Part shown: positions 1 through 64,000 of the stretch, piece by piece
Position numbering within the stretch: position 1 is the first letter of the stretch
Layout of the letters: each line of letters opens with the position of its first letter
Origin: Macrostomum lignano
Lineage: Eukaryota
Reading direction: 5' to 3'
DNA length: 64,000 nucleotides
Assembly (NCBI GenBank): GCA_002269645.1
Contig: NIVC01000571.1
Coordinates: 310,001 to 374,000, forward strand
Program-made: the position numbers and the translations under genes
Notes under the pieces: generated by a model
What the model saw: only the letters and a program-made list of their open reading frames with translations
The model's database searches: none
Told to the model about the DNA's origin: nothing

Positions 1-2730
1 AAGTTCTCGATCCTTGGGAGGCTCAGCATTAGGAACTGATTTTACTGCGGTACGAGTTTGCTTTCTGCCATCCTCAAATGATACATTCACACCAACTGAC
101 CGCTGCGCCGGTTTGGCCTCTTCAATAAAAATATTAATCGCCACATCTCTGCAAGGTGGCTTCACCATTAGGCCAACCGTTCTGCGGTGAACAGGTGCTG
201 AACTTGGCTGCGATTCACGAATCCGGACAGTCTCCTGAACGAATGTTCGGCTTTCTAGCTCACTGACGACAGATTTAAGACGCGCAATCTCGCTTAAGTA
301 TTGCTCTTTCTTAGAAATATCCATTAATTCACGAGTCATCTCGCTCCTGGACTTTTCTGACACCTTGCTGTGTTCCGTGCTAGTCTTGTAAATTTCTGTC
401 GTGTTCACTGTTGTATCGCCCTCTTTTTTACTTTTTTCAGGGCATAATGCACTACGATTATCCTCATCAATAGGCAAGTCATTCTGTACATCAGTGCAAG
501 CATCAATATGCTCGGGTGTATCGATTGGCTGAGTGCTGAATACAGAGTCTACTAACGGATTAAGGATCGCATCTGTCTGCTCACACTTGTCACCAAACAT
601 CCAGCGAAAATCTGGCTCAAGTTCTACAAGCCGGCTGACGGACTTATCAACTGTCTCAATAACAGGTTCACGCTTCTCTTTCTTAGGCTGATTTACGTGT
701 GGGTCGTCTAACGGAGCTGGAATATCGACTTCGCTTATGGGCACCTTTTCAGGTTTTTCAGACTTTTCAGTTGGCTCACAAACGACAGGCAGATGTTCCG
801 GTGAAATAAATTCTTCTAAAACAGAATCACGATCGGAAAATACATGCTGCGAAAAATCTTTGTAACGAGGAGCTTGCACATTAGGTTGAGATTTCGGTGT
901 TAAATCTTCATTTTGTTCCGGGCTAGAATCTGACGACCCATCGCTGTTGTCTGGATCATTAGGTTCATCTGTCTTACTGGGAGGCGCATGAACAGTGGTG
1001 TTTCCAGTAGGTGTTAAATCGTCCTCAATTTCTGGGTCCGAATCTTCAGAATCAGTAGGATCTTCGTTAGCATTGGGTGCCTCTACATCCTTGTGAGTGT
1101 TAGGTGGAAAATCCTCCTCAATTTCTGGATCCGAATCTTCAGAATCAGTAGGATCTTCGTTAGCATTGGGTGCCTCTACATCCTTGTGAGCGTTTGGTGG
1201 AAAATCCTCCTCAATTTCTGGATCCGAATCTTCAGAATCACTAGGATCTTCGTTAGCATTGGGTGCCTCTACATCCTTGTGAGCGTTTGGTGGAAAACCC
1301 TCCTCAATTTCTGGATCCGAATCTTCAGAACCAGTAGGATCTTCGTTAGCATTGGGTGCCTCTACATCCTTGTGGGTGTTCGATGGAAAACCCTCGTCGA
1401 TTTCCGGATCCGATTCTTCTGAGCCAGTAGAACCTTTGCTTGCCTTTGGGGCATGCACATCTTTATCGTTAGACTCCGGCTTATGGTTACTCGCTGGCGG
1501 AGCATGAACAGCCGCCTGAGAACTAGGCGTCATATTTTCGTCTATCTCTGATCCATCCGATGAAACGGGGTCCGGTTGCCTAACCTTGCTTGGAGGAGAC
1601 TTTGCTTTTTTGCTTGTTTTTCGCTTGCTCGGAGATTCGCTAGAGGCCACAACCGAGCCCAAAAGTCCAGATGGAAAATCAGCCGTCTCAGTTGACTGGC
1701 TACGATGTTCGGATAAGTTTTCATCAGTTCCCACATTCGCATTAGCATGAGGGACAGCTGGCTTTGAGAATGTTACCGGCTCGGTAGCTGTCGATTGAGT
1801 TCTGTAGGCATCACGGGCAGGCTCAGGTGGCTGCACATTGGAAGCAGACGACTCAGAGCCATGGCTACTAGACTTATCCTGTTGCAGCGTGCGAAGCAAA
1901 TTCTGCAGCTCTGGCAGCTGACGCTCGATAGCGTCGAGACGAGCATTCTGTTTTTTCTTCGGAGATGGCTTTGGAGGCAATGGTGGCGGCACTTGGCTAT
2001 TTTGCGAATCGCGCTCACGACTCTGTGCCCGCTCTGATCCTTTAGCTCGCTGCTTTTTATCTTTTTTTCTCTCTGCCTCATTGGCCTTCTCTTTACGTGC
2101 CTGACGAGCCTTTTTCCTTTCACTTTTTTCCTTTCGGTTCTTGGCAGCTTCCTGCGCATTCTTTGCACCCGCAAGACTTTTAGCAGCAGCATCCTTAGCA
2201 CCACTGCGCTGAAGACTTTGCTGACCCTCCTCGTTTCTCCCCTGCGCATCTAATCTTAAGACCGAGGCTTCTTGGCTATCACTCCGCTTCTGACCCTGCT
2301 CACCTTCCTCATTTCTCTCAGCCGAGTTATCTACCTGTGCTTCTTTTCGCACAGTCCTGCGCTCTTTCTTAGTGCCATAGGTAGCAAAGAAATCTCCAGA
2401 ATCTTCTTGTCCACCATTTGCCTCGGCTGATGCGCCACTGAGTGCTGCCTGTCTGTCAGAGGCAGCTTGAGACGACTGGTTTCTACTCAGCGATTGACTT
2501 GCAGCCTGCAACTGATTGCTCTCACGCGAGTAGCTTGCGGCCTGAGAAGACTGATTGCTCTCACGCGAGTAGCTTGCGGCCTGAGAAGACCGCTGATTGG
2601 AATTTTGTGAAGACTGTTGAAACGTTTGTTCCTGTCTAGAGGACGACTGATAATTGAAATCTGATGCCTCTGCTGAATAGTTATAGTTTTGGCTAGAATA
2701 GGCTGCACTTCTGCTTGCTGTTGACTGCAT
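1..2730 (-). CDS. Large exon/ORF (>=910 codons, 3'-truncated by the window edge) encoding a low-complexity, charged, probably disordered protein of unknown function
   Basis: I translated the minus frame by hand (codons ending at positions 3n-2). It is open from ATG 2730 (upstream TGA at 2736-2734) to base 1. It contains Lys/Glu/Arg-rich stretches and 31-aa acidic repeats. It is absent from the ORF track because it has no stop in the window. It could instead start at a CAG acceptor near 2725. Confidence 0.75.
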   Translation of the reverse strand, partial: MQSTASRSAAYSSQNYNYSAEASDFNYQSSSRQEQTFQQSSQNSNQRSSQAASYSRESNQSSQAASYSRESNQLQAASQSLSRNQSSQAASDRQAALSGASAEANGGQEDSGDFFATYGTKKERRTVRKEAQVDNSAERNEEGEQGQKRSDSQEASVLRLDAQGRNEEGQQSLQRSGAKDAAAKSLAGAKNAQEAAKNRKEKSERKKARQARKEKANEAERKKDKKQRAKGSERAQSRERDSQNSQVPPPLPPKPSPKKKQNARLDAIERQLPELQNLLRTLQQDKSSSHGSESSASNVQPPEPARDAYRTQSTATEPVTFSKPAVPHANANVGTDENLSEHRSQSTETADFPSGLLGSVVASSESPSKRKTSKKAKSPPSKVRQPDPVSSDGSEIDENMTPSSQAAVHAPPASNHKPESNDKDVHAPKASKGSTGSEESDPEIDEGFPSNTHKDVEAPNANEDPTGSEDSDPEIEEGFPPNAHKDVEAPNANEDPSDSEDSDPEIEEDFPPNAHKDVEAPNANEDPTDSEDSDPEIEEDFPPNTHKDVEAPNANEDPTDSEDSDPEIEDDLTPTGNTTVHAPPSKTDEPNDPDNSDGSSDSSPEQNEDLTPKSQPNVQAPRYKDFSQHVFSDRDSVLEEFISPEHLPVVCEPTEKSEKPEKVPISEVDIPAPLDDPHVNQPKKEKREPVIETVDKSVSRLVELEPDFRWMFGDKCEQTDAILNPLVDSVFSTQPIDTPEHIDACTDVQNDLPIDEDNRSALCPEKSKKEGDTTVNTTEIYKTSTEHSKVSEKSRSEMTRELMDISKKEQYLSEIARLKSVVSELESRTFVQETVRIRESQPSSAPVHRRTVGLMVKPPCRDVAINIFIEEAKPAQRSVGVNVSFEDGRKQTRTAVKSVPNAEPPKDREL
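1021..1420 (-). repeat. Coding 93-bp tandem repeat (~4 copies; APNANEDPTDSEDSDPEIEEDFPPNTHKDVE)
   Basis: CTCAATTTC recurs at 1024 and 1117 and onward with a 93-bp period, in frame with the minus-strand ORF. Confidence 0.9.
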
Positions 2731-4643
2731 GACTCATTGAACATGCATTGCACAAAGCAGTTAAGACAGTAGAATGCATAAAGTGCAAAACAAATGTCTT
2801 TCTTAAAAAAATTAAACATTAAGTCAATACAAAAACTTTAACAATTTAGCAATCTAAACAAGTTATAATAAAAATAGGATACCTTTTAATGGCATGTAAT
2901 TGGAACATAATATTTAAATATCTTATTATATTAAATACAAAGTATCCTTTTTAAGACATTTCATTGAATGGGTCTTAGTTTACTTTATTCAGCTTAATCA
3001 AAGTTTTAATGAAATCAAATGGCTTTCATATTGACCTTCAAAATATACCTCTGCATTCTATTTTGGCAGTGCATGCAGCAGATAGCAGGAGCAAATGCTG
3101 CACCATGGAATTTTTTGCAACCAATTTGGGTAGCCTTGTGATCAATTTGGACAGGTATTTCACCAACTGTACATATAAGTCTATCCAAATTGATTGCAAG
3201 CCTGCTAGTAGGTGCTAAAACTTTCTCTATAATAGCAGTATAATATTATAGTTAAAAAGGCTTTTAAATCTTTGGAAAAATAGTATATATAAATTTTGGT
3301 AAAAATTATACTATAGTTATAAGATGCTATAACCATTTTAGCAAAAAGGATAAATATGGTAGCAATATAAATAGATATATCTAAAAAAACGATTTTTATT
3401 ATGGATACCAATGTTTAAATTGTTTGTTAAAGCTATTTTATATATAGGCTAAATTTCTATATACATATTCTGTTTTTTCTAAAAGTTAGAAAAATGCACT
3501 CTAGGGAAATTGCACTTTTGCATATTTTTTACAATTAGTATCTTTCTAATTTCATGATAACAATAAAGTATAGATGAAAACTTTAATGAAAAATTAGACA
3601 ACAAATAGATAAATCAATTATAATTGTTTAAAGTTCAATTTTTAACTAAATTGTTTACTATAGAACATTTCTTTTAGCGAAAATGTTGATACTAAGTTGT
3701 CTAGCATTTAAAATGTAATAGTATGTCAGGTATTCCAATGGTTAGGCCCTACTTTAAAATCTCCTATTCTTAGCTTAGCTTAACTATTCTCTTCTAGTAT
3801 AGACATAAAGCTATAATTAGACTTAGGATAGGGTCATTAGATACTGATTGTCATAGTAAATATATACCAAACTATGATATAAAGCCAAGTAAATATATCA
3901 GTGATACTAATCTACAATAATATGGTAGATGTCTAATATCATTAATTTTTCTTATATCTAATGTCTACCTTTATGACTTTTTAGGATATATTGTTTGGTT
4001 AGTTTAGAGATAAAAATAGCTAGGGCTTAAAGAACTAGAAAGGTCTTCTAAAATAAAATCTCATTATATATGCCTGCTTGCTTTATTTTGCAAATAAAAT
4101 ATAAAAGTAAAGCAAGTCCAAACAAGGCAAACAAAGAATTTTTTAGGCTTAAGTAGGCTAGGCCTAGTTAAAAAATATTCAATGATAAAAGTATAGACCT
4201 ATAATTGGTAATATATTATAGCCAGCTAGACTCTTGTCTAAAGATATCATGCTACATTTGACTTATGATTTACTTGCTCTAACTTATAAGCTCAACTGCT
4301 TAGCCATGATAATGATAGTAGCAGTACTCAAACAAAAGGGGTTCTGTCAATCTGACTCAATCAGTGGAATAAAAGTAAGGGTTGGACCCATTGCCATTGG
4401 ATAAGATCTTAATCTGAATCTCAATCATCAAGGTCTTAGCACTTTTTCAATTTTGATCTTGGTTTTGAGATTTCAAAAAAGTAAAGATTTGTGATTATAT
4501 GACTATTGAGTATTGATTGGTGACTAACTACAATATTATTAGGCCCATCACATTTTTTATTTGATATACATCAAGTTACTAAAATCAAGTTAGCAAGCTC
4601 AATTATTTAATAATTGTTTTCCTTCTATTATCATCATTGTACA

Positions 4644-4871
4644 CATTTAACAAATAAGAATATTAGCATTGATAGATAGAATAGTGTAAAATCAAATAGG
4701 CCTACTAGATGCTTCGAGACATTACTTTGCCAAAAACGTCATGTAGCCCTCAAAGATCTATACTTTCGAGATAATCGAGATTTGATCGAGATTCGAGACT
4801 AAGCCTAATTAGCATCTAGGCCTATTTACACTATTTTATCTATCAATGCTAATATTGTTCTTTGCTAAATG
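4644..4871. repeat. Imperfect inverted repeat (arms ~4644-4713 and ~4811-4871), foldback/MITE-like
   Basis: TATTAGCATTGATAGATAGAATAGTGTAAA...TAGATGCT is the reverse complement of AGCATCTAGGCCTATTTACACTATTTTATCTATCAATGCTAATA. Confidence 0.65.
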
Positions 4872-5445
4872 CGACGATTACAGAATTTTCATTTTTTACT
4901 ACCAGTCAGTGAGTCAGTAGGCCCTATACTTTTACAGATAAAGTAGGCCTAAGTTTATTTAATTTTACTCTTAGAAGTACTAAGTTTTACTATACCCCAT
5001 ACATAAAATATATGCTTTATTCCCCACCCCAGGATATCTGCCTCCACAAAATACTCCTGTGCACACCGTTGGGTACTGGGCCTCAAGGATTACTGTCTGT
5101 CACTATACTCTATAGCTCTCTCTATACGGGCCGTATTTCTTGAAAAAAGAAATTTTAAATAAGGGGTTTTCTGAAAAAACCGTCTCAAGTGTAACAAAAA
5201 TTGTATTTATAACAAAGGCTTAACGACAGTATTATTCTTACAACTTCGGAGTTAGTATCTGCTCTTGCTTTCACTTAAAATACATGTATAACACACGTGA
5301 CTTTTGTAATCAAAATCTCACTGAATGAGAACTCCATAGGTTATGTAAAAAGGGAATCAGTGCATCAGATCAGATATATCGTATGTAATTTGGCCGCAAA
5401 TCAGTTAAACTTTATGTTAACTTTATATTTTCCAAGTCAGTAACA

Positions 5446-5451
5446 TTTATT
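5446..5451 (-). promoter_or_regulatory. Polyadenylation signal AATAAA of the Tyr/Ser repeat gene
   Basis: Plus-strand TTTATT, ~110 nt past the stop codon. Confidence 0.5.
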
Positions 5452-5558
5452 TCCAACACCTCATAGAAATAGTCTTTATCAGAACTTTTCGACTGTAGAT
5501 TTGAAAATCCATTTTCAAATATAAGGATTTTTTGGTCTCAAAGTTGCAAGAGGGCAGC

Positions 5559-7118
5559 TTACGAACAGGACGGAAGAGTACATACATAGCTGGTCCGTGG
5601 TCCACTGGAAGTGTAGCTAGAATAAGTGGGATAGCTGCTGGAATAGTATGAACTGCTTCCGCACGATGGCAGACTCCATACATAGCTGGTCCGTGGTCCA
5701 CTGGAAGTGTAGCTAGAATAAGTGGGATAGCTGCTGGAATAGTATGAACTGCTTCCGCACGATGGCAGACTCCATACGTAGCTGGTCCGTGGTCCACTGG
5801 AAGTGTAGCTAGAATAAGTGGGATAGCTGCTGGAATAGTATGAACTGCTTCCGCACGATGGCAGACTCCATACGTAGCTGGTCCGTGGTCCACTGGAAGT
5901 GTAGCTAGAATAAGTGGGATAGCTGCTGGAATAGTATGAACTGCTTCCGCACGATGGCAGGCTCCATACGTAGCTCGTCCGTGGTCCACTGGAAGTGTAG
6001 CTAGAATAAGTGGGATAGCTGCTGGAATAGTATGAACTGCTTCCGCACGATGGCAGACTCCATACGTAGCTCGTCCGCGGTCCACTTGAATAGCTAGGGT
6101 AGTAGCTAGAATAGCGAGAGTAGTAGCTAGAGTAGCTAGGGTAGTAGCTAGAATAGCGAGAGTAGTAGCTAGAATAGCGAGAATAGCTGGGGTAGTAGCT
6201 AGAATAGCGAGAATAGCTTGGGTAGTAGCTGGAATAGCGAGAGTAGTAGCTAGAATAGCGAGAATAGCTTGGGTAGTAGCTGGAATAGCGAGAATAGCTG
6301 GGGTAGTAGCTGGAATAGCGAGAATAGCTGGGGTAGTGGCTAGAATAGCGAGAATAGCTGGGGTAGTAGCTGGAATAGCGAGAATAGCTGGGGTAGTAGC
6401 TAGAATAGCGAGAATAGCTGGGGTAGTAGCTGGAATAGCGAGAATAGCTGGGGTAGTAGCTAGAATAGCGAGAATAGCTTGGGTAGTAGCTAGAATAGCG
6501 AGAATAGCTTGGGTAGTAGCTGGAATAGCGAGAATAGCTGGGGTAGTAGCTGGAATAGCGAGAATAGCTGGGGTAGTAGCTGGAATAGCGAGAATAGCTG
6601 GGGTAGTAGCTAGAATAGCGAGAATAGCTGGGGTAGTAGCTAGAATAGCGAGAATAGCTGGGGTAGTAGCTAGAATAGCGAGAATAGCTGGGGTAGTAGC
6701 TAGAATAGCGAGAATAGCTTGGGTAGTAGCTGGAATAGCGAGAATAGCTGGGGTAGTAGCTGGAATAGCGAGAATAGCTGGGGTAGTAGCTGGAATAGCG
6801 AGAATAGCTGGGGTAGTAGCTGGAATAGCGAGAATAGCTGGGGTAGTAGCTGGAATAGCGAGAATAGCTGGGGTAGTAGCTGGAATAGCGAGAATAGCTG
6901 GGGTAGTAGCTGGAATAGCGAGAATAGCTGGGGTAGTAGCTAGAATAGCGAGAATAGCTGGGGTAGTATCCGCTTGAACCGTAGCGACCCGATCCATAGC
7001 TTCCGATTCCGCCTGATCCGTAGCCGGAGCCGATACTCCTGGCTTGTGTGAGACCCTGGCAGCTGCCAGTGACAGCGGCAAGCAGCAACAGCACTCCGAG
7101 ACAAAGCTTGATGTCCAT
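5559..7118 (-). CDS. Secreted Tyr/Ser-rich repeat protein (519 aa): signal peptide, ~28 x PSYSRYSSYY, then 5 x 32-aa Cys/Trp-containing repeats
   Basis: ATG 7118 to TAA 5559. Hydrophobic N-terminus MDIKLCLGVLLLLAAVTGSCQG. TATAAAA ~70 nt upstream and AATAAA ~110 nt downstream of the stop. The 30-bp and 96-bp repeat periods keep frame. Confidence 0.85.
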   Translation of the reverse strand: MDIKLCLGVLLLLAAVTGSCQGLTQARSIGSGYGSGGIGSYGSGRYGSSGYYPSYSRYSSYYPSYSRYSSYYPSYSRYSSYYPSYSRYSSYYPSYSRYSSYYPSYSRYSSYYPSYSRYSSYYPSYSRYSSYYPSYSRYSSYYPSYSRYSSYYPSYSRYSSYYPSYSRYSSYYPSYSRYSSYYPSYSRYSSYYPSYSRYSSYYPSYSRYSSYYPSYSRYSSYYPSYSRYSSYYPSYSRYSSYYPSYSRYSSYYPSYSRYSSHYPSYSRYSSYYPSYSRYSSYYPSYSRYSSYYSRYSSYYPSYSRYSSYYPSYSRYSSYYSRYSSYYPSYSSYYSRYSSYYPSYSSGPRTSYVWSLPSCGSSSYYSSSYPTYSSYTSSGPRTSYVWSLPSCGSSSYYSSSYPTYSSYTSSGPRTSYVWSLPSCGSSSYYSSSYPTYSSYTSSGPRTSYVWSLPSCGSSSYYSSSYPTYSSYTSSGPRTSYVWSLPSCGSSSYYSSSYPTYSSYTSSGPRTSYVCTLPSCS

Positions 7119-7185
7119 GATTGCGACGTCAAGCAGGTAAGTTTAGTGATAAAGAAATTGTAAATTGGGTTGAGGTCGACGCTGG

Positions 7186-7192
7186 TTTTATA
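7186..7192 (-). promoter_or_regulatory. TATA box of the Tyr/Ser repeat gene
   Basis: Plus-strand TTTTATA reads TATAAAA on the minus strand, ~70 nt upstream of ATG 7118. Confidence 0.5.
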
Positions 7193-9396
7193 TGAATTTA
7201 AGGGGCCTAGCACCTGTCAGGTGCACCTGAGTGCCACGAAGCTTTCCTGTCGTCCGCTGCATGGAAGAAGAACTTAAAGACAAAGTTAGTGGCATAGCGG
7301 CAATCAGAAATCAGTTTTGAAGGAAATTTTCTTTTTAACCAAAGCTTTCGCCTTGACAAACAGAGGTCCCAGCCGCTTAATTGACTCTCTCGAAAGTAAA
7401 TGCTGACGTGTTCATAACATTTGTGCGACGTGGCACAAGTCTGTTGGAACAGCCGCAGTATTCTTCCTAAAAGAAAAGTTCCAGCTGTATTTGTACAATT
7501 GACTGCGCAGACCAAAGCGCGGGAAAGGGGCTGCATAAATTACGTCGTAATTGCAGTTTTTACCTGAATTTTCCACGACTGTGATTCGAAGTAGCCTTCT
7601 GCGACTCTGCCAAATGAGTTCCGGGTAGGCCACAGCTTAGGCCACAGAAATCCGGTAGATGGTTGAAGTAGGAGAGAAGGAGATGTGGGGGCATCCGTAA
7701 ATTCGTGTAGTAAAAGCAGTTTAGCCGAGCGCAGAGGGCGCACTTCATTTCATCGAGCCGATTCGCATTTCACTGGGGAATGTTGCGCAAATGGCCGACT
7801 GTCTGAACTCTGAGGTTGCGCCGGTGGTAGGGCGTGCGAGGGCACGGGGGAAATGAGGGGTTTGGCGGAAGACGAAGCCGGGGCTGCGGCCGGACTTACT
7901 TGGGCTGGGGGCACGCAAGTACAGCGGGGGTGGGTTGGATTCCTGCCCCCTCCCGATCCCATCATAACTTCGGAAGCACGCAAAGTGACGCTGAATTCAC
8001 GGCCCCAAATGGTGCCTTCGAAAGCCGGTTAAGCTGCCACAGAAACGTTCTGCCCATTTGCCCCTTGATTTTGGCGTTCTCGTTCAGCATCGCAATCCGG
8101 ACTACGATGAAGTCCACTACCCGCACCGTCGTGAGCAGGAGCTCAGCAGCGTTCTCCAGCACCAGGTATGAAGGGACAATGACCAGAAGTTACCCATCGC
8201 ACACTATAGAGTTCTCCGATCCTTCCGTTGGGTCAAATTCAAAGTTATCGTCTGCCATCCCTCCTGTTTGACAAAGACTTTAAAAGCGATAGTTAAATGG
8301 CGTCTTCAGATTTATTGGTTTAACTTAACTTAAGCGTCCTGCCCTGACTCCAACCAAACCTGATTCACCGCCCGAGCAGCAGCAGCTACTCGGCCTCGCT
8401 GGAGACCCGGAATGTCCGTACGGTTGAGTCCAGCTACAGCTGCCTCTCCAACGAGCAGTTCAGCGGCTTCACGAGGCCAGCCATCATGGCTACCCATGGT
8501 AAGGACGAGTCTTCGGCCAGTCTGCAAGCCGGAGAGGCGGCGGGCGAGACCGAGACTGCCTGGCACAGCTACGTCCGAAGCCTGGAACGGCGGCACAGAG
8601 AACGGAGCAGCAACAGCGGAGGCAGCCGGGACTGGCCAGCTCTGGCGGGCATTCGAGAGGCTCTGGTGAGGGCGGGGGTCTTGGAATCCACGCTTACTAA
8701 ATATTAAGTACAACTCTATAAAGCTCCTGAGCCTGCCAAGCTATCAACTCTGTGATTTCGTCATTTGCATTTGAAGTAAAGATAAATGAATGATGATTCA
8801 AAACAGGTTTTAAGAGCTAATTAACAAGGTATAATTAACTAAAGTAATAAACAATTATCTGATTGTATGAAGCTGACAACATTGAAAAAAAGAATACAAC
8901 CATTCAAGGAACTTCAGTGCCCAGAGCCTGTAAATATTTTGCTCAAATAGGAACAGACAAAATATGAAAATTGCAAGCGAGGACACAGAGTGCGAGCGAC
9001 CGACAGGGATTCAACAACCAACGAAAATTTCAAAGGTAAAGCATAAAAGTGGATAAATGTAACGCTAAATGATTGCCTATAGCAACAATCTAATAACAGA
9101 AATTTCAGACAAAATGTCTGGGACTAAAATATTAAAAATAGTTTAATCAAACAACCTTTTAGGCTCAGGTAAGCGGCAGAAAACGTATTAAATTCTAATT
9201 CGACAATCGGTCATTAGAAATCTTATGAAACTGAAAGGGTTGATTTAATGAACTGCTGTGCCAGCGCTGGGGTCGTCCCTTAAACCATAAAAATTCTCCA
9301 AAACGAAGCCCTGTATGCGGAAGGAATATTTATGGGGGCGAGCCTCAAGGCTGTGCCAAAACGCCTGGGATACAAAATACAAAAGAGACAATGAGA

Positions 9397-10190
9397 GAGG
9401 GTCAGTTGTCCATGTTAGTGCCTGACAATGAGAGAAGGTCAGTTGTCCATGTGAGTGCCTGACAATGAGAAGGTCGGTTGTTCATGTGAGTGCCTGACAA
9501 TGAGAGAAGGTCAGTTGTCCATGTGAGTGCCTGACAATGAGAAGGTCAGTTGTCCATGTTAGTGCCTGACAATGAGAGGGTCAGTTGTTCATGTTAGTGC
9601 CTGACAATGAGAGGGTCAGTTGTTCATGTGAGTGCCTGACAATGAGAGGATCAGTTGTCCATGTGAGTGCCTGACAATGAGAGGGTCAGTTGTTCATGTT
9701 AGTGCCTGACAATGAGAGGGTCAGTTGTCCATGTGAGTGCCTGACAATGAGAAGGTCAGTTGTTTATGTTAGTGCCTGACAATGAGGTCAGTTGTTCATC
9801 TTAGTGCCTGACAATGAGAAGGTCAGTTGTTCATGTTAGTGCCTGACAATGAGAGGGTCAGTTGTTCATGTGAGTGCCTGACAATGAGAGGGTCAGTTGT
9901 CCATGTTAGTGCCTGACAATGAGAGGGTCAGTTGTTCATGTGAGTGCCTGACAATGAGAAGGTCAGTTGTCCATGTTAGTGCCTGACAATGAGAAGGTCA
10001 GTTGTCCATGTTAGTGCATGACAATGAGAAGGTCAGTTGTTCATGTGAGTGGCTGACAGTGAGAAGGTCAGTTGTCCATGTGAGTGCCTGACAATAAGAA
10101 GGTCAGTTGTCCATGTTAGTGCCTGACAATGAGAAGGTCAGTTGTCCATGTTAGTGCCTGACAATAAGAAGGTCAGTTGTCCATGTTAGT
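9397..10190. repeat. ~35-bp minisatellite (GTCAGTTGTCCATGTTAGTGCCTGACAATGAGAGG), ~22 copies
   Basis: CTGACAATGA recurs at 9601 and 9636, and throughout the interval. Confidence 0.95.
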
Positions 10191-11162
10191 GCGTCTTTGA
10201 GGTCAGCAAAATGGCCTTTGATTTGAAGCAGTTCACAAGCCCCCAGCGACTAAGTGCGAGCCCTGATAACCATCTAAACTGACACGTACAGCTTTCGTGC
10301 TGGTCCTTGCACGGTTTACCCCAGTGTTGAATCTGGGAAAGTGAAGCAGAAGGAAGCCACACGCTGCAGAATTCAAACACTGATACGGGAAGCTTTCAGT
10401 TTATTAGCACTAAACTGGCAATATCCCACCTTCTGGACTTCCGAGTTGCAAAGGATTTTGTTTACCTGCATAATTAAAAAAATATTGCCCGCCAGGAAAG
10501 CATAAAATACGGTTGCGTTCTTACTGTTTTCTTTTGAGATTAAATGGGATTTAACCATAGACAGTTGGGTCATTTGAAACTTCACATTAGCAACCTGGCC
10601 CGCTCAGGGTCTGTGTCTCTTCTCAGCTCTCTCTTCTCTCCTCTCTCATCGCCTCTCCCCTCTCCTCTCTCTCCTCCCAACTCTCCTCTCTTCTCTCTCT
10701 AGCCGCATCCACGCGCTAGGAGGCAGGAACAGCTGAAATTCATTTGGAACTTTGCCTGCCCGCGGGTCTCCAGTAGCATTTTCTAAACAATACAGCCTCA
10801 ACCTCAGGTAAATCAACCTCGGTCAAAACGCATGCCTGCTTGTTTGCAACTCGGAGGACCAGAAGGAGAGACATCGGCAATTTGGTGCTAAAAAACGGAA
10901 AACTTGCAGCTTTGTTTTGCAACGAAATCGGCCTTGAAGTGTAAATGTATGGCGTCCTACTAGTTGCCTACGAGCAGATTTGCGGACAGACGACACCAGA
11001 AGACGCCCAGATTTATCCGGAGGCACCGATGGCACCTCCATGACGCGGCGTTGCTAACGATAATCTAAGCGAGGTCAACAATGAATAATTCGAATTCCGA
11101 GTTGGAGCCACAACACTGCCACTTGTCTTTGTGGTTCTTAAACCGCATAGCAACAAAGACCT

Positions 11163-11927
11163 TCAGAGGCCCAGCAGGCGCGGAACGTCAGCCAGGGAGC
11201 TCACAATGTGCGTGGCGCCGGCCTCTCGAAGCAGCTCGGCGTTGCCGACCCCGCTGAGGACGCCGACGCAGGCGGCAAGTCCGGCGTTGCGGCCAAGTCG
11301 CATGTCGGTGCCGGTGTCTCCCACCATGACGGCGCGGGCGGGCGCGGTGCCGAGCCGGGAGCAGACGGAAAGCGCCGCGCTGGCGTGCGGCTTCGGCTGG
11401 ACGTCCGGGTCGTCACCGCAGGCCGCCGCACCCACGAGGGGCTGCAGGCCGCCGCGGTCGAGCGCCGCTTCCGTCTCGGCCCGGTCGTCCGAAGTGCAAA
11501 GGCCGATGAGGAGCCCCGCAGCGGTCAGTCGCTCGAACGTCTCTCTGGTGCCATCAATGAAGCGAAGGCGACCGCGGTCGAGCTCGCAGCCGAAGGTGAC
11601 GCGGCGCACGGTGGCCTCGGCGAGCTCGGCGCTGACACCGCTCTCAACGGCCAGCTGCACGAGCGCATCAGCAATGTCCTTCTTGGTGCCCTCTGCTAGC
11701 AGACCGGGGCCCGTGCGCCGGGTCTCGGGGTCCACACCGAGGCGCCGCAGGATGGGCAGTTGAAGGTCCTGACGGTCTAGAAGCCGGGTGATCTCGCTGG
11801 CCACCTCCTCGGCCCAGGGCGACCACATGGCATGGAAACAGACCACCGTGCCGTCCTTGTCAAACAGCACGCAGTTGATGTCGCTGAGAGGCTGCTCCAG
11901 CTCCAGCTGCGGGGACTCCACGGGCAT
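11163..11927 (-). CDS. HAD-superfamily hydrolase (phosphoglycolate-phosphatase-like), single exon
   Basis: Motif I FDKDGT, motif II TSD, motif III PKP, motif IV GDTGTD and a GVLSG tail. True ATG at 11927 (MPVES); the ORF track extends to a non-ATG codon at 11951. Confidence 0.88.
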   Translation of the reverse strand: MPVESPQLELEQPLSDINCVLFDKDGTVVCFHAMWSPWAEEVASEITRLLDRQDLQLPILRRLGVDPETRRTGPGLLAEGTKKDIADALVQLAVESGVSAELAEATVRRVTFGCELDRGRLRFIDGTRETFERLTAAGLLIGLCTSDDRAETEAALDRGGLQPLVGAAACGDDPDVQPKPHASAALSVCSRLGTAPARAVMVGDTGTDMRLGRNAGLAACVGVLSGVGNAELLREAGATHIVSSLADVPRLLGL

Positions 11928-12541
11928 TTTTCTGAGGCTTATCAGGCGCACACTTTGAGAGGCCGAGACGGGAAGCTCAGCGCAGGCTGGGCGCTTCGTT
12001 TAAAGTTGCGGAGCTCCGCTGTCCAGCTAGGATTCTTGGTCACGTGATCCGAATGGAAGCCGAGAAATCTGCAGCAAGTTGCTCAGGAGAACTTTTCCTT
12101 CCTCTCTGCACTCTGTCCCCTGAGTACACTGGTGCACTCTGAATCGGTCGGGCAGGCAGAGATGGAGAAAGCGCTGAGCTGCTCCTGTGCGGGAGGATCT
12201 GGATTGAACTGGCTGGGGAGGCTGTGATGAAGGATGAAGGCTGGGCTTTCAAGTGCTCTGCTTGCCTGCCTAAGAAGTGACAAGATGCACTTAGGAGTGG
12301 AAAAATGCTTTGAGTTCGTCAGCTTTCTCAAGTATTTCTCCCCCGCGCACAGTCTACTGCGGAAGAAGTGCTGCAAATGTATTTGAAAATCTCTGGAATC
12401 AACCTACTGATTTTTATATATTTAAATTTGTTTAAATTCACTAAATTTTACTATGGAAAACTATTTTTCATCGCGTTGATGCTCGAATTGTGACAGTAAC
12501 CAATGAAAATAATTTAATGATATGTGAAGCAGTTGTAGAGT

Positions 12542-14766
12542 CTAAGAGCCGTCCGAAGTGCCGGCCTGGCCATTCTTAGGCGAAGAAGGCCGGCGCCACC
12601 TGAGGCCGCCGCCTCCGTCGGCGTCGGACCGGAAGCCGGCCGCAATGGCCTCGATGGGGCGGCCCTTGGTCTCGGGCAGGCAGCAGAACAGGAACAGCAG
12701 GAAGGCGGCCGTCAGGACGGAGAACGGCAGGAACAGCAGGCTACCCAGGTGCTTCACGAGCACCGGGAACACCAGGCCGACCGCGAAGTTGGCCAGCCAG
12801 TTCACCAGCACTCCGATGGCGTTGGCCGCCGACCGCGCCTCCTGCTGGAACATCTCCGAGATCATCAGCCAGGGAATGGAGCCCGGGCCCAGAGCGAAGA
12901 ACACCACAATGAGCAGGGCAAAGCAGATGCTGGCGTAGGTGAGAGCGCCGGCCGGCGTGGCGGCTGCGCTGCGGCTGTGCAGGCTGAAGCAGATGGTGAA
13001 GCCCACGGAGCTGACGAGCACGCCGAGCAGGCCGGTCAGGTGCAGGCAGCGTCGGCCCACCCGGTCCATCAGCGGCACCGTCACGCCGGTCATCGCCACC
13101 ATCACGCAGCCGACAGCCACCGTGGCAAACTTGGACGCCTGCGGACTGGCACCGGCCGCCTCGAACAGGTCGCTGGAGTAATAGAAGATCACGTTGATGC
13201 CGGACAGCTGCTGGGACAGGTGCAGCACCAGGCCGATGAGCAGCGGCCGGCGGAGCTCCGGCTGGGAGCAGAGCTTTGCCGCCGTTGCTGACGATGAGGC
13301 CGACGACCCAGTGGACCGCTCGGCGTCGATCTCGGCCAGCTCCGCGTCCACGAAATCGTGACCCCGTAGAGTGGCCAGCGCGGACCGGGCTGCTGCCTCG
13401 GAGCGCCGGGTGAGCAGGAGGTGGCGCGGGCTCTCCGGGCAGCAGGGCAGCAACGCCAGCTGCAGGAGGCAGGGCGCGGCTGACAGGGCGAACAGCAGCG
13501 GCCAGAGGCCCGGCCGCCCCAGCAGCGAGTCGGTGCTGGCTACCTGGGACAGCAGAAGTCCGGACACCACGCCGAGCTGGTTGAGCACGCCGAAGCCGCC
13601 GCGGAGTCGCCTGGGCGCGGTCTCGCTGATGTAGAGCGGCACAACGCTGGTGTACACGGCGCTGCAGAACCCGGTGGCGAGGCGACCCAGCACCAGCAGC
13701 TCTGGACTGGAGGCGACGCTCGACAGGCTGCAGGCGATGGCGGCCGCGATGCCGAAGCCGCTGTTTCCGAGCAGTGCGCGGGAGCGGCCGAGCCTGCAGG
13801 AGAATGGGGAAGCCAGGTGGTGCGCTGTAGCTGTGCAGCACGGACTTTTGTAACTAAAGGCAGGCAGTCACTGCCATCCAAAAAGCGAAAAGTGCTTCCT
13901 TAGGCCCAGTAGGACTTTGCACAGCGGGTTCAAATTCTACTACTTATCAGTAAAATACACTGCCCACTTGTCTCTATGCAGATGTGCCAGTAGTGCGCTA
14001 TAGTAGTACGCGAGACCAGGATTGTTTGTATTATTTTGTGCGCTGCATGAGCTCAGGAATGTTCTGCCGAGCCCGAGGAGATAAGTATTCTCATAATTAA
14101 TACAATGTGCAGCCGGCTACTGCAGCGAGTGCGAACCAGATTGCGCCAGTGCAGGTCAGCACGTTGTTGGAAGCACGTGTTTCAAGTGAGTCACTGCTCT
14201 GACAAGCCTTATGAACATTTCCGACAATTTTGTGTGCGTAAGACAGTCAACAAGTTCTTGTTCCCCTGCCTGTCGATACCAAATACATGTAGGCTTTCGG
14301 TACTCAGGAAAGATTCAAAGCGATCATGCAGATCAACAAAATAATTACACATTAGAGACTCCCAGCGGAGACTCACTCAACCTCAAATCAGAACACAGAA
14401 CTCGACCTGCCCACACCTGTCAGCGAGGCAGCCGCCAGTCAGGGCGCCGCCCATGCCTCCAATGGCGAAGATGGAGACCACGAGAGACCACAGCAGCTCC
14501 AGCTGGTAGTCGCTCAGCTGCCGGTCGAACCGGTCCGCCACAGACTGGTTGAGAAAGCTGACGATGCCGTCCTTGGGGTTGTTGATGACGCCGGTGTTCC
14601 AGCCGAAGTGGACGGCGCCCCAGAAGGCGGCCAGCACGGAGAGCGCCAGGCGCCAAGTGACTCGGTCGCGACTGTCCTGAACTGCGCTGACAGCCGCTTC
14701 GGGGGCGGCTTTGGGGGCCGCCTGAGAGGCGGAGAGCAGCTTCTGTTCGGAACGCTCGCTCTCCAT
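12542..14766 (-). CDS. SLC2A: Facilitated glucose transporter, GLUT/SLC2A class I-like (~533 aa, 2 exons)
   Basis: Exons 14766-14417 and 13793-12542 (AG|GTGTGG...CTGCAG|G, phase 2, giving LADRLGRSR). Motifs FGWNTGVIN, PESPR, QQLSGINVIFYYS, GPGSIPW and PETKG. Confidence 0.93.
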
Positions 14767-17141
14767 CGGAAACTATGCCGGCTCTCTGACTAGTGCAGTA
14801 CCTGCTGTAGTGAGTCTGGTTGCTCTCTGTGTTATCTTCTCTCTCCTCTTGCCCAGCTCTGTCTCGTTTGTCACCCAGCCCACTTTTATTGGCACGACTG
14901 ACGCGTCTCGCCAGTGCGCCGGCGGCCACCCCTCCGCCAACACAAGAGCCACTCCGGAGCAGGCAGCGAGAAGAAGATGACCCACATTTAGCTCTGCAGG
15001 CCCTCTGGAGCCTCCTACCCAGCCGTTTCCCTCCTCGCCTTCCCTCCGCTGCTCTCAGACAGCAGCTCTCTTCCGGTTGAACGGCCGGAATGGTTTGCTT
15101 GCATCGAGCAGGCAGATGGATCAGCGTCAAACTACAGTTTCCTGTACCGCCTTGAGCTTAGGGATTAATGCCTGCCTTCCTGTCTGAACCGGTTCAAAGT
15201 CACTTCTCTGCAAGCCTCTGTGAGCAATGCCATGTGAAAGACCTACGTGAGAAATACGGTTGCCGAGAAAGTAGAGTAAATTTGCTTTTCAATCCCATAG
15301 AAATGCAAACAGACTGCAAGCAGAAGAGAAAGAGAAGCATCTTATCAAGTCCTTCAATTTCTGTTTACAGACAACTCGGCAAGCTGCTGGGTCGGCCAGC
15401 TGCAGAGCCCCAGGGGGTCGAGCCAGAATCTTCTTTGTGAACGAATTATGCCCCCCTCACTAACCCGACACGACCTCCTCCAGGAGCCGCTTATTAACCC
15501 GAATTTCGAAGCCTGGGGGACACTCGTAAAAATTGTTTCAATTAAAACAAAACACGAACTCTCTTCGCACGATCCAGAGAGGAAAATGTTTCATTTGAGT
15601 ATTTACGGTAACCAGAAAGGCTGCTTGAGTTCAACTCTTCTGTAACAGTAATATACAGCATAATTAAATAATAATAACGAAAACAGCAAGGCTTATTTAT
15701 GTATCCGTTTAATGCGTGTGCTGCTTAAAGTTCGTCAAAACAAACGATCGAAAGCCTATCCATAGAATTCTAGATAACGCCGCCTGTTAGTTATCTGTTA
15801 TTTATCTAGAATATGGCCTATCATAGGCTGACAAGTGACAAAGGTTAAAGCCATTCTCCGATTGATCCTCTAAAGCTGGGATTTTCATCCTCTGTCACTT
15901 CATTCGGGTCCATGAGAATTGCCCGCCGAGGTTTTCCCCGCAATGCTTTTTTCTGCAGCGCATTTAGCAATGTTTAGTAAGTTTTAATAAAGAGATTAAC
16001 GTTTCGATGGTAACTGCATATCAAATACTTATTTTTCTTGTTTTCATTTCTATATGCATACAGGGCTACATCTGTGAGCTATCAATTCATGCATATGCCA
16101 TGTCGATTTGTCTCCTAAATCTCTTTATTAAGACTTACTACGAGCTAAGTATGGGAGGGGCAATTAAGACAAAAGCTGCCGCATTGCTGGCAAATCTCGT
16201 GCCCCCATTTAAACGTCTTTAACGTTTCAGTAAATTAAAGCAGGCTTTAAGCGAATGGAATAAGATCGAGGCATAAGAACGAGTATAACTCATAACTAAC
16301 GCCAATTTAATGCTACTACTGATGTATTGCACTCATATTCCAGCTGATACATAGTTAGTTCGGAGACCCTTAAACGTTATGAATCAATAAGTCATGCTGG
16401 TGCTCAGTCTTACCCTTGGTTCCCACCAGCCAGCGGAAGCGATAATAGATGTTAAACTATCGCGTTATTAATAATACGAGCCAATTCCCCCACACACAAA
16501 CCCTACAAAAGTCTTCAGCATCAGATGACGCGCCGTTCCCAGACTCGCAATTCCGGCTGATTCCCACGGAACCCCTCGCTGGTGCGTCAGCTGAAGTAAC
16601 ATGGTATTAAATATATAGCTGAATCCCCGCCCCACATTAAACACATAAAGACACTTTAAAGTGGAAGCAGACTTTTAGGGCGGCCTGCATTCGCCCTTTA
16701 CAATGCCGTCATCAAGCTTTTGTAAGAGTGCAGCTATCCACAACTGCCACTCTCCACCATGCTCTGATAACACTGCACTTTTCCGAATTCCCTAATCTAT
16801 TCTTAATAGTCTCTTTAGTACAACTCACTCAGGTTCATCTGCCCTTCATGTCTGTGTTAACTCTGTCGAGCCTAATCTTCAGTACAACTCACTGAGCCAC
16901 CTACCTGTCTTCCGCTCGGCTGCCTTCTGATTAATTTATCACCTCGTCCCTCTTGGGTTATCGCCTCTTCTCTAGTTAAGATGAAAACATCGAGAATAAA
17001 CATGAAATACGAGAGCATGCCAGATGCAAAAGAAGTCAAATGCATTCTGCGGCCTCGTATTAAAAGCCTTGCTCTCTTTTTCACCTAAAAGTGTCTTTTT
17101 CACCTTGCATTTCACCTCAACGACTCTTCTCATGCCCGCAG

Positions 17142-17429
17142 CTGGAGGCCAGCGCGCTGGACTGCAAGCTGGCCAGGCAGCTGCATCAGCTGGCCAGCGG
17201 ACTGGCGCAGCTTCGTCGGACAGCCACCAGTCTCTCCAGCCAGCAGCGGCAGCTGCTGCTCAGCGACTTCGACGCGGATGAAGACGGCAGCAGCCTCGAA
17301 GGGGACGATGCTGGAAACAGCAGCAGCATCGACGATGATCGAGAGGCCAGCGAGCCGGAGTCGAGCAAGGAGAGCTCGCCGAAGATGGCAGCCAATGCCA
17401 GCAGCTCAAGCAGCTCTGGTGGCAGCTAA
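17142..17429 (+). CDS. Probable terminal exon of an unresolved gene (coiled-coil-like segment followed by an acidic/Ser tail)
   Basis: Pyrimidine tract plus CCGCAG|CTG acceptor like those of neighbouring genes, GC-rich codon usage and TAA at 17427-17429. Upstream exons were not resolved. Confidence 0.35.
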   Translation: MEASALDCKLARQLHQLASGLAQLRRTATSLSSQQRQLLLSDFDADEDGSSLEGDDAGNSSSIDDDREASEPESSKESSPKMAANASSSSSSGGS

Positions 17430-20407
17430 GATGAAACTCCTAAAAGGAACGAAAACCATATGCAGCAAGCCTCCAGTACAATATTCCGACGTCCACCAGG
17501 GTTTCCGACGTACCCCGCGACTCGTAGAGGTCTGTGGCAAATGGTGCACTTTTAACATCAAGCAGGTAACGCTGACATACAAAAAACTTTTTTACTTTTA
17601 CTGATGTCACAAACCATTTGTTTTCACCCCGTCTTGAGTACTTATTACCAACGCTGCTGAGCGTCGTCCTAATTTAATAGTACACATTTACCATCGATGC
17701 CGGATTCCTGTACGGACCGGTTGCTTTTGTGCACCTGGATGGCTCTTATTTGCATATCGTAAACCTGTATAATGTGCTAGTTAGTTTAATTTTAGCGTAA
17801 AAACAACCCATTTTTCTTGACTATGTGGTTGAATGGCTTCAGCTAGTAAAAGTCCAATTTGCGCTATCGTGTTTGTCAGCCGCTCCAGCCTATTGCGCCT
17901 GAACTGCCTTTCATTTGCATGATTACATGCACATTTGTGGAAATTTTGCGGGTCTCAAACTTGAGCAGTCGATAGACTCGATACGAGCTTAGTTGTGCCT
18001 GTTCTTCTGTCGGTGTTTTTACAGCATACGTGCAATTAATCACTTCTTTATACATGCCAGGAACAAAATGCGGCAAGAGGTTATCAGATCAGCATAAATT
18101 AGCATGCGTGAAATTGGCTGTGTCAAACAGGAAAGACACTGAAGTCTGCATTTACACCTTTGATTCCACAACAATTACCACATGCTAGTATAGACGTCGA
18201 CTTGTAGGTTGTAGGCAAGTCTACAACTCTAGATAGATACAGCAAATAACAAATGCATGGGTTTGGCCTTCTAAAACCTTTGATCTGAGGCTTTCCGGGG
18301 CTGAGCGCTCTGGCCTCCAAACTCCTGTCAGATGGATTGCTAGCTACATGTAAGAGAAGACAGCGAGAGACAATAAGCAGGGAGAATTAGAAACAGATTG
18401 AAACCAGCTAATCCAGAGATTAAGCTAATCCGTTGCCACCAACCCATGCGAACTGGCTCCCCAAACCTCACCAAAAAAGCCTTTATGTACTTGCATGCTT
18501 TTGGCTTGAAATGTTTCGACTCGTCCGGCAGATACGAGCGTAGCGCTGATGCAGAACTATCGGAGCCTTTAAGCGACTAACTCGATCTAATCCTACCGCT
18601 TCGCTAAAGTACATGCCTTCAATCCACTGCAACCTTCGCCTCAATATAGCCCGCCGCCCACCTCAGCTTTCCTCCTAAATTCACAATTTCTTCAAACTGA
18701 GTCGGGGAAAATACTCTGCAAAAGTAAAACTATCCAGCTACCTGAAAGAAAGATTGTCGGACAAAATGTGCACCCGATTGAAAGTCTCTCGCTAACCAAT
18801 CGGGGTGTCAAGCTGCCGCGGTGACCGGGAAGTCCACAGTGACCGAGACAACCAGACAGGGTGCTGCTCTTATGTGACGACTGACGTGCATGTACATGTA
18901 GATTCTGGGAGTCTAGAGCCTGGAGCTATGGGGGCGTTTCGACCCAAGCGCTTCGTCCGGTGGGTCCGGTGGGTACCGGAGCCGATTAGCAGGAGCGTAA
19001 CCCGAAGCGGAGACCAATATGCTATATTTATGGTTAAATAGAGGTTGCCGCTGTTGACTTTTAGTGCGTTTTTATTTAGTTGGAATGGTGAAAATAATGC
19101 CGTTAGTTGCGCTCTTTTGAATAGTCTCCCAGCGGCCGATTTGTTCTACCAAGCGTCGAATTTTTTCGGGGAAAGGGAAAGAGTCTTTTTGCGATTTGCT
19201 ATATTGCCCATCTGCCAGTTGCCATGCACGCAATTAAACACTAGGTGGATGGCTGCCATGCATATGATTAAAATACTAGGTGGACGCCGGACGGCTGCCA
19301 TATGTATGCAATTTAAACATTATGTGGATAGCTGCCATACACACAATTTAAATACTGAGTAGATGGCTGTTGTGCATGCAAGCTCTGCAAAAAATATTGT
19401 AACTTACTTAGTCATATAAGTAGTTATATAGTTAATAAGTTATATATAGATTTTGGCGCTATTTCAGAAGAATGCAAAAAAATCGCTATTTTTGGAGTTT
19501 TTAGATATAATGATAATTTTTCATATGATAAAGTTCTTTGAGAAATAAGCTTTTATTTGACACCAAAAAATGCATGCTAATTAGGTTAATAAATAATTAA
19601 TGAAGGACATTTTTTGTAATTTATGCAATTGGTTGGTGCCCAAAAATAAGTAGGGCCTAACTTAAAAAAAAAATTCGCGTAAAATAATTTTTTCTGCTTT
19701 ATAAAATCTTTAAGAATTTTTATTCACCCTGCATGCTAAAAAAATTTTCTCCCACGTGCCAAACATAAAGACAGTCAATTTAATTCTAGTAATTATACAT
19801 TTTTCATCATATTTTATTTGATCAATGTTTTCTAAGAAACCAATGCTACTTAAATTTACGTTTATACCTATTTTTTCAACCGTCTCTTTCCTTTGCATTG
19901 CCTAGAAATTAAGACAAAGAACTACTTTCACTAGATTTATTTTTTTGTATCAAAAACATTCTAGGCAATAAAATGTGCTTGTATGTAAAATTTTAGGCTT
20001 ATATTTCCAATATGGACAAAATAATGAATTTTTGCACTGTACTGAAATTAGACCTAGATTTCTAGGGGCTTATACAACTATATACAATAAAACATCTAGA
20101 ACAAGTAAGTGCCCCAAATTAGTATAGATTGAGAAAATAAGTATACAATGTTGTCTATGACATTTTTACGATTTGAACTTATATTTATAACTGTCAATAG
20201 TAAGTATGTTGTATTTCGGACTTTACATAATATATAAGTACACTGAAAATTCTGTTATATAGAGGGACCGGATTCAACCCACTTTGGCAAAGGAATTTTC
20301 GGCAAAAGTCAATAACGGCGAAAAAGACTTTTGCAGCAACCATTTTGTCTAAAATTGATCCACTTCGGCAAAGGGTTATTTTTATTATTCGCCAAAGGCG
20401 AGCGAGC

Positions 20408-20737
20408 GGGTCTCCCTAAAACACGCACCGCACCGCCCTGAACCACTACACATTATAACATTTTTTGTCAATGCAGTATTTGATTGCAAAGAAAACTATT
20501 TGTTGTACGAGTAATGGAATAAATATCTTTAATTATTATTATAAATATTGTTATTATTTTTTATATTCTTGTTTTTATTATTAAATTATATTGTTAATTT
20601 TTTATTAATGTAAAAAAAACTTAATAAAAACTTTGAAGTTTAACAGAAAACGCATTTTAAAGTTTCTTCAGTTATAGTCCAATTTGTTTTAATGTGTAGC
20701 ACTGCAGGGCGGTGCAGGGCGTGTTTTAGGGAGACCC
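20408..20737. mobile_element. 330-bp MITE nested in the TIR element
   Basis: ~45-bp TIRs GGGTCTCCCTAAAACACGC.../...GCGTGTTTTAGGGAGACCC, TSD GAGCGAGC at 20400-20407 and 20738-20745, AT-rich core. Confidence 0.8.
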
Positions 20738-21559
20738 GAGCGAGCAATTATGCGTTCTATGCGGAGTAATTGTAACAAATTAAAAAATTGGTGTTTGTAA
20801 ATAAAAAACAATTAAAATGAACAAATTGAGCAATTAAAATTGATTTACTAAAATTAAAAGTCATTTAGGCTATAAGACATTTAAAATCAAGTTAAATATA
20901 TCCATTGTCATTGTTCGTGTATCACAAAATTAGGGTGCATTTAGGCAACTACACTTCTCCAACAAGCTCTCAGTTGAGCGTAGACCCAAGCGGTGCTTTT
21001 GCCACGTGCCACAGATCTAAAAATACGCAGTTGCGCTTTCGCTGTTCTTTGCGCTGAAATTGTCGCAATTGTCCCTGTGCCATGAGCTGAGCATCAACAG
21101 CGACGAGTCGCCCTTCCTCATGCAATAGTCGTGATTGGGCGGCTCTGCTTGCGGCGGCTCCTGATTGGGCGGCTCTGCTTTTTTTTTTAGAGGCAGGGAG
21201 GTTGTGTGCACCCTGGCGCAATTTAAGCGTCATTGGCACACAACCGGCAAGAGGCATTACTGCCCATTCCGCTGACTCCCCTGAGCAGGCATACAAGCGT
21301 GCGGATACGTTACACAGGCACACACTCATACAGGAGTGTACAGCGGCCCTAACTTTTATCAATTGTTAGGCATGTACACTTCATTGCGCCTTGGGATAGT
21401 TGGCTCTCAAGGCCGTTAATTGCACAAGCGAGCCAAGCCAAGATTCCAATCCAGCCCCAAATTAATGTGGCTGCACTTGGAATCGAGCCTGGGTTGCGGC
21501 ACACCAGAGCAGCTGTGCTACTGCTGGGCTACGGCCCCCCGGCGGCTCTGCTTGCGGCG

Positions 21560-21814
21560 GCTCCTGATTGGGCGGCTCTCGATTGGCACATGGCTGGCAC
21601 CACCAACTTATCTGTAGCTCGCCTAGGGTTTCATAATACATGTAATACATGTACAGAATACATATACAGAATAATACATGTATGTGAAAAGACAATGTAT
21701 GTATATATATGCACTTTATATCTGTACGCTCGTATCTTTCTGTATCTGGATATATTGTTGGTGCGAAATCCCTGTTCAACATTTTCGATGCTGCCATCCA
21801 CCACATCCGTCACA
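21560..21814 (-). pseudogene. Decayed PHD-finger coding remnant inside the TIR element
   Basis: Minus frame reads CDGCGGWQHRKC*TGISHQQYIQIQK. After a TAG acceptor at 21623 it continues ELQISWWCQPC. It has an in-frame TGA at 21778-21776 and no intact GT donor in the required phase. Confidence 0.55.
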
Positions 21815-22832
21815 ACTTTTTTTGAAGTTTGAAGTTTTTATGAAGTTTTTATGAGAACTAAGCAGAAATAGTCTAGTGCTATTGTGTTTGTTTAACAGTG
21901 CTCAATTTTTCTAGTGATTAAATTCATTTAATTCATGTGCTGGTTGGTATATATGAACCAGAGGCCATGGCTCCAACCCAACCCCCTCCCCCCCTATAAA
22001 TCCATCGATTGCACTTTGCATGATGTACGTACATCTAGCTATATATAGCTAAGTTGTGAGTTTTTAAATGTGCAAGCTGCAAATATCTTTATTGGCAGTC
22101 AATGAATAATTTAAAAGATACTTGTACATGTATAAGTATCTTTTCGCCAAAGTGGTTAATTTCTTTTGCCAAAATGTGCATCTATGTAGACGAAAAATTC
22201 ATCTTCGCCGAAACGTCTTTCGCCGAAAATTCCTTCGCCAAAATGGGCTGCACCCGAGGGACCTAGAGTATACCTCACACTCTGGATCATGTAGTAAATA
22301 CCCAAAAATTTTGGCTTGCATTGGCCTTGCACCCCAAAAGTAGGTATGCACAGTTGGCATGCATCACTTCTAAGAAAATAGTGTGCATGCACTTGGTGTG
22401 CACTTTGCAAAATCATGCAGAAGAGTTATTGTGAAGTAGAAAAAATATGAAAAAAAGTTCATTTTTAAGTGTCTTGGATTTTTAAGCTTATAATAAAGCA
22501 TTTAAACAAATCTTTACATGTATAGATTTTCTGCTATAAATAGTATTGTCAAAAAAGCAAAAAAAATCAATCAAATTATTTTCCAAATAGGGTCTACCAT
22601 GCAATCAAAAAATGGTCATTTATTCTCACAGTGTAAAAAGGGTCATTTATTGTTGTAACTCTGGCAAAGTAATTGCCAGTAAAGTAAAAGATTATCCATA
22701 AATTGTAGACTGTTTAAAAGTTGATATGACAAAGGCTACCAATTGATTCATCTATTGAAATTATGCATTGTTTGACTAGCATATGACAAGAATTTTTAGT
22801 AACAAAAAATAAAATTCATCTCATTTTTGCAG

Positions 22833-25800
22833 CAACCACATGAGCAATAAAAAGTTTCAAGAATTCATAAAACAGCTGGATGGCCTCTGGGAGGTAAGCT
22901 AGAACTACTCATTGTCTAAGTGCTGCATATTATATTAATTCTGGGATCAGTAGCCAACTGTAACTCCCATCTGCTTGCAGATTAACAAAGTGAAGTTCAA
23001 AGAGGAGTTTGTCAGCACTGAGGCAAAGAGTGGCCTGCATCAATTTGAGTAAGTCAGTGCCTTAGTGAGACACTGAAGTTAATCAATGTAGTTATTAAGT
23101 GTTTTGCAGTTATTTTTGTATCACTAATAAGATGATGAGGCATTTGCATTATCTGACGATGAGTATAGTTACTCTTGCCATTTACCCAAAGCATTGGTAG
23201 CATACGAGCGTATTTTATCAGCAATTATCTGCACTATTGTGCACTGCTCAAAATTGGTGGTTTGGATCACTACTGCTATCTATCTTTTTAACACCATTCT
23301 TGCCTTTTAATAAGATTCAGAATGATAATTCCCATGCAGCCTTCGGTTGATCTTCTCATTAGCCTCCATCATCATGCCTCTATCATATAATCCCCATCAT
23401 ATCTATGCCCATGTATCCCCATCATATATCCCTATCATGATTTATCCTCATCATAAGCCTCCATCACATATATCCAATCACATATCCCCACATCATCATG
23501 TATCTCCCCCTCTCATCGCAGGCACCTGAAGGACCCCGACTGGCGCGTGAGTTTCCGCGAGACTCCGTCGGGCTGGTCGGTGCAGTGGTTCCCGCCGGCC
23601 GGCGACTCCGACGAGGCCCGGGGCGCGCCGCCGCCGGGCTCGGAGCTGTGCCGCCTGTTCGAGCTCACCCAGCTCGACCTGGAGGAGGCCGGCCCCGAGG
23701 TGGTCCGCAGCCGGGCCAAATTCGCAGCCGTCTTTTCCAGCGCCGACCGCGAGGTGTCCGCGCCGGCCAAGTTCATCTGCGAGAAGAAGACCGGCCGGCA
23801 GCTGCCTAAGAAGCTGCGGTTCCAGTTCGGCTCGCTGCAGATCACTAAGGTGAGCAACCTGTGCACCACGTCTCCGCCTCACTGGGTTGCTGGGACCCAG
23901 CCTCATGGGTCACATAGTGGGATTTCCCCAGCCTCTATAAGTCACGGGGTTGTATTTCCCCATCCTCTATAAGTCACGGGGTGGTATTTCCCCATCCTCT
24001 ATGAGTCACGGAGTGGTATTTCCCCAACGGAGTGGTATTTTCCCAGCCTCTATGAGTCACGGAGTGGAATTTCCCCAGCCTCTATGAGTCACGGAGTGGG
24101 ATTTTCCCAGCCTCTATGAGTCACGGAGTGGGATTTTCCCAGCCTCTATGAGTCACGGCGTGGGATTTCCCCAGCTTCTATGAGTCACGGAGTGGTATTT
24201 TCCCAGCCTCTATGAGTCACGTAGTGAGATTTCCCCAGCCTCTATGAGTCACGGAGTGGGATTTCCCCAGCCTCTATGAGTCACGGAGTGGGATTTCCCC
24301 AGCCTCTATGAGTCACGGAGTGGGATTTCCCCAGCCTCTATGAGTCACGGCGTGGAATTTCCCCAGCCTCTAGGGAAATACGGAGTGGGATTTCCCCAGC
24401 ATGGCTATGAGTCACGGAGTGGGATTTTCCCAGCCTCTATGAGTCACGGAGCCTTCCATACCCAAGCGACCGTAAATAATCAGAGTTTTTCACCGCTGCT
24501 CGTGAGTAGCCAGTTGCGAACTTGTACTTTAAACCTTACAAATTTCGATTCTCTCGCCCACCCCGCCTGCCCTTAGCTGAGCCGCTGCCTTCCCGCCTAC
24601 AGCGACTGTGCGGTGTCGCTTCTGCCGCTGCTTGAGGAGCGGTTCCGCTGCGACCTCATCCTGCGCGGCTCAGACGGCAGCGAGTTTAGTTGCCATGGCG
24701 ACGTGATCCGCCTCGTTGCCGGGGACGCCGCCCTGGCTTGGCTGCAGCAGCCGCCCGGCCGCGACCCGCAGCTGCTGCGCGTCTTCCTGCATTTCTGCTA
24801 CGCCGCCGCTCTGCCGCAGGGCCTCGGCGCCGAAGAGTCTCGCGAGCTGATGGAGCTGGCCCAGCCTCTTGCCTGCCCTGCCTTCCGAGCGGCTCTAAAG
24901 CGGCACCTGCGGCGGGCCGGAAGCAGCGCCCGCGTGGCCAGGGAGCTGCAGGCTACTGAGACTGCGCTGGCCCGCCACATCGATGTGAGAGGGCTGCCGT
25001 TGATACCCCTGCTTGTCTGTTTTGGTCACTGGATCCCCCCTTAAGCCAGTTAGTCACTGGATCCGCCCCCTGAGCCAGTTAGTCACTGGATCCGCCCCCC
25101 CTGAGCCAGTTAGTCACTGGATCCGCCCCCTGAGCCAGTTAGTCACTGGATCCGCCCCCTGAGCCAGTTAGTCACTGGATCCGCCCCCTGAGCCAGTTAG
25201 TCACTGGATCCGCCCCCTGAGCCAGTTAGTCACTGAATCCGCCCCCTGAGCCAGTCAGTCACTGGATCCGCCCCCTAAGCCAGTTAGTCACTGAATCCGC
25301 CCCCTGAGCCAGTTAGTCACTGGATCCGCCCCCCATCCGCCCCAGGACCTGCGGGACCCATTCTCGCTGGCAGCGGAGCCGGGCCGCCTGGCCGGCCAGC
25401 TGGAGACCTTCCTGCGCGACTGCCTGGCCGCGGCGGCCCGCCTGCTGCTGTGCGCGGCCCTGTACGAGTCCATGCCTGGCGCTGAGCGGTCGCGGGTGCA
25501 GCAGCTGTTCCGGGACCGGGCCGGCCGCCTTGCCGAGTCGCAGGCGCAGCTGCTCCACCGGCTGCACTCGGCGATGCGGGCGGTACCGGCCGAGCGGCGG
25601 GCCGAGCTGAGCCAGCTGTGCCTGGACCGGCTGGAGCCGCTGGCCTCCGGGCTGCCGGAGTGCGCGCTGCAGCTTGCGGACCTGCTGAGCTCCGGCTGCC
25701 GGCAGGGCCTCCTGAGCGGCGGCGGGGTGCTGCTGTTCAAGGACTGGCGGGCGCTGCTGTCCGCGCCTAAAAAGTGAGCACCTTTTGCAGTCAGGAGTTG

Positions 25801-28800
25801 GCTTGAATACCGTTAGCTGCAGTACCTTAATGAGGCTCAAGGGAGTTTTGAAATTATTGTAAAGAATCTGCTCTCAATAGAATTTCGGAAGCGTCTCGCT
25901 ACTACTATTAGTAGTTTCCTGCCTGGCATTTTAACCCCCTCTCAAACCCGCCGGCTGCAGGTGCTCCACCCTCCGCACCCAGCTGGAGGCCATGCGCTCC
26001 GAGTACCGCCAGGCCGGGCCCGAGCGCCTGTCCGAGCTGTTCGACCACCTGCTGGCCGAGCTGGCCGGCCTGGACAACCGGCAGCGGCCGTCAGGTGGCG
26101 GCGCCAGCGGCGGTTTTCGCGTCTCCGCCCGCTGGGAGAAGCGCGCCAAGAAGGCGGCCAGGCGGACCGGCCTGGCGGTGCGGCTGCTCCGCTCCGTGCG
26201 CGGCGAGCCGGCGGCTGCGGAGTTTTGGCGCCGTCTGGCCGCCTGCCTGCCGCGCGGCTGCCACGAGGCGCTCGGCCTGCTGCGCGAGCTCGCCCTGCTG
26301 CCGCCCGACTTCGCCGCTCCCGACGCCGCCGACTCTGCCGCGGTGGCCGCTTCTGATATGGACGCCGCGGCGGCCTCCGTCTCCGCCGTGTCTCTGGAGG
26401 AGGCCGAGGACGCGTCTGGCGCCTCCGCTTCCGCCACTGCGACTGCCGCTCCTGCCGCTGCCGCTGTTATGCCCAACGAGCTGCAGGTTCGTTTTGATGA
26501 CCCTGCCTTGTTGCTAGGGCCTCTGGATATGAGATTTTTGCTAGGGTCTCTGGATGTGAGAGTGTTGCTAGGGTCTCTGAAAATGAGATTGTTTCCAAGG
26601 CCTCTGGATATTGGATTGTTGCTAGGGTCTCTGGATGTGAGATTGTTGCTAGGGGCTCTGGATGTGAGATTGTTGCTAAGGGTCTCTGGATGTGAGATTG
26701 TTGCCAGGGTCTCTGGATGTGAGATTGTTGCTAGGGTCTCTGAAAATGGGATTGTTGCCAAGGCCTCTGGATATTGGATTGTTGCTAGGGTCTCTGGATG
26801 TGAGATTGTTGCTAGGGTCTCTATATATGGGATTGTTGCTAAGGCCTCTGGAGATGGGATTGTTGCTAGGGACTCTGGAAATGGGGTTGCAGCTAAGGAA
26901 CTCCTAAAGTGCCAGGGCATTATCATTAGGGACATTCGAAAGAGGATCACTATATGGTACTAGAGTGAGGGTTATGAAAGCTGTAGAGGACAATGTTGAT
27001 TTTGAAGCACTAAAAAGAATTGTTTCTAGACAAATTGAATATTACGCTCGTATATCCCGTTCCTCACTCCTCAGCTGTGCCTGACCCGACTGTGGCGCGG
27101 CGAGCTGTCCCAGCCAGCTCCCGACCTGCTGGTGACGACCTGCGACGAGCGCAGCTTCCGCGTGCACTCGCTGGTGCTGGCGGGCCGCTGCCCCTGGATT
27201 CGGCGGGTGCTGCAGTCCGGCATGTGCGAAGCGCTGGAGCGGCACCTGCGGCTGCCGGACTGCGAGGGGCCGCTGGTTGAGCGGCTGCTGGAGTTTCTGT
27301 ACACTGGCGTGCTGCCGGTGGGGGAGGACGCCTCCACGGATTGGCTGGTGCGGCTGGGGATGCCAGGGCTGGGCTGGGGAGTTTTCAGCCTCTGACAGGC
27401 TGCAATAGTGTGACCACTAATAGGATAGTCATACTTGAGCACATTTGGTTGCTAAGGAAGTTTCTAATGGGTTTTCCATCCTTGGTTGCTAGGGACGACA
27501 ACCCCTGGTTTCATACAGAGGCGCCTTCCGTGGTTGCTAGGGACGCACACTGGTTGCTAGGATCGCACTGGTTGCTAGAGGCGCACACTGGTTGCTAGGG
27601 GCGCACACTGGCACACCGCTGAGTTCTAGTGCTCTTCAATTTATTGGGGCACGCTGAATTGGTTGCTAGGGCCGCCCCTTGGTTGCTAGGGTCGCCACTC
27701 TGTTTAAGATTGCTTGATGCAATGATGGTTGGTTTTTGCTGTCCCTCAACCGCAGGTGGACATGCTGCTGCTGGCCGACCGGTTCGAGCTGGAGCGCCTG
27801 TCGAAGATCTGCGCCAGCGCCCTGGTGGCCCGGGTCGGCTTCGAGACCGCCGTGCCGCTGCTGGCGCTGGGCGAGCGGACCGGCCAGGCAGCGCTGATGG
27901 ACGCCGCCTTCGACTTCCTTCAGCGGAACATCAACGCCGTGTCCGTTGACGATGTGAGTCTGGGTGCGAGCTGATGACCGAGTGACAGGCTGATGACCGA
28001 GTGACAGGCTGATGACCGAGTGACAGGCTGATGGTCGAGTGACAAGTTGATATATAGGAGTGACAGGCTGATGGTCGAGTGACAAGTTGATATATAGGAG
28101 TGACAGGCTGATGGTCGAGTGACAAGTTGATATATAGGAGTGACAGGCTGATGGTCGAGTGACAAGTTGATATATAGGAGTGACAGGCTGATGGTCGAGT
28201 GACAAGTTGATATATAGGAGTGACAGGCTGATGGCCGAGTGACGGATTGATATATAGGAGTGTCGGGCTGATACAAGAGTGACAGGCTGATATGAGGGGG
28301 AGTCAAAAAGTAATGATAGTTTCGTTCTCACGAGTGTCAAACTTCAAATGGGAATCTAATTTTCTACATAGTTCCCCTTCAGGGTCAGGCACTTCTCCAT
28401 GCGGTGTCGCCATCTCTCCAGGCCGTTCGCGTAGAACTCGGGAGGCTGTGCAGTAGCCTTTTGGCAGCCTCTTTGTCCTCATGTTGGACTCCTTTGATTG
28501 CTTCCTTCAGCTTAGGAAACAAGAAAAAGTCCAAAGGAGCCAAACCAGGGCTATATGGAGGATGCTGGGGATTTCCCAGCGGAAATCTCGCAGGGCTTCA
28601 CGGCAGAGCCGAGAAGTGTGAGCTGGTGCATCGTTGTGGTGAAAGAGAATCCGGGTGCAGCTTGCCAGGCCGCTTTTGTCCAGTTCGGAGCGGAGCTTTC
28701 GCAGAAGCGACTCATAACAGGTGGCATTGATGGTCTTCTGGCTTTCCAGGAAGTCCAGCATCACCAGTCCCTCAACATCCCAGAAGATCGTCGCCAAGAC

Positions 28801-29808
28801 CTTCTCTGCAGACCGTTCCGCACGGAACTTCTTGGGGCCGGCAGCCGCTCCTTGGGTTGGACCTTGGAGTCTGGATTGTACTGAAATGTACTGAAGGGCA
28901 CTCAGCTTGCTCCGACCAAGACAGTCCATCACAATGTAGTGAGCGCAGCCATGAGAGATGCCCACTTGGTCAGCAATATCGTCTATGGCCACGCGCTGAT
29001 CCTGCTGAATCACCTGCAGCACAGCTGCCACATTTTCCTATGTGCGCAATGTTGTGGGCCTTCCCGACCGCTGGGCGTGTTCCATGGACTCTCGGCCTTC
29101 CTTAAAAGCCTGAATCCAGCGGTAAATGGTTGGATCTGGTGGAGCAGTGTCCCCATAGACCTTCTTCAAAGCGTCAATGATTTCGGCTGGCTTCTAACCA
29201 AGTTTTACAAGAAACTTCACGTTAGTGCGAGCTTCGATTTTTGAATTTTCCATTGCTGAAAGGGTATACTGTGATTAGAGCGTCACTATTCAGACATCAA
29301 TCACTTTAGAAGAACCAAAACTCTGTAAAATAAAGAGCAAAAGATGTTTTTTTCAAATGAAACCAGTTGCAGTTAATTGCCTCTGATTTTTTAGGCGTTA
29401 CAACAAAATTATCATTACTTTTTGACTTCCCCTCGTATAAGAATGACAAGCTGATATAGGGGAGTGACAGGCTGATATAAAGGAGTGACAGGCTGATATG
29501 TAGGAGTGACAGGCTGACATCAGGGTGACAGATACCAGCGTGCCAATGTGTCCCGCACCCCGCAGCTCGGCCAGCTCAGCCAGGCCCTCCGAGACCGCCT
29601 GACGCAGACCGAGTCGGCCGGCAGCCAAGACGGCAGCAGCGCGGACTCAGAGCAGCTCTGGTCGACCCTGCCAGGCGACAACTTCGAAGAGAAGTTGGGC
29701 GAATTCCGCGCCATCGTTGGTCCGGAGCCGTCGGACAGCGTGCTGCTGGACTTGCTGGTCACGGCCGACGGAGACCTGAACCGGGCCCTGAACTACTACC
29801 TGTCTTGA
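22833..29808 (+). CDS. Multi-exon protein with two BTB/POZ domains and a C-terminal UBA/CUE-like domain (~840 aa)
   Basis: Phase-consistent exons 22833-22893, 22981-23048, 23522-23849, 24577-24984 (BTB1: CDLILRGSDGSEFSCH...FLHFCY), 25346-25773, 25961-26486, 27075-27347 (BTB2: DLLVTTCDERSFRVHSLVLAGRCPW...LLEFLYTG), 27756-27953 (LLLADRFELERL) and 29566-29808 (LDLLVTADGDLNRALNYYLS*). The 5' end is uncertain; there is an in-frame ATG at 22840. Confidence 0.75.
23930..24450. repeat. 32-bp intronic minisatellite (CCTCTATGAGTCACGGAGTGGGATTTCCCCAG)
   Basis: Unit recurs at 24079 and 24111, and throughout the interval. Confidence 0.9.
25025..25330. repeat. 29-bp intronic minisatellite (GAGCCAGTTAGTCACTGGATCCGCCCCCT)
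   Basis: About 10 tandem copies fill the intron up to the acceptor. Confidence 0.9.
26510..26880. repeat. 27-bp intronic minisatellite (CTCTGGATGTGAGATTGTTGCTAGGGT)
   Basis: Direct tandem copies, some degenerate. Confidence 0.85.
27970..28290. repeat. ~19/21-bp composite minisatellite (GAGTGACAGGCTGATGGTC / GAGTGACAAGTTGATATATAG), continuing at 29440-29530
   Basis: The same units lie on both sides of the mariner insertion. Confidence 0.85.
28293..29435 (-). mobile_element. Decayed mariner (Tc1/mariner) transposon
   Basis: ~28-bp TIRs (TGAGGGGGAGTCAAAAAGTAATGATA / TATCATTACTTTTTGACTTCCCCTCG) and TA TSDs at 28291-2 and 29436-7. Transposase remnant from ATG 29253 has KVLATIFWD, HNDAPAH and YSPGLAP. 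It carries an in-frame stop, frameshifts and a deletion across the WVPxEL/first catalytic Asp region. Confidence 0.92.
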
Positions 29809-30560
29809 ACCACTTCCTGTCCTGAACTACTTACTACCTGACCTGAACTATTACCTGTCCTGAACTATTACCTGTCCTGAACCATTACCTGTCCTAAACC
29901 ACTTCCTGTCCTGATCTATTACCTGTCCTGAACCACTTTCTGTCCTGATCTATTACCTGTCCTGAACCACTTCCTGTCCTGATCTATTACCTGTCCTGAA
30001 CCACTTTCTGTCCTGATCTATTACCTGTCCTGAACCACTTCCTGTCCTGATCTATTACCTGTCCTGAACCACTTCCTGTCCTGATCTATTACCTGTCCTG
30101 AACCACTTCCTGTCCTGATCTATTACCTGTCTTGAACCACTTTCTGTCCTGATCTATTACCTGTCCTGAACCACTTTCTGTCCTGATCTATTACCTGTCC
30201 TGAACCACTTCCTGTCCTGATCTATTACCTGTCCTGAACCACTCTCTGTCCTGATCTATTACCTGTCCTGAACCACTTTCTGTCCTGATCTATTACCTGT
30301 CCTGAACCACTCTCTGTCCTGATCTATTACCTGTCCTGAACCAGTTCCTGTCCTGATCTATTACCTGTCCTGAACCAGTTCCTGTCCTGATCTATTACCT
30401 GTCCTGAACCAGTTCCTGTCCTGATCTATTACCTGTCCTGATCCACTTTCTGTCCTGATCTATTACCTGTCCTGAACCAGTTCCTGTCCTGATCTATTAC
30501 CTGTCCTGAACCACTCTCTGTCCTGATCTATTACCTGTCCTGAACCAGTTCCTGTCCTGA
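29800..30560. repeat. 34-bp minisatellite starting at the BTB gene stop codon (TTACCTGTCCTGAACCACTTCCTGTCCTGATCTA)
   Basis: Unit recurs at 29953 and 29987, and throughout the interval. Confidence 0.95.
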
Positions 30561-31894
30561 TCCGGGTCCTGGACTACTTCTACCTGTCCTGAGACCGCCT
30601 CCTCCTGTTTCTCATCGCCTTTTGATAGAATTGATTGCTGTTTGGAATATTTCCCACGTGGCTTCGCCAATCTATTTTTTGTGCGCGCCTGTTGTACTTT
30701 CATAATTATGTGTACTTTTATAGACATATTCTGAGGCATAATGAGCGCAGCTGTCTGCGCGACAATGAAGCTCTTTCCAATAGAAGCTGCGCGATCCATT
30801 GCTGGTTTTATTGGTGATTAAAGCAAGCCCCACGCCTACCGGTGCGCAACTTGGTGACGGGTGGGAAAATTTGGCCTGTCATTTGCTATTTATGCTACTT
30901 GTAAGTAACAGATACTGCAAATTGTTTTGTTGCTGCGGGCGGTTTGGCTTTTTAAGCACTTGACAGTTCTCGGGCTTCTGCCGTGCAAATCAGTTCTATT
31001 TTTGTGATATGGGAAATCTTGTTTTCTGATCTGTCTGGCAAAGAATTGCTTATATTCTGGAGTCCACATCGAGTAATGCGTTCTGATTCTGATGTACTTT
31101 CTGATTAATCCCTGGCTAGTATTTTCGCAGTTGCTTGAGCCTTTTTCTGTAGAATCTCGTCAGTCGGATCTCTAGGTGATGCTTGATATGATGCCTAATA
31201 TCTACCTGAGTTTGCCAGTACCAATGCGGACGCAAATCTCTATACACTTATTTTTGCTGCTATCCAGTGCGTCTGTAAGCATGCTTTGTAACTGCTGCAA
31301 TATTATAATATAATGCTTTTTGTGTCAGATACTGTATAGCTCTGCTCTCAACAACACAGACCTTACTATCGATTTTGTTTTATTCTTATTTTATTTTACC
31401 CGTGTTAAGTGGCTGCCAGTCTCAGTTTCTCGATTGATAGAAGTCATTCTCCCAGCAATGTTAAGGGCTGTTTTCATTGACGTATTTTGAAGTAATACGA
31501 ATTATACATTTGAACTTCTCGAGTAAAGAAGTTCTTATGGCAAACTGCTGCAAATAGAAGTGGCCTTAAAACCCTAACAGAATTAGGCTAAAAATAGAAT
31601 GGTAGAAGATCGTTAAGGTACTTTGCTCGGGCCCAATATATTATACGAGGCAGTACGGGGCAAATATTTCCTAGTCAAGCTCTCAGCGAAAATAATTTTG
31701 AGCAAAAAAAATTTCTGAAGGTCATTCATGGAGTAGAAAGAAATAATGGATAAAAAAATCTGGATTGATCCTGGTTCTAGTATAGATAAGTACTAGTAAT
31801 CTACGCCCCCGTTGGGGAGCCAAAGAAATGCAATACACGTTTTTAATAAGCTACATGTAGCCTTGAAATCTTAAAAAATCTCCTGTCAAACTTC

Positions 31895-32170
31895 TAACCC
31901 TAACCCTAACCCTAACCATAACCCTAAATTTAATATTTTGTCCATGAGTTTTTGCATAATGCTTCTATGATTTTTTGCATGACGCTTCCATGATTTTTCG
32001 CATGACGCTTCCATTATTTTTGCATGACGCTTCTATGATAAACATTTTCAATAAGCTACATGAGCTAAGTTATAAGCTACCCTAACCCTAGCCCTAACCC
32101 GAATCTTAACGCTATAACCCTGAACCTAACGCTAAACCTAAACCCTAACACCAACCCTAACACTAACCCT
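31895..32170. repeat. Short interstitial (TAACCC)n telomere-like tracts
   Basis: TAACCC tandem copies at 31895-31927 and degenerate copies at 32080-32170. Confidence 0.6.
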
Positions 32171-33715
32171 ACAGCCTGACATCTGCATAAGTTTGTGAAG
32201 CGCTAGTAGTATTTTTTAGCTTAGTATCTTAGCGTTGGGGAGCAAAAAATGCAGTGCAAGTTTTGTAATAAACTAGTAGTTTTAAAAGTAAAAAGTAAAA
32301 CAAAAGTAGTTTTATCTGCGAAAGTCCTTATTGTGTAAGATAATTATAATATTTTGTTTATACACACTGAAATGACTGTATTTTTAACTTATACAGTTTC
32401 TTCGAAACGCATAATTGAGCAGCAATTAAAATAATTAGTCAACTACCCGACGAGGGATAATTGGCTAGCTAGTTACTCATGAGTCATATCCAACTAAAAC
32501 TGGCCTTTTTAACTGGAAAAGCTAGATAGGCAACTCACTTCATCCAGTTGATACTACCTATTCTTTCTTCATTTAACTCGTATTGAAGGACTTATTTATC
32601 TAGCTCCAGTTTCTAAACTGAAAAGAAACCTGGCAGATAAATTACTTCTTGTTATACATAAAAATGATTTTAGGATGAAATTTTATTGATGCATTACTAT
32701 ACTATTTTACCCTCATACTCTACAATTGCTCAGATTTGTTGAGTAGGTATAACATATTTTATAACAACTTGCTTAACATTTGCACTCCATGTCTTTTTAT
32801 TGCACTTTCATTTATTTTGTTAGCTTAATCTTTTTTGCTTTGCAATCTTATAATGTATCTTTATTGTTAAATTTTGCTATAATGGTTAAACCTTTCCATA
32901 TAATATAAGACCAAATTTCATTATATAACCATAGGCAATAGTTAGATAGAGTTTAATATTTTAATATTGTTATTTTTTTCTAGAATTTATGTTAGCATTA
33001 GTATAGGATAGGCCCTAGGATTTTTCATAGTTACCAAATATGTAGCATATGTATAATTATAATACTATTGATTTCAAAATATATGTAGTTATATTTATAT
33101 TTTATCAAGTAATTTACTTTAAGATCTCTTATGTAGAAAATATACTTAGCAACATAGAAAAGTTGCCATCATAGAAGATTTTATCTGTGGTTGCAACTTA
33201 GCAACACCATATTATGAATATGGTAGACTTGATTTAAGAGATAAAGTGGAGTGGTGTGCAAGGGTTAGATGGATTAAAGCTACCCCAATCAGTTTTCTTA
33301 TATCTTTTTTAGAATAGTCTAAGAGAAATTGTTAATGGTACAATGTGTGGCAAATTTTCAATGTTGCTAGGTGTACTTTTATATCAAAAAGAAAATGCTT
33401 GTAGAAAAGTTTTGGATTATTTAAAGCCTGCTTGTTATTATTTTTTGCATAAAAATATCATATTTAATCATTTAGGCCTAGAAAGTGTATATAATAAAAA
33501 ATTATTATAATTATTTAATATTTGATAGTATAGAGTGGTCAATCGTATGTAGCTTTTTATTTTAGAATATTTTATAATAATAATAGTTTTTAACCTAGCC
33601 ATCAATCACATTTTAATCTGTCATAGATTTGACATTTTCTAGCAATATAAACAAATTACTTTTATGAAATAAATCAAAAGTCTTCAACATCCCTCAGACA
33701 GCAGCATCCCAGGAG

Positions 33716-39654
<5,939 letters not shown>

Positions 39655-40390
39655 CTGTTGTGACTGAGTCATGGCCCTCCCACACTGTTGTGACTGGGTC
39701 ATGGCCCTCCCACACTGTTGTGACTGGGTCATGGCCCTCCCACACTGTTGTGACTGGGTCATGGCCCTCCCACACTGTTTTCACTGGGTCATGGCCCTCC
39801 CACACTGTTTTGACTGGGTCATGGCCCTCCCACACTGTTGTGACTGGGTCATGGCCCTCCCACACTGTTGTGACTGGGTCATGGCCCTCCCACACTGTTG
39901 TGACTGGGTCATGGCCCTCCCACACTGTTGTGACTGGGTCATGGCCCTCCCACACTGTTTTGAGTGGATCATGGCCCTCCCACACTGTTGTGACTGTGTC
40001 ATGGCCCTCCCACACTGTTGTGACTGGGTCATGGCCCTCCCACACTGTTGTGACTGGGTCATGGCCCTCCCACACTGTTTTGAGTGGATCATGGCCCTTC
40101 CACACTGTTGTGACTGGGTCATGGCCCTCCCACACTGTTTTGAGTGGATCATGGCCCTTCCACACTGTTGTGACTGGGTCATGGCCCTCCCACACTGTTG
40201 TGACTGGGTCATGGCCCTCCCACACTGTTGTGACTGGGTCATGGCCTCACACACTGTTGTGAGTGGGTCATGGCCTCCCACACTGTTGTGACTGGGTCAT
40301 GGCCTCCCACACTGTTTTGAGTGGGTCATGGCCCTCCCACACTGTTGTGACTGGGTCATGGCCCTCCCACACTGTTTTGACTGTGTCATG
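39655..40390. repeat. 30-bp minisatellite starting at the SPCA stop (CTGTTGTGACTGGGTCATGGCCCTCCCACA)
   Basis: About 24 tandem copies. Confidence 0.95.
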
Positions 40391-41199
40391 GAGATATTTT
40401 GGCGAGTTCGTGGCCTTAGTTGGCCCCTTGGTTCGGGCCATGACCCAGTTTTTGCTATATTAAATATTATTAAATGTGCTGTTTTCAAAATATTTTAATT
40501 CTCCATAATTTCACTCAGCCCCTGCCCTGCTATGCAGCCAGGAATTCCATCGATTTTCGCACGTTTTTTTTCTAATCAAAATTTTCAGTACATCTGCACT
40601 TTTATTCCACAGCCAGTCTTCCATGTTTATTGCCTGTCCTGCATAATAAAACTGCTGCTGGTTTTACAGCAAATATTTACAGCTATTTACAGCTATTTAC
40701 AGCTATCCTGCATGCCTGTCTATTTATACCATTGTTGCTATGCTCAACTCTTTGTCTCGGTGGCTGCTTTCTGCTTGCCAATGAATAAAATGCTGAGTAG
40801 TTCTTTGAGTCGGGTCCGGGACAGCTCTGTCAGGTCGGAGCAATCGATCGACCGTGTACTTTATAGATGTAGTGCGCCCAGGCTCCGGCCGTGCTAGTCA
40901 CCTGTGCTTTTGTTTTTCTTCACAGGGCATGATGCATTTTTATAGCCAATTGTTTATTAATGATTATGGACATTCTCCCTGTACTTTGTTGGTGTCTGTG
41001 CATGCCGGGCTGCGCGCCGTGTTTGGCCGCAAAATTTCTGCTATTCTCATAATATACAGTGGATATTGAGCATGCTTTGATGCTGCACTGGGACTTCATC
41101 TGATTTCAAGTTGTTTGAGTCATTTCTCATGGGGTTCGAGACCAGGAGCTCTTAGCGATTGTTCATTTAGCTTTCTGGGGAAATAGTATAGTGGGTTTC

Positions 41200-41770
41200 T
41201 GTTGCAGTTGCTATGTAGTTTCTATGCAGTTGCTGTGTAGTTTCTATGCAGTTGCTATGCAGTTTCTATGCAGTTGCTGTGTAGTTTCTATGCAGTTGCT
41301 ATGCAGTTTCTATGCAGTTGCTGTGTAGTTTCTATGCAGTTGCTGTGTAGTTTCTATGCAGTTGCTATGCAGTTTCTATGCAGTTGCTGTGTAGTTTCTA
41401 TGCAGTTGCTATGCAGTTTCTATGCAGTTGCTGTGTAGTTTCTATGCAGTTGCTGTGTAGTTTCCATGCAGTTGCTATGTAGTTTCTATGCAGTTTCTAT
41501 GTAGTTTCAATGCAGTTTCTGTGTAGTTTCTATGCATTTGTTGTGTGGTTTCTTTGCAGTTGCTATGAAGTTTCTATGCAATTGCTGTGTAGTTTCTATG
41601 CAGTTGCTTTGTTCTCGTATTTTATATGCAGTTCGTTGCCAAGCCGCTTCTGAGATTACTATGCAAATGCTAAGCCGTTTTTATGAGGTTACTATGCAGT
41701 TGCTAAGCTGTTTCTATGAAGTTACTATGCAGTTGCTAAGCAGTTTCTACGAGGTTACTATGCAGTTGCT
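41200..41770. repeat. 11/22-bp minisatellite (TGCAGTTGCTATGTAGTTTCTA)
   Basis: Tandem copies, decaying toward the RABGGTB acceptor. Confidence 0.9.
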
Positions 41771-41813
41771 TACACAAGCGTTGCCATCCGAACGCGCCCG
41801 CAAATTCCCGCAG

Positions 41814-44445
41814 CATCGCCCAGCCACCGACATTTCCCTGCCGGCGGACGCGCCGAAGCAGCTGCTGCCGGAGAAGCACGCCGACTTCCTGTTGCAGTAC
41901 TGCAGCAGCCAGGACAACTACGAGTACGTCATGACCGAGTACCTGCGCATGTCCGGCCTCTACTGGACCGCCAGCGCCCTGGACCTCCTTGGCCGCCTGC
42001 CCGACCTGCGACAGCGGATGGACGCCGCCGCCTTCTTGCGGGACTGCGCCAGGCCCGATGGCGGCTACGGGCCGGCGCCCGGACACGACAGCCACCTGCT
42101 GTACACCCTGAGCGCCGTGCAGGTGAGCAGGTGAGGGTGCGGCGGAATGGGTGCGGCTGGGGTGTCAGGTTAGGACTGGGGTGTCAGGTTAGGACTGGGG
42201 TGTCAGGTTGGGACTGGGGTGTCAGGTTGGGACTGGGGTGTCAGGTTGTGACTGGAGTGTCAGGTTAGGACTGGGGTGTCAGGTTGGGACTGGGGTGTCA
42301 GGTTGTGACTGGAGTGTCAGGTTAGGACTGGGGTGTCAGGCTAGGACTGGGGTGTCAGCCTGGGACTGGGTGTCAGGTTGGGACTGGAGTGTCAGGTTAG
42401 GACTGGGGTGTCAGGCTAGGACTGGGGTGTCAGCCTGGGACTGGGTGTCAGGTTGGGACTGGGGTGTCAGGTTGGGACTGGGGTTTTCGTTGTGTCAGGA
42501 TGGGACTGGGGTGTCAGGTTGGGACTGGGGTTTCGGGGTGTCAGGATGGGACAGGGGTGTCAGGCTAGGACTGGGGTGTCAGCCTGGGACTGGGGTGTCA
42601 GCCTGGGACTGGGGTGTCAGCCTGGGACTGGGGTGTCAGCCTGGGACTGGGGTGTCAGGCTGGGACTGGGGTGTCAGGACGAAATTTGGGATGTCAGGAT
42701 TGGGATCTTGTCTCACACAATTGTCAGCTCCAGCCCTCCGCCTACCCCAGGTGGCTCTGCTGTTCGACCTGCGGGACTCCCTGGACGCCGGGGCCATCGC
42801 GGGCTTCGTCCGCGGCCTGCAGCGGCCTGACGGCAGCTTCCAGGGCGACCGGTGGGGCGAGGTGGACACCCGCTTCAGCTTCTGCGCGCTGGCCGCGCTG
42901 TTCCTGCTGGGGCTGGGCGACCGCCTCGACGACCTTGTCGACGCTCGCGCCGCAGGCGACTTCGTGCTGACCTGCGCCAACTGGGACGGCGGCTTCGGCA
43001 CCCGGCCGGGCAGCGAGTCGCATTCCGGACAGGTGCGGATCTTGCCTGGCTACTCACAGTAGGCAGTGCAGTGTCCCAGCTACTCACAGTAGGCAGTGCA
43101 GTGTCCCAGCTACTCACAGTAGGCAGTGCAGTGTCCCAGCTACTCACATTAGGCAGTGCAGTGTCCCAGCTACTCACAGTAGGCAGTGCAGTGTCCCAGC
43201 TACTCACATTAGGCAGTGCAGTGTCCCAGCTACTCACAGTAGGCAGTGCAGTGTCCCAGCTACTCACAGTAGGCAGTGCAGTGTCCCAGCTACTCACAGT
43301 AGGCAGTTCAGTGTCCCATCCCAGCTACTCACAGTAGGCAGTGCAGTGTCCCATCCCAGCTACTCACAGTAGGCAGTGCAGTGTCCCATCTCAGCTACTC
43401 ACAGTAGGCAGTGCAGTGTCCCAGCTACTCACAGTAGGCAGTGCAGTGTCCCAGCTACTCACAGTAGGCAGTGCAGTGTCCCATCCCAGCTACTCACAGT
43501 AGGCAGTGCAGTGTCCCATCTCAGCTACTCACAGTAGGCAGTGCAGTGTTCCAGCTACTCACAGTAGGCAGTGCAGTGTCCCATCTCAGCTACTCACAGT
43601 AGGCAGTGCAGTGTCCCATCTCAGCTACTCACAGTAGGCAGTGCAGTGTCCCATCTCAGCTACTCACAGTAGGCAGTGCAGTGTTCCAGCTACTCACAGT
43701 AGGCAGTGCAGTGTCCCATCTCAGCTACTCACAGTAGGCAGTGCAGTGTCCCATCTCAGCTACTCACAGTAGGCAGTGCAGTGTCCCATCTCAGCTACTC
43801 ACAGTAGGCAGTGCAGTGTTCCAGCTACTCACAGTAGGCAGTGCAGTGTCCCATCTCAGCTACTCACAGTAGGCAGTGCAGTGTCCCATCCCAGCTACTC
43901 ACAGTAGGCAGTGCAGTGTCCCATCTCAGCTACTCACAGTAGGCAGTGCAGTGTCCCAGCTACTCACAGTAGGCAGTGCAGTGTCCCAGCTACTCACCGC
44001 AGGCGCCCGCCCGCAGGTGTACTGCTGCATCGGCGCGCTGTCCATCCTGGGCCGCCTGCACGAGCTGGACGTGGACCGCACGGCGCTGTGGCTGGCGGAG
44101 CGGCAGCTGGCAAGCGGAGGGCTGAACGGCCGGCCGGAGAAGCTCCCGGATGTGTGCTACTCCTGGTGGGTGCTGGCCTCCCTGGCCATGCTCGGCCGGC
44201 TGTCCTGGATCTCCGGCGAGCGGCTGCTGCGCTTCGTGTGCGCGGCGCAGGACCCGGAGGCTGGCGGCATCGCCGACCGGCCCGGCGACCTCTGCGACCC
44301 CTTCCACACCCTGTTCGGCCTGGCCGGCGCCTCCCTCCTGCGGCTGGGCGGTGACTCGCTGAAGGCCATCAACCCGACTTTCTGCCTGCCAGTTGACTGT
44401 CTGGACAGGCACGGACTGCGGCTGCCGCTCTGGACTGGCGACTGA
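41814..44445 (+). CDS. RABGGTB: Rab geranylgeranyltransferase (type II) beta subunit; initiator Met not located
   Basis: Exons 41814-42122, 42751-43032 and 44017-44445 (all phase 0). EKHADF...[45 protein letters not shown] and [11 protein letters not shown] match the conserved family motifs. Confidence 0.95.
42165..42710. repeat. 19-bp intronic minisatellite (GGACTGGGGTGTCAGGTTG)
   Basis: Tandem copies. Confidence 0.9.
43048..43997. repeat. 30/35-bp intronic minisatellite (CAGCTACTCACAGTAGGCAGTGCAGTGTCC)
   Basis: About 29 tandem copies fill the intron. Confidence 0.95.
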
Positions 44446-44449
44446 CCGT

Positions 44450-44892
44450 GTGGGACTGGCGTATAGGGACTGGCGTGTGGGACTGGCGTGTGGGACTGGC
44501 GTGTGGGACTGGCGTGTGGGGACTGGCGTGTGGGGACTGGCGTGTGGGACTGGCGTGTGGGACTGGCGTGTGGGACTGGCGTGTGGGGACTGGCGTGTGG
44601 GGACTGGCGTGTGGGACTGGCGTGTGGGACTGGCGTGTGGGACTGGCGTGTGGGGACTGGCGTGTGGGGACTGGCGTGTGGGACTGGCGTGTGGGACTGG
44701 CGTGTGGGACTGGCGTGTGGGGACTGGCGTGTGGGGACTGGCGTGTGGGACTGGCGTGTGGGGACTGGAGTGTGGGACTGGCGTGTGGGACTGGCGTGTG
44801 GGGACTGGCGTGTGGGGACTGGCGTGTGGGGACTGGCGTGTGGGACTGGCGTGTGGGACTGGAGTGTGGGACTGGCGTGTGGGACTGGCGTT
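44450..44892. repeat. 13/14-bp minisatellite (GGGACTGGCGTGT) after the RABGGTB stop
   Basis: Tandem copies. The unit resembles the final codons TGGACTGGCG. Confidence 0.93.
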
Positions 44893-45418
44893 GTGGCATT
44901 ATGGATGAGTGTGGGACGATGCATACGAGGGTGTGGGATGATGGCCTTAAAGTCTGGGAATCGGGGATGATGATTGTGCGGCTATAAGCACTATACATAG
45001 GGTCAGTGTGGTCGCACCGGAAGTGACCTTCATAACAAATAATTATTTTGCATTCCGCTGCTTAAATACGCTGTCCTCCGCTTGTCCCTGCATGCTGTGC
45101 CCGATTCGCTAAACAATTTCTACTGCTAGTAATGATAAATATATGAACAAATACCAAGCATAACTACTGTGTAAGTAAGTAGTCTGTGCAATCATAAAAC
45201 TCTTGGTTGTCTCGCATTATCGATTTTGTTTTTAAGTGCTGCAACTTGCAAGTTTTTCGTACATCCGTAATCTGGAGAAGTCTGCCAGATGCTGTTTTTT
45301 CAGGAACTTCCTAAGCTTCCCAAATCAAATGCGAGTGAAGTTGCCATATTTACAATTTTGCCAGTTCAAATCTTCCAATCCTACTCGCACTTCTTAAGGC
45401 CTACTTGATTACACGGCT

Positions 45419-45912
45419 GGTGCTCCGCTCGCTTCAGGTATTCAGTGCTGAGCCTTCAGTGACAGGTGCTCCGCTCGCCTCAGGTATTCAGTGCTGAGCC
45501 TTCAGTGACAGGTGCTCCGCTCGCTTCAGGTATTCAGTGCTGAGCCTTCAGTGACAGGTGCTCCGCTCGCCTCAGGTATTCAGTGCTGAGCCTTCAGTGA
45601 CAGGTGCTCCGCTCGCTTCAGGTATTCAGTGCTGAGCCTTCAGTGACAGGTGCTCCACTCGCCTCAGGTATTCAGTGCTGAGCCTTCAGTGACAGGTGCT
45701 CCGCTCGCCTCAGGTATTCAGTGCTGAGCCTTCAGTGACAGGTGCTCCGCTCGCCTCAGGTATTCAGTGCTGAGCCTTCAGTGACAGGTGCTCCGCTCGC
45801 CTCAGGTATTCAGTGCTGAGCCTTCAGTGACAGGTGCTCCGCTCGCCTCAGGTATTCAGTGCTGAGCCTTCAGTGACAAGTGCTCCACTCGCCTCAGGTA
45901 TTCAGTGCTGAG
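45419..45912. repeat. 46-bp minisatellite (GGTGCTCCGCTCGCCTCAGGTATTCAGTGCTGAGCCTTCAGTGACA)
   Basis: Starts at 45419 and 45465; about 11 copies. Confidence 0.95.
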
Positions 45913-47076
45913 TGTCGCCTGTGTGCGCGCATAGCATTGCCCTGGCAACCCGAGACCTGGCAGTGACAGCAGTTAACAGCAACACACAGATAGGCAAATT
46001 CAAATGTGCCCGCTTTTAAATAAAAGTAGCGCCACGCTCCTGCCCCAAAGCTGCTTCTTTACAGTGACCTGCCTATCTGCCTTCCTACTTGTCTGCCAAC
46101 CTTACCTGCCCGCCAGCTTACCTGTCTGCTCAGACTAACCGAGTCAAAGGTAATCCCAACATTCTTTATTCTATTGCAACTTTAGCTTTTGACCAAACGG
46201 GCTGAGATGATAACTTGCCGGTCGAGTCGGTCAGAAACATCGAAACATCCCATCCAGGTCCCCTTGGACTTCTTTGGAATAAACGGGGATAAAATGGGGA
46301 TTTCACGAGAACTCACCGCTTAAGCTCCACGGCCAAGGTAGCAAACTTTCACTGAGTATTGAAGATGTGCTAAAAGTACATTATGCAACGCCAGCCAATT
46401 GGATAGACGACGCATATACAAACATAGCATTTGCTCCAATTGTTCCAATGCGATGGGCCATGACTGAGGAATTCTTATAGCAGGCCAGCTTCCCATAGCA
46501 GTGCCAGCTTCCCATAGCAGTGCCAGCTTCTTATAGCAGTTCCAGCTTCTAGCAGTGCCAGCTAATTCCCATAGCAACAACGGCATCCATTAGCAGTGCC
46601 GCCACTCACTCTGCTCCGGTTTCTACTCAATGCTTAATGCGCGCGCACCTCTGACTCTCGGGGAAAAAACCCGGGTTAGATTTATTTTTTGACCGCACTG
46701 ATTCGGTGGTTGTGCGCAAGATTTCACCTGGGGCTCGAGCGATTCTCACACATGATTGCCAAACCCCACGGCACCGTGGTGCAGCTTGACAATGAAAAAG
46801 TCAGGGCCGCTGTGCACCCTTTGTGACTTTGAGTTTGTGTGCGAGCTCAGGGGTCAGCGGAATGTACATGACTGCTGGCTTTCTTGCCGGCCTCTGATCG
46901 ACTGCAGCCTTGATTAGTGTCAGTTCTAAAGCCACTTTGATGCATTTCCAAATCTCACAGCTTTTTCCTCCATGTCATAGTAAATTCAAATTCAAAAGCC
47001 CCTTCTCAAACATCACAAACCCAAACACGGACGAATTTCAGGTGTGTTCAACTCGACTGACGCTCAATTCTTTCCG

Positions 47077-50000
47077 ATGGCCGCTGCTGAGCAAATGCGA
47101 GCTGCGCTGGAGGCCGCCGACTGCGAGCAGCTGCTGAAGCTGTGTCGGCAGCTGGACTCCAACCTGACAGTTTCGGCCGGCTACTTTGAAGGTCCGCCTC
47201 ACGTGAGAGAAATTTCGGCGGCTCACCACGTCGCTAGCAAGCCGTACGGACTCGACTGTCTGGAGGTGCTGATCGACCGGTTCGGAGCTGCATGTTTGAC
47301 ATGCAGAGACGAGTTCAACTACACACCTGTGCACTGGGCCGCCATTAAGCAGAGCCAGGACAGTCTGAAGCTCATTCACATGACTCTTGGCAGCGACTGT
47401 TTTTATGAAAAAGGAAGATTTGGTCGCTCAGTGATTCACTGCGCTGCCATGAATAAGCATAGCAACAAGGCACTGAAGTGGCTGATCGGTGAGTTCGGGT
47501 CAGACAATCTAATGGCGAAGGATGACAATGGATCGACAGTCGTTCATCTATCAGCTGAGTTTCAGAGCTCAGATTCGATGGAATTCATTAAATCAATGCT
47601 CGGTTCCGACTGCTTCCGTCAGAACGGGTGGCTTGGTCGCACCGCAGTTCACTATGCTGCTTGTAACAAGGTCTCAAACTCGTCGCTCAAGTGGCTGATC
47701 GATGAGCTCGGTTCAGACTCTCTCGTGGAGAAGGATGACGATGGCTGGACAGCCGTTCATATGGCTGCCCAGTTTCAGAGTTCAGATTCAATGGAATTCA
47801 TAAATCGAAGCTCGGTTCCGACTGCTTCCGGCAGCACGGACCCAAAGGACGCACCGCAGTTCACTGTGCTGCTTGTAACAAGGTTTCAAACTCGTCGCTC
47901 AAATATCTAGTCGATGAGATCGGTTCAGACTCTCTCATGGAGAAGGATGACAATGGATCGACAGTCGTTCATCTGGCCGCTGTGTTTCAGAGCTCAGATT
48001 CGATGCAGTTTATAAAATTAAAGATCGGTTCCGACTGCTTCCGTCAGCACGGACGGCTTGGACGCACTGCAGTTCATTGTGCTGCTTATAACGAGGTCTC
48101 AGACTCGTCGCTCAAGTGGCTGATCGGTGAGCTCGGCTCAGACTCTCTCGTGGAGAAAGATTACATCGGATTGATGGCTTGTCACCTTGTCGCAGCTCAT
48201 CAGGGTGAAAACTCCATGGACTTGATGAAGAGCCTGCTCGGAGTTAAAAGGTTCCCTTTGCGTCATCGTTTTGGCCAAACTGCAGCCCATTTTGCTGCAC
48301 TAAATACAAGGAGCAATGCAACACTGGCCTGGTGTGTCAGAGAACTGGGCTCTCAGTGCCTGACTCACGTAGATAAAGACGGCAACAATCCACTACACAA
48401 TGCTGCTCAGCATCAAGATGAGAAGTCGATGCAGCTGGCGGTGAGCTCACTCGGACCGGACTGTCTCAAGCTGCCAGGTGACAAGCAGCGAACTGCAGTT
48501 CACTTCGCGGCCATCAACACCAACAGCGTCTCTGCGCTAAGGTGGATTGTCGGTCAGCTGGGACCCGACTGTCTGAAGCTGAGGGACGACGAGGGCATCA
48601 CGGCTGCGCACCTGGCAGCTCAGCACCAAAGCGAGGACTCGCTGCGGCTCATCAGGGACTCGCTGGGCGTCGCCGCCTTCGACTTGCAGGACCGGCAGGG
48701 ACAGTCGGTGGCGGACTATGCAAAGAAGAACAACCGGTCGGAGCGGATGCTGGGCTGCATCGCCGAGCTGCGGGAGGAGGAGAGGCTAAATAGGTGAGCT
48801 GCCTGCTGCTTAAAGACGCCATAGCGTTGAGGCCATTTAGTATATTTGGATATTACGTACTGTATAATACACAGCAGAGCAAACCTTAGTCAAGCTTATT
48901 TTAACTTGTATAGCGAGTCCCGTTATCGATTGCTTTTTCGTTAGCGGGATTATCGTTCCCGTTTACCTGCCGTTAGCCCGAACAACAACGACAACAACAA
49001 CAAAGAAAACAATGTCAACAAAGCAATAATAACAGTAACAACAAAAACAACAGAAAAGCACTGACAGACGCAATGCATATACCAAAGTTTTTAGGTTCTT
49101 TAGGACACTTTAGGTTCTTGATTTATTTATTAAGCTATGGTAAAAATAAGGACGGTCAAATTCCTACTTCGATTCGATTCGATTTAACCTCGGGAAGAAG
49201 GAGAAACAGGATGAAGTCTGGCTTCGTTGGTTTTGCTCAAATCAATCGAGTCTTCTCAATTTTCAGGACGTGGCAAACAAGTTGACATTCGCAGTGGTTT
49301 TCAGACTTTTGTTTAACTTTGACAATGAGCATCAATATTCATTTGTATGTCAGCTTTCTGGTTTGGTTTAGGATTTGACTTACTCAATACACCTATAATT
49401 GTGATTTTATGTGAAATTATGATTGTACATACTTTGTCAACAACAATGATTTTGGAAGTTCCAATACATGTACATTGGGGACCGCGGGTCCACACCTGAT
49501 ACAGCGGTAAGAAAGACCAGCAGTCCCAAAACTGCATTGCAATCAAAGCAGTCACGTTTTTCTGCTTCCAGAGCTCCGGCTTCCTTGGACCCGAGCTTCA
49601 GCAGCTGGACCTTCTAGCCTGACGATCGGAGAGGGCGGGTTCGGCAAGGTGTATAAGGCCTTCACCGATAGGCAGCAGACGTTGCTGTCAAAATCGTCGA
49701 GCCCGTTCGCTGCAGCGATCCGTCGAAGCTAGAGATGGCGGTGGAGCAGGAGAGGCGGGGCTTCGAGATCCTCGTGCGCATCCGGCACCGGAACATCGTG
49801 CAGTTTCTCAAGACCGAGCGCTCAGCGGAGAACGGGTTCTGCATCTTCACGGAGCTCATCGCAGGGTGCAGCCTCCTCGATCTGATGAACCGGCTGAACA
49901 AGCCGTTCGATGAGCCAGCAGTGAGGCGTTTCTCGCATCAAGTGAGCTGTCACTCCTGCCTCTGCCACAGTGTGAATACTGAGCGAACAGCTGACTCTTC

Positions 50001-50465
50001 GACCCCGAACCCCTTTGCAGATCTGCAGGGCGCTCAACTTCCTGCACTGTGAGCACATCGTCCACCGAGACATCAAGTGCTCCAATATCATGCTCACCCA
50101 CGAGAGCGTCATCAAGCTGATCGACTTCGGACTCGCAAAGGAAATCGTCTCAGCAGCGCAGGGAGCCGCGACCTACACCCTCGGAACTGTTCACTTCATG
50201 GCCGCAGAGCTGCTTCTTGATGACGAGAATGACCGGCTGGTGTACACTCCGAAGACAGATGTGTGGGCGTTCGGCTGCACCGTGTTCGAGATGCTGGAGA
50301 GGAGGCCACCAAAAGGTCAGAGTGACTTCAAAGGGCATGCCGCAGCTGCCAGACGGGACCTCCGACACTCTGAGAGATTTCTACCGGCGCTGCGTGATGA
50401 AGGAGCCTGGAGAGCGGGCGGATACTGCGGAGCTGCTGCGACACAGCTTCCTGCAGAGCGGGTAA
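47077..50465 (+). pseudogene. Ankyrin-repeat/STE-type kinase gene, copy 1 (disrupted)
   Basis: ANK exon 47077-48793 has a 1-nt deletion near 47800 (ATAAAT versus ATTAAAT). Donor AG|GTGAGC at 48794. Kinase exons 49572-49941 and 50021-50465 have a TAG, frameshifts near 49615 and 49680, and another near 50315. HRDIKCSN and DFG remain. Confidence 0.8.
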
Positions 50466-51219
50466 GCGTGCGCACTCGAGCTTTGCACTGCACAGTTTGA
50501 ATCACAGAATATTTGCGGTAAATTCTGTAAACTTTCACTATTCTACTATTTTGTTTTTTACTGCTTTATTGTTTAACTGTTTTGCTGTTTTAGTGCTATT
50601 GACCGACTGAATGTCGGATTTTGATTCATTCTCGACTCACCTTGTTGCTCTTATTATTCAACTTTAAGCTGCTGCATTGTTCTGCTGTATGCTGCTAAAG
50701 TCGTTGTCTGCTGCACTTGACCATGTTTTTCTGTTCCACGAGCGTATACTGTAATGCCTTTATATTGTTCTGCTGTATCGCTGTTTGCAAGTAAAATTCA
50801 GAATGCAGCAGTTTTCAAGTCAATACGCTCGTAAAAAGTGATTTTAATTTTTGCTTTGCACTTTTATTTGAAAATAAAAAGTTGTGTGACTTGCCCGGTA
50901 TCTCTCGGGACGCAGATTTGATTCAGATTCGCTTTTGATGCCACTCAACGATTCCACAGCGACTCCAGCACGCCTCAGATACAACTCTACGACGCCCCAG
51001 AGTCGTCGCACATAATAAAAACGCCTCAAATTGACTCTTACGAGTATGCGACTCGTTTGACAACTTTTTGGCGACTTGCATTGTGACGTCTTGTCACGGC
51101 TAGAGTTACTTCTTTTCTATTTTATGTGCTAGCTGCAACGACTCTCTGAAACTATTCTGTTGCTGCGCAAGTGACTCTGGGACGCTTCTTGGCATGGGTA
51201 CCGTTTTCATCGGGAGTCT

Positions 51220-51600
51220 GCAGCTCATTCACATGACTCTGCGCAGAGATTGTTTTTTATTAAAAAAGATTTGGTCGCTCTGCAGTGTTTTATTATACTG
51301 CCATGAATAAACAAAGCAGCTGATCGGTGAGCTCGGCTCAGACTCCAATGGAGGAGGAAAATGGCCCCCAGAAGTCTCCGCAGTGACTCTTTTTTTAAAG
51401 GAAAATTCTGTAGCTCAAGGTTTTAATGCTCTGCCATGAATAAGCATAGCAACCAGGCACTCAAGTGGCTCGTCGGTGAGCTAGGCTCAGACTCTCCCAT
51501 GAAGGATTAGCAATGAATCTCGGAACTCGCGGCAGCGATTTTTTATGAAAAGGGAAAATTTGGCTCAGAGTTTTAATGCGCTGCCATGAATAGGTAAAGC
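51220..51600 (+). pseudogene. Highly decayed ankyrin-repeat relic (third copy)
   Basis: CAGCTCATTCACATGACTCT...AGATTTGGTCGCTC and GCCATGAATAAGCATAGCAACCAGGCACTCAAGTGGCT...GGTGAGCTAGGCTCAGACTCTC match the ANK exons, in about 3 degenerate units. Confidence 0.7.
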
Positions 51601-52509
51601 AACAAATACGCCTGCACTCTCAGAAAGCAAAGATAAGTCCCACTATTCTCACTGACCTGAATCCGAAAGCACTGGTTGAGCCATCCGCTCATTTATAACT
51701 GTACATGTATAGGTCCCCTGCCCTACCTGTCGTTAAGCTCCTCAGTCACGTTGCCATGGCAACAGACTGGCTTAAAGTTAAAGTTCCCAGTCGAGAACCG
51801 GGATTAAATTTTGGTTCAGGTCAAACGCTCAATTTCACATAGCTGGTACAAGGGTTGTTTGTCTTCGGTCAGTTTCCACAGTCTAAAAAGTAATTCTAAA
51901 TGACTTTTAATTCAAGAAAAAAGGTGGAGCTGACGCTGCTCATACAAATGTTTTTAAACAAACTTGATTACTCACAAATCCGTAACCTTAATCTCTTCAT
52001 GATCCCAAGCTCAGTTCAAATCAGCCTTCGCTTCTTGTGCACACAGGGGCAGAGCAGCTCAGCGGTAGCGCATCTGCCTCGTGCACAGAACTGACTCTAA
52101 GCTTGTACGATTCTGACATAGTTTGAAAGCGGTTCGGATAGCACCTGGATGCTAGGACTAGGATCGACCCCAAATGGCAGCTGGAAATTCTGACTATCAG
52201 AGGATTGGCAACGCATCTCAGTTTGCGAGAATTCTGGACAGAAAAGCCAAAATCTTTCTAATGCTGGAATAAACAAATCTGCTCGATCAAGAGAACCGGC
52301 TCTAACTAGCCAATGAAGATGGCCCAGCCATTCTCAGCCAACCATCGGTCTCAAGGGAAACAAAACACTATCAAATAAATGAATCCCAGTCTTAACCTGA
52401 AAGCTTAACTCCCAGACCAGACTGAGTTTTCGAAAGTTCAAGAAGAACACCCGAAGCCGCTGAGGATTTCAGTGGTGAAGACAAACGGAGAAACTCGAAA
52501 CATTTGGAA

Positions 52510-54175
52510 ATGCCAGCTGGAATTCTAGCACTGCTGTTCGGCTGCATGGCTGCTGTGACAGGTGAGGCTTCTCATGCACGTTGCAGAAGCATTGCCGGTC
52601 AAATGCACTGAGTGCCTGCGAAACATCAAGAATTGAAAATTTTTAGAAGTTGTCAACCACATTTGTTAACTGCTGTGATGGCGCAGCCACAGTTTGCAAT
52701 ACACAGAATCTCCTCAAACCAACAGGCGCCCACCAATCCAGTCTCTTCACCGCTGTCACCGGACCCGTCCTGATCGGCAACGCCTCCAGCAGCGAACTCG
52801 TCAACCTGACCGGCGTCCAGACCCGGCTGGAGTGTCTGGCAGCGTGCCAGCGGAAGGGCTGCCTGCTGGCTTCGCTCATCCCCAGCTCGCGCGTCTGCCA
52901 GCTGCTGCTGCTCAACGACGCGTCTCAGGCGCCGGGACCGGCCGGGACTCACGTGCAGAGACTCGTGGGCTCCGAGCCCGGCGCCAGGCTGTGGACGGCC
53001 GAGAACTTCACGGAGCTGATGAGGAAGAGGATGCTGAATGTCACCATTGAGCTCAGAAGTGAGGAAAAGCCAATGTTTGCAAATTTTTCTGTGCTTCGAG
53101 CATTTGCTGCACCTTGACATCTGATCTGCAGCGCCCTCTTTCACTGCAGACAGCAGCACGGGCAGGGCCGGCTCCATCCAGTCCGTGACGATCCCCTCGA
53201 CCGGCTGCTACCGGATCGAAGTGTCGGGCGCCAGAGGCGGCACCAACTCCTTCTCAGGCAAGGCTGGCGGCAGCGGCGCCTTCGTGTCCGGCGCCTTCAA
53301 CCTGACGGCCGGCACCCAGCTGAGCGTCGTGGTCGGACAGGCTGGCGGTCCGCCCAGCAACTTGTACGCTGGTGGCGGCGGAGGCGGCGGCAGCTTCGTG
53401 TACCGGACGGCAGACGAGCTGCTGCTGGCTGCAGCCGGAGGCGGCGGTGCCGGGACCTACAGCTCAGCTGGTGAGTAAAAATGGCTTCAGGACAACTGGT
53501 TAAAATATATTCTCCAAAAGCTCTCTGATGTTTAAGTGCTTAGGGTATTCCTGTGTCTGGTTTTCAATTGATGTCGGTTTTTGAGAGACTTACTTTAGTA
53601 AAATCAGCTCCAAACACAAAACAACTAACCAAATAGGGCACTCATACTATTGAATATGTTGAAAGTAAGCCACGAGCACCGAATTCGCAGGCCTGCCCGG
53701 AGAGGCCGGCGTCAACGGCTCCGTCGCGAATCCGAGCGAAAACAGCCACGGCGGCAGCAACGGACAGCCGGGCTTCCACGACTCCAGCGCCATGACCGGC
53801 AACCAGAACCTCGCTGGCTGCGGCGCCGGCTGGCTGGGGAAGCCGGTGTGCACCAGGCGGGGACCGGACGACGGTGACGGAGGCGGCAGTCGGGCCGAAG
53901 GCTGGCTGGGCGGCGACGCCGGCGGCTCCAACACCGGCGACGGCGGGTTCGGCGGTGGCGGAGGCGGCGGCACGGCGAACCCCAACTATGGCGTTGCCGG
54001 GGCCGGCGGCGGCTTCAGCGGAGGCGCCACCAGCTTCTCGGGGAGCCCTCCAGGAGGTGGCGGCGGCTCCTTCTGCTCCGGCAGCGGCTGCAGCGGCACC
54101 ACTGGCGGCAACGCCGGCCAGCACGGCCTGGTGGTCATCCGGCTGGTCGATCCGCTGAGCAACTCTTGCGAGTGA
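52510..54175 (+). CDS. Secreted protein with a PAN/apple-like module and an ALK/LTK-type glycine-rich domain (~396 aa, 4 exons)
   Basis: Exons 52510-52561 (signal MPAGILALLFGCMAAVTG), 52726-53058 (CLAACQRKGC...C), 53150-53470 (YRIEVSGARGG...GQAGG...GGGGGGSFV...LLLAAAGGGG) and 53691-54175 (GGFGGGGGG...GAGGGFSGG...GGGGSFC...GNAGQHGLVVI). All junctions are phase 1. No TM helix or kinase domain. Confidence 0.82.
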
Positions 54176-57159
54176 CGATTTCATGGAAACTGGACATTGT
54201 CCAACGGAACTGAGACTGTGTTGTTTTAGGAGTGGAATGCTGTGGCAGTTTTTTGGGAAATTTTCAAGTGTTTACTTTTTTATTGGCGACCGTTTCCGCT
54301 ACAAGCCGAACACTATCAAGTCCAGGTGAAACTTTCACGGTGGAGTGACTTTGGGACCTGCTTTTATGCCTAATACGCTTGACTCTGCAGTGGGCGAGAC
54401 CAGCAAAGTAGCAATACTCTTTGCCTTAAATTAATCTCGTGTTGTATTCTTGCACTTTTGTTGCAGTGCAAGGGCATCCCATTCTTTAGTCGTTGTGGTG
54501 ACTCAGTTAGTCCGCCTTGCTTCATGCGTTATGCGCTAGACTGTGATTTTTTGTTTGGTTTAAGCCTTAGCCTCCCCCCCGCAGTTCTCCTTGTTGTCAC
54601 TATTCTCGTGCCTTGCGTGTACTTTTTGTTGTTTACTGCATTCTGATTGGCTGGGCCGGCAGCGGGCTGGTGTTTAATTTTTTGCAGGGGGTGGTGGGCT
54701 GGAGGGCTTGCGGACCCCCTTCCTCGGGCCGTGACGCGGGGTGTCGTTTTCGTTGTCTTGGGATTCGGAGCTAGACTAGAGGGGTACATTGGCACGGCAC
54801 TGGCTTCATTGTATGCCAGCCTGCACCACCGCAGACATCACGGGTCTGTGCATCAACACTTGTATGTAGCCTGTGGGCTTTGGGATCCAGGGATACACTA
54901 CTCTCTTGATATCTCAAATACTTTAGCTTGCTAGTACGAGCGAGTTCGGATGAGGGGGGGTTTAAAGTTGCATTTGTTACTTCGTCAATAATCCTATTAA
55001 ATCTATATTATCCCAAAAATCGCCATAAAGGGGTCGACTTAGTTCGAAAATGTTTGAACATAATACTTTTACCTGCTGCTTGCTTAATCCTGAGTCAATC
55101 ACTTTCAGTGCAAAAAAGTTCGCTGCCTCCATAATCCCAATGACTCATCTCTAAAACTTCTCAACTTACAAAATGCAACCCACCGCTACAATTCTCGCCT
55201 CAGCCGGACAAGGGTGAAGGTCAAATTCTTTAGTCAACTGGCCTCGGGTACACAAGACTCTACTGAGCTGATGAGAGAGAAAAGACATGTTTATGTGCTC
55301 ACACCTACTTTCTCGTGCTCAAGATCCAAGTCTCCCGATGCTGCCTGCCTGCCTGAGTACACCGCGTTTACTCCTCCCGTCCCATCCTCGACTCGTCTTG
55401 CCATGGAAAGAGTGATTAAAACTAGATAAAAGGACACCCGCTACTTCCAATATGTTCAGAGTTCCCGAGCTCGCCAGTTTGATCCACTGCACTAAAATTA
55501 ATAACTTCAATGGCTGATGCTGAGCTGTCTTATTTTCAGCAGGAGTCTGGTGAATTAGACTACATCAAAAAATGGATTTAACAGTCCAGAATTTGTTTCG
55601 TAGAAAGTGACCGGAATGCCAACCGAGCCAAAAGATGATGAGAGACGAACAAGCGGTAAAAAAATCGGCCAACAGCTTCGCGATTGGACCGATCGAGCTG
55701 ACCAGCATCGAAGAGTTGAAAGCCGTCGGTTATCGGATCTAAGGCTTCATCAAGGAATCTGAACGCTATCAAGGAGATTATTCACGACAGCCAGAGCCAA
55801 GGTTTGTCACTGTGTATAAGCGCGAGAGGAATTCTCCAGTGCATGAAGATGGTGCTAAAAATACCAATATCGAATCTTTTTAAAGCAGATTGGCTTTACA
55901 CCGGCTTGGGTTAATTTCCTAGTCCGGGTCTCCAGTTCTCCAGCGCAGCCGAATTTCCCTTTTTACATCTAGGAGCAATGAATAGGCATCTGACAAAGGC
56001 TGCTGATTGCTGCTGATGGAGAATGAGGAGCTGGCTCAGGCCGATTTCCGATCCTTGGCTTCTATTGAACATTTAGGGTGTTTTTTGATTGCTTGAACTC
56101 GGAGCAAATTTTATAGCGAACCAGATGCTGCAGTATCCGTTTTTATACGTTGAAGTAGGGGTCGCAAAGTTTTGAGGTTGGGGCAAGCTATACCAAGCTA
56201 TTCAACCCAATATTAGAAACCTCTACATGCATTGTTAAAGAACAAAAAGTATGGCTCATTTTTAACCCCGGCAACAAGAAGTTTCTGCTGGCGGAGCCGC
56301 TATTGAAACCGCGATTGGCATCACGTGACCAGGCCTGGATCCCGGCTTCCATAGCGAGAACACCAGCCAGGGAGCAGTGAGTGATCCGCCTTGCAGCTCA
56401 GACCGAGGAGCTCAGAATTCAGGGACTCCCAGGCACAGGTGCTCGGGATTTCAGATTCCCGGAAATGCCCAGAAAGTGACTGACTTTGACTCTGATCCAA
56501 CTCTGCCGAACCCGATCACCGGACCTGATCTTCGAGCAGCATAACTGATACATGAGTCCGGTCCATCAGCAGCAGTTAGATTGACTCAATCTAGATTGAC
56601 CCATCTGTGCAGCAGCCAGTGCTCAAGTTCGCCTCTCTGCAAGCATCTTCATCGCCAGCCTCCGGCTCTGAGCCCCACCCTCCCAGAGAATTGAGCAGCT
56701 CTAATAGCTCTATAGTGCCGAAATTCTGTGCTCAAACGTGCTCGCCTCATCATCAAGGCTCTCCGTCCCTCTGCAATCGTCCCTCTCAAAATGCAAAACG
56801 CGCGGCATTTTGGGCCAAGTTTTGCACCTGCTCGATACCCCTGAGTACTCTATTGTTTGCTGCCGTGGCCCTGCGGCTCCACCAATGCAGAGCTCGAAGG
56901 CCCGCAGCCGCCTCTCCGCCTTCGGCCCCATCTCAGCCTCCAGCCTCCGACTCACCCATTGTGCTGCAGCTTCGCTCTGTCCCCATGCCTGCCCCGAGCT
57001 CAGAAGCCTCTCAGCTGAGTACGCGCTTGCGGGGCAACGGCAGTGTGCAGAAGCTCTAAGAATCGATGAGGCGGTTTAAGGAGCAGCCAGCAACCGCTCG
57101 GCCTGAGACCGGCCACACTGCTCAGCAGGAGGCGCTGCCAATTTTGCTACTCGAATTCG

Positions 57160-57445
57160 GCTGTGTTGCCTGTGCTGAAGGTGAGTCTGTGTGGTTTCTG
57201 TGTGCTGCCTGTGCTGAAGGTGATTCTGTGTGGTTTCTGTGTGCTGCCTGTGCTGAAGGTGAGTCTGTGTGGTTTCTGTGTGCTGCCTGTGCTGAAGGTG
57301 ATTCTGTGTGGTTTCTGTGTGCTGCCTGTGCTGAAGGTGAGTCTGTTTGGTTTCTGTGTGCTGCCTGTGCTGAAGGTGAGTCTGTGTGGTTTCTATGTGC
57401 TGCCTGTGCTGAAGATGAGTCTCTGTGGTTTCTGTGTGCTGCCTG
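57160..57445. repeat. 39-bp minisatellite (TGTGCTGCCTGTGCTGAAGGTGAGTCTGTGTGGTTTCTG)
   Basis: About 7 tandem copies. Confidence 0.9.
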
Positions 57446-58794
57446 TGCCTGTGCATTGCGAGACAACTGCCGTTGGCAGATGACTATTTGCGGAAAATGC
57501 AAGTCTATGAATTTCGAAAAAAAAATTTTAAGACTAATTGTAGACGAAAGCTGTGAAAATTAGAGAAAATCGACTAAATCTCAGTAAATCTTGGTAAATT
57601 TCAGAACCGTAATAGTAGGTTTTTGTCAAGGCGGAACAAGTAATAGTCGAATTTGTCCTGTTGCTGTCATATAAAGGGGCCTATCTTGAGTACTAGCTAA
57701 ATATGATCTATAGCTTAAATTGCTGTCATTTCAGCTGAGCTCTGGGTACTGCCTGACTGATATTGCTGGCCACCAATGCAGGTGCGCGCACTGTTCTCCC
57801 CTCTCCTTCCAGCTGTCTGATTCCTCATGTAGGTCACGTGACCCAATTATTTATCCAATGTGCCCCCTGCTCATGTCTTCAATATATAAGATCTGCGCAA
57901 TATGAGCCAGGAACCAGTTTGAATTTCCTTGATTGATCTGCTGTTGTCTTCTGCAGGCACGGGTGCCCGATTCTCGTCCGAGAATTCGGCTCAGTTCGTT
58001 CCCGTGAGTTCATGCTGCTTGAGCACAGCATTTGGTTCCGCTGTCCCAGGGACCCTAACAGCAGAGACAGCTGTGGGCGATTTTCTTTGGGTGCCAGAAA
58101 CTGGGTGTGGCCTGGATAACTTCCCGGTCGAGTCGATCAGAAACTTCGGGACATCCCATCCAGGTCTCTTTGGTGCTCCTGAGGATAAAGGGAGAAATTT
58201 TAATTTCACGAGAACTCACGAGAGCTCCGGAATGCCTGTACCGGTTAATCTGGCTGCTGTCGCACTGGAGGCGGACAAGCCGACAAGTCACCGATTTCAT
58301 TCGGTTCGGTCAGCGTCCCGCATCTTGAGCTCCATCTCGGTTGCTTAAGCTCTCAGCTGCTTTATTGTTTCTAATTTGTTGGTTTACCTCCAGCTTCAGC
58401 TTTAAACTCCATTAAATCTACAATATTTAGCTCCATAGCAGTGCCAGCTTCTCATATCAGCAACACCTTCCCGAAGCAGTGCCTCCGCTCCCTCAGCTCC
58501 GGTCTCTGCTGCCCCGCCACATCTATGCAGTAGTCAGAACGGTTAACACGCGCCTGACTCGTGGCGAAGAACCCGGGTTCGATCCCGTGTTTAGCCGCAC
58601 TAATTCGGTAGTCTTGAGATTTGTGAGTTTGTGCCTGCGTGCGAGCCACCCTGATACATTCCGAAATTTTGCAGATTACATTGTCAATCTCATGGCAATC
58701 AAGGGACATTCGATGCAAAGCCCCTCAATTCTCAAACACAAACACGGACGAATTGCAGGTCGTGTTCAACTCGACTGACGCTCAATTCTTTCCG

Positions 58795-61700
58795 ATGGCC
58801 GCTGCGGATCAACTGCGAGCTGCGCTGGAGGCCAACGACTGCGAGCGGCTGCTGAAGCTGTGCCGGCAGCTGGACTCCAACCTGACAGTGTCGTCTGGCA
58901 AATTTAAAGACCCGCCTCACACGAGAGAAATGTCGGTGACTCACCACGTCGCTAGCAAGCCGTACGGACTCGACTGTCTGGAGGTGCTGATCGACCGGTT
59001 CGGAGCTGCATGTTTGACATGCAGAGACGAGTTCAACTACACACCTGTGCACTGGGCCGCTATGGAGCAGAGCCAGGAGACCCTGCAGCTCATCCACGTA
59101 AACCTGAGCAGCGACTGTTTTTATGAAAAAGGAAGATTTGGTCGCTCAGTGTTTCACTGTGCTGCCGTGAATGAGCATAGCAACAAAGCTCTTGAGTGGC
59201 TGATCGGTGAGCTCGGCTCAGACTCTCTCATGGAGAAGGATGACAATGGCTCGACAGTCGTTCATCTGGCCGCCCAGTGTCAGAGCTCAGATTCGATGGA
59301 CTTCATTAAATCGAAGCTCGGTTCCGACTGCTTCCGTCAGCGCGGGTGGCTTGGTCGCACCGCAGTTCACTGTGCTGCTTGTAACAAGGTCTCAAACTCG
59401 TCGCTCAAGTGGCTGATCGATGAGCTCGGCTCAGACTCTCTCATGAAGGAGGATGTCAATGGTTCGACAGTCGTTCATCTGGCCGCCGGGGCTCAGAGCT
59501 CAGATTCGATGCAGTTCATTAAATCGGAGCTCGGTTCCGACTGCTTCCGTCAGCGTGGGTGGCTTGGTCGGACACCAATTCACTGTGCTGCTTGTAACGA
59601 GGTCTCAAACTCATCGCTCAAGTGGCTGATTGGCGAGCTCGGCTCGAACTCTCTTGTGGAGAAGGACGACAATGGATCGACAGTCGTTCATCTGGCCGCC
59701 CAGTGTCAGAGCTCAGATTCGTTGGAATTCATTAAATCGAAGCTCGGTTCCGACTGCTTCCGTCAGAGCGGATGGCTTGGTCGCACCGCAGTTCACTGTG
59801 CTGCTTTCAACAAGGTCTCAAACTCGTCCCTCAAATGGCTGATAGATGAGCTCGGCTCAGACTCTCTCTTGGAGAAGGGTGACAATGGATCGACAGTCGT
59901 TCATATGGCCGCCGAGTTTCAAGGCTCAGATTCGATGCAGTTCATTAAATCGAAGCTCGGTTCCGACTGCTTCCGTCAGTGCGGGTGGCTTGGTCGCACC
60001 GCAGTTCACTATGCTGCTTGCAACAAGGTCTCAAACTCGTCGCTCAAGTGGCTTATCGATGAGCTCGGCTCAGACTCTCTCATGGAGAAGGATGACGATG
60101 GAGTTACAGTCGTTCGTCTTGCCGCACAGTGTCAGGGATCAGATTCGATGGAGTTCATTAAATCGAAGCTCGGTAACGACTGTTTCCGTCAGCGGGGATT
60201 TCTTGCAGGCACCGCAGTTCACTATGCTGCTTGTAACAAGGTCTCAAACTCATCCTTAAAGTTCCTGATCGATGAGCTGGGCTCCGATTCTCTCATAAAG
60301 AAGGTTGAAGATGGATCGACAGTCGTTCATATGGCCGCCGAGTTTCAAGGCTCAGATTCGATGCAGTTTATTAAATCGAAACTCGGTGCTGACTGCTTCC
60401 GTCAGCGCGGATTCAAGGGACGCACCGCAGTTCACTGTGCTGCTTGTAACATCAACAGCGTCTCTGCGCTAAGGTGGATTGTCGGTCAGCTGGGACCCGA
60501 CTGTCTGAAGCTGAGGGACGACGAGGGCATCACGGCTGCGCACCTGGCAGCTCAGCACCAGGACGAGGACTCGCTACGGCTCATCAGGGACTCGCTGGGC
60601 GTCGCCGCCTTCGACTTGCAGGACCAGCAGGGACAGTCGGTGGCGGACTACGCGAAGAAGAACAGCCGGTCGGAGCGGATGCTGGGCTGCATCGCCGAGC
60701 TGCGGGAGGAGGAGAGGCTGCGAGCCTCGATGGAGGACAACCGTCTGCATAGTAGTTCTGCTGAGGGACAACAGGATGGGTGAGCCGCCTGCTTAAAGGG
60801 ACAATTAGCGTTGCGGCCAGAGTAAAAGCTGGTATAAGAGCACCCTCTTAGATAATGTGCTTAGATAATGTGCTTGTATATGGTGCATACGACAGATTCA
60901 ATTGCAAGGAGTCTCAAGCATTGATTAGCGGGTTTGTCGATTAAAGAAGTCGTGAAATCTTTTGAATATCGAGCCGCGTCTGTGTTGCCAGACGATTCGG
61001 TTTTCCACAGTTGCTGCAAGTTTTGCGTCTTGCAGCCTCACAGTTGCTGTGGCCGGACTGACCGCATCTGTAGCAGGTGAGGAAATGGCTTGCTGACTGG
61101 TGGACGGTCCAAGTGACTTCTGCTTGGCTGCTGTTGCCGATTTTTTTGCTGCTGGGTGGTGCTTTGCGTGCTAATCGCGGCGACGGTCGAATCCTTCGAC
61201 AGCTCGATTGCCGTTGGTTGCGCTTCTGAAGCTTCATGGGCATCGCTGAGCAAAATGTCGGATTCTTGCAGTAGTCGGCGACGAAGTGCGTCAGAGAAGC
61301 AGGTGGCGACCAACTGATCACGAATGATGGAATTTCGAAGTTCTCCGAAGTCGCAGGTGTCAGCGGGTGCTTTCATCCGAGCGTGCCAGCTGTCTATGGT
61401 CTCTCCCAGCTGTTTTGTGCACTGCCGAAACTGATACCGTGCGAAGACCAGGTTTTAACAGAGTTGTTAGCTGTAGGTGCTTCCACGGGGCAGTGATAGC
61501 GGCGGAGCAAATAAGTGAGAGAAAGATGGAAGCTAGTTAGATATACACTTCCCCACAACAATCATCAATTAACAGATTCCCTGCCTGCTCAGTTCCCCAT
61601 TTCGGCAGCAATTCCCCATTGCTCCCAACATTTTCCAGTGTGAAGCCGTCTCTGGACCCCGCCTTCTCCAGCTGGGAGTTCCTCCTCGATGTTGACGGCA

Positions 61701-62732
61701 ACACGCAGCTGCTCGGAGCAGGCGGTTTCGGCCAGGTGTACAAGGCGTTCACCGATAAGCAACAGACTGTGGCTGTCAAGATCGTCAAGCTGGAAGGTGC
61801 CAGCAGTGCCAGCCTGATAGACGAGGCCATCGAGAAGGAGAACGCGGAGATCTCAGTCCTGAAGGCCGTCCGGCACCCGAACATCGTGCAGTTCCTCAAG
61901 TCTGAGCGCATCAAGAAGGGCGAGCTGTGTATCTTTACCGAGCTGATCTCTGGCCACAGCCTCTCTGAGCTGATGCAGCTGCAGCGACGGCCCTTCGATG
62001 AGGCAGCAGTGAGGAACTTCTCCAAGCAGGTGAGATCCCACACCACCCCATCCAGCAGTGAGGGACTTCTCCAAGCAGGTGAGATCTCACACCACCCCAT
62101 CCAGCAGTGAGGGACTTCTCCAAGCAGGTGAGATCCCACACCACCCCATGCAGCAGTGAGGGACTTCTCCAAACAACTCAGATCCCACACCACCCCATGC
62201 AGCAGTGAGGGACTTCTCCAAGCAGCTCAGATCCCACACCACCCCTGCTCACTCGCTCCCCAACTCACAGATCTGCACAGCGCTCCACTTCCTGCACAGC
62301 CGCAGTCCCGTCACCCTGCACCGTGACATCAAGTGCTCCAACATAATGCTCACCAACGAGGGCCTCATCAAGCTGATCGACTTCGGTGTCGCCAAGGAGG
62401 TCTTCGCCACAATGTGCAGCACCAAGACGGCGCACGGCACCCTCCATTTCATGGCTCCTGAGCTGTTCAGTGAGGACGAAGGAATCGTGTACTCACCCAA
62501 GACTGACGTGTGGGCTTTCGGCTGCTCCGTGTTCGAGATGCTGGAGATGAAGCCTCCGAACTGGCAGTTCAGGTGGCAGCAGATCCCGCTGAGGATTCAC
62601 AACCACGACATGCCGCAGCTACCGGCGGAGGCCTCCGCCCTGCTGAGGGACTTCTACGGACGGTGCGTCCAGAGGGAGCCGAGGAGGCGAGCGGCCGCCG
62701 CGGAGCTGCTGGAGCACAAATTTCTGCAGTGA
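58795..62732 (+). CDS. Ankyrin-repeat protein kinase (N-terminal ANK array plus STE/MAP3K-like kinase; ~945 aa), intact copy 2
   Basis: ANK exon 58795-60779 (six 213-bp/71-aa units). Donor GG|GTGAGC (phase 2) joins the acceptor TTTTCCAG|T at 61638. Kinase exons 61639-62029 and 62271-62732 carry [30 protein letters not shown] and DVWAFG. Confidence 0.8.
60960..61500 (-). mobile_element. Ty3/gypsy gag fragment, antisense within the ANK-kinase intron
   Basis: GETIDSWHARM...CDFGELRNSIIRDQLV...LRRRLLQE, followed by a frameshifted zinc knuckle CYRCGQSGH...CSNCGKPN. No pol or LTRs seen. Confidence 0.75.
62006..62245 (+). repeat. 49-bp tandem repeat (5 copies) duplicating an exon end plus splice donor
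   Basis: GCAGTGAGG starts at 62006, 62055, 62104, 62153 and 62202. Copies 1-3 contain AAGCAG|GTGAGA. Confidence 0.9.
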
Positions 62733-62985
62733 CAGACTGGCATGAGTCAGTGACAGACTGGCATGAGTCAGTGACAGATTGGCATGAGTCAGTGACAGAC
62801 TGGCATGAGTCAGTGACAGATTGGCATGAGTCAGTGACAGATTGGCATGAGTCAGTGACAGATTGGCATGAGTCAGTGACAGACTGGCATGAGTCAGTGA
62901 CAGATTCGCATGGGTCAGTGACAGATTGGCATGAGTCAGTGACAGATTGGCTTGAGTCAGTGACAGATTGGCATGAGTCAGTGCC
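62727..62985. repeat. 21-bp minisatellite including the kinase stop codon (CAGTGACAGACTGGCATGAGT)
   Basis: About 12 copies; the first unit is CAG TGA, the last codon plus stop. Confidence 0.93.
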
Positions 62986-63384
62986 AATTTGGGCTCCTGT
63001 GCTGCTAATAAACATATATTTAATCAATTTTGATATGTAGCTCGCTATAAAGTTCTGTCGAAATTGGTTCAAAGTGAGAAATTGTTCATTCGATGCTGAT
63101 TAAAATATTCTACCGATGTTGGAAATTCCAAATCACAATATACTTCAACCGCCGTTATCTATTGTTCTGCTGCACAGCTGTTTTGCCCATTTGCCAATCT
63201 TTGAATGCTTTTTTACTTGCTCCGAGTAATCATACGAACTTCCAAAGTTCTCGGAGTACAGCTAGCTCAGTACCTTGTGTTTATTGCCGTTCAAATACAA
63301 GCCCAAAACTGCAGCCGCTTTCAGAGCACTAAAGTGATTTTCTTCTTGGTGACTAGCGTTCATTTTAACTGCTGTCATTGTCCA

Positions 63385-64000
63385 TGATCCCAAATTCATG
63401 ATCCCAACTGTCACTGATCCCAATTGTCACTGATCCAAATTGTCACTGATCCCAAATTCATGATCCCAATTGTCACTGATTTCAATTGTCACTGATCCCA
63501 ATTGTCACTGATCCCAATTGTCACTGATCCCAATTGTCACTGATCCCAATTGTCACTGATCCCAATTGTCACTGATTTCAATTGTCAATGATCCCAACTG
63601 TCACTGATCTCAATTGTCACTAAACCCAATTGTCAATGATCCCAACTGTCACTGATTTCAATTGTCACTGATCCCAATTGTCACTGATCCCAATTGTCAC
63701 TGATTTCAATTGTCAATGATCTCAATTGTCACTAAACCCAATTGTCAATGATCCCAACTGTCACTGATTTCAATTGTCACTGATCCCAATTGTCACTGAT
63801 CCCAACTGTCTTTGATTTCAATTGTCAATGATTTCTCAATTGTCACTGATCCCAACTGTCTTTGATTTCAATTGTCAATGATTTCTCAATTGTCACTGAT
63901 CCCAATTGTCACTGATCCCAATTGTCACTGATCCCAATTGTCACTGATCCCAATTGTCACTGATTTCAATTGTCAATGATCCCAACTGTCACTTATCTCA
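63385..64000. repeat. 16-bp minisatellite (GATCCCAATTGTCACT) running off the right edge
   Basis: Tandem copies to the end of the window. Confidence 0.95.

Follow-up and report, generated by a model that had tools for sequence, protein, structure and literature searches.

The RABGGTB gene of Macrostomum lignano very probably receives its start codon from the spliced leader

RABGGTB, an enzyme subunit involved in the lipid tagging of Rab proteins, is encoded on the forward strand of the 64,000-nucleotide stretch analysed here (the window: Macrostomum lignano assembly Mlig_3_7, NIVC01000571.1:310001-374000), in three coding exons with 339 codons and a GC3 of 0.92, according to the gene model derived from the window sequence. 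The first exon opens directly after a 3' splice site and has no methionine: the question raised by this locus is where the start codon comes from. A sequence-only reading had proposed that the AUG is donated by a spliced leader (SL), replacing an ancestral first exon that contributed only the ATG. The evidence reported below makes it very probable that the gene has no genomic start codon, that its transcript is trans-spliced at 41813|41814, that the AUG of the SL acts as codon 1 and that the SL replaces the ancestral first exon. The features concerned are listed in the table.

Features of the RABGGTB locus and of its upstream neighbour (positions in the window, all on the + strand)
Feature	Position	Strand	Description
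SPCA (secretory-pathway Ca2+-ATPase)	33698..39654	+	called gene, 982 aa, Cation_ATPase/E1-E2_ATPase Pfam families
30-bp minisatellite	39654..40391	+	24.7 copies, directly 3' of the SPCA stop
Two AATAAA hexamers (40645, 40784)	40645..40789	+	candidate SPCA poly(A) signals, motif only
Outron minisatellite	41195..41767	+	11/22/33-nt unit ...TTTCTATGCAG..., ATG in every unit
Nearest in-frame genomic ATG	41760..41762	+	rival start, 18 codons (54 nt) upstream, at the minisatellite edge; would add MQLLTQALPSERARKFPQ
3' splice site CCCGCAG	41807..41813	+	proposed SL trans-splice acceptor; annotated gene 5' end directly after it in 3 copies
RABGGTB exon 1	41814..42122	+	103 codons, coding from base 1 (HRPATD...SAVQ); donor CAG|GTGAGC
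RABGGTB cis intron 1	42123..42750	+	GTGAGC...CCCCAG; filled by a 19-bp minisatellite
RABGGTB exon 2	42751..43032	+	94 codons
RABGGTB cis intron 2	43033..44016	+	GTGCGG...CCCGCAG; filled by a 35-bp minisatellite
RABGGTB exon 3	44017..44445	+	TGA stop at 44443-44445

Judged by its sequence, the protein is the beta subunit of Rab geranylgeranyltransferase (GGTase-II beta), and not that of FTase or GGTase-I. Among the matches listed, the non-self ones that carry a name from their source are mostly called geranylgeranyl transferase type-2 subunit beta, RABGGTB or PGTB2, and identity to nearly all matches listed is 52-60% over 94-99% of the query. PF00432 (prenyltransferase alpha-alpha-barrel repeats) is assigned both to the called gene and to the identical deposited proteins. 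When human RABGGTB was used as a tblastn query, its residues 4-104 aligned with 41820-42125, with a single gap after human residue 63. For the Asp, Cys and His zinc ligands of the beta subunit (D238, C240 and H290 in the rat enzyme), the worm protein has the motifs PDVCYSWW and DPFHTLFG, which also align with the human sequence.

The sequence across the acceptor is ...aaattcccgcag|CATCGCCCAGCCACCGAC..., with the AG at 41812-41813; sequence and translation both agree with the phase-0 acceptor, followed by the first RABGGTB exon, that had been read here. The coding log-likelihood reverses at this point, from -16.2 bits over the 18 codons upstream (41760-41813) to +16.7 bits over the 18 codons downstream, and exon 1 as a whole scores +79.6 bits, with a GC3 of 0.93. 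Exon 3 has the identical heptamer as its cis acceptor, at 44010-44016. A second AG is found 10 nt downstream, at 41822-41823. The earlier statement that exactly one residue is missing can be checked on a conserved (E/D/Q)KH motif: among about 100 metazoan orthologues starting with Met, 58 have its K at residue 22, and the worm has it at residue 21. Adding a single residue, the Met of the SL (MHRPATD), restores an N-terminal length matching that of the orthologues.

M. lignano, identified as the source by the 100% identity of the encoded proteins to deposited entries of this species, is a trans-splicing flatworm, as the proposal demands: it has a single 35-nt SL, CGGTCTCTTACTGCGAAGACTCAATTTATTGCATG, whose 3' end is ATG (PMC8629364). 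At RABGGTB, the pre-mRNA would be trans-spliced to this SL at CCCGCAG|C. The resulting junction, ...UUGCAUG|CAU CGC CCA (TTATTGCATG|CATCGCCCAGCC), would set the SL AUG in frame as codon 1, and the product would be MHRPATD..., 340 aa, with the canonical N-terminal length. In the mature mRNA so modelled, the first ATG is that of the SL, in frame; the next one is the in-frame Met41, no out-of-frame ATG lies between the two, and no other AUG keeps the conserved N terminus. The acceptor, CCGCAG, does not fit the most enriched trans-acceptor motif of the species, [T/C]TNCAG, which accounts for only 44% of sites (9551/21754; PMC8629364). A search for an SL RNA gene, allowing up to three mismatches, found none in the 64-kb window.

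Ribosomes would presumably use this AUG, as they are known to do in other flatworms. That flatworm SLs end in AUG holds for the M. lignano SL, and there are two precedents for such an AUG as initiator. In Schistosoma mansoni the SL AUG is in frame in 28% of recipients, and over 40 cDNAs depend on it as initiator (Cheng 2006, as cited in PMC9851317); in Echinococcus granulosus, the SL AUG is required for conserved N termini (PMC3510090). SL-AUG initiation in flatworms is already established, and RABGGTB would be an unusually clean further example.

The SL might also be added at 41814 and its AUG skipped, so that a truncated protein is initiated at Met41 (YEYVM|TEY) or else at some codon other than AUG, or be added out of frame at the alternative AG present at 41822-41823. 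Such outcomes are scarcely to be expected. By the vertebrate Kozak rule the SL AUG lies in a weak context (T at -3, C at +4), and no AUG in another frame precedes the next, in-frame one; but the 40 residues lost include a segment conserved in animals (DAPK.LL.EKHADF...YEY), show a strong codon bias and do not differ between copies L001 and L002, in spite of flanks that diverge by about 4%. Conservation, codon bias and copy identity indicate that these residues are evidently translated. In addition, the SL AUG initiates in a comparable context in schistosomes (Cheng 2006, as cited in PMC9851317).

Deposited gene models begin at the same point. The GenBank model BOX15_Mlig015963g2 starts exactly at 41814, without Met, and the entries PAA58622.1 and PAA80688.1 ("BOX15_Mlig015963g2, partial") correspond to the exact 339-aa translation from this position. 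Two further genomic copies, L002 and L003, have models that also start at the homologous acceptor, 5'-partial and without Met. In L003, labelled g1 of a transcriptional unit of its own, the ORF frame differs, starting 2 nt in: what falls on the AG is therefore the end of the transcript and not that of the ORF. A separate M. lignano model set, represented in UniRef, likewise lacks the Met and starts at TDISL. In the M. lignano annotation, the 5' ends of genes cut from multi-gene transcriptional units are peaks of SL reads, and CDSs were called afterwards with TransDecoder (PMC5730564). From the way this pipeline set 5' ends, we infer SL addition precisely at 41813|41814. Had a transcript extended beyond the acceptor, the ORF would have been called complete, beginning at an ATG upstream. 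When the copies are compared, the upstream non-coding sequence shows a divergence of about 4%; L001 and L002 have the same exon 1, and a difference is present at only 1 of the 1020 bases of the whole CDS.

Other sources were also consulted. The predicted protein MHRPATD... (340 aa) has no exact match in a collection of 15 billion proteins, and the same is true of MQLLTQ... (357 aa), the product of a start at 41760, which decides neither way. A protein search with exon 1 alone, aimed at fragments starting MHRPATD or at other Macrostomum species, scored 18 candidates, missed even the identical full-length proteins and is therefore uninformative. The supplements of the M. lignano papers searched have no entry for Mlig015963, Mlig011893 or RABGGTB.

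The in-frame sequence upstream of the acceptor had been described as minisatellite. This is true as far as the repeat goes, but an open frame was overlooked: it extends 103 codons upstream of 41814 (41505-41813), back to a TAG at 41502, and contains eight ATGs (41532, 41565, 41598, 41661, 41667, 41694, 41727 and 41760). An mRNA that is not trans-spliced, produced by read-through or by a promoter located within the spacer (40.4-41.7 kb), could initiate at 41760, yielding an N-terminally extended protein beginning MQLLTQALPSER, or at one of the seven ATGs further upstream. All three copies retain the ATG at 41760 as well as the open frame, and partial trans-splicing is frequent among flatworm genes (PMC3510090; PMC12582326). 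Such a start is nevertheless improbable. The 33-nt periodicity of the outron minisatellite keeps one frame open into exon 1, which makes the open frame a by-product of the repeat; about 45 nt of unique sequence follow the ATG at 41760 before the acceptor. The 18 codons that would be added have the negative coding score reported above and a GC3 of 0.67, which declines to 0.44-0.50 farther upstream; the exon has 0.93. The extension would disrupt an N-terminal length conserved from placozoans to vertebrates, and a leader left unspliced would include upstream ATGs by the dozen, in every frame (75 in 39655-41813). None of the deposited models from the three copies uses 41760: all are 5'-partial from the acceptor. 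The last 54 nt before the acceptor show one substitution among the three copies (TTC/TTT), synonymous in the upstream frame, an observation of no statistical weight.

The called SPCA gene ends at 39654, where its stop had been placed, and, as the sequence-only reading had maintained for a micro-exon, none of the 75 ATGs between 39655 and 41813 is followed by GT. A cis-spliced exon made of 5'UTR and ATG might have been missed and be joined to 41814, if it lay far upstream, used a non-GT donor or fell in unassembled sequence. It would be exactly the ancestral arrangement, and in flatworms acceptors are often common to cis and trans splicing (PMC12582326; PMC5832876). Candidate donors are available as 24 ATG|GC strings, all within the 30-bp minisatellite; yet these read ATG|GCCCTC, unlike the worm donor consensus GT[G/A]AG (PMC8629364). 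In none of the three copies does the annotation, which is based on RNA-seq, contain such an exon; the CDS is labelled partial, and the independent UniRef models, again, have no Met. A missed exon is accordingly very unlikely.

The ancestral arrangement itself can be read in other animals. An intron directly after the ATG of RABGGTB, stated earlier for vertebrates only, is found in the teleost Pangasianodon (ATG|GTGAGT...cag|GGGACT), and also in Lottia (ATG|GTAAGA...tag|GGTACA), Nematostella (ATG|GTGAGT...cag|GGTACC) and Trichoplax (ATG|GTAAGT...tag|GGAACG). Its presence in these four lineages indicates that it is ancestral to animals, and since ATG|GT...ag|GGN recurs at exactly the same position, the worm acceptor corresponds to the 3' splice site of the ancestral intron. 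The two cis introns of the worm gene, after SAVQ and after SGQ, both lie at ancestral phase-0 positions. The ancestral first exon (5'UTR, ATG and GT donor) would have been lost and its 3' splice site retained as acceptor, while the SL mini-exon (leader, AUG and GU donor), which has the same layout, would stand in for it. With the organism, the SL, the annotated 5' ends and the ancestral intron all as anticipated, replacement of an ancestral ATG-only exon by the SL gains support; the evolutionary point to be added is that the SL would replace the whole "5'UTR+ATG" exon.

SPCA and RABGGTB lie on the same strand and share a transcriptional-unit number (g1/g2). The SPCA tag, BOX15_Mlig015963g1, is deduced from the g2 tag, and would make SPCA the first cistron of the unit. 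The spacer from the SPCA stop to RABGGTB is 2159 nt, about 1300 nt of which are tandem repeat: the repeat-adjusted spacing, measured from the stop codon, is about 860 nt, to be compared with the threshold of less than 1 kb used to define operons in M. lignano (PMC8629364). The two genes probably form one transcriptional unit, of which the RABGGTB pre-mRNA would be the downstream part. The SPCA CDS likewise begins right after an acceptor (ccctcag|ACAGCA), without Met.

If confirmed, RABGGTB shows base for base that an SL can replace cap, 5'UTR and start codon together, and the "partial" label of this conserved housekeeping gene in M. lignano gene sets and databases is explained. With an SL Met added, M. 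lignano models listed as 5'-partial may, in their thousands, represent complete proteins, and SPCA looks alike; transgenes for such genes must provide an ATG or keep the acceptor. It is conceivable, if doubtful at present, that in flatworms the genes with start-codon introns are, preferentially and from ancient times, those that depend on the SL AUG, a dependence that would then lock the 3' AUG of the SL. As the SL ends in AUG and its mini-exon is an exact stand-in, losing a first exon that ends in ATG would cost nothing. Were several essential genes switched in this way, that AUG could no longer change, which would explain its retention in nearly all flatworm SLs and would account, in a way open to testing, for the near-universal AUG that ends these leaders. 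If the same arrangement is present in planarians and Neodermata, the dependence would predate the split of Macrostomorpha from the other flatworms. A search for flatworm RABGGTB orthologues among representative proteins named ten candidates, all of them mites, a weevil, Trichinella, Capsaspora, protists or entries with no name. The M. lignano papers searched make no mention of the SL AUG as start codon, and nothing relevant on a link between SL trans-splicing and start-codon introns was found in the literature searched.

Compared with metazoan RABGGTB, where exon 1 consists of 5'UTR and ATG and is followed by a phase-0 intron, the worm gene shares the position and phase of the acceptor, together with the introns after SAVQ and S[G/A]Q; it differs in having neither exon 1 nor its donor, in an intron turned outron and in the disappearance of 6-7 other ancestral introns. 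Its same-strand position, shared unit number and short adjusted spacer resemble those of downstream genes in operons resolved by SL, in C. elegans and in M. lignano (PMC8629364). In nematode operons, however, the SL gives cap and leader only, whereas here it would add the first codon too. There is also a likeness with the SL-AUG mRNAs of Schistosoma (Cheng 2006, J Biol Chem 281:733, as cited in PMC9851317) and Echinococcus granulosus (PMC3510090), in which the SL ends in AUG, in frame, and its Met completes the N terminus; as in those mRNAs, no other suitable AUG is present in worm RABGGTB. Unlike these parasitic Neodermata, M. lignano is a free-living, early-branching macrostomorphan, and here the origin of the acceptor is traceable too, as the 3' splice site of an intron that followed the start codon ancestrally.

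The plus-strand sequence at 41800-41830 reads gcaaattcccgcag/CATCGCCCAGCCACCGAC (a slash marks a splice junction): past the acceptor CCCGCAG/CAT, the frame is open from 41814 and the protein begins HRPATD. By tblastn, human RABGGTB (Rab geranylgeranyltransferase beta subunit) matched in three blocks, resolved into three exons of 339 codons in all (GC3 0.92). The translation, which contains PF00432, agrees at 100% identity with Macrostomum lignano proteins annotated as geranylgeranyl transferase type-2 subunit beta, and locus look-up places the deposited gene at 41814 to 44445 of the window, which is NIVC01000571.1:310001-374000; the organism is indeed a trans-splicing flatworm. GenBank entries PAA58622.1/PAA80688.1 ("BOX15_Mlig015963g2, partial") hold the exact 339-aa string from HRPATD. 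Most of the named non-self matches are orthologues of RABGGTB; identity is 52-60% in nearly all, across 94-99% of the length.

According to the sequence-only reading, this protein lacks exactly one residue, the start Met, possibly donated by the AUG of a spliced leader (SL). About 100 orthologues that open with Met were compared, over a range that includes placozoans, cnidarians, arthropods and vertebrates; their N terminus reads MGTPxKDVxI...LLxEKH. The K of the KH motif is residue 22 in 58 of them and residue 21 in the worm, where one added Met restores the canonical length. Alignment to the human sequence has no gap through residue 63. M. lignano has a single 35-nt SL, CGGTCTCTTACTGCGAAGACTCAATTTATTGCATG, which ends in ATG and is received by about 30% of genes (PMC8629364). 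When joined in silico to 41814, it provides the first ATG of the mRNA, in frame; the next is the in-frame Met41, with no out-of-frame ATG in between. The predicted protein then begins MHRPATD.

Features of the RABGGTB locus, its copies and orthologous loci
Feature	Position	Strand	Detail
SPCA	33698-39654	+	2159 nt upstream of RABGGTB
RABGGTB exon 1	41814-42122	+	donor CAG/GTGAGC
RABGGTB exon 2	42751-43032	+	donor CAG/GTGCGG
RABGGTB exon 3	44017-44445	+	acceptor CCCGCAG/GTG, stop TGA
26-bp minisatellite	39165-39449		
30-bp minisatellite	39654-40391		
11/22-bp minisatellite	41195-41767		
19-bp minisatellite	42157-42678		
35-bp minisatellite	43049-43988		
13-bp minisatellite	44447-44896		
GC3-rich, exon-like ORF block, other gene	11166-14772	-	
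GC3-rich, exon-like ORF block, other gene	27039-27971	+	
GC3-rich, exon-like ORF block, other gene	53125-54172	+	
GC3-rich, exon-like ORF block, other gene	62160-62729	+	
RABGGTB copy L002	NIVC01002353.1		model begins at same CAG/ acceptor
RABGGTB copy L003	NIVC01002192.1		model begins at same CAG/ acceptor; CDS starts 2 nt past AG
Lottia gigantea (mollusc)			ATG/GTAAGA ... tag/GGTACA
Nematostella vectensis (cnidarian)			ATG/GTGAGT ... cag/GGTACC
Pangasianodon gigas (teleost)			ATG/GTGAGT ... cag/GGGACT
Trichoplax sp. H2 (placozoan)			ATG/GTAAGT ... tag/GGAACG

In all four orthologous loci examined, the coding part of exon 1 is the ATG alone; a GT donor comes next, and the intron it opens ends at an acceptor in front of codon 2. 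The intron given for vertebrates in the sequence-only reading is thus present in the teleost, and its occurrence in mollusc, cnidarian and placozoan points to an ancestral ATG-only first exon, as had been proposed. Odd N termini in database models (QGTPQKD and LQGTPQKD in birds, SQGTS in Biomphalaria, SQGTP in Capitella) fit the same start-codon intron. The two cis introns of the worm follow SAVQ and SGQ, at phase-0 positions common to these taxa; each of the three acceptors in M. lignano is therefore an ancestral 3' splice site. At the first, the upstream exon and donor appear to be gone. Since the proposed SL acceptor coincides with the 3' splice site of the ancestral start-codon intron, the SL mini-exon would replace the ancestral "5'UTR+ATG" exon one-for-one. 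An SL-donated start Met, with replacement of the ancestral exon, is very probable.

The GenBank annotation was built by cutting transcriptional units into mature mRNAs at SL-read peaks and poly(A) sites with TBONE, and by calling ORFs on them with TransDecoder (PMC5730564). The CDS of the "g2" gene is 5'-partial from base 1, and therefore an SL site at 41814 is strongly, if indirectly, implied; a transcript extending further upstream would yield a complete ORF from an upstream ATG. In L003, a further genomic copy, a 1-nt deletion in exon 1 moves the called ORF to another frame, yet the model still begins at the AG, which thus coincides with a transcript end, not an ORF boundary. This deletion (L003 9999-10306) puts the first 73 residues of deposited PAA60107.1 out of frame: the copy is either pseudogenised or affected by a long-read assembly indel. 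Independent M. lignano models (UniRef) also have no Met and begin TDISL. A second AG lies 10 nt into exon 1, at 41822-41823 (CGCCCAG/CC), and an SL joined there would have its ATG out of frame. It is 2 nt past this AG (from 41826) that the UniRef models begin.

An unlikely rival is that translation starts at a genomic ATG upstream of the acceptor. The sequence-only reading called the in-frame upstream sequence minisatellite and overlooked this rival: 5' of 41814 the frame is open for 103 codons and contains eight ATGs in frame, of which 41760 lies closest. The frame is open because the repeat, ...CTATGCAG..., has an 11/33-nt periodicity. Under a codon model trained on RABGGTB exons 2-3 and set against nearby non-coding DNA, the 18 codons 41760-41813 score -16.2 bits (GC3 0.67) against +16.7 bits (0.83) for the first 18 codons of exon 1; two 18-codon blocks further upstream score -18.7 and -27.8 bits (0.50, 0.44) and whole exon 1 +79.6 bits (0.93). 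An unspliced leader would, moreover, carry dozens of ATGs in every frame. Upstream non-coding DNA differs by ~4% between genomic copies and the whole CDS by 1 in 1020 bases; the 54 nt before the acceptor hold a single difference, hence no power. As previously stated, no ATG/GT micro-exon occurs between the SPCA stop (39654) and the acceptor; ATG/GC strings are found there only inside the 30-bp minisatellite, unlike the donor consensus GT[G/A]AG.

SPCA, a secretory-pathway Ca2+-ATPase gene, shares strand and transcriptional-unit number with RABGGTB (g1/g2). About 1300 nt of their spacer is tandem repeat; the remaining ~860 nt fall below the repeat-adjusted 1-kb threshold for operon calling in M. 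lignano (PMC8629364), which makes it plausible that the two genes form an operon with RABGGTB as its second cistron. This position would account for RABGGTB having lost a separate promoter and first exon. In L003, however, the copy carries the label g1 in a unit of its own. SPCA is also annotated 5'-partial (window 33690-33720; L002 2595-2625): its CDS begins at the first base past the acceptor atccctcag/, with an in-frame TGA 11 codons upstream in the outron, and joining to the SL would place its ATG in frame (MTAASQEM...). A genomic ATG lies 6 codons on, so SPCA does not strictly depend on an SL Met.

Each intron and flank of RABGGTB is filled by its own minisatellite; throughout 39165-44896 every non-coding segment has a specific long one, between exons of GC3 ~0.92. 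Repeat copy number varies among genomic copies, and L002 is without one 33-nt unit upstream of the acceptor. Elsewhere, the four GC3-rich ORF blocks resemble exons and may belong to further genes: the minus-strand block carries a motif, ...FGWNTGVINNP..., reminiscent of sugar transporters, and the block near 62.2 kb a kinase-like motif.

Inside Lottia RABGGTB (KB202656.1, L004 8179-9381), a 17-residue small-exon segment (residues 104-120) occurs 19 times with 64-nt spacing, which reflects either exon-like copies repeated in tandem or an artefact of assembly. In the 404-aa Pangasianodon model (L006 4001-17748), residues 141-213 and 230-309 match the same DNA twice, which suggests local duplication or a mis-assembly inflating the model. 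The teleost upstream neighbour is acyl-CoA dehydrogenase. A PAPPA-like protein (Laminin_G_3, PAPPA, Sushi) lies directly downstream on the same strand in Nematostella (L005 14608-17718) and Trichoplax (L007 10476-11265), possibly a microsynteny conserved between cnidarian and placozoan.

The proposed descent of the SL acceptor from a start-codon intron of the animal ancestor was absent from the literature searched. That flatworm SLs end in an AUG able to initiate is established, and among parasitic flatworms nearly every SL keeps this AUG (PMC12582326). For S. mansoni, 28% of recipients have it in frame and >40 cDNAs need it (Cheng et al. 2006, as cited in PMC9851317); in E. granulosus, N termini match conserved orthologues only with the SL AUG, a usage conserved within Neodermata (PMC3510090). 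Judged from its sequence, M. lignano RABGGTB would belong to this established class, in a flatworm that, unlike S. mansoni and E. granulosus, is free-living and early-branching.

Follow-up and report, generated by a model that had tools for sequence, protein, structure and literature searches.

A probable ankyrin-repeat/STE-group kinase gene and its decayed tandem copy in the flatworm Macrostomum lignano

The 64,000-nucleotide stretch of Macrostomum lignano DNA analyzed here (contig NIVC01000571.1, positions 310,001 to 374,000; hereafter, the window) contains, at 58795-62732, an open reading frame for ankyrin (ANK) repeats followed by a separate one for a protein kinase. Do these frames represent two genes or the exons of a single spliced gene, and, in the latter case, what kind of kinase has been joined to the repeats?

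Exon structure and splicing

We consider it likely that the two frames are exons of one spliced gene, and the region from 57.1 to 63.0 kb probably corresponds to a single four-exon gene with a short non-coding exon, a large ANK exon and two kinase exons. This gene, called paralog 2 below, lies downstream of a related copy, paralog 1, and the features concerned are as follows.

47079..50465, plus strand, paralog 1, same exon plan, a pseudogene: ANK exon 47079-48793, intron 48794-49571, kinase exons 49572-49941 and 50021-50465
57094..57180, plus strand, probable non-coding first exon (5'UTR), placed by homology to BOX15_Mlig007832g1 in locus L001
57162..57448, plus strand, 39-nt tandem repeat, 7.4 copies (TRF)
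58759..60779, plus strand, exon 2, with 36 nt of 5'UTR, the ATG at 58795 and the whole ankyrin-repeat region
59195..60451, plus strand, array of a 213-nt unit, 5.9 copies (TRF), each unit of 71 aa holding two ankyrin repeats
60780..61638, plus strand, intron 1, phase 2, GTGAGC...CCAG, with a read-through TGA at 60781-60783
60941..61376, minus strand, retroelement Gag-like remnant with a CCHC zinc knuckle, frameshifted, recognized from ORFs and antisense within intron 1
61639..62029, plus strand, exon 3, LDPxFxxW and then the kinase N-lobe to ...FSKQ
62030..62270, plus strand, intron 2, phase 0, mostly a 49-nt tandem repeat
62271..62732, plus strand, exon 4, kinase C-lobe with the subdomain XI Arg, TGA stop at 62730-62732
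62727..63012, plus strand, 3'UTR; a 21-nt tandem repeat, then the first AATAAA (63007)

The ANK frame of paralog 2 runs without stops from the ATG at 58795 to 60779 (the coding part of exon 2, behind a ttgcAG acceptor at 58757-58758, amounts to 661 codons plus 2 bases) and meets a GTGAGC donor from 60780, two bases into a codon and hence in phase 2. The AG of the matching acceptor, ...ttttccAG, occupies 61637-61638, and the exon beginning at 61639 completes a glycine codon, GG/T, which is followed by VKPSLDPAFSSW. The second intron, which the initial annotation did not spell out, splits the kinase in phase 0 from CAG/GTGAGA at 62030 to CACAG/ at 62270. When these two introns, both GT-AG, are removed, a stop-free coding sequence of 2838 nt (945 aa) results, in which Pfam recognizes Ank_2 (E=4e-48) and, C-terminally, Pkinase (E=6e-56). 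No signal-peptide-like N-terminus was seen in the 945-aa product, the maximum 19-residue hydropathy of which is 1.17, and the protein is probably soluble and cytoplasmic. Intron 1 (60780-61638) carries 10-16 stops in each frame, and no AATAAA was found in it. Because its donor is a phase-2 GTGAGC, read-through reads GGG TGA; retention of the intron does bring in the immediate TGA that had been expected, but every phase-2 GTGA donor has this effect.

The RNA-derived model BOX15_Mlig007832g1 (L001) has an exon 1 that ends in CTGAAG/GTGAGT and is spliced to ttgcag/GTCGTGTTC; in the window, the CTGAAG/GTGAGT donor of the probable 5'UTR exon is located at 57181. The 39-nt repeat copies the end of this exon together with its donor, producing six CTGAAG/GTGA sites in a motif scan. 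The 49-nt repeat of intron 2 (62004-62245, 4.9 copies by TRF; 21 copies in L002) also copies exon end and donor, and use of the additional donor copies after 62078 and 62127 would shift the frame. The 21-nt repeat of the 3'UTR (12 copies at 62727-62983 by TRF) is common to L002. A tRNA-like stretch near 58530-58600 gave no match with ARAGORN or Rfam.

Intron 1 has the same position and phase in all seven loci compared (the two copies in the window, L001, L002, L005, L006 and L007), exon mapping placing it five codons before LDP in each, and this agreement is beyond chance. The phase-0 intron after FSxQ was mapped in paralog 2, L001, L002, L005, L006 and L007, and that of paralog 1 was read from its sequence and alignment to L001. 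As initially annotated, both copies in the window end the ANK frame at a phase-2 GTGAGC donor (60780 and 48794) and have an acceptor at the equivalent position (AG at 61637-61638 and 49570-49571). Five RNA-derived GenBank paralog models read through the ANK-kinase junction (in P0002, for instance, as ...EGQQDE/APASLDPSFSSW); such BOX15 models were built from RNA-seq and transcript assemblies (PMC5730564). In transcript-like contigs of another organism (SRR28338163/4), ANK repeats and kinase lie in one unbroken 877-aa ORF, and this protein shares 54% identity with M. lignano P0090 across 850 aa. The initial call of one spliced gene is upheld at 58795-62732, with strong though indirect backing from the frame, the seven loci, the five models and the kinase-exon evidence given below, and the paralog 2 locus itself is presumably expressed.

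The kinase of paralog 1 is not intact. Measured against L001, an intact counterpart in M. lignano, this copy has four frameshifting deletions, namely three in the kinase (20 nt at 49624/49625, 1 nt at 49680/49681 within the VAVK codons, and 26 nt at about 50317/50318) and one in the ANK array (1 nt near 47802), together with an in-frame nonsense codon (TTG>TAG at 49615-49617, 14 codons past the acceptor) and a 54-nt in-frame deletion directly before the donor. Lesions aside, its kinase region is about 97% identical to that of L001. A catalytically intact kinase had been claimed after the junction in both copies; all catalytic residues are indeed present in paralog 2, whereas the upstream tandem copy is a recently inactivated pseudogene.

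The ankyrin array and the group of the kinase

The large exon encodes about 17 ankyrin repeats. Between the 213-nt units, entropy is 0.90 at the canonical ANK binding positions versus 0.34 elsewhere (permutation p about 0.0009), and dN/dS is 1.21 versus 0.34, statistics that are indicative only because the repeat units are non-independent samples. The variable ANK sensor proposed initially gains some support from this variability, concentrated as it is at binding-surface positions, and from the apparent exchange of modules described below; the array may have a binding role.

The kinase of paralog 2 possesses the GAGGFG, VAVK and alphaC Glu motifs, all in exon 3, as well as APE, and its sequence contains SSWEFLLDVDGNTQ. 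Its catalytic residues (945-aa numbering) are G688/G690 of the G-loop, the beta3 and VAVK lysine K709, the alphaC glutamate E729, the HRD aspartate D811, the asparagine N816, the DFG aspartate D829 and E856 of APE, and these are invariant over 14 family kinases (alignment A1). The enzyme would be expected to be active. Its dN/dS against the closest relative is 0.61, which is fairly fast, and constraint is therefore modest.

The ANK-kinases ILK, RIPK4/ANKK1 and TNNI3K belong to the TKL group and DAPK1 belongs to the CAMK group. None of ILK, RIPK4, TNNI3K and DAPK1 occurs among the best 60 solved-structure matches of the paralog 2 kinase, so that membership in this class was rejected, and the initial distinction of the catalytic domain from the TKL and CAMK ANK-kinases was confirmed. 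The best 60 consist of STE20 and STE11 kinases, to which the family profile adds Nek7. A relationship of the Giardia Nek-ANK type was also rejected, since the domain order is reversed and Nek7, at 168 bits, ranks below the STE kinases; no TALM motif was seen by eye in the repeat units. From these matches, the kinase is assigned to the STE group, neither TKL nor CAMK.

On its further placement as STE11/MEKK-like, proposed in the initial annotation, the evidence conflicts. We compared bit scores, with the STE11 kinase YODA as a control. Among solved structures, the family profile gives SLK 193, STK24 190 and MST4 187 versus MEKK2 177 and ASK1 172, and with the single sequence MST4 (134.5) outranks ASK1 (122) and MEKK2 (119.5); the human STE20 kinases lead MEKK2/ASK1 by 13-16 bits. 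YODA, on the other hand, gives MEKK2 228 versus STK24 175 (a preference of 53 bits), and a true STE11 kinase is therefore expected to show a clear preference. The enzyme may accordingly be no MAP3K but an orphan STE kinase, or a divergent one of STE20-like type, that works outside the three-tier MAPK cascade, the ANK repeats serving mainly for localization or autoinhibition instead of sensing, a reading to which we give somewhat less than an even chance. The all-protein library points the other way, in that the top single-domain matches beyond the family itself come from STE11 MAP3Ks of plants (YODA 161, MAPKKK1-like 161 and MAPKKK 165 bits) and no STE20 kinase was found at this 160-165-bit level; in addition, Pfam detected ANK and kinase families alone, with none of the CRIB/PBD or CNH/citron domains typical of STE20 kinases. 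A link of the STE-group kinase to a MAPK cascade is conceivable, and the receptor wired to that cascade in the initial annotation is conjectural. As a whole, the initial annotation combined a correct call of gene structure with a hypothesis about the pathway.

The family, exchange of modules and the public record

About 17 M. lignano proteins match the gene, most of them as single models that contain both ANK and Pkinase, and the family forms roughly two dozen 50%-identity clusters, all of whose members have the intron at one position, begin the kinase module with LDPxFxxW and retain the catalytic residues. Core members score 247-564 bits against the paralog 2 kinase, ANK-linked M. lignano kinases of a second tier reach about 160-185 bits, and the best non-family protein among 1.84 billion representatives reaches <=165 bits. 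The public paralogs BOX15_Mlig023755g1 (P0001), BOX15_Mlig007832g1 (P0002), BOX15_Mlig014128g1 (P0007) and UniProt A0A1I8... belong to this same family and share with paralog 2 the N-terminal ANK array, the phase-2 intron, LDPxFxxW and a kinase 50-90% identical. In agreement with the lineage-specificity first proposed, the family is, as far as these sequence searches reach, seen almost only in M. lignano, with one relative elsewhere. The fused paralog models in GenBank and UniProt are RNA-derived hypothetical proteins; as they are already public, the architecture is not new to databases, and it matches a known family in that sense but not in the sense of conservation beyond the lineage. In the literature searched, there was no mention of the family gene identifiers, of a Macrostomum ANK-STE family or of the SRR28338163/4 runs.

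Compared with these paralogs, paralog 2 pairs a P0002-type ANK array with a P0001-type kinase, and no full-length public model of this combination was found. Its flank and its initial 396 coding nt are 97-99% identical to L001 (the coding nt at 99%; the ANK N-terminus reads CERLL...TVSSGKFKD), whereas its kinase module corresponds to that of L002 rather than L001. The Gag-like remnant (Pfam zf-CCHC 22.4 bits, E=1.3e-4) sits between the L001-resembling and L002-resembling parts of intron 1, similarity being confined to the two intron ends. In a phage collection, the interior of intron 1 had, as expected, no match. A mediocre AlphaFold model covering the kinase and the final ANK repeats (mean pLDDT 70; catalytic-loop region below 50), used solely to place the junction, puts intron 1 in a predicted disordered interdomain linker (linker pLDDT below 50). 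In the predicted model P0016, a caspase with an intact QACRG follows an ANK array that shares 65-69% identity with the P0001 array as far as the C-terminal cap. Kinase modules, and possibly caspase modules, thus appear to have been exchanged at the domain-boundary intron.

The same mosaic could arise if paralog 2 were an assembly chimera or an unexpressed, decaying copy in which ANK and kinase were joined through repeats, the 945-aa protein being absent from the animal. The break adjoins the retroelement remnant and repeat arrays, the family decays readily (paralog 1 and the decayed copy L010), and the kinase dN/dS of 0.61 fits this reading. However, 2.8 kb of coding sequence without stops or frameshifts, with all catalytic residues and splice signals intact, argue against it, as does P0006, a garbled public 889-aa model in which this ANK type is fused to the paralog 2 kinase, although P0006 may come from the same assembly. 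We regard this explanation as improbable.

Even less likely are two genes, namely an ANK-only gene ending at the TGA of 60781-60783 and a second gene for the kinase alone, with a start of its own or a spliced-leader acceptor at 61639. They would accord with the many polycistronic, trans-spliced units of M. lignano (PMC5730564), with the ANK-only family models P0008, P0012 and P0017, from which it follows that some ANK exons stand alone, with L009, in which a relic CA/GTGAAC donor supplies the TGA that closes the ANK ORF and no kinase lies within 4 kb, and with P0047, a kinase-only fragment of 283 aa that is the only public model identical to the paralog 2 sequence. But P0047, 100% identical to exons 3 and 4 and using the same acceptor and second intron as the 945-aa model, starts at a Val (61640) without Met and is therefore a 5'-partial internal exon. 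In the kinase exons, there is no in-frame ATG from the upstream stop (61538) up to kinase residue 112, the first Met, which lies past the G-loop, catalytic Lys and alphaC Glu; the M. lignano spliced leader has an ATG at its end (PMC8629364), but on the 61638 acceptor it reads MCEAVSGPRLLQLGVPPRC-stop, out of frame. A stand-alone kinase ORF was rejected for these two reasons, and two genes are further opposed by the intron phase and position kept in 7/7 loci and by the five RNA-derived models and one cDNA-like contig that cross the junction.

For the single ANK-kinase gene, we propose the following mechanism. The ankyrin solenoid would bind proteins and confer specificity; it would gain or lose repeats by unequal exchange of the 213-nt unit, and its canonical binding-surface positions would vary fastest. 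The solenoid would bring or regulate an active kinase, which would phosphorylate downstream targets, perhaps MAP2Ks and perhaps not, and recombination inside the domain-boundary intron would probably be the source of new ANK-effector combinations. If the variable surface does select partners, the family would offer a tractable example of recombination of a repeat cassette and an effector through an intron, and its members would be candidate lineage-specific stress, immune or cell-death signalling proteins. A bolder and rather doubtful extension is that the ANK exon is an exchangeable recognition cassette, joined via the shared intron to an STE kinase, to a tandem pair of kinases or to a caspase, so that a diversifying surface and rapid birth and death would yield a flatworm-specific repertoire of intracellular surveillance or cell-death receptors. 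If true, this ANK-effector repertoire would resemble expanded innate-immune receptor families in logic, though built from different parts.

Comparison with known ankyrin and kinase systems

The combination of ankyrin repeats with an STE-group kinase is unusual in animals, and in M. lignano, in which RNAi and transgenesis work, it forms a large, fast-evolving family. For annotation, the public entry identical to the kinase exons of paralog 2 is a headless fragment, the fused entry for the combination is garbled, and the neighboring copy at 47079-50465 merits a pseudogene flag.

Like paralog 2, ILK, RIPK4/ANKK1, TNNI3K and DAPK1 carry ankyrin repeats and a kinase in one cytoplasmic polypeptide, and in ILK and TNNI3K the repeats are N-terminal, as they are here. 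These TKL and CAMK ANK-kinases of animals are single-copy and conserved, whereas the M. lignano family is an STE-group, rapidly turning-over expansion. The STE11 kinases (YODA/MEKK-like, MEKK2, ASK1) and STE20 kinases (SLK, MST3/4) are about 35-40% identical to paralog 2 in the kinase domain and share with it the STE-type motifs HRDIKxxN, GTxxFMAPE and DVWAFG, but paralog 2 is without SAM, PB1, CRIB or CNH accessory domains. To our knowledge, ankyrin repeats are a feature of neither the STE11 nor the STE20 families.

ANK-caspases occur in Platyhelminths (PMC11463336), and the predicted M. lignano models P0016, P0271 and P0278 have an ANK region before a caspase domain, the effector being a protease and not a kinase. 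The Nek-ankyrin proteins of Giardia lamblia are a lineage-specific kinase expansion with variable ankyrin arrays, in which, as in the M. lignano family, repeats are gained or lost between close paralogs and many members have decayed (PMC3218828). In Giardia, however, an N-terminal kinase of Nek type precedes C-terminal repeats that carry TALM, and most members are catalytically dead (PMC3218828), whereas the kinase of the M. lignano family is STE-type and C-terminal, with its catalytic residues conserved.

The spliced gene across the ANK/kinase boundary

The window is Macrostomum lignano DNA (50% G+C), judged by the protein matches, the near-identical genomic contig and the identical UniProt entry given below. 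The gene at 58795-62732 (paralog 2) consists of an ankyrin (ANK) exon and two kinase exons. The initial annotation had joined the separate ANK and kinase ORFs into one spliced gene, a call that is right and useful; the second intron, not spelled out there, is added here.

58795 (ATG) to 60779, + strand: ANK open reading frame
From 60780, + strand: intron 1 donor GTGAGC, two bases into a codon; read-through gives GGG TGA
61637-61638, + strand: intron 1 acceptor AG, after a pyrimidine-rich tract
62030 (CAG/GTGAGA) to 62270 (CACAG/), + strand: intron 2, phase 0

The exon from 61639 finishes the split codon GG/T and continues with VKPSLDPAFSSW. Joined together, 58795-60779, 61639-62029 and 62271-62732 make 2838 nt and encode 945 aa with zero stops, and each frame of intron 1 holds 10-16 stops. 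In the product, Pfam recognizes Ank_2 repeats at 4e-48 and a protein kinase domain at 6e-56, and no membrane-spanning segment was predicted. Expression of paralog 2 is inferred.

The strongest matches of the spliced protein are all M. lignano proteins; about 17 match the model, most of them with ANK and Pkinase within a single model. Across the junction, P0001 (BOX15_Mlig023755g1) reads ...ETPSAS/ARPALDPAFSSW and P0002 (BOX15_Mlig007832g1) reads ...EGQQDE/APASLDPSFSSW. The BOX15_Mlig GenBank models are based on transcript data, RNA-seq plus a de novo transcriptome (StringTie, TACO, TransDecoder), and are not ab initio (PMC5730564). Five BOX15-type proteins were mapped back to their own genomic loci to place introns, and all five have a first intron of phase 2, exactly five codons upstream of the invariant LDP of the kinase module, and a second of phase 0 after FSxQ; counting both copies in the window, the phase-2 position is found in 7/7 loci. 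At one family locus, L002, a GC donor is apparently used. In another organism (SRR28338163/4), two transcript-like contigs of 3.1-3.2 kb carry ANK and kinase together in a single unbroken frame of 877 aa. The encoded protein shares 54% identity with P0090 of M. lignano across 850 aa, and thus the family is not entirely restricted to this species.

The kinase exons of paralog 2 are matched at 100% identity by P0047, a UniProt entry from M. lignano that has the same second intron; P0047 begins at Val 61640 without Met, and is an internal exon model, partial at its 5' end, and no gene in its own right. Between the upstream stop at 61538 and kinase residue 112 there is no in-frame ATG, and a kinase started at residue 112 would have lost the glycine loop along with the catalytic Lys and the alphaC Glu. 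The spliced leader of M. lignano has an ATG at its end (PMC8629364); placed on the kinase acceptor it reads MCEAVSGPRLLQLGVPPRC and then a stop, out of frame.

Paralog 1, apparent module exchange and tandem repeats

The upstream copy (paralog 1, 47079-50465) is, by its lesions, a pseudogene. Both copies had been thought to lead into an intact kinase; the splice sites are indeed present in both (in paralog 1, donor 48794 and acceptor 49571), and it is the paralog 1 kinase that is broken, by a TAG and frameshifting deletions. Outside the deletions its kinase region shares about 97% identity with the intact gene of locus L001, against which the lesions were scored (all + strand):

Near 47802: 1-nt deletion in the ANK array
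Ahead of the donor: 54-nt in-frame deletion
49615-49617: nonsense change, TTG>TAG
49624/5: 20-nt deletion
49680/1: 1-nt deletion within the VAVK codons
Near 50317: 26-nt deletion

Sequencing errors do not typically remove 20 or 26 nt. Downstream lies an isolated short ANK-exon-like fragment (51373-51504, + strand; 60% identity, 45 aa).

The 6.4 kb just upstream of paralog 2 (51127-57448) is 97.4% identical to L001 (NIVC01002192.1, GCA_002269645.1), and the first 396 coding nt of the two genes share 99% identity (dS 0.011). Their kinase modules are unlike: 61578-62989 matches L002 at 92-95%, and the L001 kinase matches paralog 1. Paralog 2 and the L001 gene look like one and the same locus, except that paralog 2 has the kinase module of another paralog. 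The switch occurs inside intron 1, either side of a remnant:

60941-61376, - strand (antisense to paralog 2): remnant of a Gag-like sequence, frameshifted and including a CCHC zinc knuckle

In the AlphaFold model the ANK/kinase junction falls in a disordered linker. In three predicted M. lignano proteins (P0016, P0271 and P0278) an ANK region comes ahead of a caspase domain; the arrays of P0016 and P0001 share 65-69% identity, and the P0016 caspase has an intact QACRG. ANK-caspases have been reported in flatworms (PMC11463336). The module patterns across paralog 2, L001, L002 and the ANK-caspases are consistent with exons having been shuffled at the linker intron; the hybrid makeup of paralog 2 itself would reflect either ectopic exchange inside intron 1, of recent date, or a chimeric assembly.

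Tandem repeats lie in and around the gene:

57162-57448: 39-nt repeat, 7.4 copies, copying a GTGAGT/GTGATT donor and the end of the putative 5'UTR exon before it
62004-62245: 49-nt repeat, 4.9 copies, copying the end of kinase exon 3 and its donor
62727-62983: 21-nt repeat, 12 copies, from the stop codon on, common to the L002 3'UTR
63377-63997: 16-nt repeat, 39 copies, further downstream

The 39-nt repeat yields six candidate donors. Extra donors in the 49-nt repeat would end the exon at 62078 or 62127, lengthening it by 49 or 98 nt with a change of frame; L002 has 21 copies of this repeat (8750-9775). The 16-nt repeat recurs beyond the L001 gene, about 3.9 kb further downstream.

Between the paralogs, ORFs at 52650-54184 (+ strand) match the PAN domain weakly and the ALK/LTK glycine-rich domain at E=3.8e-9; they are probably a separate secreted or receptor-like gene. 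A stretch at 58530-58600 resembles a tRNA T-arm (GGTTCGATCCCG); ARAGORN and Rfam gave no match to it, so that it may be a tRNA-derived repeat fragment. In 1-46500, genes were judged by eye from ORF translations, and the mariner remnant by Pfam; short tandem repeats fill many introns.

5559-7118, - strand: apparent secreted Tyr/Ser-rich repeat protein
11163-11951, - strand: apparent HAD-like hydrolase
12542-13693, - strand: apparent sugar-transporter-like membrane protein
28507-29031, - strand: mariner transposase remnant (Transposase_1, E=2e-14)
33716-39048, + strand: apparent P-type ATPase exons
41532-44445, + strand: apparent prenyltransferase beta-subunit-like gene

Variability of the ANK array

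The array unit is 213 nt long and encodes two repeats (71 aa); paralog 2 has 5.9 copies of it and paralog 1 has 3.2. When 13 clean units, drawn from both paralogs and L001, are compared, most of the variability falls at 12 positions. By the consensus DxxGxTPLHLAAxxGH..., these correspond to the binding positions that are randomised in designed ankyrin repeat proteins. The mean entropy is 0.90 at these positions vs 0.34 elsewhere (permutation p ~0.0009), and dN/dS is 1.21 vs 0.34. Because the units share descent and gene conversion, this concentration at putative binding positions is suggestive, not proof.

Kinase class and the ANK-STE family

Matches above about 230 bits come from M. lignano only, save P0096. 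The family comprises roughly two dozen 50%-identity clusters, a count inflated by both annotation sets and duplicated genome copies. P0090 (BOX15_Mlig002250g2) has an ANK array and then two kinase domains, P0100 and P0101 have a kinase and no Pfam ANK match, and P0008, P0012 and P0017 are ANK-only models. The P0017 ORF (L009) ends at a TGA inside a relic phase-2 CA/GTGAAC donor, with no kinase within 4 kb. P0008 (L010) is followed, 2.2 kb further downstream, by a kinase-like stretch without annotation. The ANK and kinase architecture is already in public databases, uncharacterised, and a literature search found no paper on this M. lignano family.

The catalytic residues are complete in the paralog 2 kinase and invariant in 14 family kinases. 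Its best solved-structure matches are STE-group kinases: MST4 134.5, STK24 133.8, ASK1 122 and MEKK2 119.5 bits with the single sequence, and SLK 193, STK24 190, MEKK2 177, ASK1 172 and Nek7 168 with the family profile. When 1.84 billion representatives were scanned exhaustively, plant STE11 MAP3Ks (MAPKKK 165, YODA 161, MAPKKK1-like 161) were the best single-domain matches from outside the family, and one unnamed algal protein scored 163. YODA, used as a control against the solved structures, prefers MEKK2 (228) and ASK1 (206) over STK24 (175); a genuine STE11 kinase thus discriminates clearly, and the family kinase does not. From these matches we conclude that the paralog 2 kinase belongs to the STE group, without clear subfamily preference. 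Of the initial STE11/MEKK-like assignment, the STE group is retained and STE11 becomes a candidate subfamily; STE20 structures outscore MEKK2 and ASK1, and the YODA control favours MEKK2. The proposal that the family may act as sensor-kinases is a reasonable hypothesis. TKL and CAMK kinases, absent among the top matches of the paralog 2 kinase, are the kinase types of the familiar animal ANK-kinases.
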